Source of the DNA: Mytilus edulis
Lineage: Eukaryota
Assembly (NCBI RefSeq): GCF_963676685.1
Contig: NC_092348.1
Location: 40,176,001 to 40,240,000 of the forward strand
Direction of reading: 5' to 3'
Length of the DNA stretch: 64,000 bases
Shown one piece after another: positions 1-64,000 of this stretch (positions are counted from its first letter, which is position 1; each line of letters opens with the position of its first letter). The notes below the pieces were generated by a model, which did not search any database, was not told the DNA's origin, and saw only the letters and a list, made by a program, of their open reading frames with translations. The position numbers and the translations under genes are program-made.

Positions 1-2460
1 TATCTTATATTAATATTTTGTGTTAGTTGCATTTTACAAAGTATTCATACGATATATTTCTTTCTTATATGATTGTTTATGTGATATAGGATCACTGAAT
101 AATTTTGACGGGATGTATTATGGTATACAAATGTCCGGTGTCCGTCTGTCTGTCTGTCTGTCTGTCCGTCCGTCCGTCTGTCCGTCTGTCCGGCGTAAAC
201 ATGTCGCACCGTAACTTGAGAACGACTTATCCAAATTTCATGAAACTTAATATAGTTGTTTCTTATGATGGTCAAATGATCTGTATACTTTTTGGGGAAA
301 ATAAGATTTAAAATTTTTGAGTTACGGCACTTTATAACTAAGAAAGGGGTGTGTTTTTTTCACATGTCGCACTGTATCTCAAAAACAATTCTTGATTATG
401 ACTTAAAACTTTAAACACTTCTTAGTTATATTAATCTTAATATCTGTATACTTTTTGGTGATGATTAAAAATTTCATTTTTGAGTTATTGAGTATTTTGT
501 AAAAAAGGGGGATAGTTTTTTTACATGTCGCGCAATATCTCAAAAACTATTTATGATTATTGCTTTAAACTTTACACATGTTTTTGTTATATTAATATCA
601 ATTTCTGTATACTTTTTGGTGATGATTCAAAATTTCATTTTTGAGTTATTAGTATTTTGTAAAAAAGGGGGAGGGTTTTTTTTTTACATGTTGTGCCGTA
701 TCTCAAAAACGATTTATGATTATTGCTTAAAACTTTACACACTTGTTTGTTCTATTAATCTAAAGATCTGTATACTTTTTGGTGATTATTCAAAATTTTA
801 TTTTTGAGTTATTGAGTATTTTGTAAAACAGAGGAGGGTTTTTTACATGTCGTGCCGTATCTCAAAAATAAGTTATGATTATTGCTTAAAACTTTACACA
901 CTTCTTTGATATATTAATCTAAAGATCTGTATATTTTTTGGTTTTGATTCAAAATTTTATTTGGGTAATATTTAGTTTTTGTAAAAAAAACCAGGGAAGG
1001 GGGTTTCACATGTCCCGCCGTGTCTCTAAAACAATATATGGTTATTGCTTAAAACTTTCTCATAAACTATTTATGATTATTGCATAAGACTTCCACATAA
1101 GACGTCGGGCGTATCATGCGCTCATGGCGCAGCTGTTTATTTTGATATCAAAACAAATGACGGACAAAAATCCAGGTTTTTTGTTTGTTTTTTTTTTATT
1201 TCTTTTTTATATGATTGTTTATATGATATAGGATCACTGAATAATGAATATGTATTGTGTGGTCGTAGATACATATTTCCCGCCACCATTTTCAATCCAA
1301 CACTTTCAGATTTCTAGGTAAAAAGTAGGCATTTTTTTATGTTTTCTAATGATTTATGAGAACCCAGATTCATTTTAAATATTAGGTTTTTACCCCCAAA
1401 CTCACTGCAATAGTAGGTTGGAATAATTTTCCAGTTTGCCCAAGTTTCATCTGTAAGTCTTTTAACCAAATTTATTTTCATTGCTTCAATGTAAGAATCA
1501 AGATCTGTCATTTTTAACCCCCTTCTAAATAATCTTTTCTTAGCAATAATTAACTTTCTCACTATCGCCCTCCCTCTTAAACTTAGATATTGTTTCTTTG
1601 CACAGATTTATTAGTGATGCAATATATGTTATATTAGGTTTAACAAGTGTTTTGACGATATTGATTTTACCAATCATGCTTGTTTTCTTTTTTTTTCCAA
1701 TCGTTAATATTTTTTTCTGATTTTTCTAACTGTTTTTCTGAATTAAGTTTTTGACATTCTTACTTGTCAGATCCAAAATAAATACCGAGACTTTTTACTT
1801 TATATTTCCAATTAATGTTTTCAAATTTGTCCTTGCAGTGTTTAAGTTTACCTAACCATATACCTTCTGTTTTGTTTCTATTGAGTTTTAGCCCAGAGAG
1901 CGATCCAAAGGTTTCAATTATATTAAGTGCATGCTTTATTTTATTTTTAGATTTAAAAAAAAAAAGAGTTGTGTCATCTGCTTATTGTGAGATTTTTAAA
2001 CTATGAGTTATTTTTTATCAGATTTGATTTGTTTTCCTTTTATATTATTAGAGTCTCTTATTCTGCAAGCCAGTAATTGAACTGATAAAACAAACAATAA
2101 AGCGCTTAAAGGACACGCTTGTCGAATTCCGCGCTCAATGTTAAAGGTTTCTGAAATCCACCCGTTATTTAAGATACATCCTTTTATGTCATAATATGGG
2201 GCTTAAACCGACTTCTGAAATGATTGATTAAACCCAAATTTCTTTAATGATTCCAAAATAAAATACCATGAAACAGAAAAGTCAATAAATAATATAGCTC
2301 CTTCAATATTTTTTAAATTTTCAGAAGAATCTATAATGTCTTGAATTTGACGCACATTAAATCCTATATAGCGATTTTTATGTATCCATTTTGGTCCCTA
2401 TGGATTATTAACGGTAGGATTTTTAGATAATGTTATTGGACGGTTATTATCCAGGGACAG
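1..2460 (-). mobile_element. Degenerate L1/Tx1-type LINE, RT and post-RT region (interrupted by a HINE at ~103-1138)
   Basis: Minus-strand remnants of GIRQACPLSALLF (~2100-2135), ISQ*ADDTT (~1970-1996), GLKLNRNKTEGIWLG, KSLGIYFG and GLKMTDLDSYIEAMKINLVKRL, with many stops and frameshifts; similar to the element at 21.3-23.3 kb. Confidence 0.8.
103..1138 (+). mobile_element. Non-autonomous Helentron-type (HINE/pearl-like) element with (GTCY)n microsatellite and ~161-bp internal tandem repeats
   Basis: GTCT/GTCC microsatellite at 140-190; units beginning ACATGTCGC at ~199, 362, 523, 686, 845, 1008; 3' hairpin TGCGC-TCATG-GCGCA followed by GCTGTT. Confidence 0.75.
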
Positions 2461-2731
2461 CTTTTTTTTTACTATGTATGAATTCTAATTTTCTTCCATT
2501 TCAGTATTGATTTTTTAATCTTATAGATAACAATGCAACTCCTTGATCTAATTGTCTTACATGCAGCATTCTCATAACTAGCAGAAATGATTGGTCACTG
2601 ATTCATTAAATGCAAATGACAACAAAGAGTCATCTTCCATACCAGGTCTACCCCTTAAATTTCCTGTTTCACATATGTTCTTTGGGCTTCAGATTTTTTG
2701 CACCTAATGCAAAAAAGGCATAATATCGCAA

Positions 2732-3645
2732 TCCCACTAGGCCACGATCGCACTACAATCATGCAGATCGTAGTAAGGTCGTAGTACGGTCTTGGTGAGG
2801 TCTTCATGATCGTGATGAGCGTTGCCAATTTTGAACATGTTAAAAACAATTGTGGTGCGGTCGTGGCGAAATCAGGTAGTAGTAGAAGCGTAGTGAGAGC
2901 GCAGTAATGTTGTGGCAAGATCACAAAGGTCGCTGTACCATCGTATACGTAGCGACAGCGTAGCGAAAGCGTGATTCTAGTCGGGGAGACTGTGCTACAG
3001 CGACTTAACGACAACCTCACCACGACCATCACGTTCTTACCGCGACCCAAACACGCTTCCACTACGACTATACCACGTCTATACCACGCTTATACCACGC
3101 TGTTCAAGACCATATTTCGTTTTTAGCACGCCCATGCCGTCCTCATTACGCTGTATTTACGCCCCGACTACGGTCGTACTACGATCATCATGCTCACTGT
3201 CATACAAAATTCATAAAACTTTCCATCTTTTGTTTTATCTGTATGCAATTATTCGGACCTCTTGTCCTTTATCTCCAACGGCTCAACCATTCTTGACACG
3301 TCTGTGTCATCAAAACTATCGTTCTTAAAGCAAAGTCTCTCTTTCAATAAATATACTACTGGTTGGGTAGGTCGGTCCCACATATATTTTCGAAATCATG
3401 ATTCATTACTATTACATCTCCCTCTGCCTCTCCCTCTACCCCTACCCTTACGTAGATTTTGGTTTCATGACTGCGTTGTTTCCGAGAAACTCTACGTATC
3501 AATGGGAAATAAAAGGAATGATACAGTATTTATATGGAACACGATGTTGACGTTATTACTGGGAGCGTAGTAAGATCGCGGAATGAACGTGGTATGATTG
3601 TAGTATGGTCGTGGTAAGAGCGTGCTACAATCACAGTAGAAGCGT
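2732..3645. mobile_element. Partial non-autonomous PIF/Harbinger-like element (same family as 52102-53384)
   Basis: Starts with the terminal repeat TCCCACTAGGCCACGATCGCACTAC; collinear with 52110-53140; CGTAG/CGTGG-rich subterminal repeats; right end missing. Confidence 0.8.
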
Positions 3646-3878
3646 CTAAAAGATTTCTTCAACAGGCCTTTATAAATCCCTTTCGGTTTGAAACATTAGG
3701 CCACTATATTGTCTTTTAGTTTTTATCTATATGCACTAGATCCTGTTTTGTGAACTTTCTACACGTTTCCCCTCAAATTACGTAAGAGGTAAGAGAATCA
3801 TTCTTGAATTATCTTGTAAACTTCAAAAATTGGTTGAAATTTCATTTTCCATGAACCGTCAGATTTAATAGAATTTAC

Positions 3879-6800
3879 CTCCCAAGTCGATAACCATATA
3901 CTTCTGTCCACTTTCAGGCATTGAAAATAATAAACTCTTCATAGATACCAGAAACCTCTTTACTTTTCCATCAGGCCCATGGAGTCTTTCTGTAGGGAGA
4001 TAATTCTGATATTGGCAATATATTGATGCACATTCTGGTTCTAATGCAATAAGCAGATTTTCATCTGATATTCCAGCCTAAAATATATCAAAAAGCTAGA
4101 ACATAAACTCCGTCCCGACCCTACACTCCCAAAATTTAACGCGATTGTCCTAAAGAGGTTGCGTTGCAACTTGTCAAAATCTAGGATGAATGAGATTCAA
4201 TAACAATCGACAACCTATAAAAAAAACCCAAAATGCTTCTTTTACTGAGATAATGTCATCAAAATAGTTCAAGCATCCATCCTTCAAATATTGTTGTTAA
4301 TGAAAAATGTTGAATACTAATGATATGTTTGTTTGCATTTAACAACAGTTTCTGCACATTGGTTATAGTAAGACGGGAAATGTCATTGATGGGGAAATCA
4401 GGAGAATACAGAGAAAAACATCATTTTAGCAGCCTAATTAACACTATTTTCTATTAAAATTATTTCCCTTGCATCTTTCATTTTGTAATTCTGGCATACC
4501 AAGTTATCAGCATTGCATCCTTTACTGATTCTTTACTGTCTTCTCATTATATCAAGTTTAACAATGACACCACGGAATAATTGACAGATAAGATGAATCC
4601 AACTTTTCCTATTTTTTAGTTTCGTTTTTATCAAAATATCCTTTTACATTCAAACATGTTAAACACCAAGATAGGTCTTCGGTTTTCTTTTATGCTAGTA
4701 TGCGTTTGCTGTGGAAATATATGTGAGTGTATCCAACAGCCCACAATCCGTATCATCCATTATTGCTTGAAGAAATAAGTAAAGATTTCTAAAAATAAAA
4801 TCCAACGTAATTAGCTACGCTAGGAAGTAAACTCATCACATATACCAGGACTGTTTTGCATGTGCGTCAGACGCGCGTTTTGTTTACAAAAGACTATTCA
4901 GTGACGCACGAATCAAATTAGGTACGAAGTTGAAGAGCATTGAGGACCGCAAATTTATAAAGTTTTGCCAAATACAGCTAAGGTAATCTATCCTCTAGGT
5001 AGAAAAGTCTAAGTATTAAATGGTTTTGCTGTTACCTCGATAACTCTTAAGACACATAATTTTAGGATGGTGTGCATCTCTACCAGAGGATTGGGAACCC
5101 ATAATAAATAATAACAAGTGGTTTCGCCCATTTTTAATCCTTAAACACAAAAGCTGAAACTCTTGAATACGATCTGATAAAATGCTACGTTATTTTGTTT
5201 AATCTTCAGTCTGAATAATTAAGAGACCATTAACTGGGACATGTTTGAACAGACAGTCAATGCATTCAGTCTCCATCAATCGAACGACGACTGAAATCTT
5301 TTTTCTCCCGCAGACAAATTCAGTTAAGACTTAATCAAGTTCCCTAAAATTGTTTTATAATAGTTTGAAGGTAGAATGAAAAAGTATACCGCATTTGCAC
5401 TTCGTCTCATAAACTGCTTTGCTGAATCCGTCCAAATTGCTGGCACTGTCAAAACCCATCTGATTTCATCATCATGAATTCCAGTTCCCTGCTTTGCTAG
5501 TTTGTCAATCAAATGTGAAGTCAGAGCCTTAATTGAGAGACTAAACACATGGATAGCACTAACAGGCTTTCCAGATATATCTTCCATCATCATATCAAGT
5601 GTTATGTTCTACAATTGATAACGTGATATATACAGAAAATGTGTTCAGCATAAACGATTATAATAAGTTTTTATTGTTTCAAGAATAAATGGCTCCGAGC
5701 AAACTAAGTCATGTCTTATATATCAGTTAGTTGTTGTTGTCTTCAAACTTGCTTTCAGTAATTACGAGTACTCTTATATCAGCACAGTGTCTTTGGTTTT
5801 TAGTTTAGTGGTTTTGTGCTTCGTGCTAATCTGATGAGTATAGATATGTCCGGTTGACATTCACAGTTTATTATTCTGTTGTGCTGTTACATCACTGTCC
5901 AAGGATAGAAGAGGAGGTTTCACAAACATGTTTAACCATTTTGATTAAACGAATGCATGTTACAAGTCATGAACTTTTAAATAACAAAGCTGTCATTGGT
6001 TAATGTTTCAATATAATCAAATATATATTTATGATTTAGTTATCTTTTTAATTTGAGCACGCGAGCTAATGTAGATCAGAATTTTGATTTCCATTCTTTA
6101 TAGTACTCAAAATGATAGCAAACACTATTTAGAAATCTGATCTTACATGTTTACAGTTTTCTCCCAAAAGGTACAGATGATTAAACACACCATTAGAGGG
6201 ACATTGCTCATATAGGAAGACAACCGATGATTTCAATCGTGTCATCTTATCTCAAGAACTTATTTTGCTGATCTTTGATTTAAATGTTTTTCTTAATCTA
6301 ATCTCAAAACCGCAAACACAGGTTAAGATTGTTACTAATGGGCAAAACTAGAAACAGTCATATACAAGGATGTAGAGTTGTCTCAGTGGCACTCATACTA
6401 CATTTATTTTTACCCTAAGAGCCCCCAAATAGCAAATATAATAGTAAAATGCACGAGTTAACGTCACCGTTGAAAAACTGCAATCCCTAAGTGTATCACT
6501 TTGCATTGTTGTTTACACCAAAATGTCTTTATAATCAATTTCAGTTTACAAATGTATTCACATGTACCTTGTTGTTATGTAGATTCATTTTAAAACGATG
6601 AAAGTAGTAGAACTTATCTTGTTTCCCGTCCATCAATATATCGGCATATGTGTTTTCCGCATCATATCCGAATGAATCAAAATCCTTCTTTGCATCTAGA
6701 AGTATGCATGTTGGTGTTTTCAATGACATGAAGTGCTTTCCACCTGAATTCCATGCCTGGTTTGCCCTTATTTTTAAGGGATCAGACTTGAAATTTTCTT

Positions 6801-6882
6801 TCATAGAAAATGCATATCCTGAGTATGTGGTGCCAAAGTCCAAGGCTGCAACCATTAGGTAATTATTTTTTAATTTTGCCAT
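3879..6882 (-). CDS. HSPA12A: Heat shock 70 kDa protein 12A/B-like (atypical Hsp70), first three coding exons; 3' part lies outside the window
   Basis: Exons 6882-6568 (VAALDFGTTYSGYAFS...SLKTPTCILL), 5608-5390 (IRWVLTVPAIWTDSAKQFMRRSA) and 4077-3879 (AGISDENLLIALEPECASIYC...YMVIDLGG); GT-AG boundaries with compatible phases (0, 0, then 1). The symbol is a family-level assignment. Confidence 0.93.
4828..5020 (-). mobile_element. Decayed retrozyme (hammerhead repeat) fragment in an HSPA12 intron
   Basis: Reverse complement resembles 35190-35216 joined to 37303-37470 (…TAGATTACCTTAGCTGTATTTGGC…GCGTCACTGAATAGTC…ACGCGCGTCTGACG); catalytic core mutated. Confidence 0.7.
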
Positions 6883-7744
6883 CCCTCGTCAGTTTGTTTT
6901 TTTACCCTAAAATATTCAACTATACGTTTAAATATTCAGTTGTGCTTTTTCTTCTGGCATGAAAGTATTGTTTGTAATATTTAAAAAAAGTATTCATCAA
7001 ATGATCAAATACCGCTAGAAATGAGATCACGGTAAATTGACGTCTGTCAGGCGAAAACGCACACATTGAAATGGTCATATGGGACATAAGGTGACTTTCA
7101 TATGAATACAAATAAGAAAATGTGGAATGAGCGCAAATGAGACAACTCTCCTTCCAAGTCACAATGTGTCAATTTTAGGTCAAAGTACGGCCTGCAACAC
7201 AGAGCTTTGGCTCTTACCGAAAAAGCAATATGAATACGAATAACAATTAACCGTGAACTCAGTTAGAGGGACACATGATTATCAATAGTAATACAACTAA
7301 ATTGGCAAAATAACCGTCATTACTAAAAACTTGCATAAGCATGATAACTTCGTGTGTGTCAATGGTTACCGATAACAATTATTTCGCACAGAGATAGTAT
7401 ACATTAACACTATTAATCTTTTATATTTCCATATTAAAATGTTTGCAAAATAGATTAAAGGATTTAAAAAAATATACATGAGCTATATAATTATATCAAA
7501 AAGATTCTTTTGAAAGAATAATAAATCTCCATATATAGGAAATCTTATCTCACATTTAGGAAAATGTGCTTTATAGCTTGTTCTATGTAGAAAACTAAAT
7601 TTCTGTGAGTCATAAAAAATAATAAGAAAAAATATCAGTACGATATGAATTGATTGGTGATAAACGCCAATCTCAGTACTTTTGGCGTTTTCTTGGTGGG
7701 CAGTTTTAAGGGGTGGGTGGCGGAAGTTATGAGTGCCTGTATAG

Positions 7745-9091
7745 AGGACAGAAAGTCACAGAACAGAAAGTCACAAGAAAGAAAGACATTTGATAAAATA
7801 AAAAGTGACAGTACAAAAAGTCACAAATAAATTGCTGACAGTTGTTGAAAAAAAACTTGAAATATAATATATTCTTTTTATTTCATATATTCATTTTACA
7901 GTTTAGGGAAATGTTCATTAGCCTTGAGAAATGAAAAAATATTAAATTTAATGATCGTTAAAGTCATAATAAACGAGTATAAGTAGAATTTATACTTCTT
8001 CTAAATATGAACAAACTAAGAATTTTCTTCAGGAAAAAGTATATGTACATAAGTTTTATGATGAAAACTATCCATTGAGATATAAAAAACATATGCATTA
8101 TTTTTTTAATTTGAGGTTTCTTATGACTTTAACCAAAACAAGAGGCTGTCACAACGACAGCAAACCGGATTTAATAACATTTATTTGTGTCCTGCCAATA
8201 TCGCAAGAACCATAACTGATGAACGCTGAAAGTGAAAATCGTCAATATCAAATTTGACATCCATTTTGTCATCAGTATCAACATATTAAAATTTGAGAAG
8301 CTTAGGTTGAATGGTTCATGAGTAAATGCTACAACATGAAAGGAAACGCCATTTTTCGATCTTTCAAGTACCATAATTGATGAACGGTAAAAGTCAAAAT
8401 CGACATTATTGAACTTGACCTCCATTTTGTCATCAGTAACAACATATAAAAATTTGAAAAGCTTTGGTTGAACAGATCATGAGTAAATGCACGGATACGA
8501 CTGGAAAAGCCATTTTTCAAGTTTTCAAGAACCATAACTCCTGAACGGTAAAAGTCAAAATCGTCATTATTGAACTTGACCTCCATTTTGTCATCAGTAA
8601 CAACATATTAAATTTGGGAAGCTTTGGTTGAACAGTTCATGCGTAAATGAACGGACACGACTGGAAATGCCATTTTTCAATCTTTCAAGAACCATAACTC
8701 CTGAACGGTAAAAGTCAAAATCATCACCTTCATTTTGTTGTCAGTAACAACATATAAAATTTTTAAAAGCTGTGGTTGAACGGTTCATGAGTAAATGCAC
8801 GGACAACATTTGGTTGCCGTCCGCCCGACCGACCACCCGACTGCCCGCCGTACATCCCCAAATCAATAACCGACATTTTTGTCACAAAAACTTGTTAAAA
8901 ATGATATATTTCTTTGCACTATGAAACCATATATTATAAAGTACCAATCCAGTTTGACATTATTTTTTTTTAACAATTATTTGATTATTATTGAAATTCA
9001 ATAATTAATAATTACAAAGCTGCTTTAAATGTAATAGTTCAAGACAAATATTTTTTTAATAAGTGTTTTTGTGACTTTCTGTCCTACATTC
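7745..9091. mobile_element. MITE/foldback element with AGGACAGAAAGTCACA inverted termini, containing a nested HINE
   Basis: AGGACAGAAAGTCACA at 7745-7760 and TGTGACTTTCTGTCCT at 9070-9085; subterminal AAAGTCACA repeats. Confidence 0.6.
8137..8900 (-). mobile_element. HINE/Helentron-type element with 161-bp tandem repeats
   Basis: Units AACTTGACCTCCATTTTGTCATCAGTA at ~8251, 8412, 8573; (CCGY)n microsatellite at 8816-8850; terminal hairpin GCTGTC-ACAAC-GACAGC after AACAAG. Confidence 0.75.
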
Positions 9092-9094
9092 CCG

Positions 9095-9250
9095 GTAGAG
9101 AAATACGTACTACGGCAGAAAAAACTGACAATCCTAGTCAATTAAGATTGAGTCAAATGCACCCACCGCATCCGGGGTTCGAACTCACTACCTTAATGTT
9201 GACAGGCTAGTGATACAAAAAATGGACTTCTTAGACAACCCTGCCCTCGG
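9095..9250 (-). mobile_element. Decayed tRNA-derived SINE
   Basis: Minus strand shows an A-box-like GTTGTCTAAG and B-box GAGTTCGAACCC; a related plus-strand copy lies at ~32636-32790. Confidence 0.45.
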
Positions 9251-11953
9251 TTTATACAAACAAATATTTGCAAATAAGAATATTCTATACGTTCTTATAC
9301 TAAATGTGTGATTCGAATTATTGTTTTGTACCATATAGTTGTATGATATATACTCATGATTTAGTTACTAATCAATATTCTAACCAATGGTCGTTACAGA
9401 TACTTCCTAAAGCAGAAATCTTTATTTAATACATATTATCAACTGAATTTTAGTTTCCAATAGTAGCGGATCCAGAATTTGTCATCAGTGGGACCCACTA
9501 ACTGGCTAAGAGGGGGCCCACTTATTAGAATTATAATTAGAATACATGTATATCTATTTTGCATATTGTTGAAAACGAAAGTAACATTTATGTAAACAGG
9601 CATTTATTTGATTCTATTTAAAAAAATGAACAGTTTTTTCAATGTATTTATGAACTAGAAATAATTTAAAAAGTTAATGCAATTAGCCTACTTACATTTA
9701 TTGAAGATTTGTTAAAACGACTTGAAACTAGCCGACCTTACTACCTTAGTCAATAAATACCATAAATGTCATATGCAGTCCGGGACAACAACAATTTTTC
9801 GGAAAGGAATAATCTTTTCCTATTAAAGTTTACTAGATAAAAGATAAAACACTTACAGGTAACTCGTCTTATTCTATTTAAAAATTTAACTCCTGTTTTG
9901 AATACAACATGTTCATGTATATTTTGTATGTTATAATGCTTGCCTTCCATGGACGGAGAAAACAACGATAATTATAATTTCTGGATATTTTAAATTCAAA
10001 GTATACCGACAGACTTTAAAAACGCAACACATTTTGAAGAACTTTTTAAAAATCATTATTGATGCTCATATAACGACTATTCAGGCTTACCATACTTTCT
10101 GTTTAGAAAAAAAATAAATATTTCACTTAACTGAGGTAATAAACATAGCAGATTTTTTAAGTCGCTCGAATTTCTGAGCAATAGTCTGAAAATATCATTC
10201 AAACCGATCGTTTGTTGGTTGATAACATAAATGGTCGTATTTCATTGTAAGAGTGTCCCGTGTTTAAGGATAAGGGTGTAAATGAGTACGCTTTAAAAGC
10301 GAAGCTCATGCTAGAGGTAACAAGTAACAGGTAATAATTCAATATTAATTCTGCAAGACTTATTTAATTGATTATTTAATATCCATCTCGTTGATTTATT
10401 CCGAAATTAGAACATATTTACAATATTTTCCCCTGAAATAACTGATGTCTTAGCACAAGAAGAAAAAGTCTCAATTTAAGATGAATATTAAGACTAGAGG
10501 AAATTGCAAAAATAGGTATTGCGACAGTATATATTATCACATAAAAACAATAGCAATATAAAAGTATGTATTTATTTACTAACTTCGTGTACAACGGAAC
10601 TTAAACATGGATGATTAAAATTTCGACTCTTTTTTTTTGTTTTTGTTTTGCAAAATAACGTATGGCCAACAACAGAAATTTTCATTTAGGAAAATTGTTT
10701 TTGGTGTATGAATATCTCAATTTTTAAAATTGGTACGTTAACAAGTGGCTTTCATTTTCATGATTTCACCCTTTTGAACGAGTTGCTATTACGCACATTA
10801 TTAAAATACAGATACATTGCCCGCTGCAGTTACAATAATAGAACAACACTCACCCTACTATCTGTTCTGGTAATAATAATATCAGCCAATGAAATGTCAG
10901 CCGTGAAATATCCGAAAGTTTTTATCATTACGACAAATCCAGAGGATATAGAAAGAACTTTAAATAAAACTGTGAAATGAAGCATCAATCCTTGATGGCA
11001 AAGTGGTGACACAATATCTGTATTTGAAATAGATTGTTATTTAACAATTTCACATCTTAGAATGAATACGCTCGATAAACTTGAGGTTGTTTGAGGAGGT
11101 TTGCTACTCAGTTTCAAAATAACAAGCTTTTTATAACACTAGTATATATTGAAAATGGACAATTAAAGGAATCAAAAGAGCCAAAAAAATAAATAGGTCA
11201 ATGTGCTTGTTTTCGAGATATTAGCCATTAAAATTTTGGCGGGAAAATGTTCTCTCTTGATTTTTCATAGCGTTCTTTTTTTATAAGACTTTTACAGATT
11301 GCTTATAATTATACATGTAAAAGATTCATAAAAAGAAAAATAGGGGTCAATGGGCAAAATGTTTTCTTTTTCTATTTCTATTTATTTCTTCCTTGTTATC
11401 TTCCATTCCCTTTTCAGCCACCAGTTATTAAAGTGAGACACATATTCATTTCTTAAATCTATTCACAAATATCAGATTGTATAAATACTTATATACGTCT
11501 AAGTCTTAAAAACGTCGATGAACGGCAATAGACAACATTCGAGTTCACCCTGGACCGGAAAAAACTCTTCAACAATGCGCGTCTTTATTACGTCATTTAT
11601 CAGATAAAGTGGAATCGCCTGTATCCCTGGACCTTTCACGTTAATCAACCGTCTTAGTGATCGTCATTGTGCAGGATAAACCAGAACAACTGTTTGTTTT
11701 GTAAGTACCTAATCACAATTACCTAATGACAACAGCGAATTTTATTTGCCGAATTATTCGTGCAATATATCATTATAGTTTTCCAACCACTCGCTCAACA
11801 CTGGAACGAAAGTGACGATACCCCTAAACGCACGAATTATGTTCACTAAAACAATAGTTTTTGAAGGAAATGCACCAAACTCGAAAGTTGTCTACTATAC
11901 TGCATTAAAGGAAATGGTTTAGTTTTTTTTTATAGGATTTACGACATATATAA

Positions 11954-14625
11954 TCATACTGTTTCAAAAGCTCCTTCATAACATTGACAAGCCTTGACTT
12001 TTTCACCTGACAGTTCATAGCATATTCCAAGCATTCTCAAATTTGAAAGTTGAGAATGGACCGTATATTTTTTCCCATCCACTAATAATTCTAAATTACG
12101 AATTGCATGCTGTCTGTTTGGAATATCACCAAGATGATGATAACATAGGAATTTAAGAAAGTGTGACATGATAATAGGTGGTACAAAAATGGTCATATCT
12201 CCCTGTGTTAACTTTAATTCTTCTGGTATTAATGATGAGTCTTTCAAGTACATAACACAATCTCGAGTAGCTACTGTCATCCTTTCATTTAATGTCATTG
12301 TAGAATGTATATTTTGTCTGTAGATGTTTATATTTGTTTCATTATAGACACCTTTGCCTAAATACAGCATGGTAGGATCACATCTTGCTAGAACATAATC
12401 TAGTAGTCTTAAGCATACATTGTACTGTCCTATCACGTAATAAAACGACGCGTATAACAACCAACCCGACACAGCATCTGTCTTCAAACCGTCTTGCAAA
12501 TGTCTATGATAACAGTTGTGTATCATGTACGTTTTATTCATTGCGAATGGAGGCGGTAGTAGTTGTGCTACATGTTGATTGATTTTCGCATAGTGATAAT
12601 TACATACACCAATGATAAATTTAGAAGATTCAGACTTCAATAAATATTCAATCAATTCAAATTCTTTATAATAATGTGACATATTTCTTTCGTGCGAATA
12701 TGGTAGGTAAAAAACTTTATAAAATAGTGTGTCTAACTTTCCAGACGATTGTTCACTCTGTTTATCTAATGGAAGATAAAAGCGATTGTTCTGTGGAAAT
12801 AAATTCTTTAACAATCCAATAGTTTTACCACACTTTATACCTTCAAGTACATCAAGTAGTACTTTATTGTTACTCTGATTGATCTTTCCTAAGAACATGT
12901 TGTGTTCAGGTATGAAATAGTTTGGACAGTAACATTTGTCTATCCACGATATTAATTTATCAAGACAGAGAGAAAAACAATAAAACAATTTAGGCAATCG
13001 AAATATTTCAATATTCTCCTCCTCCGAGACCCAGAATAAAGCCGTCTTCAAAAAATAGGAACACACTAAATCTTTGACATTATCTTTTGTGTTAACAGCA
13101 CGTTTTAATGTTAATTTCAGAAGACCGTAACATAAAAGTTGGGTGAAATTAAATGAATGTACAAGTTGTTTTTCTGCCACAGAAAAAGACAATCTCCACA
13201 ATAAGTGATTTTCTGATATAGTTTTAGGTCCTATTGGTACTAACAGACATCCGAAGCTGATAATCCTATCAATAACGAGATTAGGAGGCCATTGTTTTCG
13301 ATGACGCCATACCCATGGAATGGCGTTGTAAGGGAAATATTTACTACGTAGGCAAAACGCAATATCGAGCGTTTGTTCTTTGTCGGATAGACATGGACCG
13401 TGAGCAGGTAGATCCATATTAGTATCCAACATTAGATGATGAATTACACCAACAAAGCCTGTTACTGAAAAATAAAAGCATTTACTGGTATCTCTAAAAG
13501 AGGCATCTTGTACAAGGAGGGATTCATTAACCTCTCCTGCTAGTAATTTGAGCTTAGTAAACCCAGGATGATCAAAATCTGTCTCCATTACTAGTGTAGT
13601 CCGTTGGCAATATTGTTTGACATTTCTTGTATTTTGTATTACATCTATATTATTTAAAACGTACATATCATCTCGGTCACTGCCTGGTAAATCCAATCCT
13701 TCTGCTAAACTTCCACTTGATATTTTGGTTGAATTAGGCGACGTTGCATTATGTATAGTATTCTGTATGATACAAAGTCGTTGTCGAGTACGTATATCTA
13801 TTTCAGTACCAGCGATATTTAGAAGGTGTTCGTATAACTTTTTATCCTCTAAATTATTTCCTGACCAACAATAGTTATCTGTGAAATATTTAAATATTTA
13901 GTTTAACATGTAACAACGTCAATAGAAATTGTGAACATTTATTAAGACAGTTATTGCATATTTTTGTTGGTTTTGCAGTTGTTTCATGACTTCATAATTG
14001 CATACACTAAATATTTATTGATAATTAACGTATTTTTTTAAAAATTTTCCTCCATGCATAATTATGATTTCTGTATCTTTTTAAATGCTGCATTGTCAGA
14101 TTGCAATATTATACCATTTACAGTTTAGATTTCAATTTAAATGAATTAAAAGAAAGGTTCAAAAGTGACCTTATAAACATATGATATAAATTAATGAATA
14201 TATTTTTGAAATCATTGATATATCTATTGTACATTAACCATTGTGTGCGATGTATTAAATACTATATACATACCATTGCTTTGATTATACATACCATTGC
14301 TTTGATCTGTACAAGTCTGTAAGTATTCGATATATTCGTTTGAAGATTTGTCTGGATATCTGAGGTTAAGTATCCATTGCTCTTGTGTTGTTCTTCTTTC
14401 TAAGCAAGCTCTAAACTCGCGTTCAAATTGACTGATTGTCAATCCAAAAACATCATTTGAGATGATCATCCCTCCATCTAAAGATTGATAAATCAACGGC
14501 TTGTATCTGCGTGTACCAGGATATGGAAAGCGTTTTAAATCATATTTTTCCCAACACGTAGTTTTCCTCATGCCGTACAAACATTTTTTGTCATTGATTT
14601 CTATGTTTCTTTCCCTTCTAATCAT
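11954..14625 (-). CDS. cGAS-like receptor (Mab-21 nucleotidyltransferase) copy A with novel N-terminal exon and C-terminal helical/TPR-like region, ~751 aa
   Basis: Exon 14625-14295 (ATG follows acceptor TTTACAG|TGACC; phase-1 donor G|GTATGT) and exon 13878-11954 (acceptor TTTCACAG). Motifs SGSLAEGLDLPGSDRD, HGPC..DIAFCL, WRLSFSVAE, CSYFLKTALFW, CPNYFIPEHNMF. Confidence 0.9.
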
Positions 14626-14929
14626 GGTCACTGTAAAGAAGATGTTATTAACTATAATACTTTTATTTAAAATACATATCTATCCCATCGACCTTGGAAT
14701 ATAGTATACCACGGATACTAATAAGTCTACTGCATGATTACGTATATACAGAAATTGACAATTATATTCGGTTAAAACCCATAATTTACCACATAACATA
14801 TGATTTCAGCTTTGCAGTTGCGAACGTGTCGTTTTGAGGCAGCAACAATCAAGCAGCAACCACAAATGAAGTATTTATCTATAAATTAACACGATATACA
14901 CTGCTTGTGCTTCCTATCATATTTTGTTT

Positions 14930-15035
14930 TGATTAGTGAGTGTTGCCTACAAGGAAGCTTCTGAACAAAGGTTTCGAAATGGTAAAGTTGAAATCATCCT
15001 TCGAAAGTTTTACAAACATCAGTTGGTTGACATTT
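14930..15035 (+). mobile_element. Ancient Naiad-type RT C-terminal fragment upstream of the cGLR copy A start codon
   Basis: Decayed version of LLTRKLLNQGFxxVKLKSSxxKFY; an equivalent fragment is at 27870-27985. Confidence 0.55.
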
Positions 15036-17800
15036 CTGTATATGTTTAAATTGCCATAATTAAATTCCTGTCAGGAACAGAAAACGTTTGTACCTTTCAT
15101 AAGCACTTTTTATTTCTTTATTCAAAATTGAACACTACTTAAATGTGGTTTTATATTGACCTTGATGACGTTGCACAAGTAAGATACTCATCTTTACAAT
15201 GTACATGTGTCGTTCAATGTTGTTTATTATCTTTGTCCGTCTATGTTTACGATGAAGTTGGTTTATGATGATCGATGTGGTCTATTGTGCTTTGGAATAT
15301 TTTGTATTATTCCTGTTATCAATCTTATGTATTAATCAAAATTATGACATTTGTCAAAGAAAGATGATGTCATATTAAAGAAATGTAGACCAGATCAAAT
15401 TATGTGTAAAGAATTTCTCAGAAGAGGAAATGATGAAATCAAATTTGCAACGGCAGATTTGAACCGTAATAGAATCTACTAGTTTTGTTAGAACAGTAAT
15501 AATGCTACCGCTAATTAGAATGAAAATTTGGGTAACTTTTTTTTATTTACAAATACTAGTATGTGGCCTTGAACTGTCGGTTCCTCTTTTTTAATGAGAT
15601 GAAATGTGAAATAATGATCTTATTAAATAAATATTTCACCTGATTTGATGTTGTTAATTACAGTTTCATCTTTCATTGGATCATTTGTATCTTTCAATCT
15701 ATCTGGTCTTAAATATTCATTGTGTCGATTTCAGACTTACTTCCCCCGAACGTTGTTGAAGCAGGTTTTAGACCCGAGCACACATCTATTATTTGCCCAA
15801 GCAGACATGCCATATAAAAAGTGTACCAATAAAACCTCTTTTTTACCAGATCTGATTTGAAATTGGTACATTATTATATGTTCAAGAAGTCATTGTTTAT
15901 AGTAAATTCCCTGGAAATACTTAAAAATCCAATTCTCGGTGATGATCCAATATTATTTGTTGATAGCTAGAATGAATATGTTTTTTTTGTATAAACAAAT
16001 TTTATCACCTTACCTTTCTTTTAATACAGCTAGGTATAAAATGTGATTGAAGCAATATCACTTGTACTATTCAAAGAAAATGTTAAAGGAAGTTGAAAGA
16101 AAAATAATTGAAAACGTCCTGGTAAAAAATGTAAAAAAGATCAGTGTCAATACCACTATCTTATTATTTTGTTTGTATTAGAACATATAAAAAATGTGAG
16201 CTTAGTATACATTCGTTACTTTATCTTTTAATATCACCTTGACTATAAAAAAAAGATTAAGGAAGCTTTAATAAAGAGTTTGGAAAAATTTCCTTGTGTG
16301 AAATTTTAAGGTGCATGTCCCAGGACATATTAATGTTATATTTCGTGCTAAAACATAAATGTTGAAGAGATTGTATAGATTTACTAAAAAATAAATCGAA
16401 ACAAAGCGTAAGGGAATCTTAGTTCAATAAATAACTCTAATTCTAAATATTTGATTCACACATTTGCCACTTGTCATGAATTACATGTAAGAGTAGTCCA
16501 TGCATGTATTGTATATATATCCAAGTTAATTCGTATGCAAGTTGGATTGAAACGAAGAAAAGTAAATCTCATTGGCAAAAAAAATAATAAGTGTAAACTA
16601 TTTTTCATGGGGACGGGAACAAATAAAAAAGCAAATGTTTGGTCGTCACCTACGCGTATCATTTTAGTTGTTGTAAATGAACATAAAATTAAAGTAGAAA
16701 TAAAAAAGCGCCACAAATGATGGCCAAATTTTGCAAATAAGATGTTTTTTTTATTTTATTTTAAAAGAAAAGCGAACAGAGCTTGTTGCATGTATTCAAG
16801 GTTATAATAAGGTTAAATGTACATATTCATTTCTATAGGATGTCAATGGTGGAGCATTAAATAGGGGTATGAATGAAATAAACAAAACATTAATGCGAAG
16901 AACAGAGCATTTGCGTAATGTCCAATCTGATGTTGTTTTGGCTATTGTCTAAATTAATCAATCATGAATTCTGACAAGATAGATGCGCAATAGTTTCTTG
17001 CTGATCCTGAAGCACTCTTTCCCAATCACCACATTTTAAAACTTTCAAAACTCGCAAGGAAGTTTATGAACATATATGTTATTAGTTTTCGGATAGTTTT
17101 GTTAGTGTATCGTACATTATACCATAGTTATTGTTTAAATCCACGGCCTTAACCACGCGACAAGGTCGAGAAACGACTGTTTGATATTGAAATCGAATGC
17201 CGAATGTTGAAAATTGAATGTTAAATGTTGAAATCGAATGTTAAAACAATCAGTTCAATTTCTACAAAAGGTTAAACGTATTTAAAAAATATTGTCCACT
17301 GCTCTTTCCTGTTCTCTTGAATATTCTTGGGAATATATTTGACCGTTGTCGCACTGTGTTTTTATATTGATGAAATCCTAGTCTTAATATGCAATAAAGG
17401 GTTCATTTTCTAGGCCACAGTTGTTTAACCATGTTCAAATCTCATGAATCGCGCTTGCGTAGATATACCTCCAAAAGAATAACTTAAAATCGAATATTTG
17501 AAAGACAAGGTTCTAAGAACTGAGACAGTTAAATAGTTGTATGACCAAAGAGGACAAACAAATAATAGCCATGCAAATGCATTTAAGGAAAACTTTCCTG
17601 AGGGAGTTGAAATCTAAGTTTCTTTATAATTTCTAAAGGATTAAAATCTTGGAAACCACCGGAAACGGTGGGAACCACATAAACTCCAAAAAGGAGATAC
17701 ATAAGGTTAGTCGCCATGGTTAATGTCTTCTACTATATATGCATCCCCTGTCATGATAGTTAACACCGAGTCAAAAAGTTACAATCAAGAATAGCAAACA

Positions 17801-17981
17801 ATTAGCCGTTTCAGAATCTTAAGCATCATGGGCAATTTCATTGTTCGTAACCCAAAGTAAAATTAAGGTCACGTCATTGGTTAAATTTCCATTGTTTATG
17901 ACATTTTTAACTAATCAGGACGTTTTGGTGTACACTTTTGAAAATATTACCCAGGATGCATTAGATTCTGAAACGGCGAGT
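17801..17981. mobile_element. MITE with ~35-bp terminal inverted repeats
   Basis: GCCGTTTCAGAATCTTAAGCATCATGGGCAAT versus ATTACCCAGGATGCATTAGATTCTGAAACGGC. Confidence 0.7.
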
Positions 17982-19759
17982 CGATAAAATTACAGATCGG
18001 ACGACTATTCTGGTATCCAAGACCTCGATTTTGTTTTGCTACGGAGCCAAGAGCAAAAATTTTTAATAATTAGTTTGCCTCCCAAAGAGGATCAGTTGGT
18101 TAACCAGTTTTAACACAGAATGTGTCAGTTCAATAAAGGCAACAGTAGTATACCACTGTTCGAAATTCAGTTAAAAAACAGACAGTTAATTTGTAATGTT
18201 TATGTAGGCATCACTTTTTTACGAAACTAATTCTAATTCCTTAATGAGGGTCGGTATAATTAAAATAAGGAAAACAAACGTTTTGATGAGTAGCAACCAG
18301 CAAAATTGTCGGACAATACTCAACAATTCAAATATAAATATTATCTATTTGGAGTCATGCTTTTTGCTGAAATCACATATTCGTTCAAGTGTACTTTGTG
18401 TTTTATATTCAACTGTAAAAATTCATGATATGAACCTAATAACAATATTGAAACACACCTAGCTACGTGTATGTACATGCGTGGATACAATCTAATGAAT
18501 CAGATTATACATGTATAACGCGAATGATGTTCCTACATATGAAATCTATTCTAAATGAAAAGGGTTACAAGAATAAACTTTGTATCAATATCATTAGCAT
18601 CAATAATCATTTTGCCAAGCTCTTAATTCTCAAAAGGATACAAATGTTTTATATTAGAAAAGTATTGTAATTTTGACCATTCGATGCATCATAACACCGC
18701 AAACCTGTAAAGCATTTTGAATAAAAAAAGCTACTTAGAGAATGATAACTATTTTGTTTGAATTAAGTTTACAGATAATTGATTAAACCATCTTTAACAC
18801 TAAATTAAAAGGTCAGAAGGTATTTATTTTCAATTTGTTCTTTCTCCAAACGCGAAAGTCAGCTTATTATTCGGTCAGTATATGATATAAGACTAAACTA
18901 GAACTATGCCTATAATGATAATGAGGATAGTGTATATATATACTGCATGATACTTAATTCCAGAAATGTACAGCACATTGTGCAAATTGAAAGAAAATGT
19001 TGAAACAATACAGTCTTATTAACTAGAATTTTAAATGTTATATATTTCTCAAAAAGAAAATAATAAACCCAGATTTATATTCCTCCTTGATTTTCAAATG
19101 TCTAGGTTTGAGCCTTTCTGATGAAGGTATATCACTTAATTAAAACATATGTCACGGCATTGGAGAGACTTCAACAAAATCTTTATCACTCGAAACACAA
19201 AAACCTCTCTCACCCAGGCATAAATTGGCTCGGCGAGATTTACTGATGTATTGTATCAAATTTGTGGATTTCAATGCACATCAATTTCGTGTTTGATTGA
19301 CTTTGCAGTGTTTTGATGCGAGTACCACTTATTGGTCTAATATATACAAAACATGAGTTTGATGTAATCTTTAATAAGTTTCTATACTCATTTTAGTTCT
19401 TCAGTGATAACTGATCTATAACTTTTACTTAGTTTCTGACAGTTAACTAACCCAAAGCTATTAGTTTTTTTATGCTTTTGCAGAGAACAGACATTTATAT
19501 TTTCTTCATTGCTGAGACATTACCAATACATTGTACCACATTACTGATTTTTGATTAATGATTTTGTACTGCATTGGTATTACCGGTCACATACATTATA
19601 CATACAATGAAATTATTTGTGTCAATATAATGGGTTACTTTTGTACCAATAAGTAATAATTTTCCAGAATTAACTGGCGGTAAAAATCTCACTAAAGTTA
19701 TTGTTCACATATTTGTTTATAATGGATAAGAAAACAAGTAATTGCAACTTATATTCATC

Positions 19760-20632
19760 TCTTTCCACTTTGTGGGTGCGAGGTCTGCCTTGTAGCGGCA
19801 TGAGCCTGCTCTTATTCGTAATCTACAAGGGTGTCTTTTACGTGCACGATATTAGACTTCTAAACACGGTCAGCCATTTATCGTCCCCTTCCGACCGACT
19901 ATCATCGTTTATCAAGACCATACTTGCAAATAGTGTCAAGGGAGAGAGAGCAAATAATTCAATCCCTGAAATTTCTCCACGGAACGTAGGTCGAACCAGA
20001 AAAATAAAGGCAACAGTAGTATACCGCTGTTCAAAACTCATAAATCCATGGACAAAAAACAAAATCGGGGTAACAAACTAAAACCGAGGGAAACGCATTA
20101 AATATAAGAGGAGAACAACGACATAACACTAAAATGTAACACACATAGACAAAATCCCACGAGAATAACAAATATAACATATATATATAACATCAAAACC
20201 AAATACATGAATTTGGGATAGACAAGTACCGTGACACGTCTTATCGCAATGTGAATTTACACTAAAAAATAAGAGAAAACAAACGACACATCGTTATAAT
20301 GTAATACACACAGAAACGAACTATAATATAACAATGGCCATATTCCTGACTTGGTACAGGGCATTTTTAAAGGAAAAAATGGTGGGTTGAACCTGGTTTT
20401 GTGGCATGCCAAACCTCGCACTTTTATGGCCATGTGAAATATAACATCAAAATGACAACACAGGACTACAATATAAATAAATTGGAGAACACAATTGACA
20501 AAGAATCACACGAACAACAGCCAACAAAAGGCAACAAGTTCAAAATTTTAATACGCCAGAAGTGTATTTTGTCCACACAAAAACCTTTGTGTTAGTAGTC
20601 CGATGCTCTAACCACTACACCACGGTCCTCTT
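19760..20632 (-). mobile_element. tRNA-derived SINE (Nin-domain-like) split between its A and B boxes by a ~590-bp repeat insertion
   Basis: Minus-strand head GAGGACCGTGGTGTAGTGGTTAGAGCATCGGACTACTAA (20630-20592) holds the A box; B box GGTTCGACC at ~19998-19990; insertion at 20000-20590. Confidence 0.6.
20000..20590 (-). mobile_element. Retrozyme/PLE-related interspersed repeat (inverse copy at 30150-30642; related piece at ~33640-34015)
   Basis: Shares AAAGGCAACAGTAGTATA, CCTGACTTGG and AACCTGGTTTT motifs with the other copies; a decayed hammerhead flank (…TCTGGCGTATTAAA) lies at the 20550-20585 end. Confidence 0.55.
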
Positions 20633-21299
20633 CATGTCACTAAAGTTATAAACCACTTCCCGAATCCTAGTGAAACTATTGAAATTAACATTGCAGATCA
20701 ATAACTAAAAAACTTACATTTATCAGCTTCTTTCGAATCATCTTATATGAATTGTTCTCGAAATTTCGTGCAAAGTGTTTTTATTTTTAGACAACCCAAC
20801 ATTAAGCTGTTTACCTTACACATTATTTACCACTTTTTCATAGAGCTACTTGTCTTCACATTGATAAAGCTTGCGGTAGCCGGGTGTTACCTTTCCTCGT
20901 CAGTTTTAATCTAGCGTCGTGATACAGTACAAAATATATAAGACATGAAGACGGTATTGTTACAGATCAGCTGAATTATATATTGTAAAAGATTCTAAAT
21001 TAATGCAAGATACAGTCACAGAAATAACTATATTTACAAGTCCTTCTGAGCCAGTGACAACTTTACAACAGATTTATCCATCGGATCACCAGCAGTGATG
21101 GTGATACATGTCTGTGTATATTCTGTATATTCAACTCGTCAAAACATCAACCCAACAATGTTAGATCTGTAAATTTGTTTTTGCAAATTGTTTGTTTAAT
21201 CAGTACATTTATATCTATATGCAAGATGCCGTAATCATCCAATTATTAAAATTCAGAAAAGTTGACTACGATTGCGAGAAGGTTGATTCGGCCGAAGGT

Positions 21300-23290
21300 T
21301 GAACTTTTCAAAATTCCGCTACCGATATTATAAAAATTTCTATTATATTCATTGCAAATATTACATCGTTTTTATCTTTACGAAATAATGTTGTGTCATC
21401 TGCTAGTTGTGAAATTTTAACGCTGTAACTTTTCCCATCTAACTTAATAGTGATTCCTTTTACTTCGTTGCTATTCCTGAACTTAAGAGCCATAATTTCA
21501 ACAGCCAAAACAAACAATAACGCTGATAGAGGACAGCCTTGTCGGATTCCCCGTGAATTTTTGAAATTTTCTGATACCCACCCATTGTTCATAACACATG
21601 TTTGAACATCTGTATACATAGTTTTAACCCACTTAATAAATGATTCATTAAACCCAAAATGTTTCAAAGTTCCAAGCATACAATCCCATTCTAACGAATC
21701 AAATGCTTTTGTAAAATCCACAAAAACAATTGCTCCCTCAATTTTGTATGTATCTGAGTAGTCTTTTACATCTTGGATTTGTCTCAGATTAAACCCGATG
21801 AATCTATTTTTAACATAACCGGTTTGGTCCTCATTTATAATTTTTGGAAGTACCTTTTTTAAGCGTTGTGCAATAACATATGACAAAATTTTAAAATCTT
21901 TATTAAGAAGGGATATTGGACGATAGTTTTCCGAAAGTAAAGGATCCTCTTTTTTGAATATCAAAGTTGATATACTAGTATGTTTTGAATATGAAAGACT
22001 GTTTCTATCGTATCCTGTATTTAAGACATTTACTAGTAATGATTTAAGCTTATTCCAAAAAAATCTATAAAATTCTACCGTAAGTCCATCAAGACCTGGA
22101 GATTTATTTAATTTCATTATAAAGATACCATTTGTGCATTCCTCTACTGTAATTTTCCCATCGCATATTAGTTTATCATGTTCATCAACTCTATTTTCTA
22201 ATTTTGTATCGCTGACATATTCTTCTGTTAAATCTTTATTTAAATTTTTTATTATACAAGTTTTCATAATAATCTTTTATTATGTTTAAAAGTTTCTCTT
22301 GATCCGAAATTATTTCCCCATTATATCCCATTAGCTTACTTATAGATTTTTAACTTGTCATTTTATTTCTAACCCAAGGAAGTAATCATTATTTTTTTTA
22401 ACAAATTCTACCCACTTTTCTCTAGATCTCACTTGAGCTACTTGCGCTTTTTCTTCATATATTTTATTTAGTTCTTCTTCATTACTATTTATTTCTTTTT
22501 CTATTTCATTGTCATCTATATTTGTCTCGTCCCTTATTTTTATTTTTTCTTCTAAGTCTTTTTCCAAAGTATATCTTCCCCCTTGGTTAACTTTGCTTTA
22601 TTTTTACAATAATTTGTTGTTACTTCCCTTACCGCGATTTTAAAACCATCCCATAATAAATTACAATCTAATGTTTCCTTTTCGAAAACATATTTATCTA
22701 TCAAAGTATTAATCAGTTCTTGGTAATCTTTATCTTGCAAAACTGAATTATTTATTTTCCAATACCCATTGCCCCTTTCTGATACCCCAGGTTTAAATTT
22801 TAGAAATACTCTTTGATTATCAGTGATTCGAATAACCGCCGAATTGATTTTACAAAATTCTATAAGTGGTAAAAAATCTTACTCATTAAAAATCAAATCA
22901 ATTCTACTAGCTTGTGACCTATCTCTTCTTCTTCATGTGTATTGTTGTTTATTTTCATTTAAATTTCTCCAAAGATCTGTCAGTTATTTATATTTAATCA
23001 AGTTTTTAAACCCATGTACAGGTTAAGTAAATTTACATGGCCGGATAGATTTTCTATCAATTGGTTTCATTGTCTCGTTAAAATCGCCCCCAAGCATTGG
23101 TATTTCGAGACCGTGTTCCTTTAAATAATCGTTGACCTTTTAAAAAAAAAGAATTTCTAGATGTTTTACAGTTAAGTGCATGTACATTAATAAATGTAAA
23201 AATTGAGTTATTTATCTGCACATTGATAAGTACTAATCTTCCGTCCCTATCAATAAATTTATTAATTAGTTCGTAGCTTAATTTTGAATT
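21300..23290 (-). mobile_element. Degenerate L1/Tx1 LINE ORF2 (APE endonuclease + RT), 3'-truncated
   Basis: GRLVLINVQI, LGGDFNET, SRIDLIF, RGNGYWKINNSVL, KSPGLDG, YRPISLLN, FVDFTKAFDS, GIRQGCPLS, SQLADDTT spread over frameshifted ORFs 21308-22267, 22358-22567, 22552-22740. Confidence 0.9.
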
Positions 23291-24312
23291 CTTGATTCAT
23301 TTAAGTTTACCTTAGATCACCTTTAGCCTTCAAATTTGAAAAAGGTTTTAACACATGAAGCGTTGTCAGACCCTTGTTAGCAAAGAGTGGATAAAGGATC
23401 TGTATTTGAATCAGATTGTTTAATTAACAATTTCAAATCATAAAATGAAAAACTCTTAAAAATACTTAATACTGTTGAAGTTATATTTGGTTCAAGGCAT
23501 AATAGAGGCGGAAAATATCGAAGGGATAATAAAACTCATAAGTTTATAACAACTAAAACTGCCATGGCAATAAACGAAAACCGACTAAAAGAGAAGCAAC
23601 GGAATTCCCCACTTGTGTTTCCCATAAGATCATTTGATTGTAAGTAAGATATTGAAATTAGGATTGAATGAATCTTCATTGCATTATCACGATTATTGCT
23701 TTTATCAAAATACAAGGCATATACATATATGACAAATACAACAGAATACAGAGAACTATTAAATAAATTAAAATAATGCAAAGATAACTTATAATAACTC
23801 ATACATGTGTACAACAAATTAAATGATAATTTGCAATCTTACTTTCCATGCAGCTATAAGACAACTAGTCTCTTAGTTAAGCATTTTGACCCAGCTTGTA
23901 ACAGAAAAATAAGCTTTCGTGTATTTGGCCATAAACAGTAATATTTTGCCTTGATCGTAACACCATCCCTTGATATTTTCTTTTATCAGCGACCAGATAT
24001 TAATAAGTGAAACGCATATTCATATTTTGAATATATGGACAATGCATAAGATTGTATCATAATTTCTTTGAGAATAAGCGTTATTAAATTACAAAGTACA
24101 ATGCTTGATGATTCAAAACTAAGATGAATAATATATGCTGCATTTAAATTTTGATTTTTTTCTTTTTCAGATGTACGACAAACAGATTCACCATGTTCCA
24201 AAATAATGAAATAAAAATGAAAAGAACACGTGAAATAATTTTATGCGTCCCAAGTGATTTTCCTGATTTCCCGTCATCAGGAATGCTGAAAGCCGCAAGC
24301 TTCATCATAACA

Positions 24313-27189
24313 CTAAGATGTCTTACTCTTATCGCCGGAGAGTTCATAGCATATTTTAAGTATTCCTAAATTCAAATTAGGAGAAAATGTGATAAATTCT
24401 GTTTCTTTCACTGTGCACTTTAAATCACGTATTGCCTGTTGCCTGTTAGGAATATCACCAAGATGATGATAACATAGAAATCTAAGAAAGTGTGACATGG
24501 TAATAGGCGGTATAAAAATGGTCACGTCTCCCTGTGTAAGCTTTAATTCTTCTGGTATTAAAGAAGAGTCTTTCAAGTACATAACACAGTCTACAGTAGC
24601 TATTTTCATCCTGTTGTTCAATGTCATTGTGGAATGCACATTTTGTCTGTAAATTTTTAGACAATCATCCGTGTAGATATTACTGCCTACAAACAACATA
24701 TTAGGTGTACATCTTGATAAAATATAATGTATAAGTCTTAGAGTTACATTGTACTGTCCTGTCACGTAATAAAACGACGCGTATAACAACCAACCTGACA
24801 CAGCATCTGTATTTAAGCCGTCTTTTAAATGTCTATGATAACAATTGTGTATTTTGTACGTTTTATTAATTGCGAATGGTGACGGTAGTACTTGTGCTAC
24901 ATGTTGATTGATTTTGGCAAAGTGATATTTACACACACCAGTAATAAATTTAGAAGATTCAGACTTCAATAGATATTCAACCAATTCAAATTCTTTATAA
25001 TAGTCTGACATATCTCTATCATGCGAATATGGCAGGTAAAAAACTTTATAAAATAGTGTGTCTAACTTTCCAGACGACTGTTCCCTCGGTTCATCTAATG
25101 AAAGATTAAAGCTGTTGTTCTGGAGAAATAAATTCGTTAATAATCCGCTAGTCTTACTACACTTTATGCTATCAAGTATGCAAAGGAGTATTTTATTGTT
25201 TCTCCGATCGATCTTTCCTAAGAACATGTTGTGTTCAGGTATGAAATAGTTTGGACAGTAACATTTGTCTATCCATGATATTAATTTATCAAGACAGAGA
25301 GAAAAACAATTAAACAATTTAGACAATCGAAATATTTCAATATCTTCCTCTTCCGAAACCCAGAATAAAGCCGTCTTCAAAAAATAGGAACACAACAAAT
25401 CTTTGACGTCCTTATTTTTGTTAATGATATACTTTAAGGTTATTTTCAGAAGACTGTAACATAAGAGTTGTGTGAAATTAAACGAATGAACAAGTAGTTT
25501 TTCTGCAACAGAGAAAGACAATCTCCATAATACGAAACTATCTGATATTGTTTTAGGTCCTATAGGTACTAACAAACACCCGTAATTAGTGATCCTGTCA
25601 ATTACAAAATTAGGTGGCCACTGTTTTCGATAACGCCAAGCCCATGGTTCTGCGCTACAAGGTAAAACTGTACTGCGTAGGCAGAATGCAATATCAAAAG
25701 TTTCGTCTTGGTCTGATATACATGGACCATGTAAAGATAGCGGCATATTCAAATAGAGCTGACGAATACTGTTAACAAAGCTGTCTGATGATAGATAAAA
25801 ACATTTACAAGTATCTCCAAAAGAAATAGATGGTATCAAGAGGGATTCATCAAACTCTCCTGTTACTAATTTGAGTTTAGTAAATCCAGGATGATCAGAA
25901 TCGGTCTCCATAACCAGTGTAGGCCGTTCTGATGACTGTTTGATATTTCGTGTATTTTGTATTACGTCTACACTATTGATAACGTACATTACATCTCGGT
26001 CACTGCCTAGTAAATCCAATCCCTCTGCTAAACTTCCACTTGATATTCTGGTAAGCGTATCCGACGTTGCATTGTATATTTTATCATTAGTTATGCAGAG
26101 TCGTTGTCTATTACGTATATCTATTTCAGTACCAACAGTATTTATGAGGTGTTTAAATAAATTTGTTTCTTCACAATCATTTCCTGGCCCTTGCAAGTAA
26201 TCTATAAAATTTGGATGTATTTAGTTAAACTGCAATAACGGTTGTAAAAAGTAATTATTTACATTCATGCTTCTTTTTATGTGTTGCTGTAGTTTCATGG
26301 CTTTTAATTTTTACTCTGAAATCATACCAAAATTCCTTACTTTCAATTCCAAAGTTATTGTTCTTATTTCAATTTGACGTCATAATTATAAGCATTTATC
26401 TTCACAAATTAAATGCATAATAAATATCATAAAGATAAACAGTCATCAATCTTTTCAATCTACCTTTTGTTTTGGCAATTGCTTGTACCAAGTCAGGAAT
26501 GAGACAGTTGTTTTCCATACGTTCTGTTGGATGATATTGTCAAGCGTTTGGTTTTGTCAGATTTTATGGACATCATCCTTATTGAATATAAACTCATTAT
26601 AGATACCAGGATTGAAATTTTATATTTTATATACCTTTGAGTTCGGTATTTTGTAAATATGTTTTTAACTTCGTGTTTGATTTGGCTTTCCAATTGTTTT
26701 GTTTCGAACGCCACTTATAAGTCTTATGTAGACCACGTCTGGCCCACTAAATTACAAGCCTTGTAGATCTATAGTTTTTTTTATTAAAATTATGTATCTA
26801 TCAACTGTATATTCACCATTGTCGGTAATATAATAGATATAAATAAATATATACATACATTTCTCTTGGTCTGTACAGTCCTGTAAGTATTCAATGTATT
26901 CGTTTGAAGATTTGTCTGGACATCTGAGATTGAGTATCCATTGTTCTTGTTTAGTTCTTCTTTCTAAGCAAGCTTTAAACTCACGTTCAAACTGACTGAT
27001 TGTCAATCCAAAAACACCATTTGAGATAACCACCCCTTCGTCTAAAGATATATAAATCAACGGCGTGTATCTGCGTGTTCCAGGATATGGAAAACGTTTT
27101 AAACCATATTTTTCCAAATACGTAGTTTTCTTCATTCCATACAAACATTCGTCGTCATGGTTTTCTTTTTTTCTTGCCTTTCTATACAT
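24313..27189 (-). CDS. cGAS-like receptor (Mab-21 nucleotidyltransferase) copy B, ~739 aa
   Basis: Exon 27189-26859 (ATG follows TTTACAG|TCGCC; phase-1 donor T|GTATGT) and exon 26201-24313 (acceptor TTTTATAG). SGSLAEGLDLLGSDRD, DIAFCL, WRLSFSVAE, CSYFLKTALFW, CPNYFIPEHNMF; clear paralogue of copy A. Confidence 0.9.
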
Positions 27190-27869
27190 GGCGACTGTAA
27201 AGAAAAAAACCCAGATGTATTCCGTTATAAAAAAATCTATCCCAACCAACTTGTAATAAAGAATACCACATATTTTCAATAAGTCGGTTTATATCTTGAC
27301 TTTCATTAAGCAATTAACATTATGGGTTGGTTTACACCCATTCTGTACGACAAAACTTATGTATAGTGTTGTTTGTCTTTAGGTCGTTTTAATTTTTTGC
27401 CATGGCATAGTCAATATAAAAATAAGGAGATGTGCTATAATTGCCAACCAGACAACTATCCAACAAAGTTGAAATGAATTGGATATCAGCAGTTATACGC
27501 AACCTTACGGCCTTCAACAATGAGAAATACCCATACCATAAAGACGGCTATATAAAGCCCCTACATGAAAATATGATACAATTCTACCGAGAAAACTAAC
27601 GGCATAAAACAAAACAAAACAATTTACGAAAACTAAATATCGCAGACATGAATCCACGACAATCACTGAACTATAGGCACCTGACTTGAGACAGGCACAT
27701 AAAGAATTTGACAGTCTGTTTTTGACCTATGAGTTTTATTATACATTTGGCACCTTTCGCCCCTGTTCAACAGTTATGTAGTAACATTCAAGCCGCACCT
27801 GCATATAAAGTACATAATCTTTTGTATTATACAATAAACAAAAGCTACTTGTGTTTCCCATTATAATTT

Positions 27870-27985
27870 TCTTGATAGTGGGTTGTTGCTTACCAGACAG
27901 CTACAAAACCAACGATTCGAAGTGGTAAAGTTGAAGTCATCTATTCAACAGTTTTACGAAGGCTATCATGAGTAGGTTGACCTTT
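27870..27985 (+). mobile_element. Ancient Naiad-type RT C-terminal fragment upstream of the cGLR copy B start codon
   Basis: Reads LDSGLLLTRQLQNQRFEVVKLKSSIQQFYEGYHE; the start matches LDRGLLLTRKL of the RT at 43264-43851. Confidence 0.6.
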
Positions 27986-28747
27986 ATGTATATTTTCCAA
28001 TTGACATAGTCACACTTTCGCCAGGAGAATGTAAACTGTTTATCTTTCATTAGCTTATATCATTACTTGAATTAAAGTTTGATACTGCCAGAATTTGATT
28101 TCTCAATGGTCATGATGTCGTTGTATTAGTAAGATTTTCATTTTGACAAGGTATTTTTCTATGTCATTCTATGTTTATTGAGAGTCAGTTTTTTAGTGCT
28201 AATGTGATCTGTTGTGTATTTATTTTTATTCCTCTTATCGCTCGTATTTATTATACAAAATGATGACGTATGTCAAAGAAAATAAATGATATCATATTAA
28301 AGAATATGTCGGCTAGATAAATATATGCTTTTTTTTTTTTAGGATTTTGACACGATGAAAACAACTTTTATGAAAACAGATTTTTAACGACAAACTATTT
28401 GACCCTTAATAATGTTAACCTGTTTCGTTGGAACAAACAGACTACTACGTTAGAAATTCAAAGAACACAATATAATGAATAAAGTGATTTTATTTGCGAT
28501 GCTGTTAACATGTGTTTTGAAAATAAGAATAACTGCTGATTTGACAAAATTTTACGTTTTCAGCTGATTTGATCTGGTAAATAAACATTTAATCTTTTAA
28601 CGGATTCAGTGGTTTCTTTCAATGCACTTGTTGTTAAAATTTTGGTTGTGTCGATTTCAGACGTACTGCCTAATAACTCTGTGTGAGCAGTTTTTAGTTA
28701 CTAGCACACCAGTGTAACTTGAAGAGGTAGACATAACTGTACAAAAT

Positions 28748-29010
28748 GTGTCCCAAGACAGGAGCCTCTCGCCTTTGTCAGTCTTGTATTAGTTTTAACT
28801 TAAGTTTCTTGTGTAAAATTTGGCTTTAGTACGGCGTTCATTATCACTGAACTAGTATATATATTTATTTAGGGGCCAGCTGAAGGACGCCTCCGGGTGC
28901 GGGAATTTCTCGCTGCATTGGAGACCTATTAGTGACCTTCTGCTGTTGTCTGTTATATGGTCGGGTTGTTGTCTCTTTGACACTTTCCCCATTTCCATTC
29001 TCAATTTTAC
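28748..29010 (+). mobile_element. Solo 3' end (pseudo-LTR) of Naiad family 1
   Basis: Near-identical to 37040-37300; other copies at 44276-44600 (-) and ~57270-57357 (+). Confidence 0.8.
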
Positions 29011-29493
29011 TAATAAAAGCTTTTTATGATCAGATCATATTTGAAATTACTACGTTTGTGTATATTGAAGTAGTCATTATTGTTATTTTTAAAGAAAAGC
29101 ACGTAGGAAGTCTTTGTAACTTCAACGTCTCGGAAATGATCTAATATTATTCGATGATACCACGAACGAATGTATTTCTTGTACGATAAGAATTTTACTG
29201 AAAAGGTTTAGACCTTACCTTTCTTTTGATATAGCTTGATATTAATTCGTTACTTCGTCTCACAATATCACTTGCACTATTCATAGACGTAGTTACAGGA
29301 AAATGAAAAAACTTCCTGGTGAATAAGTTGTAAAGTTCTTTTGCTGAGGATATCTTATTATGGTGTTCGTACTTAAACATAAGTGTTTAAGCGAATTGTA
29401 TCGGAACATAACATTAGTGTGAGAATCCTAATTTGAAATCTAATTCATTTCAAAATTTTAATATACATACATTTGTCATTTGTTATATCTTGA

Positions 29494-30020
29494 GGGGAGC
29501 TCGCGAGTATTAATCAATTTTTTTTCTATTATAGGATTTCGCTATATTTTTTCATAAATGAACTTTAGCATATACTTAATAGAAAGATGAAATAAAAAAA
29601 ATGGGATCACCGTTAATTTAAGCTCACAATCTGCCTCCGAAAGAAGCATTCATTTTTTTTAATATCCTTTTTTTCTGTTGAACTAATAGGAACAATAAAG
29701 CATTGTAGAGGTAATATCGAAATAAAAAAAGAAATAAATTACAGAAATCGCTTAAATTTTACAATTATTTAGTTTATGTAAAGCTTATTTGAAAACAATA
29801 ATAAAAAATATAGGTCATCGATGAGTTTAAAAAATAATTTAATTTAAACGCCAAAAAAAAAGGCATTTTTGCATCAAAGGGAGATAATTTGGAGCTTTTT
29901 CAATGATATAATGATTTGTACCATATCATAAAGTTATAACTAAAAGTGTTATAAATAAAATTTGTAATGAAAAAATAAATGTTTAATATTTCGCTGAAAT
30001 TTTTGTACCCGCGAGCCCCC
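29494..30020. mobile_element. MITE at a TTAA-like target (Kolobok/Crypton-like)
   Basis: ttga|GGGGAGCTCGCGAGTA ... TACCCGCGAGCCCCC|ttaa inverted termini. Confidence 0.6.
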
Positions 30021-32254
30021 TTAACAGCAGCGCCTGCATCATGAGTATACATAAAATTATTCAAGTAGATTTAATATTCCACGGCTTGCGTTTCCCATCA
30101 CGATTTATAGAATTGCTGCTAATAATGAATGGGTCCAAGTAATAACGTTTGAGTCTTATGTAGATGTAACATGCGTCTGGCGTATTAAATTATCAACCTG
30201 GTACCTTTGATACTAGTACATGTAACTATTAGCATGTCGAAATGTAGAATTGGGTTGTGTTTTTGTGTATTTCTCTGTACTTAATGTTCTTGTATTTATT
30301 TGTACTGTAGTCCTATCATGTAATGTTGTCCTTTTTAGTGTTATATTTAACATTGTCATAAAACACGAGGCTCGGCTAGCCACAAAACCAGGTTCAACCC
30401 ACTATTTTGTCTTAAAATGTCCTGTTCCAAGTCAGGAAAATTGCAGGTGTTAACTTAAGGTTCGTTTCTGTGTTGGTTACATTGTCGTTTACATCATATT
30501 TTACACTTAAATGTTTCTGTAATTTCGTTGTTTTCCTCTTAAAGATATTGTGTTTCCCTCGGTTTTAGTTTGTGACCCTGATTTGTTTTCTCCTAATCGA
30601 TTTATGAATTTTGAACAATTGATACTACTATTGCCTTTATTTGAGACATTGCTTTGCTGAAGCGATTAAATCATTTTATTTTGGAAGGAGTACGCAGTTT
30701 GATTAACAAGGTTATATTAAATCCTAGCTCCGATCCTAAACACGTCGGTATTCTTTACCAATTTTTTTTCTATATAGAAGTCATAAAGAAATTCATCAGG
30801 AGGAATTTGGTATGCCACTTTACCATTTTTAGAATAAATGGTTAAAAAAATTTGATATATCAAAACATTAAACTTTGAACAAACTGGTAATGTCCTCCCT
30901 GATTGGAAACAAAAGAGACACTATCAGTCACTAGTCAAATATAACAACATAATCAAAGAAAAAAGGCCAAATACACAAACAACAGTTTTCATAGCACTTC
31001 AGAGAAAACTAAAGATTGACTTACAGAAACCTTACCAATAGTGCATACCCGGTTTTTGGTTGGTTTCATTTTGCTCCGTGTTTAGTTTTCTACGTTTTTT
31101 TTTGTATACTGTTGTATGTGTTTCGATCTTTTTTTATTTTTGCCTAGGTATTATCAGTTGGATTTCAGCTCATGAGTTTGAAACCTTTTTCGCCTCTATT
31201 TTATACGAAATGAAAAAAGTGACCGTTACATTGTTAGCAAGAAGTGCATATTGGTAACCAAAGAAATAGTTTGCCTTTAACAACAAAATGATCATATTTG
31301 GTAACAACTCGGGGAAGGGGAGAAGATACGTTCTTTACAATGAGTGATAGAGAAAAGTAATATGCCACTTTGTTATGATGAGGTCGAATTCAATTCCGAA
31401 AGTTCAGTATTTTAGATATGCAGATACAACCACAGTCAAACATGCATCTGGTATTTGAAACATCTACGTTTTCCCTGTCCATGAAGTAGCGTAATATAGC
31501 TATATTTTTTTTAAATTAGCTTTAAATTGTTAAATATATATGTTAGTTCAGTATTTACTGAATGTCTCAAATGCTCAACACTACCTCAACAGTACGCACT
31601 TTTTCTATTCTAAAAAAAAACTGGATGCAGCCTCAGCCTGTAAAAGACAGAAGAAGGAATTGTCTTTTTAATCGATCTAAAGCTAAATTCATAAATCATA
31701 GGTTTGGTAATCGTTTGCATGGCAACATTATAAACCACTTAAGTAGTACTCGTGTAATTTGGTGGTCTCTTCGTATGTTATTTTAGAGAAGATTGTTACC
31801 TTGCTGTTAATGCTATAGAAAAAAACGGATCAGGGATCGGATAACTTAATATTCATAATAAATATTCACCAGAGTGTTTCTTGTTATACATGTACTTATC
31901 AAACGCGTATTTAATGTAAAAGAGCCAAACAATGAATTGTTATACTTTCATTGGCGCGGACTTTTTTTCTTCACATTTCAATATCTATAGCTATAGGAGA
32001 TCATAAAGCCGTGTCTCATATTGCAGTATTGTGGAAACATACTTTACCTATCCCATACGGTATAGTTTTAACACATGGCAATGTTATTTGAGTAGCAAAA
32101 TCGGCAGACAATATCATATTTTTACAAAAATCAATATACATGTATATGTTGAAAAAAAATTATCACGCGATGTTGTGATTTAAATATATTCTTGATTTCA
32201 TTCTTAAAACATCTCTATCCAATGTTCAAGATTTACCACCACTGAACAGCTCCA

Positions 32255-35200
32255 ATGAAATCAGTTGAGATTTCTTTCCTTGTGATATGTGGAATATTTG
32301 TTACCAGCATTAACGCACATCTTAAAGACAATAGTAAGTATAATAGAATAAGAACTAAACAGTAAATGTTTGAGACAATTATTGCACATCACTTACAGAT
32401 AGCATAAGGGATGCTGACCTAGCATTGATTTTAAAAGCAGTATATTTCGGCAGATATAAGATCGAGATCATCCAATAAATATATGACCATACAATACGAC
32501 GAAACGAGCTTGTTTGTCTTGATATCTTTCGTGTATTGCCATGACGTTGTGAGTTTTAAATATTCCTTTTACATGTTATATCTCTTTTGAATAGAGATTC
32601 CTTATTTTCTTAAGTTTGTTGATTAAGATTTTCCTAGGGCGCCAAGTGGTCTAAGTAGGTTATTTACTGTACCATTACCATGAGGTTAGGAGTTTGAATC
32701 TCTCACAGGGGAGGTCTTTTCGACTAATCTTTTTTTTACAAATACCGAAGTTTCCGGTGGTCCAATCCGTGAATTCAGGCTTCATCCACCTCGGTTCATT
32801 CGTATATAGAACTTGTCGTTTTTTTGTTTTTTTCAATCATTGATGTAATCGTATAATTAGTGTAAGACAACGCAAATTGGTTGGAGTAAATTGCTGTATT
32901 CGTGTTCGTGAATTTTTTTCTATGCTTTCGTAAATTAATTTTGCTAAACAAATCCAGCTTAAATATCTGATCATTTGATTTTCATGATTGACCTAAAACT
33001 GTAAAGAATTTTTCAGTGTTAGTCTTACATTTGTCCTAAAAGGACGTCTTGTCTATCATTTTTTTTGAAGTAACCAAACTGGGTTATTTTTGTATATAAA
33101 AGGTTTATTCACAAAACCTTCGTACCACTTCTTTAGTATGCAAATTGATTTTATTAGCCCTCTGTATGTCCGTATAGGTCAATTGCAAACCATAAAACTC
33201 ATATTGTACATTTGTATGTCAGGATTGTGTCGTTTTCATCAACTTTTAGTAAAATCCCTTCTTCATAATTTGCATCAATACAACTCTTGAATTATTAAAT
33301 GTCTGTAGTTGTATTACAGAATTATTCATCTGTTTCGAAACATAATTACGAAAATACAAAAAGGATTTTAATATACATTTACACATTGCAGATTGCATAT
33401 ACATGAATATTATTGAATTTAAAACATACACGATTATGATATTCAAATGCAATGCATAGTAACGCTTGAAAGAAATTTCATTTTAAAATACTTTGAAAAG
33501 ACAAGTTTATTTTTCTTTTAATGAAATCGTGTTAAAAACAGGACACATGTGAAATTAAACTGAGATATTTGAAGAAAAAAACCCCCAATGTTATATGTAA
33601 GCATGTAAGTGTTAAATAGAGTTCAATATAACACTTTAGAGAAAAAGGTAAACTCACAAAAATACTGAACTCAAATGGCAAAATTATATCTCAAACACTT
33701 CTAACGAATGGATAACAACTGTCAGATTCCTGACTTGGTACATTCATTTTCCTATGTAGATAATAGTGGATTAAACCTGGTTTTATAGCTAGCTTTACCT
33801 CTCAGTTGTATGACATTTGCATCAAATTCCAATATATTGACAACGATATGTAAACAAAACAGACAGACATAATAGGTAAAAATGTCAAAAATTAGGGTAC
33901 AGCAGTCATCAGAGTGTAATTATCTTCATAACTGTGATAACAAACAAATATGTAACAAAGAAGCACAAAAAGGCATAAAGACAAAGCACTCTAGCAAAAA
34001 TAAAAGACAAAAATTCAATTTTTTTTTGAGTTTTAACTTTATAAGGTTTACTTATTTCAATTTTGCAACTTTGATTTTCTGATCTATATATCAAGAATAA
34101 TTCAAATCGTACCAAAACGATTGTAATCATTCTTTTTTTAGTAACACCAATGATAATAAATGAAAAAAAATATTCCAATATTAATCCGTATTCCAAATTA
34201 ATACAATCATTTTATATGTAGATGGCTATTTCAAAAACCGTCCGAGGGATTGTACAGACATTGATATCAAACAAAAGAGTGGTGTCTATAAAATTTACCC
34301 AGAAGGCTCCGCTGATGGATTTAACGTATACTGTGATATGACGACAGAAAGTGTGAACGGCGGCTGGACGGTAAGACTTTTTAATGCCCCATTTATGGGG
34401 CATTATGTTTCTGTTCTGTGCGTCCGTTCGTTCGTCCGTCCGTCCGTTGGTCGTACCGTTCGTTCGTTCGTTCGTTCGTCTGTCCCGCTTCAGGTTAAAG
34501 TTTTTGGTCGAGGTAGTTTTTGATGAAGTTGAAGTCCAATCAACTTGAAACTTTATGATATGATCTTTCTAGTTTAAATGCCAAATTAGAGATTTTATCC
34601 CATTTTCACGGCCCACTGAACATAGAAAATTATAGTGCGGATGGGGCATCCGTGTACTTGGGACACATTCTTGTTTCAAATATTTTTCTGCCTTTCCTGC
34701 AAAAAATTAGCTCTCATGCAGTTTTGTCTTTAACACTTTCGATTGTGAATATATTATACACTAATAAGTAGTTAACAATCATCCTGCATGATGGTATACT
34801 CTTAAAGGGAAGAAAAAAGTACGTTGTAGTCGAAATAATGTTTATGTTAATTTAACGGATGACATATTTTTATATTTTGGAACATCAATGCCCTTCAACT
34901 TTGTACTTGTTTGGCTTTATTATATATTTTGATATGAGCGTCACTGGTGAGTCTTATTTAGACGAAACGCGCGTCTGGCGTACTAAATTATAATCCTGAT
35001 ACCTTTGATAACTATTTACACCACTGGGTCGATGCCACTGCTGGTGAACGCTTCGTCCCCGAGGGTATCACCAGCCCAGTAGTCAACACTTCGGTGTTGA
35101 CATGATTAACACTTCGGTGTTGACATAAATATCAATAATTTGGTCATTTTTATAAATTTCCTGTTTACAAAACTTTGAAATTTTCGAAAAACTAAGGATT

Positions 35201-38200
35201 TTCTTATCCCAGGCATGTATGCTAATAATATTATTATTGTTTGACGTAAATTTTACATTGAGGTTCTGAAAAAGGAAATCACCAATTCACCAACATTCCA
35301 ACTGACTCCATTTTCAGAAAAAGAAATCTGGAACAAACATAAACTTTTAGTCACCGCTTTACAAGCAGAGCCAAATACAATGAAAGTCCCAACTATGTAT
35401 TGGCTTCCGAAGCTACACAAAACCCCTTACAAATATAGATTTATTTCGTCTTCAAGCCATTGTTCAACTACTAAATTGTCTATTCTTCTTACCAGCACAC
35501 TTGGTACAATTAAAAACCTGATTATAAATTGTTTAAATAAGGCCTTCGAAAATAGTGGAATAAAATACTTCTGGAGTGTCAAGAACTCGTTGGAAGTACT
35601 TGATAAATTGCATGCTTATATTGGTGATTTTGAATCTGTTCAAAGTTTTGATTTTTCTACACGGTATACCACATTGCCTCACATACTCATTAAGAAAAAA
35701 TTCACACACCTAATTAAATGGGCATTCAAAAAATCAGAATGTGAATATATATGTTCAAACTCGTTGAGGTCATTTTTTAGTAGCAATAAACAAAAAAAAA
35801 ACTATGTTAATTGGACATGCTTTGATACTATATATGCCCTTGAATTTTTACTAGATAACATTTTTGTTCGCTTTGGGGATTCCGTATATCGTGAGATTAT
35901 CGGAATTCCAATGGGGACTAACTGTGCACCACTTATTGCGGACCTGTTTTTGTATTGTTATGAGTTACAATTTATGACAAAAATAAGCAAAGACCCATCG
36001 AAACAACATCTGATAAACAAATTTAATAATACTTTCAGATATTTTGATGATATTTTGGCTCTCAATAATGACGACTGCAGTATGTATATTAATGAAATTT
36101 ATCCTGTTGAACTTACTTTAAATAAAGCTAATACTAACAATGACCACTGCCCTTTTCTCGATCTTGATATCTATATCACTAATGGAAAGCTGAATACTAA
36201 AATTTATGATAAAAGGGATGATTTTTCATTTCCTATCGTTAATTATCCGTTTTTAGATGGTGACGTTCCCTTGTCACCATCTTACGGTGTTTATATATCT
36301 CAACTTGTACGATTCGCTCGTGTATGTAACAATGTTTTAGATTTTAACGAGAGAAATTTATGTATTACTGAAAAATTATTACACCAGGGTTTTCGATATC
36401 ACAAACTAGTCAAAACATTAACTAAATTTTATCATCGGTATAAAGACATCATTCGTAAATATAGCTCAACATGCAGACTTCTAATACGTTCAGGTATTTC
36501 ACATCCAATTTTTTATGGAAATATTCTTTATAAAGCACAAAGGTGTCAGTATTCACCTCAGAAACTTAAAAAACCTTTGAATAGACTTATTAAGAAGGGA
36601 TATAATTACGATACTGTTGTCAAGTCATTAAAGATTGCATATTTTGGGTCTTTGCATCGGAACTAAACACATTTATTCTAAAAACAGTTGTTGGCATGAC
36701 ACGGGTTATGTTCTTCTCATATATGTTATGATGGTATGATACTAAACCCCTAACGGGAAGGATTGTGCCTGATGTTCATATGATGAAATCATAATCTTTC
36801 AGTCAGTTTAATTGAAGTCTGGAGCTGGCATGTCAGTTAACTGCTAGTAGTCTGTTGTTATTTATTGTATCATTTTGTTTATTTTCTTTGATTACATCTT
36901 CTGACATCAGACTCGAACTTCTCTTGAACTGAATTTTAATGTGAGTATTGTTATGCGTTTACTTTTCTACATTGGTTAGAGGTATAGGGGGAGGGTTGAG
37001 ATCTCACAAACATGTTTAACCCCGCCGCATTTTTGCGCCTGTCCCAAGTCAGGAGCCTCCGGCCTTTGTTAGTCTTGTATTTTTTTAATTTTAGTTTCTT
37101 GTGTACAATTTGGAAATTAGTATGGCGTTCATTGTCACTGGACTAGTATATATTTGTTTAGGGGCCAGCTGAAGGACGCCTCCGGGTGCGGGAATTTCTC
37201 GCTACATTGAAGACCTGTTGGTGACCCTCTGCTGTTGTTTTTTATTTGGTCGGGTTGTTGTCTCTTTGACACATTCCCCATTTCCATTCTCAATTTTATT
37301 ATAGATTACCTTAGCCGTATTTGGCACAACTTTTTGGAATTTTGTATCCTCAATGCTCATCAATTTTGTACTTGTTTGGCTTTATAAATATTTTGATATA
37401 AGCGTCACTGATGAGTCTTATGTAGACGAAACGTGCGTCTGGCGTACTAAATTATAATCCTGGTACCTTTGATAACTATTTTTTATTAGCAGTTAATGTA
37501 TTTATTAAAAAAAAACTATTTATACACCATTGTTCACATAGAGGTAAAATATATTTGACGTGTCATATTTGAGGATTGGTTTTACATAATAGAGATTAAT
37601 GGTAAAAGATAATAATGAAAAGCAAAAGAAGCAATTTAAAGAAAACATAGAGCCCAAAAGACTTCAAATGAAAAAAAAAAACGTGTAAAAATAAAGAACT
37701 AGGTTATAAAATATTGATTACAGAAAAGAACCATGTACAGAATGAAGATATAGGATTAAATTTCAAGAAATTTTACTTTTAATCTAATACAATATTCAAA
37801 ACGTTATTTATATTTTCGGGTATTATTTTTTTTATTGTTCAATAATGTTGTATTCTATCATTTTATAGTCGTAAAAAAATCGTTGTCATTGTATAGATTT
37901 GAAAACTAGCAAGGGTCCATGGTTGCTTCAATAAAGAATTTCGATATCTATTTCTATGTTAATTAGGTGTTTCAAAGAAGAATGAATGGTAAAAAAGATT
38001 TTTACAGAGATTGGAAAGAATATAAAGAAGGATTTGGAAGTCTGAGGAGTGAATTTTGGTTAGGTATGAAGTATATGTTAATCTTTTAAAACTATGAATT
38101 ATTGTATGGTCGTGGAGGATAGATATGCCTCATTGTCAATCAGAGTATAACAACCTCTACTTAAAAAAATATTCCTGCAAAACCTACAATTGTATCATAT

Positions 38201-40858
38201 TTTCACATGTCCTGGACAGATATATTATAATTTAAACCCGAGCGTGAGCGTAAGGACAAAAACATATTTTGTCAACTCCTTTAATTGAACAGACTTTTAA
38301 CGATCTAAACTAGGTTCATTTTTAATTTAAAAAAATTATTCTGATGAAGCAGATGACAATAAAAAATATTCTGAATGCAGATTTCCCCTATACCTTATAG
38401 TGTTAAATTTTGAAAGCAAATAATTTGATTGATTGAGTCGAAAAACTAAAAAAAAAAACATTTCCAATTGACAATCGGTAATAATATGTTAAATTGGTCA
38501 TTATTGCGTTGTATAACATCGAACTCGACATTATATATATTTCTTTAATTCTTCGTCAATTTATCCCTTTCTGCACCCATTGTATAACAAAAATTTAATC
38601 AACGTGTTGTTCGTTTGATCTCAGTATTTCATTGGTTAAAATCCGATTATGATGTCGAATTATATATATACAACTCGTCTAAACTCGTCTAAACATCAAC
38701 CCGACAATGTTAGATCTGTAAATTTGCTTTCGCAATTTTTTTAAAAAATTTGCGAAAGCAGATTTACAGATCTAACATTGTTTGGTTGATGTTTAGATAA
38801 GTTGTATATACATAATGTACACAGTCATGTATCACCATCATTGCTGGTGATCCGATGGATAAATCTGTTGTAGAGTTGTCACTGACTCAGACGTTATATA
38901 CATATATATATGAAGTCTCATTTGCACTCATACCACATCCTCCTATATCTAAAAAATAACAGTGGGTAATATGGGGCAAAATAGTAACCTGTATCGTTCC
39001 ATCATTAAAAAAACCATAATCCTTACCTGCTTACATCCTTAAATACTTTATTTTTCAGGTAACGATAGACTCCATATGCTGACGGCACAAGGAAAATATG
39101 AACTGATGATAACCATGGAAGATTTCTCCAATCAGAACCGTTATGCTAAATATGATAACGTTAAAGTAGGGAATGAGAAATCGAAATACCTGTTGACTTT
39201 TGGTACTTATAGGGGGAATGCAGGTATGTTTAACTAATTACAAAAAAAAGAAAAACTTTTCTTCTAAATCTAAATGAGAAAACTTTTTTTAAATGTCTCT
39301 TTTCTAACAAACAGGAGAATATTTTCATCATGATTGCGTGTTTTAACCTAACTGAAAAAAACATTGTATGTTTTCTTCACATTTCATTATAATTATTTTG
39401 TTTTCAGTGCTTGTATTCGTAACATATCCATTTACATCATTTCTTAATGTAACATAATTAATCCACAGACAAGCTGATTTGACAATCGTGAAAGTAAATT
39501 GTTTAGTGTCTTTTTGCTTTAGATTTTGTCAATTGATAAAGGATTTCATTTGAAATTTTCCCTTTGAGTTCGGTATTTTTGTTTTTTAATAATTTAGCTG
39601 ATGATTGAAAGTTCAACAAATTGGTCTTATTAAATATTTTGATAAAAAAAATTAGTCAAAGTTTTACACGTAAATTATCAAAACGATAATGAGGTTTTTA
39701 AATAGACTGTGTGCTATGGTATCTGCTCATTTGGAAAGGAGGACAATCCGAGGACGATGGTAAAATTCATTTTCAGTCTAGAGGATATTTAACTGACTGT
39801 TATGCACTCTCTCAACTTTAAATTAGTCACGACCATTACGGGTTGCGAATTTTTTTGCAGCGATAATCTCCGTCTAAATATAGTTTACATATTAAATAAT
39901 TCTATAAATTGTAAATATATCATTTAGGAATCAGTATCAAAATGATAACGAATCTTTCCTATGATAAAAAGAGACAAGTTACCTAATTTACACGTTACAA
40001 TATTACAGGTTTTTTTTTACCTGTGAAGTGCTTTTTTAAAGGTACCGTTAATCAGAAACTTTTAAACACAAAACAAAATAAGGATGTTTTAGTGTTGAAT
40101 ACACAAGGAGTTATATGAACAATAATACCATACAAATGATATAATAACATATATACAAATGATTATGAAGATCACAGTTCAAAAAATGAAAACTTATATT
40201 CGTCTCTACATGTATGAATTCAAATGTTTTTTTTGGTTTTTTTTTTTTTTTTTATATTATCGACATGCATTTGGCGAAATCAGAATTGTTGATGTGTAAA
40301 ATATACATTGTACATCTGATTTTTTTCGTACTTTTTAAAGTGCTTTTTATAAGATGATATGTAATGCTAAATCATTAAAGTGTGGTTTTAATTTGATAAC
40401 TTTGGGTGAAAAAAATCTGCAAGACGTATTTACTGAACTTGGATTTATAAATTAAATAAACCTCGTAGGGTTGTACTGAATCCAAAAGCACATATACATG
40501 ATACATGTCTTGCGTTGTTTACACGAACACTAATACAAACCGATAGTTTAACTTATTCTTTTTTTTGCAATATCGTCAAATAGTTCTTGTCTTTTGGTTT
40601 ACAGGAAATTCCCTGTCCCCTCATCATCATGACAAAAAATTCTCTACAAAAGACCAGGATAATGATGTTTCTTCTGACAATTGCGCAACAAAATACAAAG
40701 GAGGGTGGTGGTATGGCGCTTGTCATGGTGCTAATCTGAATGGACTTTACCTTTCCGGTAAACATTCTTCTAATGCTGATGGAATCAACTGGCACGCATG
40801 GAGAGGTTATAATTACTCATTAAAACGTTTAGCAATGATGATAAGAAGACTAAATTAA
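32255..40858 (+). CDS. Secreted single-domain fibrinogen-related protein (FReD; ficolin/tachylectin-5-like lectin), 247 aa, 5 exons
   Basis: Exons 32255-32333 (signal peptide [21 protein letters not shown]), 34222-34370 (PRDC..SGVYKI..VYCDMTT..GGWT), 37967-38063 ([27 protein letters not shown]), 39059-39223, 40605-40858 ([25 protein letters not shown]); all GT-AG and phase-consistent; AATAAA at ~40905. Confidence 0.92.
34378..34675 (+). mobile_element. HINE/Helentron-type element with (CGTY)n microsatellite
   Basis: 5' hairpin ATGCCCC-ATTTAT-GGGGCAT, microsatellite, 3' GGGGCATCCGTGTAC..GACACATTCTTGTT; same family as 56195-56649 and 57454-57913. Confidence 0.8.
34938..34981 (+). ncRNA. Type I hammerhead ribozyme, core variant CUGGUGA (probably impaired)
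   Basis: GCGUCA-CUGGUGA-GUCU(UAUUU)AGAC-GAAA-C-GCGC-GUC-UGGCGU. Confidence 0.7.
35221..36666 (+). CDS. Naiad PLE reverse transcriptase (partial), predicted selenocysteine at TGA 35242-35244
   Basis: ANNIIIV(TGA)[12 protein letters not shown] is in frame with ORF 35380-36666; motifs [67 protein letters not shown]. Confidence 0.85.
36717..36786 (+). promoter_or_regulatory. SECIS element (type II)
   Basis: AUAUG helix I; AUGA 36728-31; helix II GGUAUGAU/AUUGUGCC; AAA 36744-46, 12 nt after AUGA; apical mini-stem CCC/GGG; UGAU 36770-73; CAUAU. Confidence 0.82.
37402..37445 (+). ncRNA. Type I minimal hammerhead ribozyme with canonical core
   Basis: Stem I GCGUCA/UGGCGU; CUGAUGA 37408-14; stem II GUCU/AGAC; GAAA; short stem III; GUC cleavage triplet 37437-39. 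Confidence 0.85.
38665..38900. repeat. Foldback (head-to-head) copy of an interspersed repeat also present at ~21030-21190
   Basis: ~60-bp arms AACTCGTCTAAACATCAAC…GCTTTCGCAATTTTTT / AAAAAATTTGCGAAAGC…GTTGATGTTTAGATAAGTT centred at ~38741. Confidence 0.8.
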
Positions 40859-42056
40859 AAAAAGAAAAACAGATTTTCAGTCGAAAATTCAATATAAAAT
40901 GTTTAATAAAAAATATTCTACCATATGAGTAATTTATCTATCGTTCGTCAGTCCCTCCGTAGGTCTGTGGGATATGATAAAGCATCTGTAAACAGTTATT
41001 GTAGAAAAATCTACAATTTTTGTTATTTGATATTATCTGAAAACGTGGTATACTCCTCTACGGGACGTTGTTTATTCGAATCTGACATACCATTGTTTCT
41101 ATGATAACAATTCACCACCTCATATTGTTGATTTTTTTTTATGAAACAAGACACAGATACTTTATGTTTAATATTTTTTTTATCTATGAGATGATAACAA
41201 GTTGAACATAATCTTATACAGTAATTAATCACACGTTGAACATCGCATCTAATAAAATAAACTGGAGAGAAAGAATTACTCAAACTATTTTCAAATTCTT
41301 CAAAGTTTAAGAGGTGCACATTACATTTGAGGATATGGCACCAATTGTGTTTCTTTTCTTAGTATTAACCAAGTGATAAGTATAATTTGATAGGTTGCAT
41401 TCAGGAATATCTGACCGTATGGTGTCACAATGCTATATTTCTTTGTCACTTTTTTGTAGAATTGTTTCATTACAAATCATATCACATTTTTTTAATTTTC
41501 ACATTAACTGTAAGAGCAAATGCTTCGTGTTGAAGACCGTACTTTGACCTATATTACTTTTATAAATTGTGACTTTGATGGAGATATGTAACATTGGCAC
41601 TCATACCACATCTTCTTATATCTATCTACTGTAAAAAGAAACCTTTAATTTTATAAATTCGGCAAAAATAGACTTGTATGATAAAGGCAATAGTGTTTCT
41701 ATGTAATCCACTATCATGTGTCTTAAAGCTGAAATTAGCAAATGAAGATGTAACTAGCTCGGAAAATGTTAGGTAAATATCAATCTTTTTATAGGACTAG
41801 AATATGTTGCTATTTATCTATATCAGTAAACTGTGCGGTCAATGGTGCTGAAAATGTCCTTAATCACTTATCGCTAATCAATTATCCGTAAACAAAACAT
41901 TTTCAACTTCTTTTTTTCAAACAAATTTACGATTTTTCAAGCATCTTATGCACGAAGTACACGATCAATGCATCAGAATAGTGTTGGTCAATATGAAAGC
42001 GGAGCTTACTATTTTATAATGTTTTGTTTTAGTTATACGGCATAGAATATTATATC

Positions 42057-42878
42057 AAAAAGAGTGCACATGCTGAAATGTCTCGCCTTCATTACTGACC
42101 ATTGATATTATGTTGGTGGTCCTAATTATAAAGCTTTACTACAATTATCACATGAATTTAACATGATCCAAGAGAATGAGGTCACGGTCAAATAAACCAA
42201 ACAAGAAATACTTGTACACCTTACAATTATTCAATACACTAAATATAGTTGACCTATTGCTTATGGTTTCCACGTAACAGACTTAACCATGAAATCTAAA
42301 CATGGACCAATGAACCATGAAAATGAGGTTAGGTTTATGTGAACCGTGCCAGACAAGTACATGATCCAATCCTTTTATGCAACAAATATAGTTGACCTAT
42401 TGATTTTATTTTAAGAAAAACAGCACATAACACACAAACCTATCACTGAACAATGAACCGTAAATATGAGGTCAAATAAAACCTTCGAGACTGACATGCA
42501 ATAATGAAATATTTTGATTTGCCTATTAGTTATAGTATCTGAGATATGGACTTGATCACCAAAGTTTAACCTTGCTCACTGATCCATGAAATAAGGTCGA
42601 GGTCAAGTGAAAACTGTCTGACGGGTATGATGACGTTGCAAAGTACGCACATGCCAAATATAGTTATCCTTTAACTCATAATCAGTGATAAATTATCATT
42701 ACCAACAATCTATATAGTCACTGAACCAAGCGAATGAGGTCAAGGACAATGGACATGTGACAGGCAGAAACTTCGAAACATAAGCCGTCCATGTAAAAAG
42801 TATGGAGCACCCAGGTCTTCCACCTTCTAAAATATAAAACTTTTAAGAAGTTAGCTAACGCCGTTGCAAGCTCGACAC
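42057..42878 (-). mobile_element. Degenerate HINE-type element with AATGAGGTCAAGGTCA-type internal repeats
   Basis: Repeated TGAACCATGAAAATGAGGTCA and AAATATAGTTGACCTATTG motifs; AAGAG terminus with a short hairpin. Confidence 0.6.
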
Positions 42879-43214
42879 TAATTAAAGCATATAACTTTCA
42901 GCCAATGAAAGATCAGTATTTGTATGAACTAAACAGTAGATTTTATTCAAAGGAATACTGTTTCACCAAAGTAATGAAAATATTTTAGTGTTACATTACT
43001 TGAGCAAAAATGAAAGGAAGATGAAGAGTATATTGTTGCAGCAAAATGTTAATCATACAAGGCATATATCCATTCGTGCTATCATCGACAAGTTTAAGAT
43101 TTTCTCAGAGAAGTTAAGGTTAAAAGAATTCCTACGTACTCTTCTTTAATACAAATAGTGACAACTTGAATATACACAAGTGTAGTAACTTCAAATATGA
43201 ACTGATCATAATCA

Positions 43215-44082
43215 GTTTCATTCTGATTCAAACAAAAAATTCTCTGAAACTGACATTACCAAGATGCTTGATATCTTGATTGACAACGTACTTGTTACGT
43301 TCGGAGGACGTGTTTTTCAAGAGACTGTCGGCATTCTAATGGGAACAAATTGTGCTCCTCTTCTTGCCGACTTATTTCTTTATTGTCATGAGGCTGACTT
43401 TATACAGGAACTTCTTAGGAAAAAAGATAAGAAGTTAGCAATATCCTTTAACTCTACTTTCAGCTATATAGATGATGTTCCTTCACTAAATAATTCAAAA
43501 TTTGGTGACTATGTTGAACGCATCTATCCCATCGAACTAGAGATAAAGGATACAACAGATACAGTTAAGTCGGCCTCATATCTTGACTTACATCTAGAAA
43601 TTGAAAATGAGGGTCGGTTGAAAACAAAACTTTACGACAAAAGAGATGCTTTCAGCTTTCCAATTGTGAACTTTCCATTTCTAAGTAGCAACATTACATC
43701 AGCAACTGCATACGGGGTACATATCTCCAAATTGATACGATATTCCCGTGCTTGCATTTCCTATCATGCTTTTCTTGATAGAGGATTGCTACTCACAAGA
43801 AAGCTATCAAACAAGAGTCCCAGATTATTTACCGGATTTGTTATAACATAAGCAACACGACGGGTGCCACATGTGGAGCAAGATCTGCTTACCCTGCCGG
43901 AGCACCTTATATCATCCCATGTTTGGTGAGGTTCGTGTTGCTTTTTCTTTAGTTTTCTATGTTGTGTCATGTGCTCTATTGTTTGTCTGTTTGTCTTTTT
44001 CATTTTTAGCCATGGCGTTGTCATTTTATTTCCGAATGATGAGTTTGACTTTCCCTCTGGTATCTTTCGTCCCTCTTTTTCA
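43215..44082 (+). mobile_element. 5'-truncated Naiad-type PLE (family 3): RT fragment plus 3' tail
   Basis: ORF 43264-43851 with [31 protein letters not shown]; its 3' end recurs inverted at 51890-52045. Confidence 0.85.
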
Positions 44083-44275
44083 ATTAGTACACTTTTTGTA
44101 CAGTTATGTCTGGCTTAACTAATTTTACTGGTGTGATAGGATTAAAGTCGAATGCATTGAGTGTGTAGGTTGGGATAGTATCTTTCTTCGATTCCTGGCG
44201 AGCAACAATTCATTATCAAGTAAATTATGAAATGAATCGCCGGCAACCATTGTATATCGTATGAAATAAGTGATA

Positions 44276-44600
44276 TAAAATTGAAAATGGAAATGGGGAA
44301 TGTGTAAAAGAGACAACCACCCGACAATAGAAAAAACAACAGCAGAAGGTCACCAACAGGTCTTCAATGTAGCGAGAAATTCCCGCACCCGGAGGCGTCC
44401 TTCACTGCCCTTAAACGAATATATACTAGTTCAGTGATAATGAACGTCATACTAATTTCCAAATTGTACACAAGAAACTAAAATTAAAATAATACAAGAC
44501 TAACAAAGGCCAGAGGCTCCTGACTTGGGACAGGCGCAAAAATGCGGCGGGGTTAAAAATGTTTATGAGTTCTCAACCCCCCCCCCCCCCCTATACCTTC
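44276..44600 (-). mobile_element. Solo pseudo-LTR of Naiad family 1
   Basis: Reverse complement of 36980-37300. Confidence 0.85.
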
Positions 44601-46789
44601 ATATGCAGTAGTCTACTTGAGAATTATCGCGGGTGTTGTTCGGCTTTGCTTTGTTTTAAAGTAGGTCTGACACGCTAACCTACCCTTACCGAAAAGTTAA
44701 AAGAATTTCTACGGCAAAAATTTTGTCCGCAAAAGGTGAGAACGGAAGATAGGGACCGAGGATTTGTTTGATCAAAGTTCCGAGTTTGGGTATAGCACGC
44801 TTCTTTTTTTTTTAGATGATAATAAATGATTCCCTTGCCAACCATACTTTGAGTAGAAAAAACCCAAACTTTTCGTCCAATCAAAAGTACACGAAATCCA
44901 CTTGTTATGATAAACTAATGATTCGTCAGAAGAGATTGTCTAGCAAAAATGAGATTAAAGCACAAGCGCAACTTTCTATCCTTGAAATGGATAAAAACTG
45001 TTATTTTTCAGGAATGTTTTGACAGGATGCGAGAACACGTAAGTCTATTTCACACAGTATTGTATTTTTGCAAGCATTTGAAAAATTTCATAATTATTTA
45101 CGATTTTATATACAATCTAAACTGTTGACTATTAGAAATTTAATGCGTGCAGAACGTTGCTGGGTATATTGAAAGCGAATACTATTGTCTTAAAATTACT
45201 GAATAGGAAATAAAATGTTAAAACTCAAAGAACAGTGTCTTTGACTTACCTATTTATTAAAAACAGATAATTTAGTGGTTATGCATTAATATAAACATTT
45301 TAGGTACGTTTGAATATAACGTTAAGTTAAAAGAAATATCCGAAAAATGGCTGCTTGCAAAGTAACTGCTAGCGAGTGACTGCTAGCTTGAGCCTGGCCT
45401 TGATTTCGAGGGTCTAGCTTTGGATCTTCACCAAAGTTTCCGTTTCGTTGGTATATGCATTTGATAGCAACAATTAATTTTGATTTATAATGAACTCATA
45501 GACATGTGTGGTTTTAAAATGGAGACAAAAAAAATTATTTCAAAATAACGTTGTAAATATAACATATCATTATTTTGCTAAAAGCACATGGCACACATTA
45601 CACTTTCTTTACACATCTTAAACGTATTAAGTGAATGCAATAATCGGTTCTAATTTCCTCCCCTTTTCATCAAAAGAATGAAACATTACGTAATTATTTG
45701 CAGAATACATTATATGTGAGTACCGATTTTCGATTTATGAATTTGTACAGCATTATTTATATATTTTGCTAATATCCACTTCACTTAATAACTTAAATCT
45801 GAAATATACTTCTTACGATATTGATGACTTCTAATTTGCACACATTTAACTTATTTGTTTCAATATAATTAGTAAAATTGATTTGACAAAATTGGTTAAC
45901 ATTTAACATAATAAGCTAAAAGTAAAAACAAAATCATGTTCTCCTTCGCTCTGATTATCCGAACAAATAAATGTTCTGACTACTTCAAAATTAAACAATT
46001 GAAGGCTTATAAGAATTGAAAGACACACCAAAGCATTTCGACAAAACAAAGAGAAAAGCACAAATGTGCAGTATGACTATTTTTATCTAATTACTGGCGA
46101 CTATAAATTAATGTTTTTTCAAACTGATAATCTATTCGAATGGTTTTATGTAACCGTCTTTAGCTAAATCTGTCTTACAACGAACGTGTGATTTTAATAT
46201 TTTTTCTGGGATGCAATTTCTTGCAGCATCTGAACCCCCACTGCTTCTGGAAATGTGAAGAGCAAATTATTCTTTTTACAACCCACTTCTGGCAATGCAG
46301 TTAACAACAACTTGTGCTCATGCACATGACAACCGTATGTTAGCTGTTCACAAAAGTTTGTTTTTTCAACGGTTTATCATACTTTATTTGATAATTTTAG
46401 TTTACTTATTTCTAAAATATGAACATTTCTAAATGATAGTATTACTATATCTTAACTATACATGTAACAATATAGAGTATATTCGAAAAAAAGGGGAAAA
46501 AACCCCACAAGATGAAGATATCAATAAGGTAATGAAATGCAAAGAAAGACTTATTTTAGTTATTCTAGTATTAGAAGCCATGGGTTCAAGCAGATATTAG
46601 TCATGCTTACAGTGTTACCTTTAAAAATATATTTTATTGTTGTGTAAGAGATTCTTTGAGGTAATGATTTAGTCGTCCTGTAAAATTAATCTGATTTTCA
46701 CAAAATGTTAATGTTCCTTAATTAAATAAAAAAAATGATAGCTCTAAAGAAATAGTTTACTGTTTTCAAATTTATTTTAGAATTTCGAC

Positions 46790-47880
46790 TGGGTGTATGC
46801 TTGCTATCACACCGACATTGCCTTATTTTTGTTCATAACCCCCCAGATATTGTCCTAGGTATAACTGAAATAATTTTACCAGTAGTTTTGGATGGTTGTT
46901 TGGCTGTAGTTGAAACAAAATGAAATGACTTGATGTTATCATTAACAAAATAGGGGTTACCTCCAAAATAAAAGTGTTTAAATTCCACACGAAATCTAAC
47001 TATATAAGCTTCTTTTTTTGGTTTCAATTACTTTTGCCGTCGTCCAAATACAGAACTACTCTAGAGCCAGACGAACGTCAATGCCTTACAAATGGACGTC
47101 AAACTGTTGCAAATTAACATTAGCAGCTGTAGAAATATTTAAAAGTAACAAAAAGAAATTTCCATGAAAAATTAAATAAGTTCTGTAATTCTCAGGTATC
47201 CTTATATGATACACACATCCGGATGTGAGATCAAATTTTATCATGAATCCATCTTTAATTACATTATTCAACTTCAGAAACTTCTTCAAATGAAAATTTG
47301 TTCTTTTGAAAGAATTGATTGACGTGACGTAAATCAATGATTAATTTTTCTATTCCTCTAACAATAAGAGAGACACTTAATGGGTTAACCACGTGAGGAA
47401 TGCAATGTTTACATTCTACTACGGCTCCGTAGACAAGTAGTTGCTTCTCAACAAAACAAGCAAGCTCGATAGCTGATATATTATTGTTTAAATGAGTTGA
47501 AAATACATTTTCAAAGAATGGAACTAAATAACCGATTGAAATAACATTTAAAACGAAGTAATTTGCTTGTAAAATATCTTTCTAAAATGCAAAATTATAA
47601 TTTAGACTTCCAACCCAAAAAGTGATTGAGGAACAGCTCATATTTTCATTTTCATAATCCCAATCTTGTAAATTAAGTATATATTTAGCAGTTTTAATAC
47701 TGTTTCCCGGTTTGGAGTCTTTAGGCTTTCTTTAGGCACTGGTAGGCAAAGTATCCTTCTCCGTAGCAATATAAGCACCTGTCGCTCTTATTACTACCGT
47801 AGTATTTGAACTGGGAGTATACGTTCTGTAGAGTGTTAGAGATCTGCCTTTCAGTGATTCTTCTGGATTCGATGTGCCAG
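46790..47880 (-). pseudogene. Decayed DIRS-like (tyrosine-recombinase) retrotransposon RT region
   Basis: Frameshifted remnants HLNNNISA…PHVVNPLSVS, DLRHVN, GFMIKFDLTSG..YHIRI..YRTYL and TGKIIS, resembling DIRS RT motifs (FDLKSGYHH). Confidence 0.6.
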
Positions 47881-48688
47881 GCCTACGAAAATTTTAACAA
47901 AGGACTACTAGCAGTTACTTACATGCCAGCTCCAGATCTCAGTTACAGCCGATTTCATTGAGTGTGTAATAAAATTTAGAATCCTTGGTTAGCTTGCTTG
48001 TTAGCTGAACCGTAAAGTCGTTATTATGTAAGGTATACTTCCCTCCTTTCGAATTAGTCTTGACTTACAGACATGTAAATTGGCTATACTCGGACTTGTC
48101 TACTCGTAAAGGATGGCAGTTTACCCAACCTGCAATCGGCTGTAAACTGATTGAAAGATTATGTCTTCATCCCTCGAATATGAAGCATAATTCCTCTTTT
48201 ACATGTATAACACTTATTTTAACATGGGTCAATATTATGATATTCTCACTTATAGTTCAGGTCCTGATAAAAAAATTTACACATCCAGTACAGATAGACG
48301 TGTTTTTGTGCCAGTTGTCTTGTTTTCGAGGCAGAAATGTTTTTTAATGCCATTATACAGGTTTAAAGAGCTCAAAATATTTACGTTCTGAAATTCACTG
48401 TTTCACGCCGTGAAATTAGTGAACAGGTACAATACATAACTATGGAACAAACCTGTGCAACTACTTTTACAAGGCGAAAAAGAAAGTCGAATTGTGAAGT
48501 CCGTAAACAATACATTTTTAATCTGAGCATGCAAATTGAAGATTATGTTATATATTAATATATGAATAAACATATTTGCAGAACAAAAATATTTATTTTG
48601 AGAATCCCAGACACTATATTAGTTTTCACTTTTTCCATTAATTCCACGTGTTGTCAAGTGATAGTACACTCGTAGTAGCCCACAATGC

Positions 48689-48826
48689 CAGTGGCGGATC
48701 CAGATATTTTCCTAAGGGGGGGGGGGGGCGCTCTAGTCATGCTTCAATGATTCCCTATATAATCAACCAATTTTTTTCCACGAAAAGGGGGGGGCGGGCC
48801 CCTCAGGGCCCCCTGGATCCGCCTAT
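48689..48826. mobile_element. hAT-like MITE
   Basis: CAGTGGCGGATCCAG … CTGGATCCGCCTATG inverted termini; a fragment also lies at ~9463-9520. Confidence 0.7.
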
Positions 48827-50664
48827 GAATGCATTATAGTTCATTGAGTCTCTTCGGGCACTCCGACTTCCTCCACTTTTAAAACCTGACCACCATGAAA
48901 TTACGATTGTTTTCACAAGCATTCTACACATTACAGATGTATTTTACAATTCTTAACTAATTTTACCTGTGGAAGTGAATGTGCTACATGTATGATGTTT
49001 CTATATTCAGATGCAGTTCTATGAGTTCCTAATGCATGTTAAATTTCATTAAAAATCCGAAATATTGCTCAAAAAACTTTAAAAGAACTATTATATTTTA
49101 TCATAATATATTAAATATTTCTTTATTGAAGCTAAGTACATTTCGGCTTTAAAAAGTAGATTGTAGGACATTCAACTAATAATACTTTTTATCTGTTGTT
49201 GAGAGACATTATTGACTTTTATATATTTACATAACGATTAGATAACTTTTATCTTTAACCGAGTGCAGACATAAGAAACATGGTCGATTTTTTAGTATTA
49301 TATCTGTCTTTTCTTATTTGGGTGAGTAATAATTTTCTTATGCTTGTCTGGTATAGATATTAGATTTCCTAATCAGTTTCAGGAGTCTTTCTAATAATCT
49401 TTTTCAGCTAGATACTTTTTTCAACATCGAGATAAAAGATTTCAAATTTTTGTGACATTTTTACTGCATATGTGACAGAACAATTGTAATAAAGGTCTTA
49501 TCCGTTTCTAAGAAAAAAATCTCATATAAATCTAAATTTAATTATTATTTTTTATTTTTATTTTTTTTTAAACTTTTTAACTTTTTGTCACTTTTTATAT
49601 CACATCTTTATCAGCTGAATAGGAGTTTGCAACCTTTCAAAATGATGTTTTGTAACTTGTTTTTCTATAATCACGGTGGGTGTAGTTAGGGGGAGGGTTG
49701 GGATCCCGCTAACATGTTTAACCCTGCCAGAGTATTTATGTATGTGCCTGTCCCAAGTCAGGAGCCTGTAATTTAATGGTTGTAGTTTGTTCATATGTTA
49801 CATATTTGTTTTTCGTTAATTTTTTTTTAATATAAATAAGGCCGTTAGTTTTCTCGATTGAATTGTTTTATATTGTCATATCGGGGCCTTTTATAGCTGA
49901 TTCATTTTGGTCTCTTGTGGATAGCTGTCTCAATGGCAATCATACCACATCTTCTTTTATAGTGTCCGGCAAGGATCGTGGTTTTTCGAGTGATTTGTTC
50001 GGGCATTTTCGAGTGTGACCACTTTTTTTCCGAGTGATTGTGATAAAAAATGTAAACAAATAGACTTCCTTTCTGACAAGACCTGATATACAAGCTTGAG
50101 GTTAATATACAAGGTTATACAAGGTCTGTTAGTATTTAAAATAAAAAAGTTATTACCATTCTGACATTGTTTATCGTTAAAAATGTTCAATTTAGCCTTA
50201 CAATGCTTTTATTCCATAATATAGAATAAACCCATTTTTATACACATACCAATATAATTTAATTTTGGATGTAACACGTCTTCTGATTGGCTGACGTTAT
50301 TTTGTTATGAGCCCATAGACATAATTTAGTCATGTGACCGTGACGTCATCAACGTTTTTTCATGGTTTTCTACGGTTTAAAATGGAATTTAGAATTAAAT
50401 TATAAGAAATGACTGTAATATTTTTTCTGTCTATTCGAAATAACATAAAAAATGTGGTGCACACTGTTAAATAACCCGATACGCGCGTTATTCAGTGTGC
50501 ACCAAATTTTTTATGTTATTTCTTCATAGACAGAAAAAATATTACAGTCATTCCTTAAGTAAATGTCGAAGAAAATACATACATGGAATCTATATATCCT
50601 TTGATATACAGACACTTTACAAAAAATATTTTTATTGCATTGAAAACGGCATTGTGAGACTAAT

Positions 50665-51835
50665 ACAAAAAAGACGATGTGGTATGATTGCCAATGAGAC
50701 AACTAACTATCCACAAAAGACCAAAATGACACAGACATTAACAACTATAGGTCACCGTACGGCCTTCAACAATGAGCAAAGCCCATACCGCATAGTCAGC
50801 TATAAAAGGCCCCGATAAGACAATGTAAAACAATTCAAACGAGAAAACTAACGGCCTTATTTATGTAAAAAAAACTAAATTCTTTTTGTTATTGTCCGGG
50901 CTTTTTCGAGAGCAGTACGAATTTATTTCAAACGGGATAGCACATCCTCATTTTTACGGAAATGTTGTTAACCGTGCACGGAAATTTACAAATGATCCAT
51001 GTAAACTTGTCGCTCCTTTAAATAAACTTATTCTAAAAGGTTACCTATTCAACACTGTAATTAGATCATTGAATATTGTTCTTATTGGTATAAATATTGA
51101 TTTTGTTATCAGTAAATTAATAGCTAACTAAATATTACTAGTATGTTATATGCATATACATATTCATAGATCTACAATCTGTCGATACCTGTAACTTGGC
51201 ATTGCACAAGGTCATGTTTTTCTCTGACTGTTTATGACGTCTTTACACTAAATCCATGGGTTGTTGGATGTGTACGGATTGATAGTTTAGTCTTAGTTGC
51301 ATGATTATTTTATTAGTTGTTCGTGGCTTTGAACTAGCTGTCAGATAACTGCGAGTACTCTCAGATATGTTCATTGTGTCTTTTGTGTCGGGATATATAA
51401 GTACCGGGCCAGGTCCACATGTATTTTTGCCCATCTGATGAGTTAAGCCTTTTTCAACTGATTTTTATAGTTCGTTCTTATATTGTATTGTTATACCACT
51501 GTCCCAGGTTAGGAGGAGGGTTGGGATCCCGCTAACATGTTTATCCCCGCCACATTATTTATTTATGTGCCTGTCCCAAGTCAGGAGCCTGTAATTTAGT
51601 GGTTGTCGTTAGTTTATGTGTTACATATTTGTTTTTCGTTCATTTTTTTACATTAGTTTTCTCGTTTTAATTGTTTTACATTGTCTTATTGGGGTCTTTT
51701 ATAGCTGACTATGCGGTATGGGCTTTGCTCATTGTTGAAGGCCGTACGATGACCTATAGTTGTTAATGTCTGTGGCATTTTGGTCTTTTGTGGATATTTG
51801 TCTCATTGGCAATCATACCACATCTTCTTTTTTTA
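50665..51835 (+). mobile_element. 5'-truncated Naiad-type PLE (family 2) with inverted pseudo-LTR at the 5' junction
   Basis: RT tail 50915-51131 (GIAHPHFYGNVV..PLNKLILKGY..TVIRSL) is homologous to the end of the family 1 RT; 50665-50878 is the reverse complement of ~51640-51835. Confidence 0.82.
51226..51292 (+). promoter_or_regulatory. SECIS element (type II)
   Basis: GACUG/UAGUC helix I; AUGA 51234-37; helix II GUCUUUACAC/GUGUACGGAU; AAA 51250-52 (12 nt after AUGA); mini-stem UCCA/UGGA; UGAU 51280-83. Confidence 0.8.
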
Positions 51836-52101
51836 TATTAATTAGTGTGTGGTTGGTTTGAAATATTTTATCGTGAATTTCAATTAGATATAAAAGAGGG
51901 ACGAAAGATACCAAAGGGACAGTCAAACTCATAAATCCAAAACAAACTGACAACGCCATGGCTAAAAATGAAAAGACAAACAAACGACAGCACACAGGAC
52001 ACAACATAGAAAACTAAAGAATAAACAACACGAACCCCACCAAAAATAATGTTTACTTCATAACTATTTGATAAACAGTAAATAAACTAGAAAGTAAGTA
52101 A

Positions 52102-53384
52102 TACCCCAGTCCCACTAGGCCACGATCGCACTACGATCTGTGAAAAAAATGCAAATTTTGATGATCGTAGTACGATCGTGTAGATCGCAGTAAGGTCGTA
52201 TCACGGTCGTGGTGAGGTCTTCAAGATCGTGATGAGCGTGGCCAACTTTGAACATGTTCAAAACAATCGTGGTGCGGTCGTGGCCAAATCAGGTCGTAGT
52301 AGAAGCGTAGTGAGAGCGCACTAAGATCGTAGTAAGATCGCAAAGGTCGCTGTACCATCGTAGTGAGAGCGTAGCGAAAGCGTGATTCTATTCGGAAAAA
52401 CTGCGCTACGATCACATTGCGACGTTATTACGACCTCACTACGATCATCACGTTCTCACCGCGACCAAACTACGCTTCCACTACGACTATACCACGCTGT
52501 TCACGACCATAGTCCGATTCTAGCACGCTCTTGTCGTCCTCATCACGCTCTTCTTACGACCTGACTACGTTCACACTACGACCATCATTCTCATTGTAAT
52601 TTTCACATAAAATATACAAGAAAGCTCCCTAGATTTTGTTTGTCTGAATGTAATTAGCCATTTGCTCTAACGGCTCAACCATGCTTCTAGTTTTTATATA
52701 GATTAGACCGTTATTTTTCTCGTTTAAATGTTTTTCCACTAGTAATATTTTGGGCCCTTTATAGCGTTCTGTTCGGTGTGAGCCAAGGCTCCATATCGTC
52801 ATTTGAGCTTTATGGACGAGCAATTTAGGTTGGATTGGTCAGTCCGACCTCTCTGCTTGATCAGGAATCGTTACTTTGCTCCCTCTGCCTCTACACCAAC
52901 CCCTACCACCACGCCCACGTGTTCTAGTAGATTTTGGTGGCATGACTGTATTGTTTCCGAGAAATCTACATATTAATCAGAAATAGAAGGAATGGAACTG
53001 TATTGATATGGAACACGATGTTGACGTTATTGCTGAGAACATAGTAAGATCGCAGTATGAACGTAGTATAATCGTGCTATAATTGCAGTAAGATCGTGCC
53101 ATAATTGCAGTAAGATCGTGTTGCAATCGGATAACTCGTGGTATGGTCGTAGTGAGAACGTGAAGAGCTCTTGATAAGTGTGGTGAGGTCGCAGAATAAG
53201 CGCGGTGAGAACGTGGTCTAATCGTGGCGGGATCGTTGTAGAAGCGTAATGGGGACGTAGTAGCATCGTGAAAGCAACGAAAATTTACATTTTCACGCCG
53301 CTCATACCGCGACCTCACCACGATCTAATTTTTTTTTAGATCGCGGTGAGCGTGGTGCGATCGTGGTCTATTGGGACTGGGGCT
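52102..53384. mobile_element. Full-length non-autonomous PIF/Harbinger-like element
   Basis: ~30-bp TIRs CCCCAGTCCCA(C/A)TAG(G/A)CCACGATCGCAC; TAA target duplication at 52099-52101 and 53385-53387; internal remnant ORF MPPKSTRTRGRGGRG on the minus strand from 52943. Confidence 0.8.
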
Positions 53385-53574
53385 TAACATAATTATTCTG
53401 AATTGGCTGAGGGTATTCAACCCTTTTGATAAAGTGTATCAGTCATTCCTGAACACACGGTTTTAAATACGATTGTCATGTCAAATCATGGTGGCAATCA
53501 CTTTGCGTACATATTCGTAAAAATGATCAACAGTTCTGTTGTTTCCCTTCATTTGTAAATGTATCTTTTCATAG

Positions 53575-56500
53575 GATTTCATACTATATTTGAAAATAAA
53601 AGTGAAGAATGGTCTTGCGAGAAATCTGAAACACCCACAGTTTGGATTCTTTGGCTGGATTGTTATGAAGGCAGGTATAATATCATTATCAGTGTCAACT
53701 TTTCTAGTTACATGAGTACATATTGAGAATATATATGCGTTGATTTCTCTTTTGAATTGTTTTACATTTTGTTATACAAGAGCCTTCTATAGCTTGCTAT
53801 GTGGTATTGCTTTCGCTAATTGTAGAAGGTGACCTAATGTTGCTACTATCTACGTCGTTTAGTAGTGGTGGATAGCTGTCTCTTTGGCAATCATATCACA
53901 TCTCCTTATCTTATATTATAAACCCTCCTACGTAGTAGATTTCAATCATCATCGTCATCCTCAGTCTTTGTTGAAGTATGGTTTTTAATACTTTTCCAAA
54001 GCCGTCAATGACAACAAAGATGACGTCTGCAAATTAGGCAATGGAAAAAAGAACATGTATTAATTCATGAAACTTAATCGATATATGCCCTTGTAAAACG
54101 CTTTTGTTGTTGTTCTTTGTCTCAGTTCACAATGAGGATTTCAACACTGTAGTAATTTAACTCGAACTCTGTTTAAGATTCTAAAAGTACCCACATGTTC
54201 TTTTTCTCCCATGTAAACCTTCGTCACTTCCAAGTTATAACGATGGTTTTACATTGTACTACATGTATGTCCTAACTTTGTAAGTGTGTGATGCAAATTT
54301 CGACTGCAACTTTGGTCACGTTGAATATTTCTGATCCTCTTAGTATATCGGTGTATCACAAAATTGAAAAACAAAGCTAAAATTCTCCAGAACAAAACTA
54401 TTATATTAATTAACAAGTAAGTCCTATACAAACATTGGGAAACCAGGTCTATCAAACCTCAGTTTCTTGAACATTGGCAACAGAGTTAAGTAATTGCATG
54501 TTCACAAAATCTGCAATTGCAAATGCCCATAATATTTGAAAGACATTTTTTTTGAAAAGTCTTTTTGCACACCATATCTACAACACAAGTTCCAGTCATT
54601 ATAACCACATGTACTCTGTTAGATATTATTATTTTATTCATTGTAATTTAATTAGATTTTCTTATTTTCTTAGTTTTAAACACTGACAATAAGTCAATCA
54701 ATCTCTAGCTGCTCTGTATAGGCCTTTTTTGAATTTAAGCTCACAAATGTTTTACTTTTTGGATAGTCAGTTTTATGTTTCAAATTTCCCATTCAAAACA
54801 CATTTTAATAGATTCTGTACCGTTGCTAGTGATTCTTCATCTCCAACAATGTGCCACCGGTTAGTGGCCTGTACTTCGTTATTTGCATGATAAAAATGAT
54901 ACATTTGGACGATAAATTTCTGGTTTAAACATTCTATAATCGTTATTATTGTGATTCTATGTCAGTCAGAAAAAAATAGACAACATACCCTTTTGATTGT
55001 TGTGTTTATGGCCTTTTAGTTGTAAGGCTCTTAAGTATTTTCCAATTTAAGAAAATGTATAATCCTCTTGGACATGTTAAGATCTTCAGTCGGTTATCGA
55101 AAATAGAAATGATATCAGGCATCACGGTCATAAAACTTTCGAGCATGATTTTTGTACTCAGACTCGAAAATCAACCAATCAATCAATTTGCTGGATTTCA
55201 TGTTTCGATCACGATTTTTGTGCTCCAAGCACTGAGCAAAGTTTTATGCGTTCAAGTCATGAACCTCGAATTTCCACAGCTTCATACATAGATGTTGAGT
55301 GGTTTCAGTGTAAACTTCGGATGTTAATAAAGAATAATCAAAAGACATGTTTCTTCTAGGAAAAGCAAGTGAAAATGCCTTGTTCTGAATTTGTTTTAGA
55401 ACATTACTCTGTACCTATTTTTCAAATATCATATGTATTGAAACATGAAGATGTGGTATGATTGCCAATGAGACAAGTCTCCACCAGAGACCAATGACAT
55501 AGAAGTTAACAGCTATAGGTTATGGTAAGGTCTAAACAATGAGCAAAACCAATACCCCATAATCAGCTTTAAAATGCCCCTAAATGACAAATGTAAAACA
55601 ATTCAAACGAGAGCAATGAGGGTTTGATTTATGTACGAAACAACGAACGAAAAACAAATATGATATACTGCAACAAACGACAACAACTGATGTGGTAATG
55701 AATTACAGGATCCTGTCTTGCGACAGGCACATACAGAATGTGGTTCAGTTAAACTAGTTTGCTGGCGCCAAACCCTTACCATATCCTCGGACAGTAGTAT
55801 AACAGAATCATATAAGAACAAATTATAAAAACCAGTTGAAATGGCTTAACTCATATCGAAACAAAGCAGAAAAACAACTAACAAAAACACAGACCGGACG
55901 TTGCAGGATATTATACAAATGTGTTTATATTTCGAATGTTTAAACTGTGAACTAACATGCAGTAACATTTTTAGATATTTCTGAATAAGAACACTTACTT
56001 AGAAGAGAAAGCGGTTAACCTTTGTAGAATCGAACCGACCCATAGGGTACTAGAAGTAGGATTCGGACTTGGAATAGGGTTAACTTCTGCGTGCAGATAT
56101 GTTGAAGGCAAGTTTATACTTATTTGATATACAGATTGATGATGATTCGATTAAAAAAAAGAAGTTTAGAATCAATTCTCAATGATTGAGATACTTTTGT
56201 ATGCCCCACCTACGATAGTAGAGGGGCATTATGTTTTCTGGTCTGTGCCTCCATTCGTCCGTTCGTTCGTCCCGCTTCAGGTTAAAGTTTTTGGTCGAGG
56301 TAGTTTTTTTTATTGAAGTTGAAGTCCAATCAATTTGAAACTTAGTACACATGTTCCCTATGATATGATCTTTCTAATTTTAATGTCAAATTAAAGTATT
56401 GATCCCAATTTCATGGTCCACTGAACAAATAAGAAGATAGTGTGAAGCTCAGGTTAAAGTTTTTGGTCATGGTAGTTTTTGATGAAGTTGAAGTCCAATC

Positions 56501-58410
56501 AACTTGAAACTTAGTACACATGTTAACTATGATATGATCTTTCTAATTTTAATGCCAAATTAAAGTATTGACCCCTATTTCACGGTCCAGTGAACATGTA
56601 AAATGATGGTGCGAGTGGGGCATCCGTGTACTATGGACACATTCTTGTTTTATATATTTAAGGAAGATTATTTCGAATAGAAGTTGCTTGGGCAAAACAT
56701 TTTATTCATAGCCTAGGTAAACGCCAGAAGAGTGACAAAATATTAAGAGACAAATGATTATTTAATATAGTTTTCTGTGGAATGTATTTGCCCTCTAACT
56801 TTCCCCTGCTAACAGTCAGTTAAGCAGAACATATGAACCTTTACAAACACTCCAGTTCACCCTTATTTGGGTTCTGATTATTTTGCATTGTTAAAAGTCT
56901 CTAAGATAAAGGTATCGTATAAACTTACTACAAAAAGGGGTCAAGGTCTGATTAACCCCGAAAGATGGACAAGTCATTGATACACCAAACATAGTTGACC
57001 TATCACTTGTAAATACTAGTAGGGGGAAAATCATGTTACATGGTTTAAATATAATTGAGCGCAGGACATTGAGCAAAAATGAAGACTACTAAAATGACCA
57101 CTATATTTCGCTAAAATATCCTACGCTATTTTACATCTAAACCGTGATCACATGCCCATTGACAATCTTCGGAAGTCACATCGCGATCGATGGTAATAGG
57201 TTACATGTTATAAGATAGCCTCCTGTCCCAAATTGTTAATACTTCATAACGATTCCGTGTATTTCTCAAAACATGTTTAACACCTTGGGCTGTTTTCTGC
57301 TCTTTGATCAGGTTGTTGTGTCTTTGACACATTCCCTGTTTCCATTCTCAATTTTATTGTTTATTGCTTCATAAGAAACTTTTGTTTTTCTGTTATTCGT
57401 TTGAATATATTATTATTAATCAAAGTTGAAAGATTGAGTCAATTCTAAGGACGTTTTTATGCCCCACCTACGATAGTAGAGGGGCATTATGTTTTCTGGT
57501 CTGCGCCTCCGTTCGTCCGTCCGTCTGTGCCTCCGTTCGTCCGTCCGGTTAAAGTTTTTGGTCGAGGTAGTTTTTGATGAAGCTGAAGTCCAATCAACTT
57601 GAAACTTAATACACATGTTCCCCATGATATGATCTTTCTAATTTTAATGCCAAATTATAGTTTTGACCCCAATTTCATGGTCCACTGAACATAGAAAATG
57701 ATAGTGCAAAGTTCAGGTTAAAGTTTTTGGTCAAGGTAGTTTTTGATGAAGTTAAAGTTACATCAACTTGAAACTTAGTACACATGTTTCCTATGATATG
57801 ATCTTTCTAATTTTAATTCAAAATTCAAGTTTTGACCCCAATTTCACGGTCCACTGAACATAGAAAATGATACTGGGAGTGGGGCATCCGTGTACTATGG
57901 ACACATTCTTGTTTTGACATCTAATGCACCTGTTATCAATGACAACCTACCAAACTCGCTTACAAATATTATAATTCTATATTTTCAGCTAATAAAGGTA
58001 AAGTGTATGGGATTGACATATCCGACAAAATAATAAGCACAGCCAAACAGACATTACAAGTAGAAATTCGGGAAGGAAAACTACATATTCAAAAAGGTTG
58101 TGTCTCTCTACTTCCTTTTGAAAATGACACGTTCGACCGTGTATTTCATTGTAATTGCTTTCATTTCTGGCCAGATCTGTTGATATGCTGTAGAGAGCTT
58201 TATAGGGTTTTGAAACCCAATTCCTTCATGGTTACAACATTGTGTATAAAGTCAATCAAACATGCCCGCGAGAAAGGACTTTTGCAGTATGGACCTCAGG
58301 ACCATTTAGTATTTATTGAAACACTAGAAAAGGCATCATTTAAAGACGTTATGTTGGATACTTTTGAAGAAAACGGAAAGAAATTTGAAGCGATTATTGC
58401 ATTCACTTAA
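53575..58410 (+). CDS. Class I SAM-dependent methyltransferase (Methyltransf_11/25-like); start exon not identified
   Basis: Exons 53575-53670 (LARNLKHPQFGFFGWIVMK), 55975-56107 (motif I VLEVGFGLG) and 57989-58410 (VYGIDIS, LPFENDTFDRVFHCNCFHFW, ELYRVLKP). Confidence 0.85.
55430..55860 (-). mobile_element. Naiad family 2 3'-end fragment
   Basis: Reverse complement of ~51430-51835; further copies at 49686-49940, 53740-53915, 27416-27700, 63200-63405. Confidence 0.7.
56195..56649 (+). mobile_element. HINE element with two ~170-bp internal units
   Basis: ATGCCCC-hairpin-GGGGCAT, (CGTY)n, two CAGGTTAAAGTTTTTGGTC units, GACACATTCTTGTT end. Confidence 0.8.
57454..57913 (+). mobile_element. HINE element with two ~170-bp internal units
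   Basis: Near-identical to 56195-56649. Confidence 0.8.
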
Positions 58411-60034
58411 TACGTTAAAGCTGTTAAGGTGTAAGGTTCTGTGTACCATGTGCTTTCGGCTATTAATAAGATATTATATTTACAACGGTGTTTTGCATTA
58501 TTTTCTTTTCTCCATTTTGAAACCACACATGTCCATGAATACCAGACTTAGTTGACTGAAAGAAATATATTTCAAGTGGGGGTAAAAGTTTCAACCAGAT
58601 CTTTGAAACCAGAAATTAGAAAATTACACTTGTTTGAATTTCTCACTGTACCAGTCAGGAATCTACTTCGTCAAAATTATCTCCCCATTACGCCAGTTAA
58701 TTTTCACTATTGTAGAAATGGAAGCCATTGTAGGGATGACGCGCTGCCAATTTTGCTCTTGGAAACCGATATAGCACCATCACGATCCTTATATGTCAGT
58801 TGTATTATAAAAAACAAATATATCTTCTTGCTAATGAGCATCAGTTAATGATTTTGTCTGCATTGATTCAACTTAAACTATTGTCTAATTGGTTGCCAGG
58901 TGGAATTTTTAAAAATTCATAAACATTTAAAAAAAATTCTAATTAAGGCGAAGTGTACGTAATTGCACGCCTCTAGTGGAATACGGGATTAAAAACATTC
59001 GTCGTTAGTTACGCAAGTTATCTCCCTTACTCCAAGAAAGAACACACGAAAGAGAAACTACTTTTTGCGGTTTTTTATGAATCCAACAAGCACGCCTGTG
59101 CTGTCTTAAAACCTCATAGAAATTTAATTAAATTACTCCTATTAGAAATCAAAGCATTCTGTACGTTGTTCCGTGTGCAGCCTGACTTTAAAAACTTTTG
59201 TTTTGTTTTAGACGCGTAGGAGAAGGCATTTCGTGTTTATGATATCAACAGAACGAAAAAAAAAACACCTCACAACAACATTATCAACAAATAAACAAAT
59301 AAACATGTAACAATTTTACTTCTATTGATATCAAATTAATAAAAATGAAACCTGAATTGACCCAGCAATATCGTTTTAAAAAGACGTAGACGTAGTCTTG
59401 AACGAAAAACACAGTACTCAACGTAAAGTTTTTATAATAGGTTACAAATAATTAATGAAAGACGTGTGAATTAAATTGTTAAATTTAAAAAGACGTTGAA
59501 ATGTTCGTATTTTGTGCAATTGAAAATTTTATGACATGATATATATTCATATAAGAAATCAAACGATACCAAGAGAATAATTTGACCACTAGCGCAACAC
59601 TTACAAGTCGGTAGAATAAAGACAACAAACGAAAAATAAACAAATTAGGCCCAAAAAATTACTCAGTAACTTAAAAGTTGTTTCACTCTTACATTTATGT
59701 TAAAATAAGTAAAAACTATGTCATTCAACTCCTAGTTTTGAACTTTTTCTACATCAGTACATGTGCAGAAAATAAACAGGTGTCTTCTATTCCGTCCGCA
59801 ATTTATGGGAAAACTAAATCTAAATTTAGAACCAAATTGAAATTGAAATTACACATGTAAGATAAACTATAACATGTCATTTCTTCTTTATCAAATTCCA
59901 ATTTCGAAGAGATATATAGCGAAATCTGTTTTTTTTTATTGTGCCTGTGTGCATCATTCAAAATAAGAGAATGTAATTTTGAAGTAACAAGTCTCAATTC
60001 AAGATTATTAATGAATGGAATATAATATTACGAA

Positions 60035-60245
60035 AAAGGGGGGGGGGATAGGATCTTCATCGGGACTCCGGGATCTGTTGTTTTTAAGCTCGGGATATCG
60101 GGATTGACCCTTTCGGGATCCGAGAATTCTATTTCCGAAATTCGGGATGTCGGCATTGAAATTTATTTAAATTCGGGATCTCGGGATTTCGTATTTTTAA
60201 GCACGGGATTTCTGGATCTGGACCCCTCCTTCCCGCTTCCCTCTA
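60035..60245. repeat. Short MITE-like repeat made of CGGGAT units
   Basis: G-run start, about nine (T/C)CGGGAT-like units, C-rich end. Confidence 0.5.
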
Positions 60246-60405
60246 TTACGGTTTAAGAAAAGAGGTCAGGAAAGTTTTGTGACACTTGTAACTGCAATTT
60301 ATTATGGTGGAATGAGAGGTGAAATGTGTTCAGACTATTACATTTCGATAGCTTTTTAAAGAGTTTTTTTTTTTAAATTTATATTGTGTTAGAATTATTG
60401 TGTTT

Positions 60406-62746
60406 TGTTGTTGTGGTATTTATTAACCCGACCATTGTAATGCCCTTTGGCGCAATCTAGGGGAGGCTCAATGTAGTAGGCCGGGACAACAATGGCAAAG
60501 AAAACCAAACTAAAATATCAAGAAATTCGCTATTTATATAGTATTTGAAACATCACAATAATTACGATATAATTTCACAGTACAAATTTAAAGTTAAAAT
60601 CAATTAAAACAATAATAAAATACTATAAACAATTCAAATTAAATATATTATAATAACAATAGTAATGACTATTTAATTAAACCTTTGATATTAAAATATT
60701 AGTTATTTATAAACTTGTTTTATTTTTCCAAAGTAAAATTAAAAGAAAAATAATTTAAATGAAAATTATTTCAGAACCAAGACACTCACCTAAAATATCA
60801 AGAAATTCGCTATTAACATTATAGCGGCTTGATAACTTTAGATACTAATTTGTGCGTGTCATGAGCCTTATCTATTATCTTAATCTGTCATTTCTAACCC
60901 TATTAAATAATAATGCCTAAATGTAGTTGACCATTGTCCATAGTTTATGACCTAATTTGTTAACCTTTATCAAACAAAATTAAGTAACATTTGTACTCTC
61001 AGAACGCCACTTAGAACAACGTGACATTTACTTGAAACAAAAGATTATTTGTTGTTTCTTATGTTCACAAATTGAACATGAAAGTTTGGCTTTAAAGTAT
61101 ATAGCAGTTAAACAATAATTGACTATAAAATATTTTTCACAGAAGATAATAATAGAATGGTAGAGGACAATGTTTAACATTGGAAAGAAACCACTAAAAC
61201 CAGGGAAGACACCATCCAATTATCACCAGGAAATCCAGTGCAATATTGAATCGGCATTCGATAATCTAGACCTTTTTACTAAACAACCAGACAACGTTGT
61301 CAGCTTCAAAGCCGATCATCCACCGTCGTATCCAGTTGATGATTGTGATAACGACACCACAATACCTTACGTCGAAGACCAGCCTTTCTTCCAATCATCG
61401 CCTATTCATTCAACCAAAAATTCCTTTCTTTCATCGTGGACAGGACAATCTACCCTGCCAACCAGTATAACTCCTTTAAGACCGTCAATGGTACACCGGC
61501 CATCCATTCCATCCACGTTGGCTAAAAGACCGGTACCTATTACCAATCAACTACAAACTCCACAACATTTTTCATCTCTTTATCCTAAGTTACCAATTTC
61601 AGCTACAGTTTTTACAACGACACCAATTGCTTCAACTGTGACTGCTACCACATCCACAATAGGATCATCAACCACAGTTCCAGCAACGACAGCTGCAGGT
61701 ACAGAAGCAGGAGCAGGATCAGGAACAGAAGCAGGAACAGGAACAGGAACAGGAGCAGAAGCAGGAACAGGAACAGGAGCAGGAGTAACAACAGCTGTGT
61801 CAACAACTTTCACAGGTAGGACAATACAACATCCTACGAATATTTATAACATGTCATCAATTTTGGAAATTGAAAAATTTAAAGTTGACAATACTCAAAA
61901 TCCGGAAACTTGGTTAATTGATTTTAATCAATATTGTAGCTTTTATGATTTGTCAAAGAAAAAGAGTGCAGAGTCATTTCCTTTTCATTTAGAAGGTCAT
62001 GCCAAAATTTGGTATGACACAGTAGCCGATTCAAAGAAACACCATTTTGTTTTTTTGATCGCTGCTTTCAGAGATCGTTTTAAAGATAAACAACATCTTT
62101 TAGACATAACAATTTTACAAACCCATCAAGGAAGAAATGAGTCTGTACTAGATTTCTTATCTGGATTGTTAAAATTAGCTACTAACAGAAATATATCTGA
62201 TGATATATTGCTAGCCGTAGCAATAAATGGTTTAAGGGCTGATTTAAAAACAATGGTAATGACTATTTAATTAAACCTTTGATATTAAAATATTAGTTAT
62301 TTATAAACTTGTTTTATTTTTCCAAAGTAAAATTAAAAGAAAAATAATTCAAATGAAAATTATTTCAGAACCAAGACACTCACCTAAAATATCAAGAAAT
62401 TCGCCATAAACATTATAGCGGCTTGATAACTTTATATACTAATTTGTGCGTGTCATGAGCCTTATCTATTATCTTATCTGTAATTTCTAACCCTATTAAA
62501 TAATAATGCCTAAATGTAGTTGACCATTGTCCATAGTTTATGACATAATTTGTTAACCTTTATCAAACAAAATTAAGTAACATTTGTACTATCAGAACGC
62601 CACTTAGAACAACGTGACATTTACTTGAAACACAAGATTATTTGTTGTTTCTTATGTTCACAAATTGAACATGAAAGTTTGGCTTTAAAGTATATAGCAG
62701 TTAAACAATAATTGACTATAAAATATTTTTCACAGAAGATTTTACA
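60406..62746 (+). mobile_element. Internally deleted LTR retrotransposon (Ty3/gypsy-like), gag only
   Basis: ~490-bp direct repeats 60655-61148 / 62249-62740; candidate TG…CA termini with TGTTT flanks; TGGTAG PBS-like sequence before the ORF; no pol. Confidence 0.6.
61170..62270 (+). CDS. Retrotransposon Gag-like protein (truncated at junction with the repeat)
   Basis: 366-aa ORF; C-terminal capsid-like motifs EKF..NPETWL.DF..YC, FPFHLEGHAKIWY, FRDRF, QGRNESVLDF, AINGLRADLK; Ser/Thr/Pro-rich N-terminal half with a GT/GA repeat. Confidence 0.75.
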   Translation: MFNIGKKPLKPGKTPSNYHQEIQCNIESAFDNLDLFTKQPDNVVSFKADHPPSYPVDDCDNDTTIPYVEDQPFFQSSPIHSTKNSFLSSWTGQSTLPTSITPLRPSMVHRPSIPSTLAKRPVPITNQLQTPQHFSSLYPKLPISATVFTTTPIASTVTATTSTIGSSTTVPATTAAGTEAGAGSGTEAGTGTGTGAEAGTGTGAGVTTAVSTTFTGRTIQHPTNIYNMSSILEIEKFKVDNTQNPETWLIDFNQYCSFYDLSKKKSAESFPFHLEGHAKIWYDTVADSKKHHFVFLIAAFRDRFKDKQHLLDITILQTHQGRNESVLDFLSGLLKLATNRNISDDILLAVAINGLRADLKTMVMTI

Positions 62747-62871
62747 TGTTTTAATTAGTAACTATATGAAATCAAATAAAGGACATTTTCCTATTACCAT
62801 ATTTAACCAAAATTTACTGCAAGGAATGTTTAACGACCTTGATGAATATCAATGAGGATCTCGCACTAAGT

Positions 62872-63147
62872 CAGCACTATGCTTTCACCTAGTCCATGAT
62901 CATAAAAGAATTGAGAAGCCTGTGGTTTACTAGTCTTATAATATAAGACTTTGGAGTTCATATCATTTACATTCAACGTTTTTTTTTTTATCGAATATAT
63001 CTTTTTTACTCTCAATGTTGAACCCCAACCCCCCCAAAAAAATAAAATAAAAGTATTCGATAAAAAAAAAACGATGAATGTAAATGATTTGAACTCCAAA
63101 GTCTTATATTATTGTATGATCATGAACTAAGTGAAAGCAGATTGCTG
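62872..63147. repeat. Foldback element / long inverted repeat
   Basis: Arms GCTTTCACCTAGTCCATGATCATA…ATAATATAAGACTTTGGAGTTCA…TCGAATA and their reverse complement at 63053-63147. Confidence 0.75.
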
Positions 63148-64000
63148 GTTGTAATCCACTTAGGTTTAATTCTGTTACATTTGTACCTCACAACATCATT
63201 TCATGGTATTTTTTTTTGTATATATTTTTATGTAAGGCCGTTGATTTTGTCAGCTGAGTCGTTTGTGGCCTACACGTTATGTTTTTTTCCTTCAATTGTT
63301 GAAAACAGTATGGTTGTTTATAGTGCTTGCTTACATCGACTTGATTTAACCAGTGGCAGATAGTTGTCTCATTGGAAGTCATACCACATCTTCTATTTTT
63401 TTTTATATTATATGGGTAGGGCAGCTATGCATTTGCATTATGCAGAGACAATATTCGTACGGCACTACGCTATAGGTAAACCCGTGTAGCAATACATTAT
63501 GAATAATCGCCGTGCATTACACTGAGTAAATTCTTATAAAATTTTATTAGGTAAATTTTTAAAGCATCGAACATGATGCATTCTCATGAGCTCGCCTTTG
63601 GTACTTTCTTCTATATCATTAATTTTACACCAGTTAATCAAAAGCATTACATTATATATATATTGCTAAAGCATTTCCCTATACACAATGTTATTGTATA
63701 ACAGTACTGGGTATGTTCCTGTCGTAATTGCACTAGGTAAGTCGATCTCAAAAGTATCATATTAGGTGTATGTTTTCATCTTGAATATGTATGAAATATT
63801 TGCGATGGGAAGTTATACCAACTACTCTGATCTTTTCTATTTTGTGAAAATGTATTAGGGAGTCCTTCTTTTTAACCTCATTATACGGCCTAAACAAATT
63901 CTGAAGATTAAATGAAATCAACACGTTTTAAAATTCAAGCGTCCGAAGCGCTTTTCTGGATTAACCTTGATATAGAACACTAATGGCTGAACATTTGAAA

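Follow-up and report, generated by a model that had tools for sequence, protein, structure and literature searches.

Two tandem cGAS-like receptor paralogues of Mytilus edulis with intact-looking catalytic sites, an undescribed N-terminal module and shortened, predicted TPR-like tails

Do two neighbouring genes for cGAS-like receptors (cGLRs) in Mytilus edulis encode working enzymes, and what might trigger them? The window analysed is a 64,000-nucleotide stretch of contig NC_092348.1 (positions 40,176,001 to 40,240,000), and it holds two tandem minus-strand cGLR paralogues with two coding exons each (Table 1). The main open reading frames, both on the minus strand, span 11954-13897 (647 aa) and 24313-26220 (635 aa), and GT-AG phase-1 splices join each to a coding exon upstream, giving open frames of 751 aa (gene 1) and 739 aa (gene 2) and confirming the extra N-terminal exon that the preliminary description had placed before each core. 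The spacing of about 12.5 kb given there also holds, as the two main exons align over 1956 nt with 81% identity, at offsets of 12.3-12.6 kb. The M. edulis RefSeq protein XP_071173939.1 (P0124) agrees with residues 19-751 of gene 1 with 0 mismatches and an identical splice, but it begins at the second Met and is annotated "uncharacterized protein", with no functional name.

Table 1. Features of the two cGLR genes, in window positions
Feature	Position	Strand	Remarks
Gene 1 coding exon 1	14295..14625	-	ATG and basic Mytilus-type N-terminal module, residues 1-110; covered by RNA contigs
Gene 1 intron	13879..14294	-	416 nt, GT..AG, phase 1
Gene 1 cGLR core	12818..13878	-	Residues 111-464
Gene 1 catalytic codons	G166 13714-13712, S167, D178 13678-13676, D180 13672-13670, D282 13366-13364	-	
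Gene 1 helical tail	11954..12817	-	Residues 465-751, ending in TGA; TPR-like solenoid with an interruption (predicted); final helix ~17 residues shorter than in the family
Gene 1 codons 401-450	12860..13009	-	Likely gene-conversion tract with gene 2 (dS 0.04)
Gene 1 predicted 5' non-coding exon	16014..16100	-	Donor GTAAGG at 16013; kept between both copies; 5' limit approximate
Gene 2 coding exon 1	26859..27189	-	N-terminal module; D58G and Y90C at near-invariant positions
Gene 2 predicted intron	26202..26858	-	657 nt, GT..AG, phase 1
Gene 2 exon 2	24313..26201	-	cGLR core and tail; D178 26001-25999, D180 25995-25993, D280 25695-25693
Gene 2 tail changes	K at 24357-24355 for conserved G; TAG 24315-24313	-	~27 residues removed, including most of the last repeat's second helix
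Gene 2 predicted 5' non-coding exon	29219..29310	-	Donor GTAAGG at 29218; 5' limit approximate

Judged by sequence, the catalytic site of both genes looks intact. The GS motif and acidic triad reported at the outset (SGSLAEG..GSDRD and DIAFC) were found in both, and the GS and three Asp are likewise intact in nearly all relatives: of 120 aligned, 111 span the five catalytic positions, and 108 of these keep them. The near-invariant family motifs WRLSF..AEK, LLK and SYFLKT are also retained in both genes, and D282 of gene 1 aligns with the acidic residue of 'SVDLTL' in Sp-cGLR1. Letter by letter, the pair departs from the published cGLR active-site motif (h[QT]GS X8-20 [DE]h[DE]h X50-90 h[DE]h; Li et al. 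2023, PMC9980059), with SSGS in place of h[QT]GS, D-R-D-D/V around the aspartates (the R is present in 5 of 115 relatives) and a spacer of ~97-99 instead of 50-90 residues. Identical departures occur in VDH97265.1 of M. galloprovincialis, which was accepted as a cGLR in that study (Table S1); this protein is 91% identical to gene 1 over 482 aa and shares its exon-1 module and SDRD motif, but has no tail in its record.

The cGLR identity of the pair was borne out by profile matches, by a sequence match to Sp-cGLR1 (E 2.7e-10) and by the cGLR-like fold predicted for a relative. Sequence matches to Csm2 (E ~1e-3) were dropped because fold searches did not reproduce them. The Mab-21 motifs noted earlier are supported by Pfam, with Mab-21_C above cut-off in both genes (E ~1e-11) and Mab-21 level with the cut-off in gene 1 but under it in gene 2; homology spans the NTase core and the C-terminal helix bundle, as the cGLR criteria of Li et al. 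2023 ask. The structure-model comparison that had been proposed was run on P0004 of M. trossulus, which is 85% identical to gene 2 and 73% to gene 1. Its model (pTM 0.83; Foldseek E 5.6e-11 to cGAS) matches cGLR/CD-NTase enzymes, best of all Cv-cGLR1 (Z 27.2, rmsd 3.4, 308 residues aligned), and bacterial CD-NTases (Z <=16.8) and OAS1 (Z 12.9) rank lower, so that the core is predicted to adopt a cGLR fold. Cv-cGLR1, mouse cGAS and Sp-cGLR1 share this fold (Z 24.8-27.2) and the catalytic layout, whereas Cv-cGLR1, Cg-cGLR1, Sp-cGLR1 and cGAS are only ~20% identical to the pair and were assayed as tail-less, dsDNA/dsRNA-activated constructs of ~360-380 aa.

The same triad serves the entire polymerase-beta superfamily, and MAB21L1 and MiD49 match the P0004 model at Z 20-21. 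The fold might thus serve another nucleotidyl transfer, such as synthesis of linear oligonucleotides or adenylylation of proteins that the tail would recruit, or a non-immune role like that of Mab21L1, and the active enzymes of the published nucleic-acid screen include no close look-alike of the pair. We regard this as highly improbable, as cyclic-dinucleotide synthases lead the matches in both structure and sequence, and a large lineage-specific expansion together with several STING genes (218 cGLR and 9 STING genes in M. galloprovincialis) fits immunity. In the M. edulis genome, the STING_LBD profile gave five exon matches above cut-off, two of them with an internal stop.

By their sequences, the pair are ordinary members of a large Mytilus cGLR expansion of about a hundred copies. 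The M. edulis genome has 103 loci that match exon 1, and at least 86 of them have the three-part architecture given for the pair in the preliminary description, which is thus not peculiar to these two genes. Tails were found at 146 loci, ~60 of which have no exon-1 module within 15 kb, suggesting that related enzymes may do without it. The earlier description of the enzymes as uncharacterised stands for ligand and product; the 91%-identical relative and cGLR-TPR fusions in bivalves were already reported (Li et al. 2023, Fig 1C and Table S2), and 35 rows of Table S1, NDVFGLTI-type cGLRs, carry the exon-1 motif. Mab-21 followed by TPRs is also known from Crassostrea gigas (PMC8195603). Like the pair, the bivalve fusions, including the Mytilus-type VDI80653.1 and CAC5377012.1, carry a long tail behind the cGLR core, and a single TPR is detectable close to its C-terminal end; unlike them, the pair has a last repeat that lacks its cap in gene 1 and is cut to half in gene 2. 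The oyster proteins carry a HEPN/Ig/DED-TRADD-N front end, whereas the pair carries a different N-terminal module.

A helical tail is present as first described, but it is ~280 aa long, not ~250 aa, and a TPR-like fold is predicted for it with moderate evidence. The tail model (pTM 0.86) is an interrupted TPR-like solenoid with an insert of ~65 residues between repeats, and most of the top 50 structural matches are TPR-type, which supports the earlier suggestion; the best of them (Z 11.3, rmsd 3.3, 166 residues aligned) falls under the tool's caution level of Z 13 for helical repeats, and Foldseek E values are 0.024 or worse. Pfam gave no TPR match above cut-off in either gene (TPR_2 in gene 1, 15.1 bits vs 27, E 0.025; no match in gene 2), and the best score among 12 relatives was 26.4 against a cut-off of 27.8. 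The LGICYELSG motif holds for gene 1 but reads LKICYELSG in gene 2, at a position where 117 of 118 relatives carry G. Both tails are shortened, by 17 (gene 1) and 27 (gene 2) residues, a point absent from the preliminary description: the distance from the Y of this motif to the C-terminus is 21 and 11 residues, respectively, compared to 38 in 63 of the 118 relatives. Gene 1 thereby retains an uncapped last repeat, and half of the last repeat is missing from gene 2.

The exon-1 module is, by sequence, the one undescribed part of these proteins and is under purifying selection. It is a basic module of ~95 aa with the motif KRFPYxGxRRY and is the most conserved part of the protein. Sequence searches with it returned no Pfam family, no usable Atlas match and a chance-level PDB match only (uL22, E 0.24), and its named matches are confined to Mytilus. 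A literature search, with subscription journals mostly outside its scope, found no study of this Mytilus cGLR subfamily or its N-terminal module. In P0132, P0133, P0155 and P0157 the module is fused to Hsp70-like, protease, SAM or SRCR domains, but these fusions were discounted as probable artefacts of joined gene models; P0132, for example, maps partly to exon 1 of gene 1 and partly to the gene that follows downstream.

In human cGAS, a basic N-terminus helps the enzyme to bind DNA. The exon-1 module could similarly make the pair nucleic-acid sensors by supplying the binding that the near-neutral core lacks, with the tail only a scaffold. Its pI (8.9 in gene 1, 8.6 in gene 2; family median 9.2), its conservation and its near-invariant residues K31, F33, Y35, G37, R39, R69, R89 and K93 would fit such a role, and Table S3 of Li et al. 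2023 lists no Mytilus protein among the assayed enzymes, hence no construct with this module. We nevertheless consider it unlikely: residues 1-60 are low-confidence in the P0004 model, many tail loci lack the module nearby, and nucleic-acid-sensing cGLRs have a pI >8.5 (Li et al. 2023), whereas the values for gene 1 and gene 2, calculated with Biopython and thus by another algorithm than in that study, are 7.2 and 6.0 for the core and 8.3 and 7.8 at full length.

Our favoured explanation, held with moderate confidence, is that the pair are ligand-gated cyclic-dinucleotide synthases that signal to STING, that the TPR-like tail is likely the recognition or gating surface, and that the trigger is probably not generic dsDNA or dsRNA. 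The resting enzyme would be inactive until a ligand, bound by the tail and/or the basic N-terminal module, orders the active site; two NTPs would then be cyclised, and the cyclic product would activate STING. The best guess for the product is 2'3'-cGAMP because it is the commonest cGLR product (Li et al. 2023). Of ten screened bivalve proteins with the HGPC motif, none was among the 15 active enzymes of the nucleic-acid screen in that study, making a ligand other than generic dsDNA/dsRNA most likely. Li et al. 2023 attribute inactivity in the screen to unknown PAMPs; these ten look-alikes may also be inactive for other reasons. Orphan-ligand cGLRs include Cv-cGLR2 (631 aa construct), human MB21D2 (Z 24.0 to the P0004 model) and the coral Sp-cGLR2 (712 aa), which makes 2'3'-cGAMP and has a long tail with motifs similar by eye only. 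It is possible, but doubtful, that an undescribed Mytilus-restricted ligand-binding or gating domain in exon 1 and a largely unannotated four-repeat TPR-like solenoid together define a cGLR subfamily of ~100 copies that detects pathogen signals of a new class, with this locus as a natural tail-truncation series tuning the switch.

Comparison of the two copies shows purifying selection on all three parts at the sequence level, with a dN/dS of 0.38-0.39 in each and an overall dS of 0.42. In codons 401-450, dS drops to 0.04, and this stretch is a likely gene-conversion tract. Departures from conserved columns number 13 in gene 1 and 16 in gene 2, compared to a median of 6 among 70 relatives. One or both copies could therefore be decaying products of birth-and-death evolution, with gene 2 in particular weak or silent and kept similar by conversion. 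Gene 2 has D58G, Y90C and G728K at conserved positions and an early TAG, signs of decay absent from the preliminary description, and none of the proteins compared is more than 85% identical to it; in M. galloprovincialis the gene models for the pair reach only 482 and 225 aa, and one M. edulis model fuses exon 1 with the downstream gene. However, both frames are open over >730 codons at this divergence and constraint, and early ends recur in relatives (gene 2 ends like M. trossulus P0004 and gene 1 like P0003, and M. coruscus has another short form, P0005); therefore clipped forms persisted across species. Transcripts, whose absence had been named as counting against the pair, are partly supported: RNA contigs cover coding exon 1 of gene 1, and a contig of a close gene 1 relative spans the intron, leaving out 13880-14300 and carrying three different letters where the two sides meet, but three raw RNA runs (6-18% of each examined) gave almost no reads on the gene 1 coding exons. 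RNA coverage of the predicted 5' non-coding exon of gene 1 was not seen. Decay of this kind appears unlikely to us. With ligand-gated synthases as the preferred explanation, gene 1 is the copy more likely to work as a receptor, and gene 2 may be a weakened copy that has lost half of its last repeat.

What triggers the hundreds of bivalve cGLRs is a question that this pair does not answer; because both copies are clipped and intact relatives exist, the pair is not the best entry point to it. The conserved exon-1 module, absent from every assayed construct, is a useful by-product. Li et al. 2023 counted 87% of cGLRs as single-domain. Of six family members looked up in Table S2 of that study, five are listed, each with Mab-21 as its sole annotation, so the TPR-like tail is unannotated in them and the 87% figure likely undercounts tailed cGLRs.

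The tandem pair of cGAS-like receptors (cGLRs) is real, yet catalogued in kind, its two genes being fresh members of the known cGLR family. The DNA of the window is AT-rich and animal, and the two long open frames share 81% identity across 1956 nt, the duplicated unit also taking in the coding exon upstream of each, along with an exon predicted to be non-coding. After exon joining at GT-AG phase-1 introns, gene 1 (751 aa) and gene 2 (739 aa) remain open, and their proteins are 73% identical. The gene 1 model is supported by the M. edulis RefSeq protein XP_071173939.1, which equals residues 19–751 with 0 mismatches and indicates Mytilus as the origin. Between the genes, dS is 0.42 overall versus 0.04 at codons 401–450, which suggests gene conversion there. 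The M. trossulus relative P0004 is gene 1-like at residues 51–100 (98%) and gene 2-like at residues 201–250 (100%), a mosaic suggesting recurrent exchange between tandem copies.

Features of the window
Feature	Position	Strand	Remarks
Tandem arrays	199-1058, 8204-8805, 56193-57915		units ~160-170 bp
Hsp70-like gene, multi-exon	3880-6888	minus	downstream of gene 1
Gene 1 main-exon ORF	11954-13897	minus	long open frame
Non-LTR retroelement, fragmented	21308-22878	minus	between gene 1 and gene 2; RVT_1 E 1.9e-28
Gene 2 main-exon ORF	24313-26220	minus	long open frame
Fibrinogen-related gene, exons	34185-40858	plus
473-aa ORF within fibrinogen-related gene	35245-36666		interrupts exons
Methyltransferase exon	57943-58410	plus	Methyltransf_11 E 8e-15
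Short LTR-type element	60651-62740		497-bp direct repeats (97.8% identical) around 368-aa ORF, retrotransposon gag match

The preliminary description of a cGLR with a GS motif and an acidic triad stands. Both genes exceed the Pfam cut-off for Mab-21_C and keep G166, S167, D178, D180, and D282 (intact in 108 of the 111 relatives covering all sites, among 120 aligned), and the top PDB sequence matches of the core are Sp-cGLR1, Cv-cGLR1, and MB21D2. The core fold, modelled on P0004 (85% identical to gene 2) from an alignment of 72 sequences, reached a pTM of 0.83 and resembled cGAS (Foldseek E 5.6e-11) and Cv-cGLR1 (Z 27.2). The pair deviates from Li's motif pattern at flanking positions, with R179 seen in 5 of 115 relatives; VDH97265.1, catalogued in PMC9980059 and 91% identical to gene 1, is likewise off the pattern. 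Some other transferase role is very improbable.

According to Li et al. (2023; PMC9980059), TPR-fused cGLRs have already been reported, some bivalves have >200 cGLRs, and M. galloprovincialis has 218 cGLR genes and 9 STING genes. For C. gigas, PMC8195603 mentions a Mab-21 domain with TPRs behind it, and PMC10855445 tabulates ligands and products. Database proteins matching gene 1 number 510, and among the 120 matches listed, 115 are from Mytilus and 5 lack a name.

The tail had been called TPR-like, which is partly borne out. Folded alone, the gene 1 tail (residues 465–751) reached a pTM of 0.86, with about four predicted helix pairs and an insert mid-way as read from the helix list, and the top structural matches of this model are mostly TPR-type; however, these matches score in a middle range (best Z 11.3, Foldseek E 0.024), and the only repeat visible to Pfam in the family, the last, falls under the cut-off in all 14 proteins scanned. 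That last repeat is the portion clipped in both tails: past the Y of GxCYE, gene 1 has 21 residues left and gene 2 has 11, versus 38 for 63 of 118 relatives. A tree built from 24 selected rows places both genes in a clade of six (support 100/100), among whose members are M. trossulus and M. coruscus proteins that end comparably early; judged from these sequences, the clipping is thus inherited and no private error. Gene 2 has K where 117 of 118 relatives keep G. Decay, chiefly of gene 2, is an improbable account of the pair.

A lack of transcripts would, by the preliminary description, count against the pair. RNA run X1 yielded a 1053-nt contig without the gene 1 intron, with introns at zero depth. 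Three raw-read RNA runs (6–18% of each read) gave next to nothing on the gene 1 coding exons. Since the contig differs from gene 1 at 3 of 194 nt in exon 1 and 48 of 855 nt in exon 2, it is, on sequence grounds, a spliced transcript from an allele or close relative of gene 1 and no proof for the gene 1 copy itself.

The N-terminal module encoded by exon 1 is undescribed and is the portion worth following up; Pfam, PDB, and Atlas searches gave it no assignment. Searching 1.84 billion representatives with a profile of the module returned 59 matches; 10 of the divergent ones were checked for their taxon, which gave 1 Mytilus cluster and 9 without any. Longer proteins with the module are from Mytilus in 76 of 77 cases, with 1 unnamed. 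In this genome, 107 matches merge into 103 loci, 73 of them on contig C12, and C5 has only this pair; a tail match lies ≤15 kb downstream at no fewer than 86 of the 103, a lower bound with 150 of 592 tail candidates scored. The module is the most conserved part of the protein, its dN/dS between the genes is 0.39, and in the P0004 model residues 64–104 are predicted to be helical and residues 1–60 are low-confidence. P0102 carries the module twice in tandem, and the contigs behind P0194, P0198, and P0199 carry a more divergent version.

The module is basic (pI about 9), and nucleic-acid sensing by way of it is rather unlikely. In PMC9980059, supplements 1–6 list no Mytilus protein in the screen, and the ten screened bivalve HGPC-motif proteins bear no 'active' note, all 15 such notes being on other proteins. 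Three observations make us lean somewhat towards a ligand-gated synthase as the likeliest reading: the core is close to neutral, no look-alike counted as active in that nucleic-acid screen, and Sp-cGLR2 sets a precedent for an orphan ligand. In this reading, a trigger other than generic dsDNA or dsRNA would gate the enzyme via the tail and the cyclic dinucleotide made would feed STING.

The Hsp70-like gene is presumably HSPA12. The public M. edulis model P0132, which has a weak HSP70 match (E 0.005), joins gene 1 exon 1 to this downstream gene, hinting that exon 2 of gene 1 is broken or missing in the assembly behind it. The 473-aa ORF, which by eye resembles a Penelope-type reverse transcriptase, had no Pfam match. 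The last of the tandem arrays is related to 34456–34685.
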